Source: Planctomycetota bacterium
GTDB lineage: Bacteria; Planctomycetota; JAJSAM01; JAJVHW01
Assembly: GCA_965248445.1 (NCBI GenBank)
Contig: CBDFJG010000004.1
Location: 1,856,001-1,920,000 of the forward strand
Direction: 5' to 3'
Length of the DNA stretch: 64,000 nt
Positions 1 to 64,000 of the stretch are shown here, in pieces (within the stretch, counting starts at the first letter, position 1; every line of letters starts with the position of its first letter). The notes beneath the pieces are model-generated. The model was not told where the DNA came from. It ran no database searches and saw only the letters and a program-made list of their open reading frames with translations. Position numbers and translations under genes: made by a program.

Positions 1-993
1 TCCGTCACGACCGGCGACGGCCTCGCGATGGCGTATCGAGCCGGCGCGGCCGTGCGGGACATGGAGTTCATGCAGTTCCACCCGACCGTGCTGTACGTGC
101 CGGGCGCGCCACGCACCCTGCTCTCGGAGGCGGCCCGGGGTGAAGGCGCGCACGTGCTCGACGTGCGGGGCCGGCGATTCCTGACGGATTACGACGAGCG
201 TGGCGAGCTGGCACCCCGCGACATTGTCTCCCGATCGATCGTGACGCACCTGATCGATAACAGCGACACGCACGTACTCCTCGATCTGCGGCACCTGCCC
301 GCCGAACGGCTGGAGTCCCACATCCCAGGAGTGGTCGCTACCGGTCGCTCGGTCGGACTCGACGTCAGCGAGCATCCGCTGCCGATCCGACCGGCCGCGC
401 ACTACACGCTCGGCGGCGTGGTCACGGACACGGATGGACGCACCACGCTCCCCGGCTTGTTCGCGTGCGGCGAAGTGACCTCGAGCGGCCTGCACGGCGC
501 CAATCGCCTGGCTTCGAACAGCCTGCTGGAGGGCGTCGTGATGGGGCGTCGTGCCGGGCGGCTGGCCGCCGCCCGCGCTGCGGGGCGTTCCGCCCGCGCG
601 AGGGACATCACGTGCGATGCTCCCGGTCCGTCGGTATCCGAGTTCGACGCCGACGACCTCAGGCGCTCCATCGAGAGCGTCCTCTGGCGCCAAGCCGGCA
701 TCCGGCGCGACGGTGACGGCCTGGCTGCGGCGGCGCAGCAGCTCGAGGAGTGGGCACCGTTCGTGCTCGGACGCACCCTGCCGCTGGCAGCGGGGGTCGA
801 GGCACAGAACCTCTGCATACTCTCCCGTCTGCTCGTGCAGGCCGCGCTGGAGCGCGAGGAGACGCGCGGCGTCCACTGGCGAACCGACCGGCCCGATCGC
901 GACGACAGCCGCTTTTGCGGACACATGGTCCAGCAGCGCGGCAAGGAACTGCGATTCTCACCGCACGTCCCGACGGAGCCAGCCGCCACGTGA
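1..993 (+). CDS. nadB: L-aspartate oxidase (5'-partial)
   Basis: TGDGLAMAYRAGA, DMEFMQFHPT, LLSEAARGEG, ELAPRDIVSR, AHYTLGG, GLHGANRLASNSLLEG, REETRGVH motifs; frame open from base 1. Confidence 0.9.
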   Translation, partial: SVTTGDGLAMAYRAGAAVRDMEFMQFHPTVLYVPGAPRTLLSEAARGEGAHVLDVRGRRFLTDYDERGELAPRDIVSRSIVTHLIDNSDTHVLLDLRHLPAERLESHIPGVVATGRSVGLDVSEHPLPIRPAAHYTLGGVVTDTDGRTTLPGLFACGEVTSSGLHGANRLASNSLLEGVVMGRRAGRLAAARAAGRSARARDITCDAPGPSVSEFDADDLRRSIESVLWRQAGIRRDGDGLAAAAQQLEEWAPFVLGRTLPLAAGVEAQNLCILSRLLVQAALEREETRGVHWRTDRPDRDDSRFCGHMVQQRGKELRFSPHVPTEPAAT

Positions 994-2351
994 TCGAGAC
1001 CGACGCGGAGAACGGTCATCAGCGCGTGATCCTCGTCGGGCTCCGGCTCCTCGCGGACCCCGAGCACCACGAGGGGCCGCTCGCCGAGCTCGAGCGCCTG
1101 GCCGCCACGGCCGGCGGCACGGTGGTCGGTCGCTTCGTCCAGCGTCGCAAGCGCCCGGACTCGAAGTACTTCATCGGTCGCGGGAAGGCGCAGGAGGTTG
1201 CCCGCGCCGCGCGCAGCCAGGACGCTCACCTGATCCTCGTGGACAACGATCTCTCCCCTGCGCAGGAACGCAACCTCGAGGAGTTGACCAGCTGCACGGT
1301 GGTCGACCGCAGCGGGCTGATCCTCGACATCTTCGCGACCCGTGCGCGCACGACTCAGGCCCGGCTGCAGGTCGAGCTGGCTCAGCTGCAGTACACGCGT
1401 TCGCGGCTCAAGCGAATGTGGACGCACCTCGAGCGCATGGAAGGCGCCATCGGTACGCGCGGACCAGGTGAGAAGCAGATCGAGGAGGACCGTCGTCTGA
1501 TCGACCGGCGCATCCAGGCGCTGCGGCGTTCTCTGAAAGTGGAGGAACGCCGCCGCGAGACACGCTCCCGCTCCCGGGCCCCGTTCTTCAACGTGTCGCT
1601 CGTGGGTTACACGAACGCGGGCAAGAGCACACTTCTCCGCGCGCTCACGGGGGCTGACACGTTCATCGAGGACAAGCTCTTCGCCACACTCGACACGCAG
1701 ACTCGCGCGTGGGAACTGGCCGGAAACCAGCGCGTGTTCCTGTCCGACACGGTCGGGTTCATCCGCGACCTCCCGCACAACCTGGTCGCGTCGTTCCACT
1801 CGACGCTTGCCGAAGCCGTCGAAGCGGATCTGCTGCTGCACGTCGTCGATGCCTCGAGCCCCGACGCAGAGCACCACATGCGCGTCGTGCTCGAGGTCCT
1901 GCGGGAGATCGGCGCCGGCGCTCCGTCACTCCTCGTGTTCAACAAGGTCGATGCGGTCGCGGACCGCATGCAGACCGCGTCGTTGTTCAGCGCACACCCG
2001 GATGCGCTCGCCGTGTCGGCCGTCGCGGGGGACGGGCTCCCGGCTCTCGGTGCGCGCGTTGCCGACGTCGTGCAGTCGTTCCTGCGCGAGATCGAGTTGG
2101 ACGTGCCAGCCGCCGCAGGCCGCTTGCTGGCGTTTGTCGCGGAGAAGGGCACCGTGGTCGAGCGGGAGTACACGGGGGAGCGCGTTCGATTGCGCGTGCG
2201 GCTCGCGCCGCGCGACGTGGCACACGTGATCGGTCACTTGCAGGAGTGCGATGGGCGGCTCGTCGAGGCGGCCGGGGCTGAGGAGCGTCCGGAGCCACAC
2301 CCGGTCGCGCCCGATGAACGCTCCGCCGACGGCGAGTCCGACGCGGCCTGA
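990..2351 (+). CDS. hflX: ribosome-splitting GTPase HflX
   Basis: GYTNAGKST, LFATLD, DTVGFI, NKVD motifs; GTG start overlaps the nadB stop (GTGA). Confidence 0.93.
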   Translation: MIETDAENGHQRVILVGLRLLADPEHHEGPLAELERLAATAGGTVVGRFVQRRKRPDSKYFIGRGKAQEVARAARSQDAHLILVDNDLSPAQERNLEELTSCTVVDRSGLILDIFATRARTTQARLQVELAQLQYTRSRLKRMWTHLERMEGAIGTRGPGEKQIEEDRRLIDRRIQALRRSLKVEERRRETRSRSRAPFFNVSLVGYTNAGKSTLLRALTGADTFIEDKLFATLDTQTRAWELAGNQRVFLSDTVGFIRDLPHNLVASFHSTLAEAVEADLLLHVVDASSPDAEHHMRVVLEVLREIGAGAPSLLVFNKVDAVADRMQTASLFSAHPDALAVSAVAGDGLPALGARVADVVQSFLREIELDVPAAAGRLLAFVAEKGTVVEREYTGERVRLRVRLAPRDVAHVIGHLQECDGRLVEAAGAEERPEPHPVAPDERSADGESDAA

Positions 2352-2383
2352 TGCTGATGCGGCCTGATGCGGCCTGATGCGGC
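2343..2383. repeat. imperfect 10-bp tandem repeat (GCGGCCTGAT x~3.5) spanning the hflX stop codon
   Basis: gcggcctgat gctgat gcggcctgat gcggcctgat gcggc read directly. Confidence 0.85.
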
Positions 2384-3757
2384 GGTGGCGAACGAGGAAC
2401 ACGACGCGTCCCGCCTCGACGGCATCGCCATTGTCTACGTCGTCGTCGAACGGGACTCCGGCGGCGACGCCGTGCTCAGGTGGCTGCGCTCGTCCAGCAT
2501 CCGCCATCGTGCCCGACTGATCCTCCTCGACGGGTTCAAGGACCCGAGCGAGATGCACGTCGATGACCCGGAGCGCTTCCCTGAGCGCTGGCAGGCCGCG
2601 AAGGACTCCGCCCCGCCGTGGTCGGATCGGGCTGCGGCGCTCCTGTCCCCCGCACGAGACCGTCTGTTCACCGAGTGTCGCGATCTCGCCCTGAGCCCCG
2701 ACGTGCTGGGAGAAGTCACCAGCACACTTCGCGAGTGCGCCGTGGTGGGCGAGCAGCGACTCGGACAGCTCTTGTTCCTCGTGCTCGTGACGCGCCTCTT
2801 TGATCGGCCTGTCTCTGTGCTGGTCGAAGGCCCCTCTTCCGCGGGGAAGTCGTACGTCGTGAGTTCCGTGCTGCGACTTCTGCCGAAGTCCACTCACGTC
2901 AATCTGACGTGCAGCTCGCCGCTCGGACTCATCTACGCCCAGGAGTCGCTGTCGCACCGCTTCGTTGTTCTGGTTGAGAAGACTGCCCTAGAGAACCGGA
3001 CCTTCGCAGACATGCTGAAGACGCTCCTGTCGGAGGGGTTCATCGAACGGTGGATTGTCGAACTCCAATCAGATCGCCCAGTTGGCCGCGTGCTTCGCAA
3101 GGACGGCCCAACGGGCTTGATCTCCACGACGACGGACGTAGCGATCGATCCCGAGTGGGACACCCGCGTGTTCTGCGTTCCCGTCACCGAGTCGAGTGAG
3201 CACACCGCTGACATCCTCCGAGTGCAGATAGAGGACAGTGGACAACCGGACCTCGGTCCTCGGTCCGTGGCATGCACTCCAGCACTGGCTAGACGTGGGA
3301 CCGCGAGACGTGTCGATCCCGTTCGCCGACGAACTGGCGCGTCGCATCCCTCCGCTGAACGTGCGCTTGCACCGAGACGTGGCGGCGGTCCGTTCTCTCA
3401 TCGACGCATCGGCGTTGCTCCATCAGGCCACGCGAGACGTGGACGCCGAGGGCCGCATCATCGCCACGCTAGATGACTACGCAGCCGTCTACGAACTCAC
3501 GCACGACCTGATCGCAACCGCCGTGAACGATGCGGTCTCAACAACGGTCCGCGAAACCGTCGCCACGGTGCGGAGGCTCATTGAGGAGTCGGCCGACGGC
3601 GTGTCGGTGACAGCCGTCGCCAGGACACTCGGCATCGACAAGGGCAGCGCCTCCCGTCGCGTCAAGCGGGCCATCCGCGGCGGGTACGTCGTGAGAGCCG
3701 AGGAACGCCCGGGCCGCGCCTCTCGACTAGCCATCGGAGAACCGTTGCCGGAGGAGG
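2367..3757 (+). pseudogene. P-loop ATPase with C-terminal HTH, of the type found in mobile-element replication modules; frameshifted and 3'-truncated by IS
   Basis: Walker A GPSSAGKS; 7-bp duplication CCTCGGT at 3251-3264 shifts the frame; HTH-like VTAVARTLGIDKGSASRRV; runs into an IS end at 3758. Confidence 0.65.
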
Positions 3758-4064
3758 CGGGACGTGTCAACGACTTTGAGACACCGCGTCTTCGAGTTTA
3801 GTGAGCAGCCTCCTGTGTCGCAGTCTCCAGCGCCGCGAGTTCCCGGGCCGGCGGGTTGATCCACGTCTCGGTCGGCAGAGCCGGCGGCGTCGGCGCACGG
3901 CGCACGAAGCGCTCGGGATGCGCCGCGTACGCGGCATCGAGCACGACCGAGCGCGCGGCGACGGCCGCTTCGGCGCGGCCGTAGTGCACGGTCTCGGGCG
4001 TCAGCAGCCCGAGACTCGAGTGACGATGCTCGCGGTTGTACCAGTGGAAAAAGGCGCGGCAGTG
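3758..4064 (-). mobile_element. IS3-like element, 3' fragment only (~307 bp)
   Basis: reverse complement of the last ~307 bp of the full copy at 4065-5705. Confidence 0.9.
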
Positions 4065-4136
4065 CCCTCTGTGCCAACGTGGCTGAGACACCGACCCCAC
4101 GGATGATTACTGTGCAGGGCGGTGGAGGAACCAGCG

Positions 4137-4640
4137 ATGACGAACAACCACAACACAGCGCCGGGGGAGATCCCGGAGCCGAGGGAGGGCGAGCATAGCG
4201 AGCGCGATCGAGGCGGAGGGGGCTCCCCCGGGGCGCGCGGCCCGGGGGACGTTGGGGTGCGCGACCCCGAGGTCGTGCCGCGCGCCTCGCGGCGGCGCTT
4301 TGGCGCCGCGTACAAGCTACGGATCATCGAGGCGGCGGACGCGTGCACGAAGCCCGGCGAGATCGGCGCTCTCTTGCGCCGTGAGGGGCTGTACTCCTCG
4401 CACTTGTTGACGTGGCGGCGCGCGCGGGACCAGGGCCAGCTCGAGGCGCTCTCGCCCAAGCGGCGTGGTCCCAAGCCCGATCCGGACCGTGCGCTCAAGA
4501 AGCGCAACGAGCAGCTCGAGCGCGAAGTCGCCCGTCTCGAGAAGCGGCTCGAGACGGCCGAGGTGATCATCGACGTGCAGCGAAAAGTCTCACGGCTGCT
4601 GGGCATCGAGATGCCCGAGACGAGCGGGAGCGACACGTGA
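4137..4640 (+). CDS. IS3-like transposase OrfA (HTH + coiled coil)
   Basis: RRRFGAAYKLRII..GEIGALLRREGLYSSHL; GGAGG SD before ATG 4137. Confidence 0.85.
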   Translation: MTNNHNTAPGEIPEPREGEHSERDRGGGGSPGARGPGDVGVRDPEVVPRASRRRFGAAYKLRIIEAADACTKPGEIGALLRREGLYSSHLLTWRRARDQGQLEALSPKRRGPKPDPDRALKKRNEQLEREVARLEKRLETAEVIIDVQRKVSRLLGIEMPETSGSDT

Positions 4641-5665
4641 TTGCGGCGGAGGAGCTGGGGGGACGCGTGGGCGTCGCCCCCGCGTGCCGCGCGCTCGGAG
4701 TCACGCGCGCCACGCTCTATCGGCGCCGAACGGCACGCACGTGCCCCCGGCCCCAGCAGCCGCGCCGGCGCTCGCCGCGCGCCCTCACGATCGACGAGCG
4801 TCTTACCGTACTCGCGGTGCTGAGCGAGGAGCGCTTCTGCGATCTGTCACCGCTTGCGGCGTGGGCGATCCTGCTCGACGAGGGACGCTACCTGTGCTCG
4901 GTGCGCACGATGTACCGCATCCTCGGTGCGGCTGGTGCTGTGCGTGAGCGCCGCAACCAGCTGCGTCATCCCGCGTACAAGAAGCCCGAGCTCCTCGCGA
5001 CCTCCCCGAACCAGGTCTGGAGCTGGGACATCACCAAGCTCCGCGGCCCGGTGAAGTGGAGCTACTTCTATCTCTACGTCGTGCTCGACATCTACTCCCG
5101 CAACGTCGTGGGCTGGATGCTGGCGGACTGCGAGAGCGGTGCGCTGGCGACGGCACTCATCGAGCAGTCCTGCGAGAAGCAGGGGATCGCGGCGGAGCAG
5201 CTCACGATCCACTCCGATCGGGGGCCGCCGATGATCAGCAAGCCGGTGGCCTTTCTGCTCGCCGATCTCGGCGTGACGAAGTCGCACAGCCGGCCGTACA
5301 CGTCGAATGACAATCCGTTTTCCGAGAGCCAATTCCGCACGCTGAAGTACCGGCCGGACTTCCCAGCGCGCTTCGGCTGCATCGAGGACGCGCGGGCGCA
5401 CTGCCGCGCCTTTTTCCACTGGTACAACCGCGAGCATCGTCACTCGAGTCTCGGGCTGCTGACGCCCGAGACCGTGCACTACGGCCGCGCCGAAGCGGCC
5501 GTCGCCGCGCGCTCGGTCGTGCTCGATGCCGCGTACGCGGCGCATCCCGAGCGCTTCGTGCGCCGTGCGCCGACGCCGCCGGCTCTGCCGACCGAGACGT
5601 GGATCAACCCGCCGGCCCGGGAACTCGCGGCGCTGGAGACTGCGACACAGGAGGCTGCTCACTAA
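4637..5665 (+). CDS. IS3-like transposase OrfB (DDE/rve integrase)
   Basis: WSWDIT, LDIYSR, HSDRG, NDNPFSESQF motifs; GTGA overlap with orfA in the -1 frame. Confidence 0.9.
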   Translation: MIAAEELGGRVGVAPACRALGVTRATLYRRRTARTCPRPQQPRRRSPRALTIDERLTVLAVLSEERFCDLSPLAAWAILLDEGRYLCSVRTMYRILGAAGAVRERRNQLRHPAYKKPELLATSPNQVWSWDITKLRGPVKWSYFYLYVVLDIYSRNVVGWMLADCESGALATALIEQSCEKQGIAAEQLTIHSDRGPPMISKPVAFLLADLGVTKSHSRPYTSNDNPFSESQFRTLKYRPDFPARFGCIEDARAHCRAFFHWYNREHRHSSLGLLTPETVHYGRAEAAVAARSVVLDAAYAAHPERFVRRAPTPPALPTETWINPPARELAALETATQEAAH

Positions 5666-5705
5666 ACTCGAAGACGCGGTGTCTCAAAGTCGTTGACACG
5701 TCCCG

Positions 5706-6635
5706 CCAGCCGAGGCGGGTGGAAAGCAGACTTTCGTGTTCGTCCACGATTCGGGCGACGCCGCCCAGGTGTTCGGCTATGCGATGGGGAAAGACGGCTC
5801 CCTCGCGCCGGTCCCCGGCTCCCCGTTCCAGATCGGTGAGCCCTCCTCCGAGTGCGGTGGACAGTGCCAGACGTCGGCGTACAGCAAGCGCCGGAAGGTG
5901 CTGCTGACCACGCATGCGAACGGCGTGACGTCATGGGTGGTGGCGAAGGACGGCTCCCTCACACAGGGGACGGGCGGAGCGCTCCCGGGCAGTTCCTCCA
6001 TGGGTGTGGCGGTGGTCGACGTGAAGAAGCACTCGTTCGCCTACGTCGCGACGAACGCGGGCGATATCCACGGGTACGAGATCGGCCGGGACGGCTCGCT
6101 GACTCCCCTGCCGGGGTTTCCCGTCTCGCGCGGCGACGACCTCATCGGGATGACTTCGATCAAGCGCGTGCTCCTGGTCATCAACGAGGACTCGTCCGAG
6201 GTCTACTCCTTCGTGGTCGGCAAGAACGGCGCCCTCACGGAACCGGACTCCTCGCCGAGCGCCTTCGCGCCGGAGGACGGCCGCTCGTACAGCGTGCATA
6301 CCGACGCCAAGGGCAAGTTCGTCGTCGTCGGGAGCAACAACCGCATGGACGTCCAGGCGCTCGACAGGAAGACCGGCGCCGTCACGCCGATGCAGGACGG
6401 GACGCAGTTGCTCCCGATCGACGGGATCAACGGACCCGCGGTGTCGAAGAAGGGGGTCATCGCAGTGATCCCCTTCGGCCTGAGCCAAAGCGCGAACGAC
6501 CTGCGGATGATGACGGTCTTGAAGAGGTCGCGCAAACTCGCAAGTCTGGGCCCGATCCAGACGCTCGGCATGACGAATGTCTCGGTGTACGTCTTCGCTC
6601 CGAACGGGAAGTTCCTGATTGCGGCCGACGAGGAG
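5706..6635 (+). pseudogene. secreted lactonase-like beta-propeller fragment; 5' end removed by IS3, 3' end runs out of frame into the next gene
   Basis: blade repeats GKDGSLAPVPGSPF / GRDGSLTPLPGFP / GKNGALTEPDSSP; begins with a signal-peptide end (PAEA-GG). Confidence 0.6.
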
Positions 6636-8235
6636 CCCGTTCCTGAAGGCGGGCAAGACCTGGAAGCTGAAGATCCGCGGTCAGGAGGACGTCTCCGGCC
6701 AGGAGTGTCTCGAGAACCCGACGGTTGTCGTCTCGGATCTGGCCGCGGCGCCGTCGGTGGACGAGGCGCCAGACGACCGCGGCAGGGGCAAGTTCCGGAT
6801 TGCGCTCCTCGACCTGCCGGGCGGCGGCCGCGTCGACATCACCACATGCGGCAAGACCCGCACCTGGCACCTCGTCAACCTGGGCCCGAAGGGCGCGCTC
6901 GACGATCCGATCTCGCCGATCGAGCCCCCCGCGAGTCTGAGCTACGACGAACCGGCGCCCTCCTACAGGGTCGGCGACCCGATCACCGACAACACCGCCT
7001 CGCTCGGCGGCGGCGGCGCGCCGACCGCGTTCTCGATCGCGCCGCAGGCGCCCGACGGACTGACGTTCGACGCGGCCACCGGAACGCTCAGCGGCACGCC
7101 GGAGACCGCCGCGTTCTCCTCCCCGTTCACGATCACGGCGTCGAACGACTCGGGGCAGACGGAGGCGGTGCTGTCGATCCAGGTCACTCCGGAGACGCCG
7201 GACGGAGTCGAGTTCCTCGAGGCCGGCTTCGTCATCGAACAGCTCCACTCCGGACTCGACGTGCCCGTCAAGCTCGCGTTCCTGCCCGACGGGCGTCTCC
7301 TCTTCAACGAGCTGCTCAACGGCAGGACGCGCGTCATCGCGTCGGACGGAACGCTCCTGACAACCCCGTTCGCGACGACGACCGTCAACACGGGCGGGGA
7401 GCAGGGGCTGCTCGGGCTCGCAGTCTCGCCGACATTCGAGAGCGACGGCCACGTCTTCGTGCTCGCCACCGTTCCGGCGGATGGGCCCCAGCCGATCCGC
7501 AACCAGGTCATCCGCTACACGGCCACCGGTGACACCGGCGGTTCGCCGACGGTGATCCTGGACGACATCCCGGCGGCGACTATCCACAACGCGGGCGATC
7601 TGCAGTTCGGCCCGGTCGACGGCAAGCTCTACGTCAGCACGGGCGACGCAGAAGACGAGGACAACTCGCAGACGGACGGGAGGCTCGCCGGCAAGATCCT
7701 CCGGATCAACGCGGACGGAACCGTTCCCGGAGACAATCCCGTCCCCGGCGACCCGGAGTGGTGCCGCGGGCTCCGGAACACCTTCGACATGGCGTTCCAC
7801 CCGGTTACCGATGGCCTTTTCGGGTCGGAGAACGGACCGACGTTCGGCGACGAGATCAACTTCCTCGCTCGGGACAAGAACTTCGGCTGGGGTCCCGTCC
7901 CGCCGGATCTTCCCGCGTTCAAGCTGGGCGTGCGGGTGATCGATTGGACGCCCGTGATCGTGCCGACGGGCGTGTTGTTCCTCGAGGGCGCAGGCTTCCC
8001 GGCCGACTTCGAGGACGACCTGCTCGTGCTCGAGTACGACGAGGCCGGCATCCGTCGCCTGCAACTCTCCGGCTCGTCGAAGATCGACCTCGACGCACAA
8101 GTCCCGTTCGTCGACCTGGACGATTCGGGGTCGGTCGACAACAAGCCGCTCGACGCGGTCGAGGCGCCGGATGGTTCGCTGTGGTTCTCGACGTTCGGCG
8201 GCCTCTGGCGGGTCGCTCCGTACGAAACACCCTGA
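6636..8235 (+). CDS. PQQ-dependent sugar dehydrogenase (GSDH family) with N-terminal He_PIG-type Ig domain; 5' end uncertain
   Basis: GEQGLLGLAVSP, HNAGDLQFGPVDGKLY, GKILRINADGTVPGDNP, GLRNTF; Ig motif GLTFDAATGTLSGTP. Confidence 0.75.
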
Positions 8236-8405
8236 CGCGCGACCGGCAAGCGCCGCGGTGTAACCGATCTCGCGGTAACCACTTACGAGAGTGCGTCGCG
8301 GCGGCGGGCGACGAGATACCACGTAACGGGCGCACCTGGGAATCTGTGGTACTTTTCAAGTTACGCAGCTGCTAGGCAGACCACGCGTTGGGAGGTTACA
8401 TCGAA

Positions 8406-10862
8406 ATGTTCTGGCCCTCATTTGGGGGAGGGACCGGGCGCCTCGTTCGCTTGAGTATTCTGTCCGTGATCCTGGCTGGGATCGCACCCGCCGTTCAGGC
8501 TGAGAACGGCGAAGGCTACGTCTTCGACGTCACGATCGCTCCGATCTGCCTCGACGGTACGTACCCAGTCAACATCTCCCCCTCCAGTGGCGATATTGCG
8601 GCAGCACTCACGCTTACGACGGATGCTCGGGGCAAGCTCTCCGGAACCCTTACGGCGGATAGCACCGCTTATGCCGCCAAGGGGAAGATCAAGATCAGGG
8701 GCTCGGGGACGACCTTCAAGGTCACCGCGAAGCTCTCGAAAAAGGAAAGTGTCACGCTCAAAGGTTCGCTCAGCGCGGACTCGATCAGTGGCTCTGCGAA
8801 GGGCAAGGGCGCCTTCGGTGGCGCGACCACGTTCGACATGGACGTGACGGATGCCGGCGAAGCCATCGGTTCCATCTCCGCTGTCGCCGTGCCGAAGTCG
8901 CGCGGCCGACTGGGCGGGACGGGAACGATGACCGTCTGCGGCATCGCCGTGCCCATCAAGATCGCGGGCAAGACGAAGGGGAAGTTCTCGATCATCTTCA
9001 AGGGATCGAAGAAGAAGACCCCCGTCTCCGTCAAGGGCACGGGCGACTACACCCCGGGCAGCGCACTTCTGACGCTGACCGCCAAGGGCTACGGCACGCG
9101 TTCGCACGACGCCGGCGTGAGGAACGTCGACACCGTTCTGCCACCCGCGAACGTCGTCTACGGCTTCGCCTCTCCGCTCTACGAGCGCGAGGATGTCATC
9201 ACGGCGAACGTCCCGACCGCGGACGGCGACGTCGCGGACACCTGGAGCATCACTCCGCCGCTTCCGTCGGGACTCTCGATGGACGGGGTCACGGGTGTCG
9301 TCACCGGCACACCGGACACGGTCCAGGCACCGTCACAGCACACCGTCACCGCCGGCAACCTGGCCGGCACCGCCGATGGGGCTTTGACCATCGAGGTGCG
9401 GGAGAACCGCGCCTTCTCGCTCGCCGTGCAGCCCGGACTCACGGCAGTGGACGTGCGTCACTTCCTCAACCGCGCCACGTGGGCGGTGAACGAAGCCGAC
9501 GTCGCGGACATCCAGGCCAACGGCATCGAGCAGTACATCGACGAGATGATGGTGTTCGAGCTCGACACGGCGTGGGAACAGGCCGCCACCGCGGAGGAGT
9601 TGCAAGACAGCAGCGATCCGCAGGGCCTCGTTCCGAACTCGACCGAGGTCGCGCGCTGGTGGTCCGAGCTGATGATGACCACCGAGAGCCCGTTCCAGGA
9701 GGTCCTCACGATCTTCTGGCACGACGCGATGCCGATCAACACGAACGACATCGGCGGCAACAGCCGCGCGCATCTCATGGTCCCCTACATCAACCTGCTC
9801 CGCGGCGACGGCACAGCGAACTTCAAGACGCTGATGACCGACCTCTCACGGGACGGCGCGATGCTGCGCTACCTCGACAACCACATCAACACGCGCACGG
9901 CTCCGAACGAGAACTACGCGCGTGAGTACTGGGAGCTCTTCACCGCGGGCGTGGACAACGGTTACACGCAGGACGACATCGTCGAGTCGGCGAAGGCGTT
10001 CACCGGCTGGCGCGAGCGCTCGCAGGTCGTCAACGACTACCCGACGCCCGGCAACTCGGTGACGACGTACTACTTCGAGTTCGACACGAACCGGCACGAC
10101 GTCAACGACAAGAACTTCCTCGGCCAGACGGTCTCGGGACAGAACGTCACCGACGACTTCCAGGCCGTCACGGACATCACGTTCGCGAACATCGATGTCG
10201 AGAACTTCATATCGAAGAGGCTGATCGAGTGGTTCGCCTTCTTCGAACCGCCCGACGAGCTGGTCACAGCTCTCGGAGCGGTGTTCCGCAACGCCAACTT
10301 CGAGATCATGCCGATGCTCAAGGCTCTGTTCATGAGCGAGGCCTTCTACTCGTCGCGGGCACGCGCGAACTACATCAAGAACCCCGTCGAGTTCGGCGTC
10401 GGCTTTGTCCGCACGACCGGCCTGCGCATTCCGCCGAATGACATGGACTCGCTCCTCAACACGCTCGCGATGCGGCCTTCTTTCCCGCCGGTCGTGGACG
10501 GTTGGCCGGAGAGCACAGCATGGCTCTCCGCACAGGCGATGGTCGACCGGAGCAATCTGATCGAGCACACAGTCAACAACGAGATGAGCTTCCAGAACGG
10601 CCTCGGCATCGACGTCGCAGACCTGTTGCCGCCTCCGGGCCAGCAGAGCGCGGCCGAGGTGATCGACCAACTGGCGACTCTGATGCAGGTCACGCTCGGC
10701 GCCGGTGAGCGCCAAGACCTCATCGACTACATGGTCACGGAGAACGACGGCGGCGTCATCGAGCCGTCACCTTGGGACCCGCTCAACTCGAGCATGGTCA
10801 ACGAACGCGTGCGGGGCGTCCTGTACGTCCTGGCTGTACACCCCACGTATCAGGTCCGGTAA
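8406..10862 (+). CDS. DUF1800-family protein with signal peptide, Lys-rich beta region and Ig (He_PIG) domain
   Basis: FQEVLTIFWHD, AMLRYLDN, PNENYAREYWELFTAG, YTQDDIVESAKAFTGW; GGAGG SD. Confidence 0.85.
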   Translation: MFWPSFGGGTGRLVRLSILSVILAGIAPAVQAENGEGYVFDVTIAPICLDGTYPVNISPSSGDIAAALTLTTDARGKLSGTLTADSTAYAAKGKIKIRGSGTTFKVTAKLSKKESVTLKGSLSADSISGSAKGKGAFGGATTFDMDVTDAGEAIGSISAVAVPKSRGRLGGTGTMTVCGIAVPIKIAGKTKGKFSIIFKGSKKKTPVSVKGTGDYTPGSALLTLTAKGYGTRSHDAGVRNVDTVLPPANVVYGFASPLYEREDVITANVPTADGDVADTWSITPPLPSGLSMDGVTGVVTGTPDTVQAPSQHTVTAGNLAGTADGALTIEVRENRAFSLAVQPGLTAVDVRHFLNRATWAVNEADVADIQANGIEQYIDEMMVFELDTAWEQAATAEELQDSSDPQGLVPNSTEVARWWSELMMTTESPFQEVLTIFWHDAMPINTNDIGGNSRAHLMVPYINLLRGDGTANFKTLMTDLSRDGAMLRYLDNHINTRTAPNENYAREYWELFTAGVDNGYTQDDIVESAKAFTGWRERSQVVNDYPTPGNSVTTYYFEFDTNRHDVNDKNFLGQTVSGQNVTDDFQAVTDITFANIDVENFISKRLIEWFAFFEPPDELVTALGAVFRNANFEIMPMLKALFMSEAFYSSRARANYIKNPVEFGVGFVRTTGLRIPPNDMDSLLNTLAMRPSFPPVVDGWPESTAWLSAQAMVDRSNLIEHTVNNEMSFQNGLGIDVADLLPPPGQQSAAEVIDQLATLMQVTLGAGERQDLIDYMVTENDGGVIEPSPWDPLNSSMVNERVRGVLYVLAVHPTYQVR

Positions 10863-10873
10863 AGGAGGGACAT

Positions 10874-12169
10874 ATGTGCAACCAACACAAGGGGCACGGA
10901 CACCTTCCTAAGGGCGTCACGCGCCGAGACATTCTCAGAGCCGGTACGGCAGCCGCGGGCATCGTTGCCCTCGGACCGCTCGCCGGCGGCATCAAGGTCG
11001 CGCACGGTGCTCCGCTGAACATCAAGCGGATGATCGTCGTGAACTTCTTCGGTGGGCAGGACACGCTCAACTTCGTGATCCCCCACCTGCTGCCTCGCTA
11101 CAACAATCGACGGCCGACGATCGCCATCAACAACGGTCTCAGCCTCGATAACGGCGGTGCGGCGACGAACATCGACTTCACCATCCACCCGGTGATGACG
11201 GACATCCGCAACATGTGGGACGACGGCGACATGGCCTTCGTCAACAAAGTCGGGTATCCGCAACAGAACCTCAGTCACTTCACCAGTCAGAACATCTTCA
11301 GCCGCGGCGTCCGCTCGGAATCGGACGGAGCCGTCCGGTCAGGCTGGATCGCGCGATGGGCGGACGAGAACGCGCCGACGGCTTTGTCGTCGGTCGGTAT
11401 CGGCGTCGGTCGGTTGCTGGACTTCGTGGGTGGGCAGACCAGCCCGTTCCTCGCGTCCTCCCTCAGCAACTTCGAGGTCCGAGGCCGCGGAGGCGGCAAC
11501 GGCCTGAACGACGACGACTTGCACCGCGTCAACACGGCCAAGTCGATGCTGGCACAGTTCGGCGGTACGGGCGTCTCGGCCGAAGCCAAGACTGCGGTCG
11601 ATCAGGCCTACCAGCTCGCGGATCAGGTCGCAGACTCGATCACGAACTACTCCGGAACCGGTGACTACGGCTCGTCGACCTTCGCCAATCGGATGAAGGA
11701 CATCTCCCGCATGGTCGAGGCGGGGTTCGAGACGCAGATCTACTACACCGGCTTCGGCGGACTCGACACGCACGGCGGACAACTCAACCGTCACTCCCCC
11801 ATCCTGGCGAACTTCAACAACGCGGTCCGGGGCTTCTCCCAGGACATGAAGTCGCTGGGCCAGTGGGACAACACGGTGATCGTCGGAATCACAGAGTTCG
11901 GCCGTCGCAACTTCGAGAACGGTTCGCAAGGCACCGACCACGGGCACGAATCGACGCAGATGATCATCGGCGGACCGGTACAGGGAGGCAACCGCGGCGG
12001 CGCTCTGGTCGACAACGACCTCGCCACCAACTGGCTGCAGAACTCCTCCGAGTCGTCCGATTTCCGCTCCGTCTACAAGGAGATCCTCACGGATCACCTC
12101 GGGTCGGGCGGCATGAACGTCGTCTTCCCGGAGGTCATTCCAGGAGACCAGGACCTCGGGCTCATCTAG
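10874..12169 (+). CDS. DUF1501-family Tat-exported protein
   Basis: Tat motif TRRDIL; GGQDTLN, SHF, GGLDTHGGQ, TEFGRR..ENGSQGTDHG; AGGAGG SD; usual partner of DUF1800. Confidence 0.88.
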   Translation: MCNQHKGHGHLPKGVTRRDILRAGTAAAGIVALGPLAGGIKVAHGAPLNIKRMIVVNFFGGQDTLNFVIPHLLPRYNNRRPTIAINNGLSLDNGGAATNIDFTIHPVMTDIRNMWDDGDMAFVNKVGYPQQNLSHFTSQNIFSRGVRSESDGAVRSGWIARWADENAPTALSSVGIGVGRLLDFVGGQTSPFLASSLSNFEVRGRGGGNGLNDDDLHRVNTAKSMLAQFGGTGVSAEAKTAVDQAYQLADQVADSITNYSGTGDYGSSTFANRMKDISRMVEAGFETQIYYTGFGGLDTHGGQLNRHSPILANFNNAVRGFSQDMKSLGQWDNTVIVGITEFGRRNFENGSQGTDHGHESTQMIIGGPVQGGNRGGALVDNDLATNWLQNSSESSDFRSVYKEILTDHLGSGGMNVVFPEVIPGDQDLGLI

Positions 12170-13838
12170 CCGCATCTGTTCACGAGACGTCGCGATGACG
12201 GTGCTTTCGGAGTCCACAGGGTCAGATCTTGGCCAGGCGAGGGCGGATGCTGTCGTCGTTGCCACAAGGGCAACGCGAGTGAGCGGCCGAAACGGCGCGG
12301 ATTCTGCGGTGTGGGCAGACCGTAGGCCGGGCGGTGGTGTGGCGGACGGCGCGGCGGGACGTCAGGTCGGCTTCGGGGATGCCAGCAGTCGTTGCGCGCA
12401 GCGCTCGAAGACGTGCTGCCAGGGCCACGACGAGGACATCGAGACCCAGATCCGGCGCGTCGTGATCCGCACGAGCGCGCCGATCTTGAGCAGCCGCAGG
12501 CGGATCGTGCCGGCTTGCGCACGCGCCATCTCGGTGCCGGCGAGACCGATGCGTCGCAGCGCACAGGTCAGGACGTAGGCCATGGCCGACATGGCCATCC
12601 GCACGGCGTTGCCCTGCATCGTGTGCACCGACAGACGGGTGCCGAAGAGCTCGAGCTGCTGCTCCTTGATGCGATTCTCCGCCTCGCCCCGGGCGCAGTA
12701 GAGCTGCTCGTAGAGACGCTTGCTGCTCCAGCTACGAGGCGGCAGATTGGTCACCACGAAGCGGGGATTGCGCTTGCCGCCCGGCAGGTGCTCGGCCTTG
12801 GCGACCACGCGACGCCTCTGGCTCCAGCTCCCCAGCGTGGTCCAGGCAAAGTCGCGAAAGACCCGGGCTGCTCGGCCGGTCTGCACGGCACGGGCTGCGG
12901 CCTCATCGAGCGCGTCTTCGACGTGTCGCTCAAGGCGCTCATTGCGCGCCATGCCCAGCAGGTAGAAGTGGCCGGCGGCCTCGCACCAGGCCATCAGCTC
13001 CTCGCGGCAAAAGCCCGAGTCTGCGCGCACGAGCACCTTGGCCCGGGGCCAGCGGCGCCGCAGACGTAAGACCAGCGCACGGAGCTCGTCCACGACTCCG
13101 CGCGCGGGATCTCTGTCAGCGGTCTGGAGCCGAGCGAGCAAGAGGTGCTCGCCGCAGAAGACGTACAGCGGCAGGTAGCAGTAGTGCCCGTAGTAGCCGT
13201 GGAAGAAGCGGCCCTCCTGCCGGCCGTGCAGCCGCACGTCGGAGTGGTCCAGGTCCAGCACGAGCAGGCCCGGATCCTCCGGCCCCATGGCCTCGCAGAA
13301 GACGTCGCTGAGCACGCTGTCCACGCGCTCCTGGTCCATCTCGATCTTGGCGTAGCGCGTCTGTGCCGTGGCGCCGAGCTGCGTGGTCTCGAGCCGCGAG
13401 AGCGTCGGGTGCGTGGCCAGAGCACCCTCGCGCTTGCCGCACGCCGCGGCAAACAGCGGGTCCTTGCCGACATGGTCGTGGTCCACCAGATCCTCGTAGC
13501 CCGCGCACAGCCCGAAGACCCGCTGACGCAGCATCTGGCCGACCGTGTGCTCGACCCGACGCGGGTCCCGGTGGTCCCCGAAGCAGCGCGCAAACCGCGA
13601 GAGCAGATCGATGCGACGATCGGTCCGCTCGAGCAGCAGCACGCCCCCGTCGCTCGTCACGGTACCGGCGTCGAAGCGCGTCACCGCGGTGCGTCCACAG
13701 ATGCCCGCGAAGAGGGTCCCCTGCGGGCTACAGTCTGTCGTCATCGGGCCGGCGCTCCTGTCGGTGCAAGTACTAGCGAGTACGAGCACTTAGACAGACG
13801 ACGGCCCGCTCAGATTCCCGGCTGGTGAACGATTCGGG
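12170..13838 (-). mobile_element. IS1380-family element (1669 bp) with CTAG target duplication
   Basis: ends CCGCATCTGTTCAC / GTGAACGATTCGGG; CTAG at 12166-12169 and 13839-13842. Confidence 0.9.
12362..13744 (-). CDS. IS1380-family transposase
   Basis: FDAGTVTSDGG, GYEDLVD, HGRQEGRFFHGYY..YCYLPL, RADSGF, YCARGEAENRIKE. Confidence 0.92.
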   Translation of the reverse strand: MTTDCSPQGTLFAGICGRTAVTRFDAGTVTSDGGVLLLERTDRRIDLLSRFARCFGDHRDPRRVEHTVGQMLRQRVFGLCAGYEDLVDHDHVGKDPLFAAACGKREGALATHPTLSRLETTQLGATAQTRYAKIEMDQERVDSVLSDVFCEAMGPEDPGLLVLDLDHSDVRLHGRQEGRFFHGYYGHYCYLPLYVFCGEHLLLARLQTADRDPARGVVDELRALVLRLRRRWPRAKVLVRADSGFCREELMAWCEAAGHFYLLGMARNERLERHVEDALDEAAARAVQTGRAARVFRDFAWTTLGSWSQRRRVVAKAEHLPGGKRNPRFVVTNLPPRSWSSKRLYEQLYCARGEAENRIKEQQLELFGTRLSVHTMQGNAVRMAMSAMAYVLTCALRRIGLAGTEMARAQAGTIRLRLLKIGALVRITTRRIWVSMSSSWPWQHVFERCAQRLLASPKPT

Positions 13839-13841
13839 CTA

Positions 13842-13868
13842 GCGCAGCGCGGGGGGCCGCGGCTGCGC
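13842..13868. terminator. GC-rich hairpin between convergent gene ends (possible terminator)
   Basis: GCGCAGC...GCTGCGC stem; no U-tract. Confidence 0.3.
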
Positions 13869-13906
13869 GGTGGCGGTGCGGGATCATGGCCGTACGAGGC
13901 GTGGCG

Positions 13907-14091
13907 TCACTGCTGAGCCACAGTGATCTTGAGAGCGAGCACGCCCGCGCCCATCAGCGCACCGGACTCATCGACCAAGATGACGTGCTTCACGCCCGGG
14001 GACTCGACGAGCTCACCGATCACTGCCTGCCACGTTCCGATGGGATCGTCGCGCTCGAGGTCACGGTCCATGAGACGGAGCGCGAACACCC
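13907..14091 (-). pseudogene. C-terminal remnant of a gene truncated by IS3; C2-domain-like motif
   Basis: FALRLMDRDLERDDPIG resembles the C2 Ca-binding loop pattern hxhxDxDxxxDDxIG. Confidence 0.4.
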
Positions 14092-15732
14092 CGGGACGTG
14101 TCAACGACTTTGAGACACCGCGTCTTCGAGTTTAGTGAGCAGCCTCCTGTGTCGCAGTCTCCAGCGCCGCGAGTTCCCGGGCCGGCGGGTTGATCCACGT
14201 CTCGGTCGGCAGAGCCGGCGGCGTCGGCGCACGGCGCACGAAGCGCTCGGGATGCGCCGCGTACGCGGCATCGAGCACGACCGAGCGCGCGGCGACGGCC
14301 GCTTCGGCGCGGCCGTAGTGCACGGTCTCGGGCGTCAGCAGCCCGAGACTCGAGTGACGATGCTCGCGGTTGTACCAGTGGAAAAAGGCGCGGCAGTGCG
14401 CCCGCGCGTCCTCGATGCAGCCGAAGCGCGCTGGGAAGTCCGGCCGGTACTTCAGCGTGCGGAATTGGCTCTCGGAAAACGGATTGTCATTCGACGTGTA
14501 CGGCCGGCTGTGCGACTTCGTCACGCCGAGATCGGCGAGCAGAAAGGCCACCGGCTTGCTGATCATCGGCGGCCCCCGATCGGAGTGGATCGTGAGCTGC
14601 TCCGCCGCGATCCCCTGCTTCTCGCAGGACTGCTCGATGAGTGCCGTCGCCAGCGCACCGCTCTCGCAGTCCGCCAGCATCCAGCCCACGACGTTGCGGG
14701 AGTAGATGTCGAGCACGACGTAGAGATAGAAGTAGCTCCACTTCACCGGGCCGCGGAGCTTGGTGATGTCCCAGCTCCAGACCTGGTTCGGGGAGGTCGC
14801 GAGGAGCTCGGGCTTCTTGTACGCGGGATGACGCAGCTGGTTGCGGCGCTCACGCACAGCACCAGCCGCACCGAGGATGCGGTACATCGTGCGCACCGAG
14901 CACAGGTAGCGTCCCTCGTCGAGCAGGATCGCCCACGCCGCAAGCGGTGACAGATCGCAGAAGCGCTCCTCGCTCAGCACCGCGAGTACGGTAAGACGCT
15001 CGTCGATCGTGAGGGCGCGCGGCGAGCGCCGGCGCGGCTGCTGGGGCCGGGGGCACGTGCGTGCCGTTCGGCGCCGATAGAGCGTGGCGCGCGTGACTCC
15101 GAGCGCGCGGCACGCGGGGGCGACGCCCACGCGTCCCCCCAGCTCCTCCGCCGCAATCACGTGTCGCTCCCGCTCGTCTCGGGCATCTCGATGCCCAGCA
15201 GCCGTGAGACTTTTCGCTGCACGTCGATGATCACCTCGGCCGTCTCGAGCCGCTTCTCGAGACGGGCGACTTCGCGCTCGAGCTGCTCGTTGCGCTTCTT
15301 GAGCGCACGGTCCGGATCGGGCTTGGGACCACGCCGCTTGGGCGAGAGCGCCTCGAGCTGGCCCTGGTCCCGCGCGCGCCGCCACGTCAACAAGTGCGAG
15401 GAGTACAGCCCCTCACGGCGCAAGAGAGCGCCGATCTCGCCGGGCTTCGTGCACGCGTCCGCCGCCTCGATGATCCGTAGCTTGTACGCGGCGCCAAAGC
15501 GCCGCCGCGAGGCGCGCGGCACGACCTCGGGGTCGCGCACCCCAACGTCCCCCGGGCCGCGCGCCCCGGGGGAGCCCCCTCCGCCTCGATCGCGCTCGCT
15601 ATGCTCGCCCTCCCTCGGCTCCGGGATCTCCCCCGGCGCTGTGTTGTGGTTGTTCGTCATCGCTGGTTCCTCCACCGCCCTGCACAGTAATCATCCGTGG
15701 GGTCGGTGTCTCAGCCACGTTGGCACAGAGGG
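14092..15732 (-). mobile_element. IS3-like element copy 2 (orfA 15157-15660, orfB 14132-15160)
   Basis: same translated ORFs and ends as copy 1; no TSD. Confidence 0.92.
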
Positions 15733-16155
15733 GAGAGCGGACCGAACGAGAAGCGGAACATCTCGTCGAGCGTGCTCGGACCGCCCTCGGGCTCGCGCGC
15801 CATGTCGCACAGGCGCCCGGGCAGGATGCCCGCATCGTGCTCGAACAGGCGGTCGTTCAACTGGTCCCCGGTCAGCCCGTCGGGCAGCCGCGCCCAGTGA
15901 TAGAACCCGCCCTCGCCCGTGAAGAGCTCGATGCCGAGAGACGAGAGGCCCTCGCCGTAGCGTTTGCGCTGCGCCCCGAAGAAGCTGCGGACCGCACTGC
16001 GCGCCAGTCGCACCCGCTCGGTCTCGAGCAGTCGCGTCACGTAGAGCTGCGACGCACGCGAGACGCCGCCCATGCCGAGCGAGGAGTAGTTGCGGAAGAT
16101 CTCGACGTGCTTCTTTGCCGCGACGCACCACCCGATCCGCATCCCCGGCACCTGG

Positions 16156-17687
16156 GTACCCGTTCAGGGTATGACGATCCGCGGCCTCAGCGCGTGATCG
16201 GGAGCGCGACGAGAGCCGGCGGCGAGCGGTTGTGCGCGAGTGCCGCGCTGACGTCTGCGAGGTAATCGAAGACGCTCTCGCCACGCTGGCGGAGCGTGGC
16301 GGTGACGGTCAGGATGCGCTCGACGAAGCGGAGTCCGCGCTCGCTCTGACTTCCGTGCGTTGCGCGTCTCCACAGGACCGGCTTGCGCACCGCGCGCTCA
16401 GCGGCGTTGTTCGTCGGGGAGACGCCAGGGACGTCGGCGAAGGTCCACAGAGCCTCCGCTCGGTCGAGCAGATGCCGAGTCGTTCCGCGTACTCGGCGGT
16501 GCTTGCTGTCTGCGCCGCGCACGAGCAGCGTCAGGAGTCGGTCCCATGTGAGACGCAGCTCACGCCGCATGCGGTCGCGGTCCCCGTGCTCGCCGAAGTG
16601 ACGCTGAGCTCGCATGACAGCCTGGGCGAGACGCACGGCCTGCTTGCCGAAGCGCCGGCCGCCGCGCGAGCCCTCGGCCAGCGCTCGAAAGTCCCTCTCG
16701 AGATGCGCCCAGCAGATCTGGCGGCGCTCGGTGGGATGCTGGTCGTAAGCGCCCATACGGTCGGTCACGAGGACGCCCCTGAAGCGCTTGCCCACGAGTC
16801 GCCGCATGGCCTTGGCGCTCCTGCGCCGATCGATACGATGGACCGTGGCGTGCTCACAGACCGCGCTCCACAGCCAATGCAGCGTGCCACGACGCGACCA
16901 CGGTGTCTCGTCTACATAGGCGACGCTGCTCGTGCGTACGGCCCCGAGGGCCTCGATGTGCGCTGAGGAGATGGCTCCCGACACCCGCTCCTCGATCGCA
17001 CTGACCGTGCCCGGTGACATCGAGACGCCGATGACGTCACGCAACAGACGACTGGTCTCGCGCCGCGACAGGCGGAAGACGCCGACCAGAGCCGCGGTGA
17101 GCGCACAGAGTCGCGGGCCGAAGGGACTCGCCGTCACACCGCTTGGCAGCGAGGCAGTGGACGTGGCGCCACAGTCCGTGCACCGTGCCCGGTGCAACCG
17201 GTGCTCGGTCACCTGGATCAGCCGTGGCGGGACCTCGAAGACCTGCTGGCGTGTCGGGGCGCGATCGATCGGGACGAGCACGTCGCTCCCACACGCGCTG
17301 CACTCGCGCGGGCGGTGGTCCTCTACGCCATCGACCTCGGACTCGTCCACGAGCTTGCGCGTCGCCCCTTTGTGGCCGGGCTGCGCACCCTGGCGCTTGT
17401 CCGACGGCGGCTTGCGCCGCCGCCGCTTCTTGGACCACGACGGATCCGAGGACGGTGGGCGCGAGGAGGTGCGGGAGTCCCGGCGAAGACGGCTCTCGAG
17501 ATCGTCGATCCGTGCCGCCTGCCGCTCGATCACCTCCGCCTGCTCGGCAATCGTCTCGTCCCGAGCGTCCAGACGACGGGTCAGGCGCTCGACCAGATCA
17601 CGCAGCTCATCGGTGCCCACATCCGATTCATCGACCGAACGGAAAGCGATCTGGATCCGAGCTCAGAACCAAGGGCTGAACGGGTAC
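16156..17687 (-). mobile_element. single-ORF IS66-family element type A copy 1 (1532 bp); transposase 16187-17620
   Basis: TIR GTACCCGTTCAG; 8-bp TSD GCACCTGG; SSRPPSSD, GAQPGHKG, CxxC x2, VDET, QICWAHL, TNNAAER. Confidence 0.95.
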
Positions 17688-18110
17688 GCACCTGGAGCCC
17701 CTTCGTGGCCGCGCCGACGACGAAGATGTCCGTCGCATCGATATCGTCGATGTACCTCAGCGCGCTCTCGGGTTCTGGATCGACGAAGAACTCGTACGCT
17801 TCGTCGATCAGCGCGCCGCGGCCGGGAGCGCTGTGCATGTCGACGATCGCGCGGAGAGCGTCTCCCGTCGCCGCGACACCGGTGGGGTTGCAGGGGTTGC
17901 TCTTCAGCAGCATCACCCGTGAACTCCCGTCGAGCGGATCGACGTCGTAGTCACCGGGCGCGGGCCGGAAGCGGTTCTCCACGTTGCTGGGGATCAGCCG
18001 GTGGGGGACGTCGAGGAGACGCAGCACGTCCCAGTACGGCGTGTACTCCGTCGACTCGAGCGTGACCGTCGTCCCCGGCTTCAGGAACGCGAGGATCGCG
18101 AAGATCGCGG

Positions 18111-18150
<40 letters not shown>

Positions 18151-18541
18151 CGAACACCGCTACGTGGTCGGCCGTGATTCCAGCGTCGTAGAACGTGTTG
18201 TAGTAGTCGGCGATGGCCTGGCGCAGCGGCGGCTCGCCGTCGGCCTTCGGGTACATCAGGTCGGTGGACGTGATATCGACGCTGCTCGGCAGCGGCGGCC
18301 CGCCGGGCAGCTGCGTCGTGAGCGGAAAGCCCTGCGCCCACGGGTGCGTGCCGGCATCGCCCATGTACTTCTGCGTGGCGTCGGCGAACTTGAAGAGGGT
18401 CTCGTAGATCCCCATCGGCGGGAACGTCTTGAGCAGCATGGGCGTCATCTGGCTCCAGTGAGGCAAGAGGCTACTCATGCCGGCCGGACACACAAGGCAG
18501 GACGCACCGCGACCGATGACGGGCGCGTATGCTGCGCTCTC

Positions 18542-18898
18542 GTGCGTGCTGCCTCACTCCCGCTGATCGTCCCGGCTCTGGCCGCCGCCGGGTGCATGTC
18601 GCTCGACTACGACCTGGCGGACGTGCCGATCCCGATCAGCGCACAGCCCGCGCCCGCGGGGACACACACGGAGCCGATCACGGTCGTGGCGAAGCACGTG
18701 CTGTACGCGCACGGTCTCCTGGGAGAGCGGGAGCCGGACGTCGCCTGGCTGATCGACGAGACGACCCGCGGCTACAGCCGCATCACGGGCTTTCGGTTGA
18801 CCCACGGCGCCACGTTCCACGACTGGCTGCTCACGCACCTTTCGCTCACGCTGCTGCGCTTCAAGACGATCACGATCGACATGGAGCGGATTCGCTAG
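18542..18898 (+). CDS. small lipoprotein, unknown function
   Basis: hydrophobic stretch and lipobox AAGC; biased codon usage. Confidence 0.6.
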   Translation: MRAASLPLIVPALAAAGCMSLDYDLADVPIPISAQPAPAGTHTEPITVVAKHVLYAHGLLGEREPDVAWLIDETTRGYSRITGFRLTHGATFHDWLLTHLSLTLLRFKTITIDMERIR

Positions 18899-18910
18899 CT
18901 CCGGCGCGCG

Positions 18911-21900
18911 TCAGTACTTGAGCGACTTGCCTTTGGGGGCCATGCGCACCTGCACCGCGCGCGTGTCCGTGCCGAGGCTGATCTCGATGGGGACGCCGAT
19001 CGGGCCGCCGGGCAGCGCACCGAGGTCGAGGTTCTTGCCCTTGAGCGAGAGTTGCTCCTTGCCGTAGTCGACCTTGAACTGGGAGATGCCGGGCGCGGAC
19101 GGCGGGTTCTTTGCCGTGAATGTGTCGCCCTTGGGCGTGAACTCGCCACCGGGGATGGTGACCTCGAACGAGTCGCCGTAGCGCACCATCACGTCGGGAG
19201 CCGTCGCCGGCGTGCCGCCATCGGTGGCGATGCCCGCGGTCAGGCTCAGCTTGTCCTTCCCGCCGCCCTTGTGCGTTGCCTTGGCCTTGAACGGAAACAC
19301 ACCGGGCTCGCTCAGCGCGCCGCGTCTCTTGCCCAGCCGGTACTTGCCGGCTTCGAGCTCGACCGTGCCGCGCCCATCCGCCGAGGCGGTCGCGAAGCGC
19401 ACCGAGATCGAGCCGTTCAGATCGATCGTGCCGACCTGTTCGCCCGTGACCTGCAGCTTGAACTTCGCGCGCGAACTGCCTGACTTGTGCGGTGTGATCG
19501 AGAACGTGATGCTGTCGTCCTTGAACTCGAACTTCCTGCCCTTGGCCGCCAGAGTCCCCGCGAACGTGAGGCCCGCGACCGAGATCGTCGCGGGTCCGGC
19601 CAGACGTGCTGCCGCAGCGCCCGTGTCGAAGAAGCCGGCGACCGTCATCTTCGACTTCGCGGGCTTCTTGGCGTTCACCTTGATCGCCACGTTCTTCGGG
19701 AGGACGAACGAGTCGGTGAGCGGTGCGTGGATGCTGAGCTCGACGTCGCCGCTGGTCGCGGCGTTGTTGCCCGAGCGAACGCTCGCGCCCGTCGCGTCGA
19801 TCGTCGCGCTGCTGCCGCCGAAGCTCTCGAGCGTGATGTCGCCCGACGCGCCTCCCACGTTGGCTTCGGTGAACACGATGGCCTGCGGCATCAAGAGCGA
19901 ACCGGAAACCGAGGTTGCGTCAACGCGCACCTGGCTGCGATACGCGCCCTCGACTGTCGCCGTGTCCTGGGAGTGGACGGAGAGCAGGCCGGAGGTGGCG
20001 TCCATCACCACGACGTCGAGTGTGGCTGCGCCGTTTGCCGCGACGACGCTCACGCCGACCCCGGTCGCGCGCGGAAAGCCGCCGCCCGAGGTTCCGAGCG
20101 TGACGTCGTTTGCGGCGTGGATGTCGATCGTGTCGCCCGTGCTCGTCAGCGTGACTTCGTCGGTAGCCGTGACGTCCTTGCCGTGCGCGTGGAGCCGGAT
20201 CCCGCCCTTACCGACGGCCGTCGCGGTGCCTGCTCCGGCGAGGATCACCGACTCGCTGGCCTTCAGTGTGATCTGCCCGCCGGCGAGGGGGTCCCCCTCG
20301 CCTGAGCCGTCGCTGGCGACCAAGGAGAAGTCGGGGCCGATCTCGACGGGCCCACCGAACGCCTCGACGCGGACGTTCCCTCGATTGGCATTCAGGACCA
20401 CACCGAAGGTCAGGGCGACTTCGGTGCCCGCATCCATCAGTACGTTGCCGCCGTTTCGCCTCGACGGTGATGTCGACCAATGACACCACTCCGTCCCCGA
20501 TCGCATGCGCGACGAAGTCGCCGACTTCGGGTACCCGTTCAGCCCTTGGTTCTGAGCTCGGATCCAGATCGCTTTCCGTTCGGTCGATGAATCGGATGTG
20601 GGCACCGATGAGCTGCGTGATCTGGTCGAGCGCCTGACCCGTCGTCTGGACGCTCGGGACGAGACGATTGCCGAGCAGGCGGAGGTGATCGAGCGGCAGG
20701 CGGCACGGATCGACGATCTCGAGAGCCGTCTTCGCCGGGACTCCCGCACCTCCTCGCGCCCACCGTCCTCGGATCCGTCGTGGTCCAAGAAGCGGCGGCG
20801 GCGCAAGCCGCCGTCGGACAAGCGCCAGGGTGCGCAGCCCGGCCACAAAGGGGCGACGCGCAAGCTCGTGGACGAGTCCGAGGTCGATGGCGTAGAGGAC
20901 CACCGCCCGCGCGAGTGCAGCGCGTGTGGGAGCGACGTGCTCGTCCCGATCGATCGCGCCCCGACACGCCAGCAGGTCTTCGAGGTCCCGCCACGGCTGA
21001 TCCAGGTGACCGAGCACCGGTTGCACCGGGCACGGTGCACGGACTGTGGCGCCACGTCCACTGCCTCGCTGCCAAGCGGTGTGACGGCGAGTCCCTTCGG
21101 CCCGCGACTCTGTGCGCTCACCGCGGCTCTGGTCGGCGTCTTCCGCCTGTCGCGGCGCGAGACCAGTCGTCTGTTGCGTGACGTCATCGGCGTCTCGATG
21201 TCACCGGGCACGGTCAGTGCGATCGAGGAGCGGGTGTCGGGAGCCATCTCCTCAGCGCACATCGAGGCCCTCGGGGCCGTACGCACGAGCAGCGTCGCCT
21301 ATGTAGACGAGACACCGTGGTCGCGTCGTGGCACGCTGCATTGGCTGTGGAGCGCGGTCTGTGAGCACGCCACGGTCCATCGTATCGATCGGCGCAGGAG
21401 CGCCAAGGCCATGCGGCGACTCGTGGGCAAGCGCTTCAGGGGCGTCCTCGTGACCGACCGTATGGGCGCTTACGACCAGCATCCCACCGAGCGCCGCCAG
21501 ATCTGCTGGGCGCATCTCGAGAGGGACTTTCGAGCGCTGGCCGAGGGCTCGCGCGGCGGCCGGCGCTTCGGCAAGCAGGCCGTGCGTCTCGCCCAGGCTG
21601 TCATGCGAGCTCAGCGTCACTTCGGCGAGCACGGGGACCGCGACCGCATGCGGCGTGAGCTGCGTCTCACATGGGACCGACTCCTGACGCTGCTCGTGCG
21701 CGGCGCAGACAGCAAGCACCGCCGAGTACGCGGAACGACTCGGCATCTGCTCGACCGAGCGGAGGCTCTGTGGACCTTCGCCGACGTCCCTGGCGTCTCC
21801 CCGACGAACAACGCCGCTGAGCGCGCGGTGCGCAAGCCGGTCCTGTGGAGACGCGCAACGCACGGAAGTCAGAGCGAGCGCGGACTCCGCTTCGTCGAGC

Positions 21901-22830
21901 GCATCCTGACCGTCACCGCCACGCTCCGCCAGCGTGGCGAGAGCGTCTTCGATTACCTCGCAGACGTCAGCGCGGCACTCGCGCACAACCGCTCGCCGCC
22001 GGCTCTCGTCGCGCTCCCGATCACGCGCTGAGGCCGCGGATCGTCATACCCTGAACGGGTACGACTTCGGACACGACGCGGCACCAGTTCAGGAACACAA
22101 AAGTCCCCGACAGGAGGAGTACTTCACCATTCCCGGCGATGACCTCGGCCGACTGTATGTCCACGGCCGTTTGGTTCGAGTCGGCACTGGGACCGTGTGC
22201 GCGGAACGTGATGTCGCCGTCGACCGTCGTCACCCTGCTCAGCACGGCGCCGGGCACGAACTCCCCGTCCGACCGGGCGCCTGTGCCGATGTCCACGCGG
22301 TCCGCATCGATCGTGATGGGACTCGCGGCGCCCGTCGTGCGAATGAACGTCACGGGCACGCCGAAGCGGTGTTCCAGTCCGACGGACCCACCGGCTACCA
22401 AGACGATCGGCTGATTGTCGCCGGTCGTTTGAATGCCCCCGTCGATGTCGATGATACCCGTCGCGCAGAGCGTCACGGGCCCCGTGTACGTGACGACCGC
22501 GTCTTGGATCAGCAGTGACTCATACTCGTAGATCCCGCCCGGCAGCGTCATGTCGCTCGTAATCGCCACCAGCCCAAGCGCTCCCGTGCCGGTGTCCGGC
22601 TTCGTCGGCAGCGTCGCCGTGAGAGTTCCCTGCGGCGTCAGTGCCGGCGCGTTGGGCGGCACCGCCGCCGGCGCGCACGGGTCGATGGTGACCGTGCCCT
22701 GCGTCGCAGCAGTTCCCGCGGCAACGGTCGCCCCAGTCGTGTCGATCGTGGCGCTGCCGACCGCACCGTCGAGTCCGACGCAGACGATCACCAGTGTCAA
22801 CCCTGCGACCAGGATTCGCGTCACGCGCAT
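18911..22830 (-). pseudogene. large secreted beta-rich surface protein interrupted by IS66 and a 1-nt frameshift
   Basis: signal peptide MRVTRILVAGL; frame rejoins across the IS (VSEV|GDFV); extra base at 20454-20456; GGxIxL-type repeats; Lys-rich C-terminus. Confidence 0.7.
20531..22062 (+). mobile_element. IS66-family element type A copy 2; transposase 20598-22031
   Basis: TIR GTACCCGTTCAG; 8-bp TSD GACTTCGG; same protein as copy 1. Confidence 0.95.
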
Positions 22831-22917
22831 GCTCCCCCCCTCACTCGGTGCGATGTCACACCAACCCGCGCCCATTCTAGGCGTTCCGGCGCCCTGGGCG
22901 CATGCGCGCCGCGCCGA

Positions 22918-25900
22918 CTAACCTCGCACGACCGTCGTGGCCGTACCCGTTCCGGCGTCGCCGATCTCTGCCCTCCAGGCGTCCATGATCTGCCGGTTCA
23001 CATCGAGCTCCGTGAGCATCCGTTCGCGGCTCTCGCCGGGCGCGCGTGCTACGGACTCATCGAGCAATCGCTTGGCCTCGACGAGGTGGCTCTTGTCGCG
23101 GGTCGCCAGCCACAGTTGGAGACGCGCCTCACACCGCTGGTCGGCGACCAGCACCTCCTCGTTCTTCTCGAATGCAGCCAGCGCGTCCGCGGCGTCCCCG
23201 CCGGGCAGGCGTGCGAGGTGACAGCGAGCGAGCGTCTCCTCGCCGCGCGCGCGGATCTCCACCGCGAGGTCGCGGGCGACGACGTACATCTTGTGTGCGC
23301 GCGCTTCGTCGCCGGCCGCAGAGTGCAGAGATGCGAGCGCGAGACGCGCCGAGAGGACGACCTGCTGGAGCCCGGACGCCTCGCTCAACTCCAGCCCGGC
23401 TTGCATCTCGCGCTTCGCGAGCGCAGCGTCGCCCAACGCCTGCGCAAGTGAGCCCCTGTTGATGCGTCCGTAGGCTTCACCCCGCCGGTCCCCGATCTCG
23501 TGAGCGAGCTGGATCTGCCTCTCGTACTGCTGCCGGGCCTCCTCGAGCCGGCCGCTGAAGAAGAAGACGTTCCCCAGGTTGCCGGTGCTGCTCCCCTCGC
23601 CCCGGCGGTCGCCCGTTTCGCGGCAGAGATCCCGTTGACACTCGAACTGGACCTGCGCTTCCGCCAACCGGCCCTCGAACCAGAACACGCTCCCGAGACT
23701 TCCCATCGCGCGCGCCTCACCCTGCCGATCTCCCAGTTCGCGGCAGAGGGCGAGGTGCCGCTCGTGCTGCTCACGGGCGGCGTCCAAGAGACCCATCGCC
23801 GCCAAGACGTTCCCGAGATTGCCGATGGCGATCACTTCGCTCACCCGGTACCCGATCTCGAGTGCAATCGCGAGCTGGTGCTCGTAGAGCGCCTTCGCCT
23901 CCGCCAACTGCCCCTCGGCCTTGACCACGAGACCGAGGTTCCCCGTCGCGACCGATTCGCCCTGCCGGTCGTCGATGTCGCGGCAGATCTCGAGTCGCCG
24001 CTCGATGTGCTCGCGCGCCTCGGTGAGCCGCCCCGTACCCCAACAAACGACGCCCAGCTGGCCGATGGCGCCGGCCTCCGCCCTCGTGTCGCCCACCTCG
24101 CGAGCGATCTCGAGAGCACGGTGCGACGCCGCTTCCGCGGCGGCGTGATTGGCGGTGCGCCAGTACCGGCGGCTGAGTGCGAGCGCCGCCTCGATCTGGA
24201 TCGCGCGGTCGCCCGCCTCCCGGGCGACCCGTTCCGCTTCCTGTACGGCTTCCTCCTGTCGGGTGCGGCGTCCCATCGCATCCAGTGCGCCCGCCAGTTG
24301 AAGGAGCACGCGCGCCCGATCCGTTCCCGCGAGCAGGCCCGGCTCCGACAGAACGCGCTCCGCCAGCGCGACCACCTGGGATTGGAGGTAGCTCTGCTCG
24401 AGGTGTGCCATCGCCGGAGCCACGTAACGCTTCGCCCGTTCGCCTCGCCCGCCCTTCAGAAAGTGCTCGCACAGGTCCCTGCAGAGCGCGCCGTCGAGCG
24501 ACGTGGGGTCGCTCGCAGCGGCGCTCGCATGCGTCTCGAGTGCTTCGGCCAGAGCGGAGTGGTAGTGCTCGCGAAGCTGCTCGAGAATCCCGGAGTAGAG
24601 GGCCTCTTGCACCTGGTGATGGTCGAACGTGACATGGCGCCCCGCCGCTCTCACGAGTCGATGCGACTTCTCGATCCGGCCGAGTCGCTTCAGTGCCGGG
24701 ACGACCGGGATTCCCGCCGCGGTCGCGACGAGCACCGGATCGAACTCGAAGCCGTAACACGCGGCGACCTCGAGCAGGTCCTTGTCTTCCTCCTCCAAGG
24801 CCGCGATGCGCGCGTTGATCATCTCCAGCACCGACGATGGGATCCGAATGTCCTCGATCGCTTGCGTCGAGTCCCACGTACCGTGCGCGCCTCCATCGAG
24901 AGACGATCCGTCGCGCAGACTGCGGATGATCTCGAACACGAAGAACGGATTGCCGTCGGACTTCTGCGCCACCTGTCCGGCGAGGCGCAGTGCCAACTGC
25001 TCCGATCCGAGCGAGTCCTGCAGCAGGCTGATCAGGTCCTTGGGTCCAAGGCGTGTGAGATCCAGCAGCGTCGTGTGCTCGCGGCGGCGGAGATGGGCGA
25101 CCCACTCGTCGGAGACCGCCGGGCGCGTGGACCCGACCAGAAGCACACGGTGACCCGCCATTGCCAGGCCGAGCGTTGTGAACATCGAGCGGGCGTGCTT
25201 CGGCGCGAACTGAAGGTCGTCGATCAGGACGATGGTTGTTCGCTCGGCACCGAGACTCCGCGTGGAATGGACGAAACACGTTCCGAGCGAGTCCTGCGTC
25301 AACTCGAACACGCCGTCGGGTGACGGTTCGCCGCGCAGAACCGCATCGAACGCGGGGGCGAGAAGCGGTGTCTGCATCAGATGCTCGGCAGACCCCGCGT
25401 CGCCGAAGTGCTCGCGATACGCGCGCGAGAAGCCGTCCGCCGCGGTCGCCGCGCCACCGGGAGGGTAGCTACCGAAGAGGAAATTGAAGTCTTCGCCGTC
25501 CTGCTCCAGGCGCGCGATCAGTTCATCGATGAGGCGCGTTTTCCCGATGCCGGCCTCGCCTCGGATCAGTACGACCTGGCCGTCACCGGCCTGTGCCGCG
25601 GCGTACAGCGAACGGAGCTTCGACAGTTCGTCCTCTCGTCCGTGGACGGCCGTCTCCCGCTGGATGCGCATGCGCCGGGGCGGCTGGCTGGAACTCGCGC
25701 GCAGCTCACGCATCCGTTCGTGCCACCACGCGGAGTCCTCGCCCTCTGCGAGCACCGCGTGAAGTTCCTCGGCTGTTGCGAAGCGCTCGTCGCGAGTCTT
25801 CGCGAGCAGCGTGTGGACGACCTCCTCGAAGAACGGACTCAGTTGCTGGTGAACGTCGCCGAGTCGCCGGGGCTCCTCGTCGCAGACCCGCTTCATCACG

Positions 25901-26565
25901 GCGCGGAAGTCACCGCCGCGGTAAGGATGGTGACCGCACGCGAGTTCATAGAGCAAGACGCCGAGCGCGTGCAGGTCGGTGCGCCCGTCCACCTCACTCG
26001 AGGTGAACTGCTCCGGCGCCGCATAGGCCGCGGAGCCGATGAACGCGCCGCTCTGCGAGAGGCGGATCGCCTCGTCCGCCAGACGCGCAACTCCCAGGTC
26101 CATCACCTTCACCACGTGCTCTGCTGTGATGAGCACGTTCTCGGGCTTGAGGTCCCGGTGCACGACGCCGACCGCATGGATTGCGGCGAGACCCTTGCAG
26201 ACTTCGCGTCCGATGTGCCGGCAGAGTTCCTCGGGCACTCTGTCAAGGTCGCGTTGCAGGCCGGCGAGGGTCTGACCCTCGACGTACTCCATGACGAGAA
26301 AGTGCGAGCCGGCGATGGCGTCGCAATCCAGCGTGCGGACAACGTTGTCGTGCACGATCGCCTGTCCGACCTGCGCCTCGCGCATGAAACGCTTGAAGAA
26401 GCCCTCGGTCTCGAGGAGATGAGGGTGCACGATTTTCAGGGCGACGCGGGTACCCGCCTCGAGTCCTGGCGCGCGTCCCTGAACGACGGCGACGTAGACT
26501 TTCCCCATGCCGCCGGAACCGAGCCCCCGCTCGATCAGGTAAGGTCCGAGCCGTTCCCCTTTCAT
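22918..26565 (-). CDS. Ser/Thr kinase - STAND (AAA_16-like) NTPase - TPR protein, paralog 1
   Basis: GSGGMG, VALK, HRDLKPEN, DLG, YAAPEQ; GEAGIGKT; LIDDLQFA; SDGNPFFV; ~40-aa TPR repeats (GDRxGE...GNLG). Confidence 0.9.
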   Translation of the reverse strand: MKGERLGPYLIERGLGSGGMGKVYVAVVQGRAPGLEAGTRVALKIVHPHLLETEGFFKRFMREAQVGQAIVHDNVVRTLDCDAIAGSHFLVMEYVEGQTLAGLQRDLDRVPEELCRHIGREVCKGLAAIHAVGVVHRDLKPENVLITAEHVVKVMDLGVARLADEAIRLSQSGAFIGSAAYAAPEQFTSSEVDGRTDLHALGVLLYELACGHHPYRGGDFRAVMKRVCDEEPRRLGDVHQQLSPFFEEVVHTLLAKTRDERFATAEELHAVLAEGEDSAWWHERMRELRASSSQPPRRMRIQRETAVHGREDELSKLRSLYAAAQAGDGQVVLIRGEAGIGKTRLIDELIARLEQDGEDFNFLFGSYPPGGAATAADGFSRAYREHFGDAGSAEHLMQTPLLAPAFDAVLRGEPSPDGVFELTQDSLGTCFVHSTRSLGAERTTIVLIDDLQFAPKHARSMFTTLGLAMAGHRVLLVGSTRPAVSDEWVAHLRRREHTTLLDLTRLGPKDLISLLQDSLGSEQLALRLAGQVAQKSDGNPFFVFEIIRSLRDGSSLDGGAHGTWDSTQAIEDIRIPSSVLEMINARIAALEEEDKDLLEVAACYGFEFDPVLVATAAGIPVVPALKRLGRIEKSHRLVRAAGRHVTFDHHQVQEALYSGILEQLREHYHSALAEALETHASAAASDPTSLDGALCRDLCEHFLKGGRGERAKRYVAPAMAHLEQSYLQSQVVALAERVLSEPGLLAGTDRARVLLQLAGALDAMGRRTRQEEAVQEAERVAREAGDRAIQIEAALALSRRYWRTANHAAAEAASHRALEIAREVGDTRAEAGAIGQLGVVCWGTGRLTEAREHIERRLEICRDIDDRQGESVATGNLGLVVKAEGQLAEAKALYEHQLAIALEIGYRVSEVIAIGNLGNVLAAMGLLDAAREQHERHLALCRELGDRQGEARAMGSLGSVFWFEGRLAEAQVQFECQRDLCRETGDRRGEGSSTGNLGNVFFFSGRLEEARQQYERQIQLAHEIGDRRGEAYGRINRGSLAQALGDAALAKREMQAGLELSEASGLQQVVLSARLALASLHSAAGDEARAHKMYVVARDLAVEIRARGEETLARCHLARLPGGDAADALAAFEKNEEVLVADQRCEARLQLWLATRDKSHLVEAKRLLDESVARAPGESRERMLTELDVNRQIMDAWRAEIGDAGTGTATTVVRG

Positions 26566-26667
26566 CACGCGCAGGCTAGCTGCCCGACCGGCCGGGGCGC
26601 TTGCGCCGTCCCGCTACGGGCTCGGGACGCGGGTCGCCGGGTTCCGCGGATGCGCTACCTTGGCGGC

Positions 26668-29600
26668 ATGCTGGGGGAGCAGCTGGGACCGTACGTCGTC
26701 GAGGAGAAGCTCGGCGCGGGCGGCATGGGAACCGTGTACCGCGCGATGGGTCCGGCCGGGCCGGTTGCGCTGAAGGTCCTGCACCCGCACTTGCTCGAGA
26801 TTCCCGACGCCGCCGCGCGCATGCAGCGTGAGATCGAGATCGGCAAGACGGTGTGGCACGACAACGTCGTGCGGACCTACGAGGGCGGCGAGGCGAACGG
26901 CCACGCCTACATCGCGATGGAGCTGGTCGAGGGCCAGACGCTGTTGCAGTTACTGAGCGAGCTCGAGCGCGTCCCCGAGGAGCTGTGCCGTCACATCGGA
27001 CGCGAGGTCTGCAAGGGCCTAGACGCCATCCACGCGGTCGGCGCGATCCACCGGGACGTCAAGCCGGAGAACGTGCTGATCACAGCGGATCACGTGGTCA
27101 AGCTGATGGACCTCGGCGTCGCGCGGCAGATGGACGACAAGCTGCGGCTCAGCCAGAGCGGTGTGTTCGTCGGCTCTCTTCGCTACGCAAGTCCCGAGCA
27201 GCTGCAGAGCGGCGGGAAGGGCTTGGACGCGCGCAGCGATCTGCACGCGCTCGGCTTCGTGCTCTACGAGCTCTCGTGCGGAGCGCCGCCGTTCGACGGC
27301 GACGATGCGTCGGAGGTCATCCGAAGCGTCTGCAGCGACGAGCCTCGCCGGCTCGGGGACATCAATCCGCAACTCTCGCCGTTCTTCGAGGAGGTCGTGC
27401 ATACGCTTCTCCGCAAGAACCGCGACGAGCGCTTCCGAACGGCGGCCGAACTGCGGGTCGTGCTGGAGGATGGCGAGGACAGCGCGTGGTGGCACGAGCG
27501 CGCGCGCGCTTTGCGTGTCGAGACGCGCCGCCCGCTGCGCCGCATCCGTATCCCGCGCGAGACCGCCGTGTACGGTCGCGACGGCGAACTGGCCCTGTTG
27601 AGCGGTCTCTTCGACCAGGCGAACAAGGGTGACGGCCAGGTCGTTCTGCTCCAGGGCGAAGCGGGCGTCGGCAAGTCCCGCCTCGTGGACGAGCTGATCC
27701 GGCGGCTGCAGGAGGAGGGCGAGGAGATCGACTTCCTGTTCGGGAGCTACCCTCCCGGCGGCGCCGCCACGGTCGCGGGGGCGTTCAGCACGGCGTACCG
27801 CGAGCACTTCGGCGAGCAGGGCAGCGCAGCGTACTTGCCCGAGAACCAGGCACTCGTGCCCGCGTTCGATGCGCTGCTGCGCGGCGACCCGGCGCCGTCG
27901 GGGGCCGCACCCCTGAACAAGGGCTCCCTGCAGACGTGCTTCGTGCGCGCCACTCAGGGACTCGCAGCAGAACGCGTCGCGGTCATCTTGATCGACGACC
28001 TGCACTTCGCGCCCGGCGAGGGACGCGCGTTGTTCACGTCGCTCGCCCTCAGCGTGACGGGTCATCGAGTCCTGCTGATCGGCACGATGCGGGACGGCGT
28101 CGACGAGGACTGGGTTGCCGGTGTGACACGGCTCGACCACGCGGCGCACCTGCAGATAGCGCGTCTCGGGGCCAAGGACCTCGTGCAGATGCTCGAAGAC
28201 TCGCTGCGCTCACGCAAGCTGGCGGAGGAACTGGGCGTGCGCATCGCCGTGAAGTCCGACGGCAATCCATTCTTCGTGTTCGAGATCATCCGATGCCTAC
28301 GCGATGGCGGGTTGCTGCGGCAGTCCGCTGACGGCAGCTGGGTGACGACGCAGGTGATCGACGAGATCGAGATCCCATCGTCGGTGCTCGACCTGGTCAA
28401 TGCACGCGTCGCGTCTCTGTCCGAGGACGAGCGCAACCTGCTCGACGTGGCCGCTTGCTGGGGCTACTCGTTCGATCCCCTGATGGTCGGTGAGGTGCTC
28501 GGCATCGCACGCATTCCGCTGTTGCGCCAGCTCGCGCAGATCGAGCGCAAGCACCGGCTCGTGCGCGCGGCCGGCGTCAAGTACGTGTTCGATCACCACC
28601 AGGTCCAGGAGGCGCTGTACGGGTCGCTCTCCGAACTCCTGCGGCGCGAGTACCACGGCGCTCTGGCCGATGCCTGCGCCGCGCGCGCCACGGCGGGTGG
28701 CGTGGCTCTGTCGGAGGTCACCGGCCCCGCCGCCGTCGACATCGCCGATCACTACCTGCTGAGCGCGCGTCCACAGCAGGCGCTGGTCCATGTCGATGCC
28801 GCCGTCGCGCACCTGTGGGAGGGCTTCGTGCAGGAGCGCATCGTCGTCCTCCTGACACGCGTCCTCGACGCGCCAGGGCTTGTCACCGGCGTGCACCGAG
28901 CCCGCCTCCTGTCAACCGTGTCCAAGCCTCTCGCGTATCTGTCACGATGGGACGACCAGCTGCGCGTGCTCGACGAAGCGCTCGAACTCGCAACGACCGC
29001 GGACGACAAGCACTTGCAGTCGACGGTCCTTCTCCTACTCAGCGGCCGCCTGATCCGGGTCGGGCGATACGAAGACGCACACGACGTGCTGGTCCGCGTC
29101 CTGGCGCTCGCGCGGGAGACGGGCGACCGGACCGTCGAGGCCGCCTGCAACGGCAACCTGGCCACCGTGCTCGGCATCCGCGGCGAAGTGGACGAGGCGC
29201 TCGAGAAGTCGAAGCGCGTTCTCGCCATCGAGCACGAAGTGGGCAATCGCGTGGGCATCCGCATCTCGACCGTGAACCTGGGGAACACGTACTTCCGTGC
29301 GGGGCGCTTTGCGGAGGCGCGCGAGCAGTTCCTCCTGCACCAGGAGATCTGTCGTCGGGACGGTGACCGGGCGGCGGGCGCCCGTAGCCTCGGCAACCTG
29401 GGCGGCGTGTGCATCTCCGAAGGACGGATCGCAGAGGCGGAGACGCACTACCGGCGGCAGCTCGAGATCTCAGGGGAACTCGGTGACCGGTTGAGTCAGG
29501 CCTATGCGTACAGCAACCTCGGCCACGTGAGCTCGGAGCTCGGGCGCTACGACCAGGCGCGCGAGGAGTACAAGAGCAGCCTCGAGATCAGCCACGAGAT

Positions 29601-30141
29601 CGGCCACCGGCGTGGCGAGGCGACCGCGCACCACAATCTCGGGAGCGTTGCGACCTCGCTACGGGAATTGGAGACCGCGGGGGTGCACCTGCGCGCGTCT
29701 CTTGCGATCGCAGAGGACATCGGACTTCCGAACGTCGAGAGTCTCTGCCACCTGGATCTGAGCTACCTGTTCCAGCTGCGTGAAGACGAGCCAAACGAGC
29801 GACGGCACCTGGACGAGGCGGACCGGATCGCCACCGCGACCAACCAGCTGACCGAACTGGTCCTCGCCCGTTGTCGCCTGGCACTCCTGCCCGGCGGTGA
29901 CGTCGGTCGTGCGATCGCGGCGCTGGGCGAGTACGAAGCGCGCATCCGCGCTCCGTCGCGCTGCAAGGCGCGCTACCTGTTGTGGCGCGCGACTGACGAT
30001 CTCGTGCACCTGACCGAGGCTCGCCGACTCGTGGACGAAGCGGTGGCGGGGATGCCCGACGAGGCGCGTCAACAGACTCTCACGCACAACGAGACGTACT
30101 CCGCCGTCCTCTCCGCCTGCGAGGAAGAGGGCATCGCGTGA
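26668..30141 (+). CDS. Ser/Thr kinase - STAND NTPase - TPR protein, paralog 2
   Basis: HRDVKPEN, GEAGVGKS, LIDDLHFA, SDGNPFFV, TPRs; start ATG 26668 chosen by alignment with paralogs. Confidence 0.9.
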   Translation: MLGEQLGPYVVEEKLGAGGMGTVYRAMGPAGPVALKVLHPHLLEIPDAAARMQREIEIGKTVWHDNVVRTYEGGEANGHAYIAMELVEGQTLLQLLSELERVPEELCRHIGREVCKGLDAIHAVGAIHRDVKPENVLITADHVVKLMDLGVARQMDDKLRLSQSGVFVGSLRYASPEQLQSGGKGLDARSDLHALGFVLYELSCGAPPFDGDDASEVIRSVCSDEPRRLGDINPQLSPFFEEVVHTLLRKNRDERFRTAAELRVVLEDGEDSAWWHERARALRVETRRPLRRIRIPRETAVYGRDGELALLSGLFDQANKGDGQVVLLQGEAGVGKSRLVDELIRRLQEEGEEIDFLFGSYPPGGAATVAGAFSTAYREHFGEQGSAAYLPENQALVPAFDALLRGDPAPSGAAPLNKGSLQTCFVRATQGLAAERVAVILIDDLHFAPGEGRALFTSLALSVTGHRVLLIGTMRDGVDEDWVAGVTRLDHAAHLQIARLGAKDLVQMLEDSLRSRKLAEELGVRIAVKSDGNPFFVFEIIRCLRDGGLLRQSADGSWVTTQVIDEIEIPSSVLDLVNARVASLSEDERNLLDVAACWGYSFDPLMVGEVLGIARIPLLRQLAQIERKHRLVRAAGVKYVFDHHQVQEALYGSLSELLRREYHGALADACAARATAGGVALSEVTGPAAVDIADHYLLSARPQQALVHVDAAVAHLWEGFVQERIVVLLTRVLDAPGLVTGVHRARLLSTVSKPLAYLSRWDDQLRVLDEALELATTADDKHLQSTVLLLLSGRLIRVGRYEDAHDVLVRVLALARETGDRTVEAACNGNLATVLGIRGEVDEALEKSKRVLAIEHEVGNRVGIRISTVNLGNTYFRAGRFAEAREQFLLHQEICRRDGDRAAGARSLGNLGGVCISEGRIAEAETHYRRQLEISGELGDRLSQAYAYSNLGHVSSELGRYDQAREEYKSSLEISHEIGHRRGEATAHHNLGSVATSLRELETAGVHLRASLAIAEDIGLPNVESLCHLDLSYLFQLREDEPNERRHLDEADRIATATNQLTELVLARCRLALLPGGDVGRAIAALGEYEARIRAPSRCKARYLLWRATDDLVHLTEARRLVDEAVAGMPDEARQQTLTHNETYSAVLSACEEEGIA

Positions 30142-33100
30142 ACTCCGGCGAGGCGCTCGGCCCGTATCAGCTCTTCCAGGAGCTCGGTTCCGGCGGGATG
30201 GGGACCGTTTACCGCGCGGAGGGTCCCGAGGGCGTCGTGGCTGTCAAGATCGTGCGCCCGCAACTGTTCGAAACCGACGACGCGCTGGAGCGCTTTCACC
30301 GCGAGGTTGCGATCGGTCGCACAGTCGACCACCCGAACGTGGTGCGGACCTACGGCGGCGGGGAAGCGGATGGCCGCCACTACCTCGCGATGGAGCTCGT
30401 CGAGGGGCAGACGCTCGACGCTCTGCTCAAGGAACTCGAACGCGTCCCCGAAGAACTCTGCCGTCACATCGCGCACGAGGTGACGCAAGGCCTTGCTGCG
30501 ATTCACGCAGCCGGTGCGATCCACCGCGACATCAAGCCCGAGAACGTCCTCATCACGCCCGGCCACATCGTCAAGATCATGGATCTGGGCGTCGCGCGTT
30601 CGATGAACGACGCCATGGCGCTCTCGCGCACAGGGATGTTCGTGGGATCGCTCTGCTACTCGAGTCCCGAACAGTTGAAAGGCGGAGGCAAGGCAATCGA
30701 CGGGCGCGTGGATCTGCACGCGCTCGGTCTGGTGCTCTACGAGCTCTCGACCGGCGTCAATCCCTACGTCGCGGACGAATTCGGGCAGGTCGTGCGCAAG
30801 GTGTTGCACGACGAGCCGCGCCGCCTCGGCGACGTCAATCCGCAGGTCTCCCCGTTCTTCGAGGAGGTGGTGCACAACCTCCTCGCCAAGGACCGCGACG
30901 AGCGTTTCGCGAGCGCCGGAGATCTGCTCCTCGCCCTCGAGGAGGGCGAGGACTCCGCATGGTGGCACGCGCGGGCGGTCGCACTCCGCATCGCCACCAA
31001 GCGCCCGCTCCGCCGCGTCCGCATCCCGCGGGAGACGGCGGTCTTCGGCCGCGACGCGGAGCTCGCGCAACTCCGCGCGCTCTACGAGATAGCACGCGCG
31101 GGCGAGGGCCAGGTCGTGCTCGTCGAAGGCGAGGCGGGCATCGGTAAGTCCCGCATCGTGGACGAGTTCGTGGCGGGACTCCACCGCGACGACGAGGAGT
31201 TCCAGTTCCTGTTCGGTTCCTATCCGCCCGGCGCAGCGGGTACGGCCGTCGGTGCGTTCTCGACTGCTTACCGCGAACACTACGGCGACGAGCACCTCGA
31301 AGACGCGCTGGCCGCGCACCTTTCGGCCACACCGCGGCTGGTGCCGTCGTTTGCCGCGGTCCTGCGCGGCGACTCGCCGCCCGAGGGCGCCCAGCCACTC
31401 ACGCCCGAGTCGCTGCCCGCAGTCTTCGTGCACGCAACCAGGGCTCTCTCAAAGGAGCGCACGACGATCGTGCTGATCGACGACTTGCACTTCGCGCCGG
31501 AGGAGGGCCGCGCGCTATTCTTGGCCTTGGCGCTCGCCGCGCCGACGCAGCGCACGCTGCTCATCGGCACCGCGCGACGCGGGCTCTCCGAGAACTGGGT
31601 GGGCGGTCTCCTGCGCCATGGTTACACGTCGCGTATGGAACTTGGCCGCCTCGGTGCGAAGGATCTGGCGCGTCTGCTCAAGGACTCACTGCGGTCCGAG
31701 CGGCTCGCGGGCAAGCTCGCCCTTCTGGTCGCGGAGAAGTCGGACGGCAATCCGTTCTTCGTGTTCGAGATCATCCGTGGCCTTCGCGAGGGGCAGTTCC
31801 TCGCGCAGAGCGTGGACGGATCGTGGATCGCGACGCAGGACATCGAGCGCATCGACATCCCGTCTTCAGTGCTCGGACTCGTGCAGGCGCGTGTGGCGAA
31901 TCTCGACGAGGGGGAGCGTGACCTGCTCGACGTTGCGGCGTGCTGCGGGTTCGACTTCGACCCGACTCTCGTAGGCGAGGTGGTGGGACTCGCTCGCATC
32001 CCGTTGCTCAAGCGGCTGGGGCAGATCGAGCGCAAGCACCGTCTCGTGCGCGCGGCGGGGCGCCGCTTCGTGTTCGATCACCACCAGGTGCAGGAGGCCC
32101 TGTACGGCAGTCTCTCGGAACTGCTTCGCGAGGAGTACCACGCAGCGCTCGGCGACGTGGTCGAGGCGCGCGCGTTGAGGGGCGGGGCGGATCCGGCCGA
32201 CGTCCCCGGCGATGTCGCGGCACGGCTCTGCCGCCACTTCTTCGACGGCGCCACACCCGAGCGCGCAGTCCGGTACGTATCCGCGGCGTACCGGCATCTC
32301 GAGGACGGCCACCTCGGCGACGCGGCGGTCGCACTCCTGGACCAGGCCCTCGCCGAGCCAGGGCTCTTCACCGGCGCGCCGCGCTTGGATCTGCTGCTGA
32401 ACAGAGTCGAGCGTCTCGACGTGCTGGGCCGGCCGGCCGAGGAGCTGGCGACGATCGAGGAAGCGCTCGCGCTGGCGGAGGAACTCGGCGAGCCAGCGCG
32501 CATCGGGCACGCCCAGCGAATGCTCGGCTGGCACCTGGCTCGCGCTGGGCGCATGGAGGAAGCCCTGGCGTTGTTCGCGGCAGCGGAGGAAGCCGCGCGC
32601 AAGTCAGGGGACCGTGCGCTCGAGGCGCGGGTGCTCACCAACCAGGGCACGGCGCTCTACGGACTCGGCCGCCTGGACGAGGCGCGCGAACACCAGGAGC
32701 GGAGTCGCAGCCTGGCGGATCAGCTGGGCGACCTGCGCGCCGAGTCGCGCGCCGTGGTTGGCCTGGCGGTCGTGAGTTTTGCCGAAGGGCGCATGGACGA
32801 TGCGCGGAAGTACGACGAGCGCTACCTCGAGATGGCACGCGAAACCGGCGACTTGAACATCGAGTGTCTCGCCCACGCGAACTTGGGAAGCCTTGCGTAC
32901 ACCGAAGGACGCTTGGGTGACTGTCGCGTGCACCTCGAGCGCGCGCTCTCGCTCGCGCGCGAGCTTGGCTTGCGCCGAAAGGAGACGCGCGGCGTGGGCG
33001 ACATGGGGACGCTGTTCGCTGCGCTGGGCGACTACGCCCGCGCTGCCGAACACATGGAGGAGTGCCTCGCGCTCGCTCGCGAGGTCGGTTCGACGCATCA

Positions 33101-33755
33101 GCAGGGACGGTCGCTGCGCGAGCTGGGCACCCTGAAGTCGCTTCTCGGGGACCCCGCGACGGGGCGCGAGCACCTGCTCGCCGCGCTCGATCTCCATCGC
33201 GCGACGGGAGCGCGGCGCGAGGTGGGCAGCGTGCTGCGGTCCCTTGCTGATGTTACGGGTCGACTCGGCGATCAGGAGGGTGCGGATGCGCACTTCGTAG
33301 ACGCGATCCGCATCTGCCGCGAGGAGAAGGACGTCGTCGGCGCCGCGAAGGCACTCATAGACCGCGGGCTGCTCCTCGCGGCCCTCGACCGCGCCCAGCA
33401 CGCCCGCGACGCGCTGACGGAGGCGAGTGCCATGGCGCTCGAGTACGGAGACACGGAGATCTCGCTCCTCGCCGCGGCGCGCATCGCCGCGCTCCCCGAC
33501 AGCACCGAGCACGAAGTGGCCGCAGCCCGTGCTGCTCTCGCGGTCGCAGGCGCCGACGTACCTGCACCGACCCTCCTCCAGGCGCACTTCTTCCTCTGGA
33601 TGGCAACTGGCGAACGGGACTCGCTCGAGCAGTCGTTCCGTCTCATGACGACGATCTGCGACCTGGCTCCCGAAGACCGCCGCGCGGCGATGGTCGCGAA
33701 CGACCGGGTCTGGCGCAGCATCGCCGAAGAGGCAGCCGCGCACGGCCTCGTGTGA
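30138..33755 (+). CDS. Ser/Thr kinase - STAND NTPase - TPR protein, paralog 3
   Basis: HRDIKPEN, GEAGIGKS, LIDDLHFA, TPRs; GTGA overlap with paralog 2. Confidence 0.9.
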   Translation: MNSGEALGPYQLFQELGSGGMGTVYRAEGPEGVVAVKIVRPQLFETDDALERFHREVAIGRTVDHPNVVRTYGGGEADGRHYLAMELVEGQTLDALLKELERVPEELCRHIAHEVTQGLAAIHAAGAIHRDIKPENVLITPGHIVKIMDLGVARSMNDAMALSRTGMFVGSLCYSSPEQLKGGGKAIDGRVDLHALGLVLYELSTGVNPYVADEFGQVVRKVLHDEPRRLGDVNPQVSPFFEEVVHNLLAKDRDERFASAGDLLLALEEGEDSAWWHARAVALRIATKRPLRRVRIPRETAVFGRDAELAQLRALYEIARAGEGQVVLVEGEAGIGKSRIVDEFVAGLHRDDEEFQFLFGSYPPGAAGTAVGAFSTAYREHYGDEHLEDALAAHLSATPRLVPSFAAVLRGDSPPEGAQPLTPESLPAVFVHATRALSKERTTIVLIDDLHFAPEEGRALFLALALAAPTQRTLLIGTARRGLSENWVGGLLRHGYTSRMELGRLGAKDLARLLKDSLRSERLAGKLALLVAEKSDGNPFFVFEIIRGLREGQFLAQSVDGSWIATQDIERIDIPSSVLGLVQARVANLDEGERDLLDVAACCGFDFDPTLVGEVVGLARIPLLKRLGQIERKHRLVRAAGRRFVFDHHQVQEALYGSLSELLREEYHAALGDVVEARALRGGADPADVPGDVAARLCRHFFDGATPERAVRYVSAAYRHLEDGHLGDAAVALLDQALAEPGLFTGAPRLDLLLNRVERLDVLGRPAEELATIEEALALAEELGEPARIGHAQRMLGWHLARAGRMEEALALFAAAEEAARKSGDRALEARVLTNQGTALYGLGRLDEAREHQERSRSLADQLGDLRAESRAVVGLAVVSFAEGRMDDARKYDERYLEMARETGDLNIECLAHANLGSLAYTEGRLGDCRVHLERALSLARELGLRRKETRGVGDMGTLFAALGDYARAAEHMEECLALAREVGSTHQQGRSLRELGTLKSLLGDPATGREHLLAALDLHRATGARREVGSVLRSLADVTGRLGDQEGADAHFVDAIRICREEKDVVGAAKALIDRGLLLAALDRAQHARDALTEASAMALEYGDTEISLLAAARIAALPDSTEHEVAAARAALAVAGADVPAPTLLQAHFFLWMATGERDSLEQSFRLMTTICDLAPEDRRAAMVANDRVWRSIAEEAAAHGLV

Positions 33756-33873
33756 CTGCCGCCTCACGCCGGCCGGCACGTCCGCAGCCGGGGCGGGGGA
33801 GCGCCGCCCGCCCACGTCGGTGAGCAGATGCCGCAGGCGACCTGGTCCAGTCGGGTCGGTACCGTGCGACGTG

Positions 33874-36800
33874 ATGGAAGTCGGCGAGACGCTCGGTCCG
33901 TACCAGCTCTTCGCGGAACTCGGTTCCGGCGGGATGGGGACCGTCTACCGCGCGGAGGGTCCCGAAGGCGTCGTGGCGCTCAAGATCGTGCGCCCGCACC
34001 TGCTCGAGGCCGACGACGCGCTACAGCGATTTCATCGCGAGGTCGAGATCGGCCGCACAGTCGATCACGCGAACGTCGTGCGGACGTACGGCGGCGGCGA
34101 GGCCGACGGCCAGCACTACCTCTCGATGGAGTTCGTGGAGGGACAGACTCTCGACGCGCTGCTCAAGGAGCTCGAACGCGTCCCCGAGGAACTCTGCCGT
34201 CACATCGCGCACGAGGTGACGCAGGGCCTTGCTGCGATCCACGCGGCCGGTGCGATTCACCGCGACATCAAACCCGAGAACGTGCTCATCACGCCCGACC
34301 ACGTCGTCAAGATCATGGATCTGGGCGTCGCGCGTTCGATGGACGATGCCGTCGCGCTCTCGCGCACCGGAATGTTCGTGGGATCGCTCTGCTACGCGAG
34401 CCCCGAGCAGTTCAAGGGCGGAGGCAAGGGACTCGACGGGCGGGCGGACCTGCACGCTCTCGGCCTGGTGCTCTACGAGCTCTCGACAGGTGTCAATCCC
34501 TACGTCGCAGACGAATTCGCGCAGGTCGTGCGCAAGGTCCTGCACGACGAGCCGCGACGACTGGGCGAGCTCAACCCGCAGGTTTCGCCGTTCTTCGAGG
34601 AGGTGGTGCACAACCTGCTGGCCAAGGGCCGCGACGAGCGTTTCCCGAACGCGGACGACCTGCTGGTGGCGCTCGAGGAGGGCGAGGACTCCGCATGGTG
34701 GCACGCGCGGGCGGCGGCACTCCGCGTCGCGACGAAGCGTCCGTTGCGCCGCATCCGCATCCCGCGTGAGACGGGCGTGTTCGGTCGCGATGCCGAGCTT
34801 GCGCAGTTGCGCGCGCTCTACGACATGGCACGCACCGGCGATGGACAGGTCGTGCTCGTCGAGGGCGAGGCGGGCATCGGCAAGACCCGCATCGTCGACG
34901 AACTCGTAGCGGCACTTCACCGCGACGACGAGGACTTCCAGTTCCTGTTCGGGTCCTATCCGCCGGGCGCGGCGGGGGCGGCCGTCGGGGCGTTCTCGAC
35001 GGCGTACCGCGAGCACTACGGCGACGAGCACCTCGAAGACGCGCTGGCCGCGCACCTTGCGGCCACACCGCGGCTGGTGCCGTCATTTGCCGCGATCCTG
35101 CGCGGCGACTCGCCGCCCGAGGGCGCGCAGCCGCTGACACCCGAGTCGTTGCCGGCAGTGTTCGTGCATGCCACGAAGGCACTGTCCGCAGAGCGCACCA
35201 CGATCGTGCTCATCGATGATTTGCACTTCGCGCAGGACGAGGGCCGCGACCTCTTCGCGGCGCTCGCGCTCGCTGCGCCGATGCAACGGACGCTGCTCAT
35301 CGGCACGACGCGGCGGGGGATATCCGAGGAGTGGGTCGGCGGACTGCTGCGCCACGGCCACACGTCGCGCATGTCGCTCGGCCGCCTCGGTGCCAAGGAC
35401 CTCACCGCACTGCTCAAGGACTCGCTGCGTTCGGATCGCCTCGCGCGGAAGCTGGGGTTCCTGGTGGCGGAGAAGTCGGACGGCAACCCGTTCTTCGTGT
35501 TCGAGATCATCCGCGGACTGCGCGAGGGGCAGTTCCTCTCGCAGCGGGCCGACGGCTCCTGGATCGCCACGCAGGAGATCGAGCAGATCGACATCCCGTC
35601 GTCGGTACTCGGCCTCGTGCAGGCACGCGTCGCGAACCTGGACGAGGAGGAGCGAGACCTGCTCGACGTCGCAGCCTGCTGCGGCTTCGACTTCGACCCG
35701 CTGCTCGTGGGGGAGATCGTGGGGCTGGGCCGCATACCGTTGCTCAAGCGGCTGGCGCAGATCGAACGAAAGCACCGGCTCGTGCGCGCGGCAGGACGCC
35801 GGTTCGTGTTCGATCACCACCAGGTGCAGGAGGCCCTGTACGGCAGTCTGCCCGAGTTGCTGCGCGAGGAGTACCACGCCGCGCTCGGCGACGCACTCGA
35901 GACGCGAGCATTGCGCGGCGGGGTGAACCCCGCGGATGTCTCGGGAGAGGTCGCGGCCGGACTGTGCGGTCACTTCTTCGACGGCGGGGCTCCCGAACGC
36001 GCGGCGCCCTACGTCCCGGCGGCATACCAGCATCTCGAGGACGGGCACCTCGGCGACACGGCAGTCGCTCTTCTGGACCGAGCGCTCTCCGCGCCCGGGC
36101 TGTTCACCGGCGGCGGGCGCGTCGACATGCGGCTGCAGCAAGCTGAGCGTTTGAGCTTGTTGGGCCGGCTTGCTGCCTCGCGTGCAGCGATCGACGAGGC
36201 GCTCGGTCTCGCGGAGAGCCTCGACGATTTGGCGCGGGTCGGTCATGCGAAGTTGGCGCTGGGCAAGCTCGTCACCCAGTCGTTGCGTTGGTCGGAGGCG
36301 TTACAGAACTACGGCGAATCCGTGGATGCCGCAAAGCGCGCGGGGGACCGCTCGCTCGAGGCCCACGGACTCACCTGGGTCGCCAGCGCGCTGAGACACC
36401 TCGGTCGGCACGCCGAGTCGCGCGAGGGGCACGAACGGAGCCGCTCGCTGGCAAGAGAGATCGGCGACCTGCGTGTGGAGGCGCAGGCCACGCTGCACTT
36501 GGGTACGCTCGTCTACTCACTGGGGGACATGACGGAGGCGGGCCGGCTCTACGAACAGTATCTCGGGATGGCGCGGGGACTGGGCGACCGCGAGATGGAG
36601 TGCACGGCGAATCAGGCACTCGGCCACATTGCGTACACGCAGGGAGACATGGACCTTGCCCGGCGCCACATCGAGCGTGCGCTTGCGCTGAGCCGGGAAC
36701 TGGGCTTGCGCCGGCACGAGGCGTTCGCCGTCGGTGACCTGGGCACGCTCCACGCGGCTCAGGGCGACTACCCCCGCGCCGCGGAGCACGTGGAGGAGTG

Positions 36801-37485
36801 TCTCGCGATGGCGCGGGAGATCGGATTGACGGGCCAGGAAGCGCGCGCGCTCAAGGAACTGGGGATGCTGACGTCGTGGCTGGGCGACCCCGCGGCGGGA
36901 CGCGAGTACCTGCTCGCCGCGCTCGAGATTCACCGCGCGACGGGATCGGGGCGCCGCGAGGCGCAGGTGCTGTGTTCGTTGGCCGAGGTCGAGGACCGCC
37001 TCGGAGAAGTCGAGAGCGCCGAAGCGCACTATGACGAGGGACTCCGGCTCTCCCGCGATGCCGACGACTCCGTCGGCATCGCCATGGCGCTGGTGGAGCG
37101 CGGACTCATGTTCGCCGGCCTGGACCGCACGGCGGAGGCGCGTGAGTCACTGACTGAGGCACGCACGCTCGCGGGCACGTTCGGGGACGACGAGTTGACG
37201 CTCCTCGCGACGACGCGCATCGCCTCGCTCCCCGGTGCCGGCAAGGACGAGATCGCAGAGGCTTGCTCGGACCTCGGCTCGACCACGGTCGAAGACCCGT
37301 GCGTCGTTCAGGCGACGTACTTCGTGTGGCTCGCGACCGAGGATCAGGCCTACCTCGCCCAGGCGCTCGAGGTGCTCGGGCGGCTCACGTCCGGAGTTCC
37401 CGACGAGCAGCGCGCGGCGATGATCAAGAGCGATCCTCTGTGGGGGAAGATCGTGGACGCGGCGACCGCTCACGGTCTCCCGTGA
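33874..37485 (+). CDS. Ser/Thr kinase - STAND NTPase - TPR protein, paralog 4
   Basis: HRDIKPEN, GEAGIGKT, LIDDLHFA, TPRs; closest to paralog 3. Confidence 0.9.
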   Translation: MEVGETLGPYQLFAELGSGGMGTVYRAEGPEGVVALKIVRPHLLEADDALQRFHREVEIGRTVDHANVVRTYGGGEADGQHYLSMEFVEGQTLDALLKELERVPEELCRHIAHEVTQGLAAIHAAGAIHRDIKPENVLITPDHVVKIMDLGVARSMDDAVALSRTGMFVGSLCYASPEQFKGGGKGLDGRADLHALGLVLYELSTGVNPYVADEFAQVVRKVLHDEPRRLGELNPQVSPFFEEVVHNLLAKGRDERFPNADDLLVALEEGEDSAWWHARAAALRVATKRPLRRIRIPRETGVFGRDAELAQLRALYDMARTGDGQVVLVEGEAGIGKTRIVDELVAALHRDDEDFQFLFGSYPPGAAGAAVGAFSTAYREHYGDEHLEDALAAHLAATPRLVPSFAAILRGDSPPEGAQPLTPESLPAVFVHATKALSAERTTIVLIDDLHFAQDEGRDLFAALALAAPMQRTLLIGTTRRGISEEWVGGLLRHGHTSRMSLGRLGAKDLTALLKDSLRSDRLARKLGFLVAEKSDGNPFFVFEIIRGLREGQFLSQRADGSWIATQEIEQIDIPSSVLGLVQARVANLDEEERDLLDVAACCGFDFDPLLVGEIVGLGRIPLLKRLAQIERKHRLVRAAGRRFVFDHHQVQEALYGSLPELLREEYHAALGDALETRALRGGVNPADVSGEVAAGLCGHFFDGGAPERAAPYVPAAYQHLEDGHLGDTAVALLDRALSAPGLFTGGGRVDMRLQQAERLSLLGRLAASRAAIDEALGLAESLDDLARVGHAKLALGKLVTQSLRWSEALQNYGESVDAAKRAGDRSLEAHGLTWVASALRHLGRHAESREGHERSRSLAREIGDLRVEAQATLHLGTLVYSLGDMTEAGRLYEQYLGMARGLGDREMECTANQALGHIAYTQGDMDLARRHIERALALSRELGLRRHEAFAVGDLGTLHAAQGDYPRAAEHVEECLAMAREIGLTGQEARALKELGMLTSWLGDPAAGREYLLAALEIHRATGSGRREAQVLCSLAEVEDRLGEVESAEAHYDEGLRLSRDADDSVGIAMALVERGLMFAGLDRTAEARESLTEARTLAGTFGDDELTLLATTRIASLPGAGKDEIAEACSDLGSTTVEDPCVVQATYFVWLATEDQAYLAQALEVLGRLTSGVPDEQRAAMIKSDPLWGKIVDAATAHGLP

Positions 37486-37509
37486 GCGGCCTCCCCCGTC
37501 GCCTCGGGG

Positions 37510-37560
37510 TCAGACCTCGTCGGCCTCCATGCGGAGCACTCTCTCGGGGCAGTTCGCGGC
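37510..37560 (-). pseudogene. 16-codon C-terminal remnant, ferredoxin-like, cut by IS66
   Basis: AANCPERVLRMEADEV* resembles the CxxxCP..L end of a 4Fe-4S domain. Confidence 0.3.
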
Positions 37561-39060
37561 GTAACCGTTCACCCCTTGACAGCGTGTGAGCCTCAGCGTG
37601 CGACGGGCAGCGGGACCATGACGGGCGGGTCGGCGCCGGTGAGGTGCGCGGCGACCGAGTCGGCGAGGAAGTCGAAGACTTGGTCGCCACGGCGTCGCAG
37701 CGTGGCCGCGGCGGTCAACACGCGCTCGGCGAAGCGGAGTCCGCGAGCGGACTGGCTTCCGAAGGAGCCCTTGCGCCAGAGCACCGCTTTGCGGACCGCG
37801 CGCTCGGCGGCGTTGTTCGTCGGACTCACGTCCTGGGTCCGCGCATAGGTGAAGAGGGCGACCACGCGGGGGCGCAGATGGTTGGCCAGAGCCGAGTCGT
37901 CGTTCGCGATCAGTCGCTCGAGCCGTCCGCGCAGCACAGCGGCTTCGCCTTGCAGCCGGTCACGGTCGCCGTGCTCACCGAAGAGCCGGTAGCTGCGCAT
38001 GACCGACTGCGCGATCATGACGCCCTTGTTGCCGAAGCGGCGATGTCCTCGCGGGCCTTCGGCCAGCGCACGGAAGGCGCGCTCGATGTGCGCCCAGCAG
38101 AGCTGGCGGCGGGCAAGTGGGTGTGACTCGTAGGCACCCATCCGGTCGCTGATCACCGTGCCACCGAAGCGCCGCCCGATCAGCCGCCCTTTCGCCTTGG
38201 CACTGCGGCGGCGATCGATCCCGAAGGCTGTGGCGTGCTCGCTCTCCGCCGCCCACAGCCAGCACACCCGGCCCCGTTCCTTCCACGACGTCTCGTCCAC
38301 GTTGGCTCGCAGCGACGTGCGGACTGCCCCGAGGGCTTCGAGGTACGACGAGTGCAGAGCGTCACTGAGCCGACGCTCACAGTCGCTGATCTTGCCCAGC
38401 GACATCTTCACACCGAAGATCTCACCGAGCAGCCGCTGCGTCTCCCGCACGCTCACGCGGTACACGCCGCGCAGCGCGCCGGCAAGTGTGGTCAGCCGCG
38501 GACCGAAGGCCCCGGTCGGCACGCCATCGGGCAGGACCGCCGTCGTGACCGCACGACAGCGCCGGCACCGCGCCTTGTGCAGCCGGTGCTCCCGCACCGT
38601 GACGAGCACGCGCGGGAGCACCGTCACCTGGTGCCGGTACGGATCGCCGATGCCCTGCTCGAGATCGTCGTGTCCGCACGCGTCGCAGCGGTCGGGACGG
38701 TGGTCCTTGGTCTCATCGACGTTGGACGGATCCACCAGCTCGCGCGCCGTGCCCTCATGGCCCGGCTGTCCGCCCTGCTTGCGACCGCTACGCGGCCTTC
38801 GGCCGCGACGGCGCTTGGACCACGCCGGGTCCGACGACGGAGGCCTCGAGCTGTTGCGGGAGTCACGCTTCAGACGCGACTCGAGCTCGTCGATGCGGCG
38901 CAGATGCTTCGCTTCGCGACGCTCCAGCTCCTCGATCCAGGCCAGAAGGCCCTCGACCATCGCCCGCAGATCCTCGTCCTGCCGCTCGCCCACAACATCT
39001 TGATCGACCGATGGCCGAACGATCTGGATCCTGGCTCGCGACGAAGGGGTGAACGGTTAC
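37561..39060 (-). mobile_element. single-ORF IS66-family element type B copy 1 (1500 bp); transposase 37593-38993
   Basis: TIR GTAACCGTTCACCCC; IS66 motifs; no TSD (flanks TTCGCGGC / CGATCTTG). Confidence 0.92.
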
Positions 39061-39640
39061 CGATCTTGCGGACGTTCACGATCTCGCGCCACACGACGTC
39101 GGCGGAGGCGTCGATCTCGATGAACGTCGCGACCGGGCGGACCTCCGACGGCAGTTCGAACTGCGCCTCGATGGCGGCGACGACGAACGGAAGCATGCAC
39201 GCCACCACCATGACCGGAGGCCGCGGCGTCTGCTTCCGCACCAGCCAGGCGGACGACAGTCCGCCGAGGCTCGCGAGCGGCAGCGCCGCTGGCAGCGCCA
39301 TCAAGATGCAGATCGCGCCCTCCCATCCGGTCGCGAACGCACCGCCCATGAACGCGAGGATGGTCAGCCACGGGAGCCAGAATCGTCGCGCCAGGCTGGG
39401 AGTCCGGATCGTGACGCCGGTGAGGAACCCCAAGACGAATGGTCCGACGATCAGGAACCCCCACGTCATCGCCTCGATCCCTCTGACGGTGCGGAATCCG
39501 GCGAGCCAGAGCATGCCGATCGCGGCCGGCAGCGCCACGCCGAGGCCGATCGACGCGACGGTCTGCCACCACCAGTCCTTGACGTTGCGCTCGGCAACCT
39601 CCGGGTCGGTGCGCCCGTCGCTCGTCACGTGTTCGGTCAC
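39061..39640 (-). pseudogene. membrane protein with SRPBCC-like domain start, 3'-truncated by IS66
   Basis: several TM segments, EGAICILMALP, VATFIEIDASADVVW, then IS end. Confidence 0.65.
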
Positions 39641-39679
39641 GCTACCGACGGTAGCGGAGCGCGGGGTCGGCGGTCGCTA

Positions 39680-39718
39680 CTCCTCCGTCACTCCGCCGTC
39701 ATTCCGCCGTCACTCCTC
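39680..39718. repeat. 11-bp tandem repeat (CTCCGCCGTCA x~3.5) overlapping the pspC-like stop
   Basis: ctcctccgtca ctccgccgtca ttccgccgtca ctcctc. Confidence 0.8.
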
Positions 39719-39904
39719 TGGGACGACCACCCAGAGGATCACGTAGACGAGGAACCCCGGAAACGCAGCGGAGAAGATCGAGCCCGCGACGGACAGGACA
39801 CGAGCCAGCGTCGGGTCCATCCCGAAGCAGTTGGCCAGGCCGCCGACCACGCCACCGAACATCCGGTCGGTCCTCGAGCGGGTGAGTGGCTTCTTCACGG
39901 CCAT
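39710..39904 (-). CDS. PspC-domain protein
   Basis: LTRSRTDRMFGGVVGGLA..FGMDPTLAR..YVILWVVVPEE. Confidence 0.88.
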   Translation of the reverse strand: MAVKKPLTRSRTDRMFGGVVGGLANCFGMDPTLARVLSVAGSIFSAAFPGFLVYVILWVVVPEE

Positions 39905-39997
39905 GGTGTTCCCGATCGCTGGAACTGCAGCGTCGCGTCGCGGTTCGCTAAGGCCGTGGGCGCTTCGGGACTCCGGCGCCTCAGGACTCCGGGCCCC

Positions 39998-41314
39998 CTA
40001 GAACTCCTCGGCTACCGGCGGCGTCGTCGACTTCTTCCAGACCATGCCCGCGCCGACGGTCATGTTCGTCTCCTCCTCGATGAGGATGAACGCGCCCGTT
40101 GCCCGGTTGTCCGCGTAGTCGTCGCAGAACACCGGGCGCTGGGTGCGGATGACCACGCGGCCGACCTCGTTCAGCGTGAGTTCGTCGGCCTCCTCGTCCC
40201 GGTGCAGCGTGTCCACGTCGATGCGGTAGCGCAGTTCGCGGACGCGAGCACGTACTTCGTTCGTCGTGTGCTTCAGCCGGTACTTCTTGCGCGGGCTCAT
40301 CTCGGAGTCGGAGAGCCAGCAGACCATGGCCTCGAACTCGTTGTCGATGCGAGGCACGTTGCCGGGCCGCACGATCATGTCGCCACGGGAGATGTCGATG
40401 TCGTCCTCGAGCGTCATGCACACCGAGAGCGGCGTCTGCGCGGTCTCGAGGTTGCCGTCGTGGTGAATGAGTTCCTTGACGTGGCTGGTCAGCCCGGACG
40501 GAAGATGCACGACCTCGTCGCCGACGGAGACCGCGCCGGACTCGATCTGCCCCATGTATCCGCGGAAGTCGTGCAGTTCGTCGGTCTGCGGACGCGACAC
40601 GAACTGCACCGGGAAGCGGAAGTCGATCAGGTTGCGGTCGCCCGACGTCTCGAGGTTCTCGATGAGGCTGAGCAACGGCCGGCCCTGGAACCACGGCATG
40701 TTCGTCCCGCGGTCCACGACGCCGTCGCCCAGGAGAGCGCTGATCGGGAGGTAGCGGATGTCGTGCACGTCGAGCTTCGCCGCCCATTCGCGGAATTCGC
40801 CCCGGATCTCCTCGAACCGCGACTCGGACCACTCCATCAGGTCCATCTTGTTGACGGCGACGATCAGGTGCGGAATGCCGAGCAGCGCCGCGATGAACGC
40901 GTGCCGCTTGGTCTGAGTCAGGATGCCGTTGCGGGCGTCCACCAGGATGATGGCCGCATCCGCGGTGCTCGCGCCCGTGACCATGTTGCGCGTGTACTGG
41001 ATGTGACCCGGCGTGTCAGCGAGGATGAAGCTGCGCTTGGGCGTCGAGAAGTACCGGTACGCGACGTCGATGGTGATGCCCTGCTCGCGCTCCGCGCGCA
41101 GTCCGTCGGTGATCAGCGCGAGGTCGACGCCCTCTTTGCCCCGCGACAGGTTCACCTCTTCGACGTGGCGCAGCTGGTCCTCGTAGACCTGTTTCGTGTC
41201 CACCAGGAGCCGTCCGATGAGCGTGGACTTTCCGTCGTCTACGCTCCCCGCCGTGGCGAGGCGCAGCAGTTCGATCTTGCGGCCGAAGATGGATGCGATT
41301 CCCTGCGTGGACAT
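39998..41314 (-). CDS. cysN: sulfate adenylyltransferase subunit 1 (no APS-kinase domain)
   Basis: GSVDDGKSTLIGRLL, DGLRAEREQGITIDVAYRYF, DTPGH, NKMD; 1-nt overlap with cysD. Confidence 0.95.
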   Translation of the reverse strand: MSTQGIASIFGRKIELLRLATAGSVDDGKSTLIGRLLVDTKQVYEDQLRHVEEVNLSRGKEGVDLALITDGLRAEREQGITIDVAYRYFSTPKRSFILADTPGHIQYTRNMVTGASTADAAIILVDARNGILTQTKRHAFIAALLGIPHLIVAVNKMDLMEWSESRFEEIRGEFREWAAKLDVHDIRYLPISALLGDGVVDRGTNMPWFQGRPLLSLIENLETSGDRNLIDFRFPVQFVSRPQTDELHDFRGYMGQIESGAVSVGDEVVHLPSGLTSHVKELIHHDGNLETAQTPLSVCMTLEDDIDISRGDMIVRPGNVPRIDNEFEAMVCWLSDSEMSPRKKYRLKHTTNEVRARVRELRYRIDVDTLHRDEEADELTLNEVGRVVIRTQRPVFCDDYADNRATGAFILIEEETNMTVGAGMVWKKSTTPPVAEEF

Positions 41315-42219
41315 CAGAAGTACCCGTCCTTCTTCTTGTCCTCCATGGAGTCGGCGCCCTGGTCGACCAGCCGCGTCTCGCGCTCGCTGCGCGTGGCCGT
41401 GAGCGCCTCGGCGACGATCTCCTCGAGCGTCGTCGCGGTGGATTCGATCGCGCCGGTGCACGTCATGCACCCGAGCGTGCGGAAGCGGCACATCACCTTG
41501 CGCGGCGTCTCCCCCGGCTGGATGAGGCGCGTCTCCTGCGCCGACAGCAGGACGCCGCCGCGCTCCACGACTTCGCGTTCCGCGGCGAAGTAGAGCGGGA
41601 CGATCTCGATCTCCTGCTCACGGATGTACTGCCAGATGTCCGCCTCGGTCCAGTTGGAGAGCGGGAACACGCGGATCGACTCGCCGTCGTGGACGCGCGT
41701 GTTGTAGATGTTCCAGAGTTCCGGCCGCTGGCTCTTGGGATCCCACGCCCCGAACTCGTCGCGGAAGCTGAACACGCGCTCCTTGGCGCGACTGCGCTCC
41801 TCCTCGCGCCGGGCGCCTCCGATCGCTGCGTCGAAGCGGTGCTTCTCGATCGCGCCCAGCAGGCCCTCCGTCTTGAGCGTCCGCGAGCAGAAGCCGCACA
41901 CCCGCGCAGGGTTCGAGAAGTCCGGGAGGTTGCAGAGCGCCTCCTCGTTCTTCTCGACGATCAGCCGGAAACCCCTCTCGGCCACCATCCGCTCCCGGAA
42001 CTCGTACATCTCCGGGAACTTCATCGTCGTGTCGACGTGCATCAACGGGAACGGGATCGGCCCGGGGTGGAACGCCTTCTCCGCAAGTCGCAGCAGGACG
42101 CTCGAGTCCTTGCCGATTGACCACAGCATCACGGGCCGCTCGAAGCATGCCGCGACCTCGCGGATGATGTGGATCGACTCGGATTCGAGCTGCTGCAGGT
42201 GACTCAATGTGTGCGGCAT
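41314..42219 (-). CDS. cysD: sulfate adenylyltransferase subunit 2
   Basis: [48 protein letters not shown]. Confidence 0.95.
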
Positions 42220-42659
42220 GGTGGGCGCCCCGGTCTCCCTGTCCCCGCGGTCTCCCCGTCCTGACCGATGAAGGACACTGCCCACCCACACGCTCGACGC
42301 GCGGGGGACCGACCGAAGCGGCGCAGGATAGGAGATGGTCCGAACGGGGGCCTGTTGTTCCCAGGCCGACAGCGCCGGCCGCCGGTCCGCGCAGCCTCGC
42401 GCCCGCCGTCGGAGCGCCCGGTAGCCCGGCAGCGCGAACCAATCACGCGTATTCTGGGTTCATAGAGAAGGGGACGGCAGTAGCCGCCCCCGCTTACCGA
42501 TCTACGAGACGGTCGCGCCACCAGCGAGGAGGAGCGGGCCCTGCGGCCGGGCCCCGACGAATGCGGAGAGACGGACATCACCTGGGAGGAGACCGGCTGG
42601 GGAGCCGCGTCGCACCGAGCCCAGGACGACGTCCGCGCCGTCCAGGTCGACATCCGCGA

Positions 42660-43811
42660 ATGGCGCTCGTGCTCCCGGGCGGCGGCGCCCGCGCCGCTTA
42701 TCAGGTCGGCTTCCTGCACGAACTCGTGCGACGCGTTCCCGACGTCCGCTTCGACGTCCTGCACGGCATCTCGGCCGGTGCAGTGAACGCGACGTTCCTC
42801 GCCAATCACGAGGGCAGCCTCGCCGATGCCGTGTCGGACCTCCGCGAGTTCTGGCTCGGACTGCGCTCCGAGGACGTGTTCCGCACCGACCCCGCCGCGC
42901 TCGCAAAGAGCGTGATCGCCTGGGCGGCTCGCCTCTTCTCGGGCGGAGCCGTGCGTCACCGCGCCCCCCGCGGGCTCGTGGATACGCGGCCGCTGCGCCG
43001 ACTGTTGCGCCGAGTGCTCGGCGCCGACTCGCGCGGCCGCTTGCCCGGCATCGAGGCGAATCTTGAAGCCGGCCGGCTGCGCGCCCTGGCTGTCACCGCG
43101 TCGAGCTACGCGGGCGATGGCTCCGTGACGTTCGTCGAGGGCGATCGCATCGCGACCTGGGCACGGCGGGGGCGGCGTGCCGTCCGCGCGCGCATCACCG
43201 TCGACCACGTGATGGCGTCGGCAGCCCTGCCTCTCGTGTTCCCGCCCGTCCGCGTCGGCGGGCACTGGTACGGGGACGGCGGCGTGCGGCTTTCCGCGCC
43301 ACTCTCCCCCGCCGTGCACCTGGGCGCAGACCGCATCCTCGCCATCACCACCAACGACGCCAGCCCTCCGCGTCACGCCGCTTCCTCGCGCCCGCCCTCC
43401 CCGGCGAGCGTGGCGGGGCAGACGCTCGACGCCGTTTTCCTCGACCTCCTCGAGCAGGACGCCCGCAGGATCGAGGTCGTGAACCGGCTCCTGGCCGCTG
43501 CGCCCCGTGAAGCGAGCGGGGGCCTGCGACCCGTGGAGCTCGTGGTGGCCCGGCCCCGCTCGGACCTGGCGGCAGCCGCCCGCGAACACGAGCGCAGCTC
43601 GCCCGAGCCGTTCCGCTTCCTCAGCCGCGGCTGGGGCACCGGCGAGGGCAAGAGCGGAGACGTTCTCTCCCTCCTGCTCTTCGAACGCGACTACATCGAG
43701 CAGCTGCTCGAAGCGGGCGCCCGCGACGCAGCGGCGCGTACGGACGAGATGGCGTTGCTGTTCCGCGGCGCGGAGCCGGAGACCGGCCGGGGCGCGGGGG
43801 CGGCCGCTTAG
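42660..43811 (+). CDS. patatin-like phospholipase
   Basis: GGGARAAYQ, GISAG, DGG; start uncertain (alternative ATG 42561). Confidence 0.88.
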   Translation: MALVLPGGGARAAYQVGFLHELVRRVPDVRFDVLHGISAGAVNATFLANHEGSLADAVSDLREFWLGLRSEDVFRTDPAALAKSVIAWAARLFSGGAVRHRAPRGLVDTRPLRRLLRRVLGADSRGRLPGIEANLEAGRLRALAVTASSYAGDGSVTFVEGDRIATWARRGRRAVRARITVDHVMASAALPLVFPPVRVGGHWYGDGGVRLSAPLSPAVHLGADRILAITTNDASPPRHAASSRPPSPASVAGQTLDAVFLDLLEQDARRIEVVNRLLAAAPREASGGLRPVELVVARPRSDLAAAAREHERSSPEPFRFLSRGWGTGEGKSGDVLSLLLFERDYIEQLLEAGARDAAARTDEMALLFRGAEPETGRGAGAAA

Positions 43812-43840
43812 CGTCTTGGCCCGGCGGTAGCCTCGCCGAT

Positions 43841-44674
43841 GTGACCGTGAACCGGCCCCTCGACGCGACCCCGTTGCGGGCCCGCCTGCACGAGATCATC
43901 TTCGAGTCCGACACGCAGTCGGGGAAGTGGTTCGACGTCGGCCTCATGGTCGCTATCGGCCTGAGCGTCATCGTCGTGATGCTTGACTCCGTGCCGTCCG
44001 CACATGCGCAGTACGAGCCGGAACTCGCCGTCGCGGAGTGGTTCTTCACGGTCCTCTTCACCATCGAGTACGTGCTGCGGCTGTACTGCGTGGGCAAGCC
44101 GCTGCGCTACGCAACAAGCTTCTTCGGGATCGTGGATCTGCTCGCCATCGTGCCCACACCGCTCAGCGCGCTGTTCCCGCGCGCGGGCGCACTGTCGGTC
44201 GTGCGCACCCTGCGCATCCTGCGCGTGTTCCGCGTGCTCAAGCTGGTGCACTACCTGCACGAGTTGCGGGAGCTCGGCGCGGCGCTGCACGCGAGCCGCC
44301 GCAAGATCACGGTGTTCCTTTGCGCGGTGCTGACGATCGCCGTGATCCTCGGCTCGCTGATGTACGTCATCGAGGGCCACAACCCCGGAACGCGCTTCTC
44401 CAGCATCCCGCAGAGCGTGTACTGGGCGATCGTCACACTGACGACGGTGGGCTACGGCGACCTTTCTCCAGACACCCCGCTGGGCAAGGCCATGGCGTCG
44501 GTCATCATGATCCTGGGCTACAGCATCCTCGCTGTGCCGACAGGGATCATCTCCGTCGAGATCGCCCGCGTGAGCGACCGCGAGAGCGTCTCCGGACAGG
44601 CGTGCCCGGAGTGCTCCGGTGAAAGCCACGCGATCGACGCGAAGCACTGCAAGTACTGCGGAGCGCGACTCTGA
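43841..44674 (+). CDS. 6-TM K+ channel / ion transporter with C-terminal zinc ribbon
   Basis: S4 RTLRILRVFRVLK; filter TTVGYGD; CPEC..CKYC. Confidence 0.92.
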   Translation: MTVNRPLDATPLRARLHEIIFESDTQSGKWFDVGLMVAIGLSVIVVMLDSVPSAHAQYEPELAVAEWFFTVLFTIEYVLRLYCVGKPLRYATSFFGIVDLLAIVPTPLSALFPRAGALSVVRTLRILRVFRVLKLVHYLHELRELGAALHASRRKITVFLCAVLTIAVILGSLMYVIEGHNPGTRFSSIPQSVYWAIVTLTTVGYGDLSPDTPLGKAMASVIMILGYSILAVPTGIISVEIARVSDRESVSGQACPECSGESHAIDAKHCKYCGARL

Positions 44675-44714
44675 CCGGTTGGAACAGCTACTCTCCAAGT
44701 CCTAGGAGAGCCAC

Positions 44715-44885
44715 ATGGACCGCCGGACGAAGAAGCGCATCGCGGGACTCCGCACCAAACTCGACACGCTCGCGAAAAAGCTGGCCGGCGCAAAGGCGCA
44801 GGCGGACGACCCGGGGGAGGTCGGACGCGTCGAGGCCCAGATCCAGCAGGCCAGGGACGAGATCACGCGATTGAAGTCTCAGTGA
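44715..44885 (+). CDS. 56-aa coiled-coil protein (absent from ORF track)
   Basis: AGGAG SD; MDRRTKKRIAGLRTKLDTLAKKLAGAKAQADDPGEV...LKSQ; recalls a small planctomycete family (from memory, unverified). Confidence 0.75.
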   Translation: MDRRTKKRIAGLRTKLDTLAKKLAGAKAQADDPGEVGRVEAQIQQARDEITRLKSQ

Positions 44886-45090
44886 CGCCGCGTCTCTGAG
44901 CGCGCGCTGCGCGCCTGGCGTACGCCTGTAATACACCGCTGCAGTACACCGCTGACTTTCTCAGAAAGTCGAAACGAACCGCCGCCGTCGTGCGTCTGTT
45001 GAACTGGAGAGTGCGGAAGAGCGCGCCGAAGAGCGGCGGCCCGACCAGTGCACTCCAGCCGGTCCGTCTCGTTCGCCAGTCAGACTCTAT

Positions 45091-45203
45091 GGGTGGCCCC
45101 GCCATACAGGCGGCTCACCTTGAGCTTGGTTCTGGCCTCGAGTGGGATACGGGTTCCAGCCGCGGGAAGCGCCCGCGGACGATCCACTCCGGCGGGTGGC
45201 CCT
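45091..45203 (-). ncRNA. candidate short 6S-like structured RNA
   Basis: terminal pairing CCCGCC/GGCGGG; internal CCGCGGG hairpin; GAACCAAGCTCAAGGTGAGCCGCC resembles the 3' strand of 6S RNAs; lies in a ~520-bp intergenic gap. Confidence 0.4.
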
Positions 45204-45406
45204 GTCATTCATGGGCTGCCCGCTCTGTGATTCCGGCCTGCGATTCTGGGCTCCGGGCCTGCGATTCCGCGCCAGCGACCCGAACGGTCAGGCTGCCGGT
45301 CCGGTTGGACATCACATCGCTCGGGCGGAATCGAGCACGGACTCGATCAGTTTGTCGGTCTTCGAGCCGCCGTCCCCGAGCATGCGCTACCCGGGAGGAG
45401 GCACTC

Positions 45407-46639
45407 GTGAACAAGGGACCCGTGATCATCTTGGTCGTCGTCGGACTCGTGGCCGGCTACTTCATCGGCAACGTCACCGGCGGCAGCACGCCCGACGAGG
45501 GCGCCGAGACAGAAACTGCCGATCTGAGCGAGCAAGTGACCCAGCTCGAGACCGATGTCCGCGCCGCGAAGACCGGCCGCCGCGAAGCCGAGAGCGCACT
45601 ACGCGACGCGCAGCGGCGCGAGATGGAAGCGGTCTCGCGCGCCGAGACGGCAGAGACCGCTCTCGCAACAGCCGAGGCTGCGGCGGAGGCCGCCGCGGTG
45701 AGCGCGGATGCGGGCGGAGAACGGGCGCAGTCCTTCCCCGTGTTCGAGCCGACGGCGCTCGGCGCCGAGGCACTGGAAGCGCTCGCCGACACGAAGTGGG
45801 ACAAGGTCGGGGGGCACATGGCGGCGATGGTCCCCGCTCTCGTCGGCCTCGGTGCCAGCACCGTCGCCGGAACGCCCATGGATCCGGCCACGATGCAGAT
45901 CGTGCAAGAGAACAACATGCCCCTGGCGGGCACGGCGATCCGCTTGACGGGCGCCGGTGTCCCGGGCATCGGGCCGAACGGCGCCTTCACCCACCCCGCA
46001 TTCATGGTCAACGCGATGGCCGCCGCGCTCGAGGCCGCGGAACTCCCGCTCAGCGACAAGCAGAACGAACGCTTCGCGACGCTCGGCGACGACTTCGTCG
46101 GTCGCTATGCCCGGCAACTGGAAGGCCACGGAGAGGACACGCTCACGCTGCGGAAGATGATCGACGAGACCGAGCTCAAACAGGCGCTCGTGACGAAGCT
46201 GCGGCTCGAGATGACGGCCGAACAGCTCGAAGCCCTGTCACCCGAGTCCGTGCGCGATCACGTGGGCATCGACCTGTTCAGCTCCGGCATCATCTGGGTC
46301 GGACGCCTTCGGCGGTTCCGGCACACCTCTCGCGACAACCTGGTGGATCGGCTGCAGAACGAGTTGCTGGCGACCGTCCCCGAGTCGGACACCGCGCCGG
46401 CGCTGGCGGAAATCCAGACCTGGGTGGACGGCCTGTCCAACGAGTTCCTCGAACACTCGGCAGACGAACTGGAGAAGCGCGGCTGGGGCACGCTCGAGCG
46501 GACACTCGCCTGCGCGAAGCAGTTCCTCGCGCTCATCGATCGTCTGTTCGATCGGGGCCAGTTGCCGGACACGGTGAAGGCGAGCATGAGCCAGAACTCA
46601 CAGGGCACGCTGATGCTCGACCGCCCCGCCACGGAGTGA
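45407..46639 (+). CDS. membrane-anchored coiled-coil hypothetical protein
   Basis: GGAGGAGG SD, GTG start, N-terminal TM helix, coiled coil. Confidence 0.75.
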   Translation: MNKGPVIILVVVGLVAGYFIGNVTGGSTPDEGAETETADLSEQVTQLETDVRAAKTGRREAESALRDAQRREMEAVSRAETAETALATAEAAAEAAAVSADAGGERAQSFPVFEPTALGAEALEALADTKWDKVGGHMAAMVPALVGLGASTVAGTPMDPATMQIVQENNMPLAGTAIRLTGAGVPGIGPNGAFTHPAFMVNAMAAALEAAELPLSDKQNERFATLGDDFVGRYARQLEGHGEDTLTLRKMIDETELKQALVTKLRLEMTAEQLEALSPESVRDHVGIDLFSSGIIWVGRLRRFRHTSRDNLVDRLQNELLATVPESDTAPALAEIQTWVDGLSNEFLEHSADELEKRGWGTLERTLACAKQFLALIDRLFDRGQLPDTVKASMSQNSQGTLMLDRPATE

Positions 46640-46643
46640 AGCG

Positions 46644-46988
46644 GTGACGAAGGCCGTCGACTGGTACTACCACCGCAACTCGTGAACGGGCTGCAAGCGC
46701 TCCGACGCGTTCATCGACGCGCGCGGCGTAACCGTCCGTGAGACGGTCAATGCGCACCGCCGCAAGTTCACCGCTGAGGAACTGAGCGGTCTGTTCCAGG
46801 GCGCTACGGCACTCCACGCCGCGCGCGGCAAGTCGGTGGTCTCGTTCGACCCGCGCAGCGACGGCGCCGACGAGATCGCGGCGAAGGTGCTCGGACGGTC
46901 CGGCACGCTGCGCGCCCCCGCGGCCCGCGTGGGCACGACGTGTCTCGTCGGGTTTCACGAAGAGATGTGGGCCCGCGTGATCGGCTGA
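46644..46988 (+). CDS. ArsC-family/thioredoxin-fold selenoprotein (UxxC; TGA at 46683-46685), 114 aa
   Basis: MTKAVDWYYHRNS-U-TGCKRS...VLGRSGTLRAPAARVGTTCLVGF; GGAG SD; frame open for 100 codons after the TGA. Confidence 0.8.
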
Positions 46989-46995
46989 CGCTGCG

Positions 46996-48474
46996 TCAGC
47001 GCGCAATCAGCGCGTCGCGATGCCGGTGCCACTTCGCGAGCAGCACGTCGGCGTCCTCGCCGTAGACCCGCGCGAGGTCGGCGAACGAGTCGCCGCCCGA
47101 ACCGCGACTCGGACCGCGGCCAGGACGACGGCTCGACATCAGACTCGTCAGCCGTTCGAGCGCCTTCGAACGGGTCTCCCCCCGGCGCTCGACGAGGTAG
47201 TGCACGAGCGACCATGACTCCGCGTACGCGAGACGGGCACCGGGACCGGAAAACGACCGGGTCGCCCAGCTGAGAAGATCGCGATCTGCGTGGAAGCTGC
47301 CCGCCACCTGCGCCGCGCGCAGCGTGGCGATGAGATCCTCCCGCCTCTCACCGAGTGACGGGGTCCGACCCGACAGATCGAACTCGAGGTACGTGGCAAA
47401 GCCCTCGTCGAGCCACATCGGCGGGACCATCGAACGTCCGTCCAGCGCAGCGTGGACGAGTTCGTGCGACACGGAACGGAGGAGCGTCGGCGACGGCCAT
47501 GCGGCGTGGATCACCAGCTTGGCCGACGCGTTGTCGCGCCCACCGCGTCGGCCGGAGCCCCGCGTGAAGCGGCGTTCCATGAATGCGCGCCCGACACTGC
47601 TCCCGGGGAACTTCACGCGACGCGTCGCCTCGTGTTCCTCAAACGTCCGGGTCAATCTGAGCACGAGCCCGTCACGCGGTAGCGCCGCCACGTGTTTCTC
47701 GGCGTGTTCGACCGCCCGCTCGATCAGCCGGCGCATCTTGTCAGGGAGCTTCGGACCGAGACTCGACTCGACGCGGACCCCGGCGACTTCGAACGTCCAC
47801 GCGATGCCGGCCTTCGGCTTGCGGCCGCGGGATCCGTCGAGCGCGAGATCCACGAGGTCGAGCCCGTGATCCACATCGCCCGCCGACGCCCCGGACTGAC
47901 CCGCACGGCGGAACGCCGAACGCGCGCGGGCGAGGTCGTGCCGCGCGTACTCGATGTACCCCATCTCGAGCTGGCACCACGCCGGATCGATCCCCGCGGA
48001 CAACGCGCGCCGGACGACCTTCAGCGCTTCGAAGTACTTCAGCCGGCCGCGCTCGGCCAGCGAGAGGTTCTTCCAGGCGCCGACCTGTTTCGGGTCGAGC
48101 TTCACAGCTCGTTCGAGTGACGACACGGCGTAGTCGAATTGTCCGTAGCGAAGTTGCACTGCGCCGAGTTGGGCGTGCCCCCACCCGTGGTTCGGCTGGA
48201 GGGCGACGAGGCGTTCGTATTGGACACCGGCCTGCTGGTGACTCCCGAGCCGATGGTGCGCGTACCCGCGGTACTCGAGCGCCACCACGTTGTCGGCATC
48301 GAGCGAGAGCAGGTTCTGTGTCCGGTTCAGAATCACCGTGAACCGGCCCGCGTCTGCCAGTGCCCGCAGTTCGGCCCGCAACGCGGCATCGGGGGTCTCC
48401 GCCTGCGCCACCCCGCCGAGGGCGGCCACCACGGCCAGGAGGGCGAGGGCGAACAGTGCGCGGGTCGGTCTCAT
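46996..48474 (-). CDS. secreted TPR protein with zincin-like metallopeptidase domain
   Basis: signal peptide, TPRs, HELVH...WLDEGFATY, YAESWSLVHYL. Confidence 0.8.
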   Translation of the reverse strand: MRPTRALFALALLAVVAALGGVAQAETPDAALRAELRALADAGRFTVILNRTQNLLSLDADNVVALEYRGYAHHRLGSHQQAGVQYERLVALQPNHGWGHAQLGAVQLRYGQFDYAVSSLERAVKLDPKQVGAWKNLSLAERGRLKYFEALKVVRRALSAGIDPAWCQLEMGYIEYARHDLARARSAFRRAGQSGASAGDVDHGLDLVDLALDGSRGRKPKAGIAWTFEVAGVRVESSLGPKLPDKMRRLIERAVEHAEKHVAALPRDGLVLRLTRTFEEHEATRRVKFPGSSVGRAFMERRFTRGSGRRGGRDNASAKLVIHAAWPSPTLLRSVSHELVHAALDGRSMVPPMWLDEGFATYLEFDLSGRTPSLGERREDLIATLRAAQVAGSFHADRDLLSWATRSFSGPGARLAYAESWSLVHYLVERRGETRSKALERLTSLMSSRRPGRGPSRGSGGDSFADLARVYGEDADVLLAKWHRHRDALIAR

Positions 48475-48501
48475 GGCCTGTAGGGAGCGTACACTCTCCG
48501 G

Positions 48502-50136
48502 ATGAACGCACCCCGAGGCAGGTTGTTCCGGCGGATCGCCGGAACGCTGCTCGTGCTCTTCCTCGGCGGACTGGCCGTGAGCGCGGCAACGATCACGCTC
48601 CGCGGCGTGTTCTCCCCACCGGGAGACGCCACCGGCGCCGGTGAGACGGCGGACGGTGCGCCGGACCCGGAGATGGGCACGCGCCGTGAGCGCGTGCGGG
48701 TCACCCGTGCGACCGACGATGCAACAGCCCGTGCCGCGGCGGCATCGATCGACCGTCCCGGCGAGGAGCGCGCGACCGCTGAGCAACCGATCGTCGTCCT
48801 GGTCGCGACCGCCTCGGGCCAGCCGTTGCGTGGCCGCCTCGGCACGCGGGGCCGATCGCCGGACGGCAACGATGCGAACGTCCGCAAGGGAGGGCCGCGA
48901 TCCGTGCTCCCCGGCCGTCCCCCCGAGCTCGAGCTGAACGCATTCGTCGCCGCGGGACCGAGCGCGCCGGTGGATGCCGTCGAACTGGTGGGCAACAGGC
49001 ATCCGAAGCTCGAGGAGGGACTTCCGGTCGCGCTCACCGGACGGGTCGTGGACCTCGAACGCGGCGCGCCCATTTCCGGCGCGGCCGTCCACGTGACGTC
49101 GACGTTCTACGTGCGCAGATACCAGTACGACCACCACCTGCGCGAGGTCGCGCGCGTGCTGACCAACGCGAAGGGCGAGTACGAGATCCGCCGGCTGAAC
49201 GCCGATCCCGCCCACTTCGGTGAGGATGGTCGGATCGTGATCACGGTGCGCGCCGGGGGGTTCGCAGGGGCGGAGGCCATCCCGCTCGAGAACGTCAAGG
49301 CGGGGTTCGAAAGCGAACTGCCCGACGTCGTTCTCTCGCGCGAGACGCACGTGCTACGCGGCCGCGTCACCGACCATCACCAGAATCTCCCCGTCGAGGG
49401 AGCGCGCGTCGTCGCGACGGGCTCGGTCGACCCGGTCTCGTATCCGAAGGACCAGCGCGACGCGCTGTTCCTCGGCGCACCGGAGACCGTGACCGACGCA
49501 GACGGCCGTTTCGAGCTGAAGGGCCTCGGACCCGGCAAGCAGTGGGTGTCGCTGCACTACGGGAACGACTGCATCTCGAATCAGCTGTTCGAAGTTCCGA
49601 AACAGAACGACGTCACAATGCGGTCCCACCCGGCGCGTGGACGGATCACCGGCCGCGTAGTGGACATTGACGGCGTGCCCGTGTCGCTTGCAGTGATCGG
49701 CGGCGGTTGGAACAGCACGCACTCGTTTGCGGAGGGCGACTTCGTGCTCGAGAACTTCCATGGCGATCCCGTCGACCTGGACGTCGCACACCCGGACTAT
49801 CTGCCGGTGAAGCTGGGCGGCATCGCGGACGGGACAGAGGAACTGACGATCCGCCTCGAGAGGCGGCAGCCCCGCGTGCGACTGGACGTCCGCGACGCCG
49901 TGAGCGGGAAGTCGCTCCGGCACGTCACGGTGGAACTGCTCGCCAACGATGGCTCGGCGGTGCCGCTCACTTCCTCGCCCCACTACCTCGACGAGACGGG
50001 AGTGCACGAGGTGGTCCTGCCGGCCGAAATTGCGACGATCCGCGTCAGCGCGGCCGGGCACGAACTGCAGACTGCCGACGTGCGCGATCTGCGGGACGGC
50101 GACGAACGGACCCTCGTCCTCCGCCGCACGCAGTAG
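48502..50136 (+). CDS. carboxypeptidase-regulatory-like repeat protein
   Basis: repeats of GRVVD...PxxGAxV...TDxxGxF. Confidence 0.75.
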   Translation: MNAPRGRLFRRIAGTLLVLFLGGLAVSAATITLRGVFSPPGDATGAGETADGAPDPEMGTRRERVRVTRATDDATARAAAASIDRPGEERATAEQPIVVLVATASGQPLRGRLGTRGRSPDGNDANVRKGGPRSVLPGRPPELELNAFVAAGPSAPVDAVELVGNRHPKLEEGLPVALTGRVVDLERGAPISGAAVHVTSTFYVRRYQYDHHLREVARVLTNAKGEYEIRRLNADPAHFGEDGRIVITVRAGGFAGAEAIPLENVKAGFESELPDVVLSRETHVLRGRVTDHHQNLPVEGARVVATGSVDPVSYPKDQRDALFLGAPETVTDADGRFELKGLGPGKQWVSLHYGNDCISNQLFEVPKQNDVTMRSHPARGRITGRVVDIDGVPVSLAVIGGGWNSTHSFAEGDFVLENFHGDPVDLDVAHPDYLPVKLGGIADGTEELTIRLERRQPRVRLDVRDAVSGKSLRHVTVELLANDGSAVPLTSSPHYLDETGVHEVVLPAEIATIRVSAAGHELQTADVRDLRDGDERTLVLRRTQ

Positions 50137-50224
50137 TCCCGGAATCTCGGAGACTCTGGAATCCTGGCCGCCCGCAGCACGGGGAAGAGAACCTGCGGCA
50201 CCGCAGCAATGCAGGAGAAGAGCC

Positions 50225-51202
<978 letters not shown>

Positions 51203-51241
51203 GTGCGACCGGCCCCGGCAGTTCGAGTCCGATACCGCCGA

Positions 51242-51268
51242 TGTAACCCCGCGCGCCCCCCGAGCGTC
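51242..51268 (+). promoter_or_regulatory. candidate ECF-sigma promoter
   Basis: TGTAAC-N17-CGTC upstream of the gene at 51392. Confidence 0.4.
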
Positions 51269-51391
51269 CTCCCCCTGAAGGGTGGGTGGGGGTTTGGGAT
51301 GGCCTCGCACCACGCGCCCGCACCTCCTGGGCATCCGCACCTCCTGGAAACCGCTGGTAGGTTGGATCACGACGTTGACCGGAGACACGAC

Positions 51392-52294
51392 ATGCGCGCT
51401 TCCATCACCTTGCTGCTGACCACTCTCGCCCTGGCGCTCGCATCGGTCGCCGGCCCGGCGCCCGCCGTGGCCAAGGGCAATCCACTGTCCGTCGCGCGCA
51501 AGCAGACGGTCGTCGACTTCAAGCAGACCACGAAGGAGGCGGAGAAGACCTTCAACGCCGCTGTCGCCAACCTCACCAAGGGCCTCTCCAAGGGCACCAC
51601 CGACGCCGAGGCCGCGGCAACCGGATTTGGCGCTGCGCTGGGATTCTACGCGTCGAGTCTCGTGTCCGCCGCAGATGACGCCGCCACCGAAGGCGCCGAT
51701 ACACTCTCGATCGTGATGGCGGAGGCCGGCGACGACGACCTCGACGGCGCTCAGGGCGGCGACGGCGGGCAACTCGACGGGCTCTTCGCCGACCTGCAGA
51801 AGGAGCTCGACCGCCTCCGCAAGCGCGCACTCAAGCGCTCCCGGAAGTTCACGAAGACGTTCGCGAAGAAGGGTGGTTCGTTCGCGCGCATGCGCGTGGT
51901 GCTGGCCGCGTGGACGCTCGATCCGCGCGCGGTGCCCACTGCCGGCGGCGCGGACCTCGTCGGTGAGCGGCGCCTGCAGTTCCTCGGAGCGGTGGCGTCA
52001 CGCCTGAACGACAGCCGCGTGATCGTGAGTGCGTTCGGTGCTGCGGATCCGACGCACTCCGAGCAGTTCGACGTGCGGATCTCCGGGCCGCAGCAGCTCG
52101 GTATCGGCGAGTTCGTCTCCGACGGGGGCATGCCCGTCGGACTCGACGGCCGGTGGCTGCAGACCGTGGATCTGGGCACCGGACCCGCTCCTGGAAACCG
52201 ATCCGTGCTGCTGGGCACCGAGCCCGAGGATCTGGGCCTCGCAGGGCTGCAGCCGACGCGGCTCGTACACGCCGGGACACTGAGCATCCCCTGA
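51392..52294 (+). CDS. secreted hypothetical protein
   Basis: GGAG SD; signal peptide MRASITLLLTTLALALA. Confidence 0.75.
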   Translation: MRASITLLLTTLALALASVAGPAPAVAKGNPLSVARKQTVVDFKQTTKEAEKTFNAAVANLTKGLSKGTTDAEAAATGFGAALGFYASSLVSAADDAATEGADTLSIVMAEAGDDDLDGAQGGDGGQLDGLFADLQKELDRLRKRALKRSRKFTKTFAKKGGSFARMRVVLAAWTLDPRAVPTAGGADLVGERRLQFLGAVASRLNDSRVIVSAFGAADPTHSEQFDVRISGPQQLGIGEFVSDGGMPVGLDGRWLQTVDLGTGPAPGNRSVLLGTEPEDLGLAGLQPTRLVHAGTLSIP

Positions 52295-52318
52295 TCGGCG
52301 CGGACGCCGTGCTCGCGG

Positions 52319-53224
52319 TCAGTCGGGGAACGAGATCGTCGCGAGGAGCGGGGCGGTCTCGGGGTCTTCCTGCGTGCGCACCCACTGCGTCACGGGGTCC
52401 TCGCCCTCCTCGGGATCGAACATGTCGATCACCTCGAAGTTGAGCGTGATGTTCTTGCCCTTGATGTAGTAGTTCCGCCGCCGGATGGTCTTCTCCAGAT
52501 CGACGTCGAAGCCCTGCACGTAGTAGTAGTACGAGCGCGTGATCTCCTTGTTGAGGCGCTTCGTCTGCACCTTCGTACTCGCCTTGCGACCCTTCTTGGA
52601 CATCGAGTCGCGGTCCAGTTCGTGCATTTCCTTGGCGAGCTTCTTGTAGTTCTCTCCGCCGACGCCCGAGTAGATGGTGTCCCAGCGATACGCCCACACC
52701 TTGATGTGGCGTACGGTGTCGCCGTCGGGCGTCTTCCGGTAGATCTGCGTGGCGAGCTGATCGCCGTCTCCGCGGCCCGGCGTCCACAAGCCACTGTACG
52801 GCACCCCGAACCTTGCGCCCCGCACCTGCAGGAAGGGCCTGAGGGCGTACCGGTCCTTGGGCTTCAGACCGTGGTAGTGGGAGACGGTGAGGAGTTCGTT
52901 CCACATGCTCGCAAGGCGGCCGGCCCCGCGAGGAGTCTCGATGCCGCTCCCCTTGGGCGCGGCGTACGCCGTCACCACGGCCTTCGCTGCATCGCGGTGC
53001 GTGTCGAGCAGCGCCTTCAACTGCTTCTTCACGTCGCCATCGCCCTGCTTCACGGTCCGCGCCTTCTTGATGATCTCCGTTGCGGCGGCGATCGGGTCCA
53101 CCGCTTCGGCGGCGTCGCCCTCCTCGGCGTGCGCGGGGCCGAACAGCAGCGCAGCGGCCAGGCACAGTCCGAGTGTTCCGCTCCACCAGAGTCGTGGCTT
53201 CAATCGCATCCCGATCTCCCTCAC
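52319..53224 (-). CDS. secreted hypothetical protein
   Basis: signal peptide ending AHA-EE; overlaps the VWA gene stop; alternative start ATG 53209. Confidence 0.75.
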   Translation of the reverse strand: MREIGMRLKPRLWWSGTLGLCLAAALLFGPAHAEEGDAAEAVDPIAAATEIIKKARTVKQGDGDVKKQLKALLDTHRDAAKAVVTAYAAPKGSGIETPRGAGRLASMWNELLTVSHYHGLKPKDRYALRPFLQVRGARFGVPYSGLWTPGRGDGDQLATQIYRKTPDGDTVRHIKVWAYRWDTIYSGVGGENYKKLAKEMHELDRDSMSKKGRKASTKVQTKRLNKEITRSYYYYVQGFDVDLEKTIRRRNYYIKGKNITLNFEVIDMFDPEEGEDPVTQWVRTQEDPETAPLLATISFPD

Positions 53225-54762
53225 TTCGTGACGTGCACGAACGTCCCGCCGTTCTGTTTGGCGAGCTTCTCCATCAGATCCGTGTCGCCGTCGTTGCCGA
53301 GGACGACCGTGTGCACACGTAGGAACTCATCCGTGTTGGCTCGCTTGACCTCTTCAAGTATCTGCGACGTCTCCGAGATCGGACCGCAGTTCGGCGAGCC
53401 GTCCGTCAGCACGACCAGTGTGTCCGCCACCGCGGAGTCCCGCATCGGACTGCTCGGCTTCGTGTCCTCGAGCGCACTCAGGAGGGCACCCGACAGGTTG
53501 GTCGATCCCTCCATCCGAAGCTTGGTGATCCAACGCTTCGCCTTGGCCAGGTTGGCCGCGCTCGCCTGGACGAGCCGCGGGGAGTAGCGGTCGAGGTCCG
53601 TGCCGTAGACCACGATGTTGAAGCTCGCCGCGGGTTCGAGACCCTCGAGCGCCGAGATCAGCTCACGCTTGGCCCGGTCGATGCGACGCTCGCGCCCGGT
53701 CCCACCGCCGCCGGGCAGGTCCTCGCTCATGCTCCAGCTGCGGTCGAGCACGAACAGCACCCGCGCCGACCGCAGCCGCAGCCCGAAGTACCGGGAGGTG
53801 CGCGCTCCCTCGAAGTCCGTGGCGTCCGCGGCCGCTACCGGGCGATCCCACGATGCACGCGCGCCCGCCCACCACTCGTTCCACGCGCGGGGATCGTCTC
53901 CGAGCGTCTGACCGGTGATCCGGCGCAGCAGACTCACGAGCAGGTCGTCGACGCGTCCCACCTCGTCGCCGACCCGGCCGATCATCACGTCCAGAGCGCC
54001 CTTCGACCGGCGTGCCGCCAACAGACGGTACGCGTGTCTTCTGATGACGGGATCTTCGCTGTCCACCAGCGGGCCCACCGGAGCCAGGTCGAGCGTGTCC
54101 GGTACGGAACTGAGCGCCACGAGCGCTGCTGCAACGATGTCCCGCTGCTGCGAGGTCGCGGCCAACTCGTGAAGTTGCGTCGCGAGGGCGCGTGCCGGCT
54201 CGCCGCGCAGCGCGGCAATCACCGCGCCCTTCGCCTGGTCACCTCGGGCCGTGGACCAGCGGCGTCGCAGCTTCTCGGCGATCTCTGCGCCGTACTCCGG
54301 CGACATCGGCGCGCAGCCCTCCGCGATCTCCGCGGCGCCGTCGCGAAACGCCGTGAACTCCGACCAGTCTCTCCTCAGCACCTTACCGATCTCGCGGTTC
54401 TCGATCTCGAGCTCGCGGTACTCGGTGTACTTGTCACGCGGTAGCTCGTACCGGGTGACATGCTTCTTGAAGAAGCGGAACAGCTTCGTGCCCTGTGCGT
54501 CGCGCTTCTTGAGCGTCGCGCGATATCGCCTGTGCGCCGCGACGATCCCGTCCACGGCGATCAGCAGCGAATCGGGCGTGGGATGTTCGCGCAGCATCTG
54601 CGCGAGTTCGAGTCGCTCGTCCGGTGTGCCGGCAGAGAGCACACGCTTGGCGGCGCGCGGCTCCAGCGCGTCGTCGGACGCACGGGCAAACGCGGGAACG
54701 AAACACGCCAGCAGCAGAGCCGCCGCGGCGAAGCGCACGATGAACTCACCCACCAGCCTCAA
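53221..54762 (-). CDS. secreted HEAT-repeat/VWA domain protein
   Basis: MIDAS DRSWSM, GSTN, LTDG; WNEWW linker; start approximate. Confidence 0.85.
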   Translation of the reverse strand: MRLVGEFIVRFAAAALLLACFVPAFARASDDALEPRAAKRVLSAGTPDERLELAQMLREHPTPDSLLIAVDGIVAAHRRYRATLKKRDAQGTKLFRFFKKHVTRYELPRDKYTEYRELEIENREIGKVLRRDWSEFTAFRDGAAEIAEGCAPMSPEYGAEIAEKLRRRWSTARGDQAKGAVIAALRGEPARALATQLHELAATSQQRDIVAAALVALSSVPDTLDLAPVGPLVDSEDPVIRRHAYRLLAARRSKGALDVMIGRVGDEVGRVDDLLVSLLRRITGQTLGDDPRAWNEWWAGARASWDRPVAAADATDFEGARTSRYFGLRLRSARVLFVLDRSWSMSEDLPGGGGTGRERRIDRAKRELISALEGLEPAASFNIVVYGTDLDRYSPRLVQASAANLAKAKRWITKLRMEGSTNLSGALLSALEDTKPSSPMRDSAVADTLVVLTDGSPNCGPISETSQILEEVKRANTDEFLRVHTVVLGNDGDTDLMEKLAKQNGGTFVHVTK

Positions 54763-54837
54763 GTCTACTGCGCGCAGCTACAAGCCTGCGACCTGTGCCG
54801 CTCAACCACCGGACAGTTGACGCACAGGAGGTCTCGC

Positions 54838-54863
54838 CGTAACTTCTTGACTTCGGGTTCGTT
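54838..54863 (+). promoter_or_regulatory. candidate ECF-sigma promoter
   Basis: CGTAAC-N16-CGTT about 20 nt before the GAGGAGG SD/ATG at 54885. Confidence 0.35.
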
Positions 54864-54884
54864 CACCGCAAAGAGGAGGCTCTG

Positions 54885-55685
54885 ATGCGTATTCGGAAGT
54901 GGGAGTGGGCGTTTGTGGCCTTGGTGGCCGTCGCTTCGTATGGGATTTCGTTCTCGGCGGCGGCTGGCGCATTGGGCGGCCGTGGTGGCAAGCAGGGATC
55001 TAGCTATGGGCGCGATGGGGAGGCTGGTGACCAGGGCAGCAGCGGTTCACCCGGAGCCGGAGGCGTCAAGGGGGCCCACGGATCTGACGCCAACATCTTC
55101 GCTGCTGCGGACCACAAGGGAAATGACGAGGTCGCGTGGGCCTATGGTGCGCACGCGGGGCTAGCCGGGAACGGCACACACGGCGGAACCGGGACCGGTG
55201 ACTCGGGAGGCGGAGGCGGCGGGTGTGGGGGCAATGGTGGCCGCGGACAGGACGCAGACGCTTCCTGTGGCGACGACACAGCCGCCCCGCCACCCGCGGC
55301 CGCCAGTGCGTACGCAGGGAACGGCACGGACGGCGGCGATGGGGGCAATGGTGGCGACGCGTGGGACGGCGACGCCGGAGATGGCGGCGACGGTGGAGAA
55401 GAGGGTGACGGTGGAAACGCTGAAGCCGTCGCTGGGGCTGGCGCGGTACCGACGGCAATCGGTGGTGACGATGGATACACCGGCGACGGTGGTGATGGGG
55501 GTTCCTGTAATGACGGGCACGGAGGAGACGGAGGCGACGTTCACGCCGGTGGCAGCGGCGGCGGGTACTCGTGGGAGAACGGCGTGCAGAACCCCAACAA
55601 CGATGGGGCCCCAGCTGGCCAGGGGCAGGGCGGAAGCAAGGGCACCGGTGGTCAGTCGGAAGGGGCGGATGGCGAGGTCATGTAG
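54885..55685 (+). CDS. secreted glycine-rich repeat protein (GGxGGxGG)
   Basis: GAGGAGG SD, signal peptide, GGDGG/GGNGG repeats. Confidence 0.7.
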   Translation: MRIRKWEWAFVALVAVASYGISFSAAAGALGGRGGKQGSSYGRDGEAGDQGSSGSPGAGGVKGAHGSDANIFAAADHKGNDEVAWAYGAHAGLAGNGTHGGTGTGDSGGGGGGCGGNGGRGQDADASCGDDTAAPPPAAASAYAGNGTDGGDGGNGGDAWDGDAGDGGDGGEEGDGGNAEAVAGAGAVPTAIGGDDGYTGDGGDGGSCNDGHGGDGGDVHAGGSGGGYSWENGVQNPNNDGAPAGQGQGGSKGTGGQSEGADGEVM

Positions 55686-55704
55686 CCACTAGAGACACTC
55701 AGTT

Positions 55705-57111
55705 GTGGCTACGCCCCCGAATCGGGACCGTCGGCTCTCCGCATACCTCGTGCTTGCGGCGATCGTCGCGGGCGTCTGGGGGGCACTTGTCGGCTCCTGT
55801 CAGCCCGAACCGATCCCGGCCGCAGCCACGCGAGTGCCAGCGGAGGGTTTACGCTCGACTCGAGAGCGAGTCCGTCTCCCAGATCGAGGCGCGGCTACGC
55901 GGAGCCCCCCACCCGTCAGCGCGGCGCCCTCGACTGTCGTAGGTCTAGCTCGCTGGCTCCACGACGGGACGTCGGTCGAAAACCAGCAAATGTCCGTCGA
56001 TATCGACGGACATCGACTCCTGGTGCAGACCGATGCCCTCGGCCGGTTCCACTTGGCGACCGCTCTGCCCACCCGAACCGGAACTGGTCCCGAACGCGAT
56101 GTGATGCGAGTCGCTCGTGCGACGCGCGGGCCGGACGGTGACATCAGTGTCTGGGTCGCTCACCAAGTCGATCTGCGCGTCACGCTGGAGATAGACGATC
56201 GTCCCGGCGGACCGCTTCCTGACGCATTGCGGGTACTTGTGAGGCGCAATCCGGGGATGGTCTCCCACATCAACGAGTCCCCGGCACCGGAAGTGGTCTC
56301 CAACACCGCGCTCGAGTCGATGGGAATCCGCGTGCGGCGCTCGGTAGAGTTCGAGCCAGGGCAGCGCGTGGCGTCGCTCCGGGTCCCCTTCCTACAGGGG
56401 TCCGTCGTGACAGCGTCCGCCCCAGGTTACCGGCCTGCTCTGGAGCGGATCGCTCCCGATCCCGACATGCGGTCCGCGCAGGCGCACCTCCTGCTGCAAC
56501 GGGTACGGAAGATGCGCGGCACAGTGCGAGACGAGGACGGTGTGCAGTTGGAGGGGGTGCCTGTCATCGCCTGGTTGTGGAAGCGCATTCCGCGTGATCA
56601 AGTCCCAATGGATGAACTCCGAGGGATGCAGGAACGCGGAGCAGTGATGGTTGGGACACGCGGGGACTACGCAATCACCCGGGTCGCCGTGCACTCGATC
56701 ACTGATGCCGGGGGGGAGTGGGAGGTGGACCTCGTGTACGACGGAACCATCGTGGTGATCGCCCACGGGAAAGCCCGTCCTCCGAGGCGTCGAACCGTCG
56801 GGTGGGGGGAGGTTGACGCCGTCCACCTCACGCTAGAACCCCGGACAGACGCCGAGGTCCAGCTCAGGCTGGATGGCGAGCCGCTCGCCGATGCGAAGGT
56901 CAGCGTGACTGACATCACCGACGACGTTCAGACGTCGGCGCCGTACCTCTACTCCGACAAGGAAGGGATGATGAGCGCAGCTGTGTTCCACAACCGCAGG
57001 ACGTACCACCTGTGGGTCCGGAGGGACAGAGAGTCCTGGCGAACCAAGATCGTGTGGGGTGGGGCGGCCACGATCGAGCTGGCTAGCGGTACCTGTTCAG
57101 GTCATGAGTGA
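55705..57111 (+). CDS. membrane-anchored carboxypeptidase-regulatory-like protein; last codons supplied by an IS66 end
   Basis: TM helix, RGTVRDEDG..LEGVPV, TDAGGEW; IS TIR begins at 57089. Confidence 0.65.
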   Translation: MATPPNRDRRLSAYLVLAAIVAGVWGALVGSCQPEPIPAAATRVPAEGLRSTRERVRLPDRGAATRSPPPVSAAPSTVVGLARWLHDGTSVENQQMSVDIDGHRLLVQTDALGRFHLATALPTRTGTGPERDVMRVARATRGPDGDISVWVAHQVDLRVTLEIDDRPGGPLPDALRVLVRRNPGMVSHINESPAPEVVSNTALESMGIRVRRSVEFEPGQRVASLRVPFLQGSVVTASAPGYRPALERIAPDPDMRSAQAHLLLQRVRKMRGTVRDEDGVQLEGVPVIAWLWKRIPRDQVPMDELRGMQERGAVMVGTRGDYAITRVAVHSITDAGGEWEVDLVYDGTIVVIAHGKARPPRRRTVGWGEVDAVHLTLEPRTDAEVQLRLDGEPLADAKVSVTDITDDVQTSAPYLYSDKEGMMSAAVFHNRRTYHLWVRRDRESWRTKIVWGGAATIELASGTCSGHE

Positions 57112-57981
57112 GCAGCCCCGTGCTCAGCGACTGATCGGCAGCGCGACGAGAGTCGGCGGCGGTTGCCCGAGCCCGGCGGCGCTGGTGGCGGCGACGAGGT
57201 AGTCGAAGACGTTGTCGCCGCGCTGCCGGCAGGTGGCGGTGACGGTCAAGATGCGCTCGACGAAGCGCAGTCCTCGCTCGCTCTGGCTGCCGTGGGTGCC
57301 GCGGCGCCACAGCACTGGTTTGCGCACGGCGCGCTCGGCGATGTTGTTGGTCGGGGAGACACCCGGCACGTCGGCGAAGGACCAAAGTGCCTCGGCTCTT
57401 GCGAGCAGATGACGACTGATCCCGCGGACTCGACGCTGCTTGCTGTCCGCCCCGCGTACGAGCAAGTCGATCAGTCGCGACCACGTCGGGCGCAGCTCTC
57501 GCTGCATCCTTGCGCGGTCCCCGTGCTCACCCAAGCGGCGATGCGCTCGCATGACGGCCTGGGCGAGCGAGACCGCGCTCTTGCCGAAGCGACGCTCGCC
57601 AGATCGTCCCTCCGCAAGCGAGCGAAAGTCGCGCTCGAGGTGCGCCCAGCAGATCTGGCGACGCTCGGTCGGGTGCCGGTCGTAGGCGCCCATGCGGTCG
57701 GTGACCAGGACGCCGCGGTAACGGCGACCGATGAGTCGTCGCATGGCCTTGGCGCTGCGACGACGATCGATCCGGTGGACCACTGCGTGCTCGCTGACCG
57801 CGCTCCACAGCCAGTGCAGGACGCCGCGACGAGGCCACGGTGTTTCGTCCACGTGAGCGACCCGGCTCGTGCGCACGGCACCCAGTGCCTCGAGGTGCGC
57901 GGAGGACAGCGCACCCGACACCCGCTCCTCGATGGCGCTCACGGTGCCGGGCGACATCGACACGCCGATCACGTCGCGCAG
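57089..57981 (-). mobile_element. IS66-family element type C (relative of type A), 3' portion only
   Basis: TIR GTACCTGTTCAG at 57089; transposase C-terminal part 57124-57981 similar to but distinct from type A; cut by type B. Confidence 0.88.
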
Positions 57982-59481
57982 GTAACCGTTCACCCCTTCG
58001 TCGCGAGCCAGGATCCAGATCGTTCGGCCATCGGTCGATCAAGATGTTGTGGGCGAGCGGCAGGACGAGGATCTGCGGGCGATGGTCGAGGGCCTTCTGG
58101 CCTGGATCGAGGAGCTGGAGCGTCGCGAAGCGAAGCATCTGCGCCGCATCGACGAGCTCGAGTCGCGTCTGAAGCGTGACTCCCGCAACAGCTCGAGGCC
58201 TCCGTCGTCGGACCCGGCGTGGCCCAAGCGCCGTCGCGGCCGAAGGCCGCGTAGCGGTCGCAAGCAGGGCGGACAGCCGGGCCATGAGGGCACGGCGCGC
58301 GAGCTGGTGGATCCGTCCAACGTCGATGAGACCAAGGACCACCGTCCCGACCTCTGCGACGCGTGCGGACACGACGATCTCGAGCAGGGCATCGGCGATC
58401 CGTACCGGCACCAGGTGACGGTGCTCCCGCGCGTGCTCGTCACGGTGCGGGAGCACCGGCTGCACAAGGCGCGGTGCCGGCGCTGTCGTGCGGTCACGAC
58501 GGCGGTCCTGCCCGATGGCGTGCCGACCGGGGCCTTCGGTCCGCGGCTGACCACACTTGCCGGCGCGCTGCGCGGCGTGTACCGCGTGAGCGTGCGGGAG
58601 ACGCAGCGGCTGCTCGGTGAGATTTTCGGTGTGAAGATGTCGCTGGGCAAGATCAGCGACTGTGAGCGTCGGCTCAGTGACGCTCTGCACTCGTCGTACC
58701 TCGAAGCCCTCGGGGCAGTCCGCACGTCGCTGCGAGCCAACGTGGACGAGACGTCGTGGAAGGAACGGGGCCGGGTGTGCTGGCTGTGGGCGGCGGAGAG
58801 CGAGCACGCCACAGCCTTCGGGATCGATCGCCGCCGCAGTGCCAAGGCGAAAGGGCGGCTGATCGGGCGGCGCTTCGGTGGCACGGTGATCAGCGACCGG
58901 ATGGGTGCCTACGAGTCACACCCACTTGCCCGCCGCCAGCTCTGCTGGGCGCACATCGAGCGCGCCTTCCGTGCGCTGGCCGAAGGCCCGCGAGGACATC
59001 GCCGCTTCGGCAACAAGGGCGTCATGATCGCGCAGTCGGTCATGCGCAGCTACCGGCTCTTCGGTGAGCACGGCGACCGTGACCGGCTGCAAGGCGAAGC
59101 CGCTGTGCTGCGCGGACGGCTCGAGCGACTGATCGCGAACGACGACTCGGCTCTGGCCAACCATCTGCGCCCCCGCGTGGTCGCCCTCTTCACCTATGCG
59201 CGGACCCAGGACGTGAGTCCGACCAACAACGCCGCCGAGCGCGCGGTCCGCAAAGCGGTGCTCTGGCGCAAGGGCTCCTTCGGAAGCCAGTCCGCTCGCG
59301 GACTCCGCTTCGCCGAGCGCGTGTTGACCGCCGCGGCCACGCTGCGACGCCGTGGCGACCAAGTCTTCGACTTCCTCGCCGACTCGGTCGCCGCGCACCT
59401 CACCGGCGCCGACCCGCCCGTCATGGTCCCGCTGCCCCTCGCACGCTGAGGCTCACACGCTGTCAAGGGGTGAACGAGTAC
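57982..59481 (+). mobile_element. IS66-family element type B copy 2; transposase 58049-59449
   Basis: left TIR GTAACCGTTCACCCC; right end GGGGTGAACGAGTAC has 2 mismatches; a few SNPs vs copy 1; no TSD. Confidence 0.9.
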
Positions 59482-59766
59482 GCGCGGTGGGAGAGTCGCA
59501 GACCGGGCGGCCCTCGCGAACTGACCACGACGAACTCAATCGAGGGCTTTTTCGGGATCTTCCGCAGGTCGGTCTACGGGACGTGGCACTCGGTCTCGCC
59601 CTGCCACCTGCCCACGTACCTGGGCGCCGCGACCTTCCGTTACAACCACCGCCGAGACGACGACGGAGAACAGGTCAGGCAGGCGGTTCTTTCGGCTTAC
59701 GGGAAGCACCTTCCGAGCCCTCAGTCTCAGGCTCGTCGTCGTCGGTTGGCGGCGGCGGGGTCTTGA
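59476..59766 (+). pseudogene. IS1595-family transposase C-terminal remnant
   Basis: EYAR...TTNSIEGFFGIFRRSVYGTWHSVS..HL..YL...FRYNHR matches the IS1595 C-terminal catalytic motif. Confidence 0.8.
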
Positions 59767-59842
59767 GTCCCTTCCGCAGGGCTTCCTTCCAATCGCCGTG
59801 GATCTTGAGCGGACGATCCTCATCTGGCTCGTCGTCGCTCAT
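59675..59842 (-). CDS. 55-aa ORF overlapping the IS1595 transposase 3' end in antisense (absent from ORF track)
   Basis: GGAG SD; MSDDEPDEDRPLKIHGDWKEALRKGLKTPPPP... Confidence 0.55.
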   Translation of the reverse strand: MSDDEPDEDRPLKIHGDWKEALRKGLKTPPPPTDDDEPETEGSEGASRKPKEPPA

Positions 59843-59915
59843 GTCCGCTCTCCATCAAGAAGTGGAGCCCCCGCAGCGTTGATGTTCCCCGCGAGGGCTC
59901 CTGCCCGTCACCCGT

Positions 59916-59987
59916 GGGGCCGAGACCCTTGGTAGGCGCCAGACACTTGGAAAGTCAGGTTCGCGGGTTCGATTCCCGTCGGCTCCA
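59916..59987 (+). tRNA. atypical/pseudo tRNA: Ala-type acceptor (G3:U70, A73), loop CU-UGG-AA, no encoded CCA
   Basis: GGGGCCG/CGGCTCC-A acceptor; T-arm GCGGG-TTCGATT-CCCGT; TTGGTA D-loop; tRNA-like spacing (72 nt); weak D and anticodon stems. Confidence 0.55.
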
Positions 59988-60161
59988 CACAGGCTCCACG
60001 CGCGGGGCACGGTTGTCAACCACGCCCCGCGCCTGACGCCCTTCTTCCTGCCAGTCCGTCAGACTGGCACTCGGGGGTTTCAACAGGTTGACACTCTGCC
60101 GACAGCGCGTCCATGGCGTCGCTGAGCAGTGCGCGCAACGCGACGATCTCGTCTCGGAGCG

Positions 60162-60812
60162 TCACGGCGCGGCCCTTCGGGCAGCACGGCCGAGCATCCT
60201 CTCGGTGCTGATGAAGCCGCTCGGGTCCTCGGTCTTGATGCGGCGACGCTGGTTTACCCAGTCGATCGAGCGGCTCCCCGATGACTCGGCAGCGCGATCT
60301 CGGTGCACGGCCGATGCCAGGTCCTTCAGCCGGCCGTCCTTCAAGCGGGACCGGGAGCCGGCCCAGGCAAGAGCGAAGCGACGGGCCTCCCCCTCGTTAG
60401 GGGGAGGGGGGGGTTCTGTCCCTGTCCCTGTCCCTGTCAGAGCTACTTCCGAACGATTTTCGTCACGCGCGCTTCCGTGACGTTTCTTGTCCCGCGCCTT
60501 CTTCGCTCGAGCCGGAGATCCCGGATCCTTCTGCCACCTATCCCATTTCTGGATCACGTAGTTAGGGCCAACCTGTTCCACCCAACCAAGGGCAGTCAGG
60601 GCGCGAAAGAACACACCCTGTCTACGCTTGGAGAGCCCCGCAAACGCCTCCAGTAGGGGGGCGATGACTGTCCCGTTCACGGTCCCGTTCCAGCCCTCTC
60701 GTTTCGAAATCGTCAGCAGAACTACCCAGGAATAGCGGTGTTCTACGGGGAGGGTCAGGGTCTCCAGGTCCATCGGAAACCCGGTGCTGAGGGCTATCCA
60801 CTGGCGTGTCAC
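60162..60812 (-). CDS. phage-type replication initiator (replisome organizer-like)
   Basis: WIALSTGF, IQKWDRWQ, basic RAKKARDKKR, TGTGTGT-PPPPP linker; GTGA overlap with the upstream ORF. Confidence 0.55.
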   Translation of the reverse strand: MTRQWIALSTGFPMDLETLTLPVEHRYSWVVLLTISKREGWNGTVNGTVIAPLLEAFAGLSKRRQGVFFRALTALGWVEQVGPNYVIQKWDRWQKDPGSPARAKKARDKKRHGSARDENRSEVALTGTGTGTEPPPPPNEGEARRFALAWAGSRSRLKDGRLKDLASAVHRDRAAESSGSRSIDWVNQRRRIKTEDPSGFISTERMLGRAARRAAP

Positions 60813-61272
60813 CCGGCGCGCTCCCTCGCGCGCTCCTGGTGGTGCCGACGCAGCCACACGAGGAAGGACTCGTAGTCGCGATCGGACAGGCGAGCGACCC
60901 GCCCCTGGACCGACTTGAGCCGCTGGGCGCGCACATGCTCTATCGCTCCGCCCCACGACTCGATCTCGTAGAGGCGGGGGAAGGCGATCTCCAACGGCCT
61001 GCGGTGAGCGCATGGAACCGCGCCAGAGGGCGGGTGGTTCTGCGTGTTCTCGCACGGCGCTAGCGCGTCGATGAGTGCGGCTTCAAGGTAGCGCACGCAG
61101 CGGTGGCGGGTCTCGGTGTAGACGTCCACCCAGAGCATCGCGCCTGCCGCTTCTGCCGCGAGCAATAGCGTCTTGCCCTCCCACCCCTTCCCGATGTGCG
61201 CCGAGATCCGCCACCATTGCCGACGGGTCATGCCGACATAGCTACAGACGACCCCGCGCTCATCGGGCCACC
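60809..61272 (-). pseudogene. GIY-YIG-like nuclease, 5'-truncated by IS3
   Basis: YVGMT...R..H...LEAALIDALAPCEN pattern. Confidence 0.55.
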
Positions 61273-62913
61273 CGGGACGTGTCAACGACTTTGAGACACC
61301 GCGTCTTCGAGTTTAGTGAGCAGCCTCCTGTGTCGCAGTCTCCAGCGCCGCGAGTTCCCGGGCCGGCGGGTTGATCCACGTCTCGGTCGGCAGAGCCGGC
61401 GGCGTCGGCGCACGGCGCACGAAGCGCTCGGGATGCGCCGCGTACGCGGCATCGAGCACGACCGAGCGCGCGGCGACGGCCGCTTCGGCGCGGCCGTAGT
61501 GCACGGTCTCGGGCGTCAGCAGCCCGAGACTCGAGTGACGATGCTCGCGGTTGTACCAGTGGAAAAAGGCGCGGCAGTGCGCCCGCGCGTCCTCGATGCA
61601 GCCGAAGCGCGCTGGGAAGTCCGGCCGGTACTTCAGCGTGCGGAATTGGCTCTCGGAAAACGGATTGTCATTCGACGTGTACGGCCGGCTGTGCGACTTC
61701 GTCACGCCGAGATCGGCGAGCAGAAAGGCCACCGGCTTGCTGATCATCGGCGGCCCCCGATCGGAGTGGATCGTGAGCTGCTCCGCCGCGATCCCCTGCT
61801 TCTCGCAGGACTGCTCGATGAGTGCCGTCGCCAGCGCACCGCTCTCGCAGTCCGCCAGCATCCAGCCCACGACGTTGCGGGAGTAGATGTCGAGCACGAC
61901 GTAGAGATAGAAGTAGCTCCACTTCACCGGGCCGCGGAGCTTGGTGATGTCCCAGCTCCAGACCTGGTTCGGGGAGGTCGCGAGGAGCTCGGGCTTCTTG
62001 TACGCGGGATGACGCAGCTGGTTGCGGCGCTCACGCACAGCACCAGCCGCACCGAGGATGCGGTACATCGTGCGCACCGAGCACAGGTAGCGTCCCTCGT
62101 CGAGCAGGATCGCCCACGCCGCAAGCGGTGACAGATCGCAGAAGCGCTCCTCGCTCAGCACCGCGAGTACGGTAAGACGCTCGTCGATCGTGAGGGCGCG
62201 CGGCGAGCGCCGGCGCGGCTGCTGGGGCCGGGGGCACGTGCGTGCCGTTCGGCGCCGATAGAGCGTGGCGCGCGTGACTCCGAGCGCGCGGCACGCGGGG
62301 GCGACGCCCACGCGTCCCCCCAGCTCCTCCGCCGCAATCACGTGTCGCTCCCGCTCGTCTCGGGCATCTCGATGCCCAGCAGCCGTGAGACTTTTCGCTG
62401 CACGTCGATGATCACCTCGGCCGTCTCGAGCCGCTTCTCGAGACGGGCGACTTCGCGCTCGAGCTGCTCGTTGCGCTTCTTGAGCGCACGGTCCGGATCG
62501 GGCTTGGGACCACGCCGCTTGGGCGAGAGCGCCTCGAGCTGGCCCTGGTCCCGCGCGCGCCGCCACGTCAACAAGTGCGAGGAGTACAGCCCCTCACGGC
62601 GCAAGAGAGCGCCGATCTCGCCGGGCTTCGTGCACGCGTCCGCCGCCTCGATGATCCGTAGCTTGTACGCGGCGCCAAAGCGCCGCCGCGAGGCGCGCGG
62701 CACGACCTCGGGGTCGCGCACCCCAACGTCCCCCGGGCCGCGCGCCCCGGGGGAGCCCCCTCCGCCTCGATCGCGCTCGCTATGCTCGCCCTCCCTCGGC
62801 TCCGGGATCTCCCCCGGCGCTGTGTTGTGGTTGTTCGTCATCGCTGGTTCCTCCACCGCCCTGCACAGTAATCATCCGTGGGGTCGGTGTCTCAGCCACG
62901 TTGGCACAGAGGG
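61273..62913 (-). mobile_element. IS3-like element copy 3 (orfA 62338-62841, orfB 61313-62341)
   Basis: same ORFs and ends as copies 1 and 2; no TSD. Confidence 0.92.
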
Positions 62914-62976
62914 GTGGCCGGCTTCATGTTCATGGGCGAGTCCGACCGGGGAGTCTATCGGCTGACCGGCCTCGGG

Positions 62977-63963
62977 CTAGGTGAGCAGATCTGCGACCGC
63001 GTCGCGCTCTTCGCGGAGTTCGCCGACCGTCGCGTCGATCTTCTCGCGGGAGAACGAGTCGACCTCGAGGCCCTGCACGATCTCCCAGCCGCCGTTGCCG
63101 TCGGCGCGGACCGGAAAGCTGCAGATAATGCCCTCGTCGATGCCGTAACTGCCGTCGGACGGCACGCCCGCGCTGAACCAGTCGCCCCCGTCGGTGGGGG
63201 TGGTCATGGCGACGACGTGATCGATCGCGGCGCTGGCGGCGCTGGCGGCCGACGACGACCCGCGCGCCGCGATGATCGACGCGCCGCGCTTCTGCACGGT
63301 CGTGATGAAGTCACCGCGCAGCCAGTCGTGGTCGTCGATGACGTCCATCAACGGTTTGCCGCCGATCTTGGCGTGCACGAAGTCCGGGAACTGCGTCGCG
63401 CTGTGGTTGCCCCAGATAGCAACGTTCGTGACGTCGGTGACCGGCACGCCGGCCTTCGCGGAGAGCTGTGCCTTCGAGCGGTTCTCGTCCAGGCGCGTCA
63501 TCGCGGCGAACCGGTCGTCGGGGATGTCCGGCGCGCTGTTCATCGCGATCAGGCAGTTCGTGTTGCACGGGTTGCCGACCACGAGGACACGCACGTCGCT
63601 CGCCGCGTTCTCGTTCAGCGCCCGGCCGGTGCCGGTGAAGATCGGGCCGTTGGTGCGGATGAGGTCCTTGCGGAGCATGCCCTTGCCGCGCGGCTTCGAG
63701 CCCACCAGGAGCGCCCAGTTGCAGCCGTCAAATCCGACGTTCGCGTCGTCGGTCGCGTCGACCTCGGCGAGCAGCGGGAAGGCGCAGTCGTTCAGTTCCA
63801 TGATCACGCCCTCGGCCGCCGACATGGCCGGCGGGATCTCGAGGATGCGGATCGCGACGGGCTGCTCGGGGCCGAACAGCGCACCTGACGCGATGCGGAA
63901 CAACAGCGCGTAGCCGATCTGGCCGGCGCCCCCCGTGACGGTGACGCGAATGGGACTCTTCAT
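62977..63963 (-). CDS. mdh: malate dehydrogenase (MDH type 2)
   Basis: [47 protein letters not shown]. Confidence 0.95.
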
Positions 63964-64000
63964 GCCTTCCTCCAGCGGATCGCGGTCGAGCCCGGGAGGG

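Follow-up and report, generated by a model that had tools for sequence, protein, structure and literature searches.

Kinase-STAND-TPR Proteins of an Expanded Planctomycetota Family, with Variation Concentrated on the Predicted TPR Groove

The Four-Gene Array and Its Surroundings

The window analyzed is the 64,000-nucleotide stretch at positions 1,856,001 to 1,920,000 of contig CBDFJG010000004.1 (assembly GCA_965248445.1), from a Planctomycetota bacterium. The initial annotation had reported four intact paralogous open reading frames in it, one divergent and three in tandem, and all four (here K1 to K4) were recovered, together with the following flanking and upstream features.

18911-22875, minus strand: predicted exported protein, split by an IS66-family element into halves (22021-22875 and 18911-20437); intact-looking paralogs elsewhere in the genome
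20531-22062, plus strand: IS66-family element with an 8-bp target duplication, inside the gene downstream of K1; flank, outside the family
22918-26565, minus strand: K1, 1215 aa; Hanks-type kinase, WW linker, STAND NTPase (NBD, HD1, WHD), arm, array of 40-residue TPRs, helical cap
26573-26578, minus strand: TANNNT hexamer at 7 nt upstream of the start codon of K1; candidate -10 element for leaderless transcription
26656-26661, plus strand: TANNNT hexamer at 6 nt upstream of the start codon of K2; likewise a candidate leaderless -10 element, the K1 and K2 hexamers lying back to back
26668-30141, plus strand: K2, 1157 aa; architecture of the K1 type; within a longer open frame beginning at 25381
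30138-33755, plus strand: K3, 1205 aa; architecture of the K1 type; start overlaps the K2 stop (GTGA)
33860-33865, plus strand: TANNNT hexamer at 8 nt upstream of the ATG of K4
33874-37485, plus strand: K4, 1203 aa; architecture of the K1 type; old tandem duplicate of K3
37593-38993, minus strand: another transposase of the IS66 family, adjoining K4 on its downstream side; flank

K1 and K2 stand head to head with a spacing of 99-102 bp. Because the start of K3 overlaps the stop of K2, K3 is probably translationally coupled to K2, while the hexamer upstream of K4 suggests that this gene is probably driven by its own promoter. Such hexamers precede the start of 12 of the 25 paralogs in the genome and, at spacing 6-9, that of 54 of the 510 genes called on contig C1; the paralog hexamers are shared by descent and hence not independent. 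A sigma-70 two-box scan returned 0 sites. The K1/K2, K2/K3, and K3/K4 junctions are each spanned by short-read contigs of the same sample with 0 differences; therefore, the array is not a misassembly. Tandem Repeats Finder detected only a 12-bp unit in the array. Across four sequencing runs of one sample, possibly the source, differences were seen at six scattered bases, along with a deletion of 1 base.

The disruption of a neighboring gene by an IS element, as annotated initially, is evident in the left neighbor. On the other hand, the intactness of the array over 14.6 kb, which had been considered notable, loses its weight: four IS types account for 178 copies across 5.4 Mb of the genome, so a stretch of this length has a chance of about 0.6 of being free of insertions, and the paralogs F07 (IS66) and F20 (split in two) are broken elsewhere in the genome. 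Ten of the 25 family genes lie near an IS element compared with 25% of random intervals, a weak difference.

Domain Architecture and Predicted Structure

Pkinase, AAA_16, and TPR_12 were each detected above the Pfam cut-offs in all four proteins. Their kinases possess the Gly loop, the beta3 Lys, the alphaC Glu, and HRDxKxxN, with DLG as the DFG-like and [AS]PEQ as the APE-like motif. All four NTPases carry Walker A (GEAG[IV]GK[ST]) and Walker B (LIDDL), the HD1 GxP motif as SDGNPFF, and the WHD histidine as FDHH. The linker, NTPase, and FDHHQVQEALY motifs quoted in the initial annotation are thus present, with linker variants in K1 (RRMRIQRET) and K3 (RRVRIPRET). The kinase precedes the core in all 222 homologues with a whole N-terminus, among which Walker A is found in 220, HRD in 208, GxP in 216, and FDH in 211. 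The highest 19-residue hydropathy is 1.36-1.58; the family proteins have no transmembrane segment and are probably cytoplasmic.

K2 was the array member folded (mean pLDDT 90.7), and the secondary structure of the model fits the HD1/WHD assignment. The model matched PknB (Z 31.1, rmsd 2.1, 258 aligned residues) and the STAND-TPR protein 6MFV (Foldseek E 1.2e-15), in agreement with the STAND/NLR-like layout proposed in the initial annotation. In K1-K4 the arm and repeat sensor lie C-terminal to the NOD, with the effector at the terminus (6MFV alignment of 772 columns). The modeled TPR superhelix resembles the peptide-binding folds of LGN (Z 25.5, rmsd 7.2, 317 aligned) and of phage Rap with peptide (Z 25.3, rmsd 4.0, 332 aligned), and it also matched MalT domain III (Z 24.3, rmsd 4.0, 350 aligned). 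Among the best 50 VIA matches listed, kinases and TPRs filled all places and a STAND NBD was absent. The fold of the K3 core, based on an alignment of 4 sequences, was weak at pLDDT 61.8, its Foldseek list consisting mostly of ORC/Cdc6-like AAA+ proteins, and the core profile, searched against PDB sequences, reached a best E of 0.06. A two-copy complex prediction for K2 residues 258-680 scored 0.00, a value that carries no weight either way on oligomerisation.

Divergence and Distribution of the Family

Identity and dN/dS were compared by domain, as the initial annotation had suggested, and the divergence was not uniform. Between K3 and K4 the identity is 88% in the kinase, 91% in the linker, 88% in the NBD, 89% in HD1-WHD, 75% in the arm, 53% in the TPRs, and 36% in the cap; for the other five pairs it is 55-70% in the kinase, NBD, and WHD and 26-36% in the TPRs. 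The C-terminal TPRs thus diverge far more than the core, also in K3/K4, as had been noticed before. The description of K3 and K4 as near-identical applies to the protein core (88-89%) but not to the DNA, where 26-48% of the four-fold sites differ. Therefore, the duplication is old and the core has been held by purifying selection. Over the whole TPR region of K3/K4, dN/dS is about 0.46, and the synonymous sites are close to saturated.

In the core tree, K3 and K4 are sisters (SH-aLRT 100), the only sister pair among the four. The K2 core has its sister in a different genome (SH-aLRT 98), and that of K1 falls in a clade with other-genome copies and F07, apart from K2-K4. This was a quick version with 98 rows, in which the long-branch F03, F13, F14, F17, F20, and F21 are unsurely placed. 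The kinase, core, and tail trees are discordant, and the paralogs exchange domains.

The genome holds 25 paralogs, which make up 25 of its 59 kinase-like ORFs. The initial proposal that the receptor family has expanded and that its output is a kinase is supported. The array itself does not stand as a unit: it is a composite sample of the 25-member genome-wide family. No four-gene array was found in 76 relative loci (flanks up to 8 kb), the largest being of three genes; tandem copies occur in 9 of these loci and, in the source genome, as F09-F11 and F18-F19. The family occurs mainly in a single Planctomycetota class and in two other families. It is present in every genome of the class, including 16/16 genomes of the same order with 2-28 matches each, and 11 of the 292 Planctomycetota genomes outside the order have matches. 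Within one genus the matches range from 3 to 28 per genome, the low-count genome being fragmented, and nearly all of the 90% clusters listed are singletons. Copy number turns over across the family, and the copies are not fixed orthologues, a point that the initial annotation had put forward for checking.

Variation and Selection in the TPR Repeats

The groove was defined as TPR positions 2, 5, 9, 12, and 13, assigned by alignment to the TPR consensus. Variation is concentrated on this predicted groove: in four disjoint paralog pairs, 87 of 120 groove positions differed versus 109 of 216 exposed helix-B positions (p = 8e-5). For K3/K4 alone the difference was not significant (27/40 vs. 35/72, p = 0.07), and 6 of 19 related pairs showed similar or greater conservation in the groove than on the outer face. 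According to PMC1261162, TPR families generally have a variable concave face.

Repeat units 88-96% identical in DNA were found in 11 of 87 genes from three genomes, namely the paralog F19 (96%) and 10 genes of two relatives. The units of K1-K4 reach a maximum DNA identity of 54-62%, below the approximately 85% mark of internally conserved repeats, and among 188 database homologues just 6 contain two units with at least 80% amino-acid identity. Selection was analyzed in 41 near-identical units of 11 genes from one relative's assembly. In this set, groove pN was 0.218 compared with an overall pS of 0.119 (p = 1.4e-6), and the ratio of groove piN to all-site piS was 2.28 (1.94-2.64, bootstrap over genes). 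At positions 2, 9, and 12, piN of the near-identical units reached 0.58-0.61 compared with an overall synonymous diversity of 0.17; synonymous diversity was likewise high at positions 9 and 12 (0.50 and 0.64). With a GY94-type codon model written in Python, the per-site omega in this relative was about 3, 4, and 6 at positions 2, 12, and 27, while the pooled a-priori groove class had an omega of 1.16, not above 1 (p = 0.37); recombination inflates such tree-based site tests.

The position-2 codons of the repeats are almost all NNC. DGR-driven diversification was considered on this account and rejected, as there was no template and no adenine-specific change: a unit-length template was absent near the single RT of G000, G006, and G004, and the A-containing codons at repeat positions 0 and 33 were without amino-acid change.

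Proposed Mechanism and Alternative Readings

We propose that K1-K4 are lineage-expanded, cytoplasmic, ligand-gated receptor kinases with a phosphorylation output, in part under diversifying selection; taken whole, the account given in this paragraph has about an even chance of being correct. That the kinase is gated by a switch is, for its part, highly probable. By analogy with STAND biology, the resting state would be an ADP-bound monomer clamped by the arm and TPRs. A protein or peptide in the groove would trigger ADP/ATP exchange and oligomerisation, and the oligomer would bring the kinase domains together, leading to trans-autophosphorylation and phosphorylation of targets. Judging from the neighbors, the output may be regulatory rather than directly lethal. 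ECF sigma factors adjoin 12 of 111 family genes and are the only informative recurrent neighbors, the others being housekeeping genes and IS elements. One ECF type has Q-x-T-A in 7/7, matching the ECF43 phospho-motif; two ECF sigma factors tested exceed the TIGR02999 cut-off, and most ECF-paired kinases have an N-terminal extension of 60-100 residues. The ECF-paired members include F03, F08, and F21, of which F03 and F08 show HRE in place of HRD. About one-tenth of the members would accordingly seem coupled to an ECF sigma factor of a type that kinases activate, although none adjoins K1-K4. The selection pattern suggests that a fast-expanding subclade including K1 and K2 may track changing ligands. 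These would most likely be non-self proteins of phages, other mobile elements, competitors, or predators, each copy having its own specificity and the cluster being a by-product of duplication and recombination.

Our tentative extension of this proposal is that the family serves this lineage as an NLR-like repertoire for innate immunity, each cell having tens of receptors. The sensors would be diversified as 120-bp TPR units evolve in concert and are exchanged, under positive selection at a few contact residues; the output would be a kinase cascade instead of suicide, with some members acting directly on ECF sigma factors, and K1-K4 would be older, fixed members. It is also possible, if rather doubtful, that these are ordinary cytoplasmic signaling kinases of MalT/PknK type with ligands among the proteins or metabolites of the cell itself, where expansion and repeat homogenisation would be largely neutral turnover in IS-rich genomes and the groove drifts or specializes after duplication. 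The ordinary neighbors, with the ECF sigma factors among them, agree with this self-sensing, as do the presence of the family in every genome of the class, unlike patchy defense genes, the pooled groove omega of about 1, and the conservation of the groove in some lineages. Furthermore, clusters of the Kinase-AAA_16-TPR type occur in Acidobacteriota, Myxococcota, Chloroflexota, and Thermoplasmatota, and lineage-specific kinase-TPR expansions in Planctomycetota and myxobacteria are described in PMC11032199. However, the nonsynonymous diversity at positions 2, 9, and 12 lies far above the synonymous level, the copy number differs widely in one genus (its lowest genome being fragmented), and the listed clusters are nearly all singletons, which speaks against self-sensing.

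Abortive infection of the Avs kind, in which each protein senses a phage protein and broad phosphorylation by the freed kinase leads to arrest or death of the cell, appears unlikely. The effector-STAND-TPR order is the Avs layout, birth-and-death and groove diversification would suit it, most defense STAND sensors are TPR-like according to PMC13581612, and a staphylococcal kinase with a protective role against phage has been reported. Still, at 1e-15, PADLOC matched 3 of 125 adjacent genes versus 6 of 119 control genes, the controls coming from nine arbitrarily chosen regions of the source genome; by this comparison, which is cruder than the DefenseFinder 5-kb test of PMC13581612, no enrichment of defense genes around the family genes was found. 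The best 25 PADLOC models for K1 and K3 covered only the kinase or a generic TPR stretch, the kinase is the effector in 222/222 homologues compared with at least 20 effectors in Avs7, and the ECF partners point to transcription. The immune-like surveillance suggested initially has support from the evolutionary pattern in relatives but not from the gene neighborhood.

A single cooperative unit of K1-K4 kept by selection, as sensor/helper pairs or a hetero-oligomer, is very improbable, since the head-to-head K1/K2 arrangement, the K2/K3 overlap, and the tandem copies elsewhere are outweighed by complete kinase and NTPase motifs in all four without sensor/helper asymmetry, a sole sister pair (K3/K4), candidate promoters for each of K1, K2, and K4, and a four-gene array in 0/76 relative loci.

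Tested bacterial STAND receptors kill the infected cell, and the regulatory MalT type is single-copy and senses self molecules. A family that accounts for 25/59 kinase-like ORFs, with groove diversification like that of fungal NLRs and recurrent pairing with sigma factors activated by phosphorylation, would bridge the two. If the NLR-like repertoire is real, it would represent a bacterial immune pathway from receptor to kinase to transcription; if ordinary signaling is the right reading, the family is one more lineage-specific kinase expansion. The near-identical repeats of one relative, with a constant scaffold and about six variable positions, form a natural library for a TPR recognition code.

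Comparison with Known Systems

Kinase-fused MalT-type STAND proteins, PknK among them, have the domain order (Pkinase + AAA_16 + TPR) and NTPase class in common with this family, which differs by its own WW/RIPRET linker and its share of the kinase-like ORFs. In the ESM Atlas, the nearest clusters (scores 0.98-0.99) consist of Pkinase+AAA_16 proteins from several phyla. The SWACOS clade is defined by fusion to a Ser/Thr kinase or adenylyl cyclase. The family has the kinase fusion, and its NTPase may group with the clade, K3 residues 287-882 matching TIGR03903 (TOMM kinase/cyclase) at 228.9 bits, far below the cut-off of 705.75; TIGR03903 is a kinase/cyclase, whereas no cyclase domain was found here by Pfam.

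PH0952 and MalT (6MFV, 1HZ4) show the same NBD-HD-WHD-arm-TPR order, GxP, and WHD histidine motif. They differ in their DNA-binding output, while the family here is multi-copy and diversifying with an N-terminal kinase, at 13-15% identity. The NBD, GxP, and WHD-His features are as described for PH0952 in PMC6468293, where Ser/Thr kinases are also named among bacterial STANDs. A literature search, with subscription journals mostly outside its coverage, found no description of the family. It may be among the 589 STAND clades of PMC13581612; 'kinase' has no match in the seven supplements of that paper searched, and the effector here is a kinase.

The seven family loci adjoining a Q-x-T-A sigma factor recall the ECF43/Hanks kinase pairs (Xanthomonas EcfK-PknS, Vibrio EcfP-PknT), and the N-terminal extension of PknS is resembled by that of most ECF-paired family kinases. 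PknS is a membrane receptor with periplasmic TPRs, in contrast to the cytoplasmic, STAND NTPase-gated sensor here, and K1-K4 have neither the extension nor the adjacent sigma factor. Avs and other bacterial NLR anti-phage receptors have the same effector-STAND-TPR layout. In the Avs families that have been tested, cell killing is carried out by the effector domains, whereas this family has many copies per genome and no defense-island context, and its fixed kinase effector with a variable sensor is the reverse of Avs7.

Fungal NLRs (HNWD; the NB-ARC-TPR protein Pa_2_10340; het-z) likewise have near-identical units within and between genes with few hypervariable positions, and the selected sites of Podospora TPRs map to the concave side, as reported in PMC4986451. 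Internally conserved repeats in bacterial NLR-like proteins have already been noted in general in PMC13449251 and bioRxiv 2020.01.06.895854. The fungal proteins combine NB-ARC or NACHT with 42-residue units, whereas the present family has AAA_16, 40-residue units, and a kinase effector, and conserved repeats occur in a minority of its members and in none of K1-K4. The kinase-STAND-TPR architecture is known and widespread, and it is the evolutionary regime that is new.

Gene organization and predicted fold

Four long open reading frames, with K2 to K4 in tandem, occupy 22918-37485:

K1, 22918-26565, minus strand, kinase-STAND-TPR gene
K2, 26668-30141, plus strand, kinase-STAND-TPR gene
K3, 30138-33755, plus strand, kinase-STAND-TPR gene
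K4, 33874-37485, plus strand, kinase-STAND-TPR gene

Each carries Pkinase, AAA_16, and TPR_12 (Pfam, above cut-offs), and the beta3 Lys, alphaC Glu, HRDxKPEN, DLG, Walker A, Walker B, GNP, and FDHH are intact in all four. The kinase-STAND-TPR paralogs described in the initial annotation are indeed present, and the K1/K2, K2/K3, and K3/K4 junctions were all confirmed by contigs of the same sample. Hydropathy never exceeds 1.58 over any 19-residue window, and thus the proteins are cytoplasmic. In an AlphaFold2 model of K2 (alignment of 80 sequences; pLDDT 90.7, pTM 0.66), the kinase part matched PknB, the NOD and sensor matched the STAND-TPR protein 6MFV, and the repeats matched LGN, peptide-bound phage Rap, and MalT domain III. 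A TANNNT hexamer is located 6-8 nt upstream of the ATG in K1, K2, and K4, and the K3 start overlaps the K2 stop. On contig C1 of the host genome, TANNNT lies 6-9 nt upstream of the start codon in 54 out of 510 called genes, with few at other spacings; judged by this spacing, leaderless transcription looks common in the host organism.

Size and distribution of the family

The linker and NTPase profile matched 25 ORFs of the host genome (G000; F numbers below denote paralogs among them), every one with a kinase-like N-terminus. The array thus represents one part of a larger family, which accounts for 25 of the 59 kinase-like ORFs. Copy number in relatives bears out the proposed expansion: at E ≤ 1e-40, all 16 genomes of the same order had 2-28 matches each, while none of the 24 genomes of other families had any. 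All 15 class genomes at least 85% complete matched, as did 19 of 300 genomes drawn across the phylum (8 of the same class and 11 from two further families). By title, most relatives belong to Planctomycetota; of the 76 loci, seven are labelled Eisenbacteria and one Gemmatimonadales. Of 8000 database candidates scored, 824 proteins reached E ≤ 1e-30, and the databases contain 1,197 clusters at 50% identity. Space for an N-terminal domain was present in 222 of 268 retrieved proteins, and a kinase was found there in all 222; the kinase-STAND-TPR architecture itself is widespread. A second kinase or kinase-like segment precedes the core (linker and NTPase part) in the fetched loci L069, L070, and L072 and in the database homologues P0167, P0215, P0226, P0229, P0232, P0237, and P0244; three Eisenbacteria loci are among such homologues. 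The 280-residue N-terminal domain of homologue P0097 may be a HEPN-like module.

Duplication, exchange, and decay

In the core tree (98 rows), K3 and K4 are sisters (support 100), K2 pairs with a copy of another genome (98), and K1 clusters with F07 and with copies of other genomes (96). For 15 paralogs, trees built from the kinase, the core, and the tail were discordant, F06 grouping with F10 by kinase (94) and with F04 by core (81), which indicates domain exchange between paralogs. K3 and K4 differ at 26-48% of four-fold sites, with a dN/dS of about 0.15 for the kinase, 0.13 for the core, and 0.46 for the TPRs. They therefore represent an old duplicate with a constrained core, and the conserved core with diversified TPRs noted initially holds for this pair.

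Two paralogs outside the array are broken: an IS66 copy cuts the TPR of F07 (L084:5125-10261), and F20 (L093:3951-7816) is split into frames of 874 and 402 aa, where a short direct duplication immediately precedes the stop. Judged by their motifs, F10 (G000:C3:1471286-1474777), with Arg replacing the beta3 Lys, and F13 (G000:C4:261749-265486), full-length with a degenerate kinase and Walker A, are possible pseudo-enzymes. The genome contains 178 copies of four IS types in 5.4 Mb, most likely a recent IS expansion, and in the window 4122-62965 is IS-dense, with three IS3-like elements, several of IS66 types, and one IS1380-like element. The frames of K1-K4 are intact, but at this density a stretch of 14.6 kb would more likely than not escape insertion, and the weight given to their survival beside IS copies was not warranted.

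Variation of the TPR sensors

The repeats are 40 residues each and were numbered on the TPR consensus. Among 104 units, entropy peaked at positions -2, 2, 9, 12, and 13 (3.4-3.8 bits) vs 1.8-2.9 bits at exposed helix-B positions, and 949 units of database homologues reproduced the pattern. In solved TPRs, positions 2, 5, 9, 12, and 13 are concave and contact the ligand, and variability there is general to TPR families, as stated in parts of PMC1261162. In four disjoint paralog pairs these positions, the predicted groove, differed in 87/120 cases vs 109/216 for exposed helix B (p=8e-5); for K3/K4 alone the values were 27/40 vs 35/72 (p=0.07). Of 19 related pairs chosen by hand, 13 had a groove that was more variable than the outer face. 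In the other six, which come mainly from deeper lineages and the syntenic L051/L054/L061 set, the groove was about equally or more conserved. The family thus has both diversifying and stable regimes.

Relatives show concerted evolution of the repeats. A unit pair 88-96% identical in DNA was found in 11 of 87 genes with at least two units, namely F19, L005, and nine genes that all come from one other assembly, in which units are also 91-95% identical between genes; unit pairs of K1-K4 reach at most 54-62%. In 41 units from 11 genes of that other assembly, clustered on all sites, groove pN was 0.218 vs 0.067 elsewhere, with an overall pS of 0.119 (p=1.4e-6). In this set, 0.2% of random five-position sets reached the groove pN, and the ratio of groove piN to overall piS was 2.28 (bootstrap interval 1.94-2.64). 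A codon model gave omega values close to 3 at position 2, 4 at position 12, 6 at position 27, and 1 at position 9; the pooled groove class (1.16) was not above 1 (p=0.37), and the value elsewhere was 0.23. Since synonymous diversity is likewise high at positions 9 and 12 and recombination can inflate site tests, positive selection at groove sites is likely but not proven. A diversifying receptor-kinase repertoire that tracks changing, probably foreign, ligands has in our view an even chance of being the correct reading. Ordinary self-signalling with neutral turnover, to which the stable pairs and the pooled omega would be congenial and the groove excess less so, is possible but rather unlikely.

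F19 (G000:C4:1191217-1194945; L092:8721-12446, minus strand) has five central units that share 82-86% identity with a common consensus, and two of these are 96% identical, whereas its core groups with the divergent F01; on this pattern it is a chimera whose sensor was homogenised recently. Near G000:C2:644000, outside the 25 family loci and probably in another TPR gene, lie units with 70-74% identity to those of F19. A retroelement source of repeat diversity was sought and none was found. The host genome and the relatives G006 and G004 each have one reverse transcriptase; by motif, we take that of the host (L105:6623-7930) to be group II intron-like and those of G006 and G004 (L104:9492-10502 and L106:6649-7668) to be retron-like.

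Gene neighbourhood

Pfam searches of 80 selected host neighbours, taken from the window plus 17 further fetched regions, identified housekeeping genes, transposases, one antitoxin-PIN pair, one integrase, and three ECF sigma factors. PADLOC matches were found for 3 of 125 genes adjacent to relatives' family genes vs 6 of 119 control genes from nine arbitrarily chosen host regions; the neighbourhood thus gives no support to the suggested immune-like surveillance. Avs-like abortive infection, which the layout would allow, is improbable.

When 351 neighbours from relatives were clustered with those of the host genome, the most widespread clusters were two groups of ECF sigma factors, the first at 5 loci from 5 genomes and the second at 7 loci from 4 genomes, together with loose TPR fragments and generic ABC ATPases. 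ECF neighbours accompany 12 of 111 family genes, and most ECF-paired members have an N-terminal extension that K1-K4 lack. In the second group, Q-x-T-A is present in 7/7, and both of two tested pass TIGR02999. All four Q-x-T-A-type sigma factors of the host genome adjoin a kinase, at two of them a family member. ECF43 sigma factors with a QTTA consensus are activated by a cognate Hanks kinase, according to parts of PMC13147305 and PMC7826278. A TIGR02999 sigma factor is the partner of two members, F03 and F08 (L080:4985-9341, L085:4882-9140). Both have HRE instead of the catalytic HRD, as does only 1 of 222 database homologues; they may be ligand-gated binding partners rather than kinases.

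Elsewhere in the window, the product of an IS66-split gene (18911-22875) is a low-complexity protein rich in Gly, Thr, and Ala and predicted to be exported. It matches no Pfam family above cut-off, and the genome has at least four paralogs of it. A GSDH and Ig-domain protein followed by a DUF1800/DUF1501 pair lies at 6619-12166, where GC is slightly lower (63-64%).

Proposed mechanism and comparison with known systems

The analysis itself establishes the architecture, the intact motifs, the cytoplasmic location, turnover of copies, domain exchange, and variation of the groove. By analogy with MalT and PH0952, as covered in parts of PMC6468293, the resting protein would be an ADP-bound monomer clamped by arm and sensor, which would open and oligomerise upon binding its ligand, presumably a protein or peptide. 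Oligomerisation would activate the kinase in trans, and the output would be regulatory.

By every feature testable in this analysis, the family is a STAND combined with a Hanks kinase. In contrast to defence STANDs, it lacks the neighbourhood used as a criterion in the available text of PMC13581612. We found no description of the family in the literature; the clade tables of PMC13581612, of which only part was available, may include it. SWACOS is named without definition in the available parts of PMC8195603, PMC7159879, and PMC13236601, and kinase-TPR expansions of Planctomycetota are described in PMC11032199, where 'AAA' and 'ATPase' are absent from the main text as available. The array emphasised in the initial annotation exists as four genes but is an ordinary sample of 25 members, and a cooperative four-gene unit, for all the tandem order of K2-K4, is highly improbable. 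It is the wider family behind it that is worth testing. It resembles NLRs in its layout, and in some relatives the evolutionary regime is NLR-like as well: fungal NLR repeats show a parallel pattern (parts of PMC4986451), and internally conserved repeats of bacterial NLR-like proteins are mentioned in general terms in parts of PMC13449251 and bioRxiv 2020.01.06.895854.
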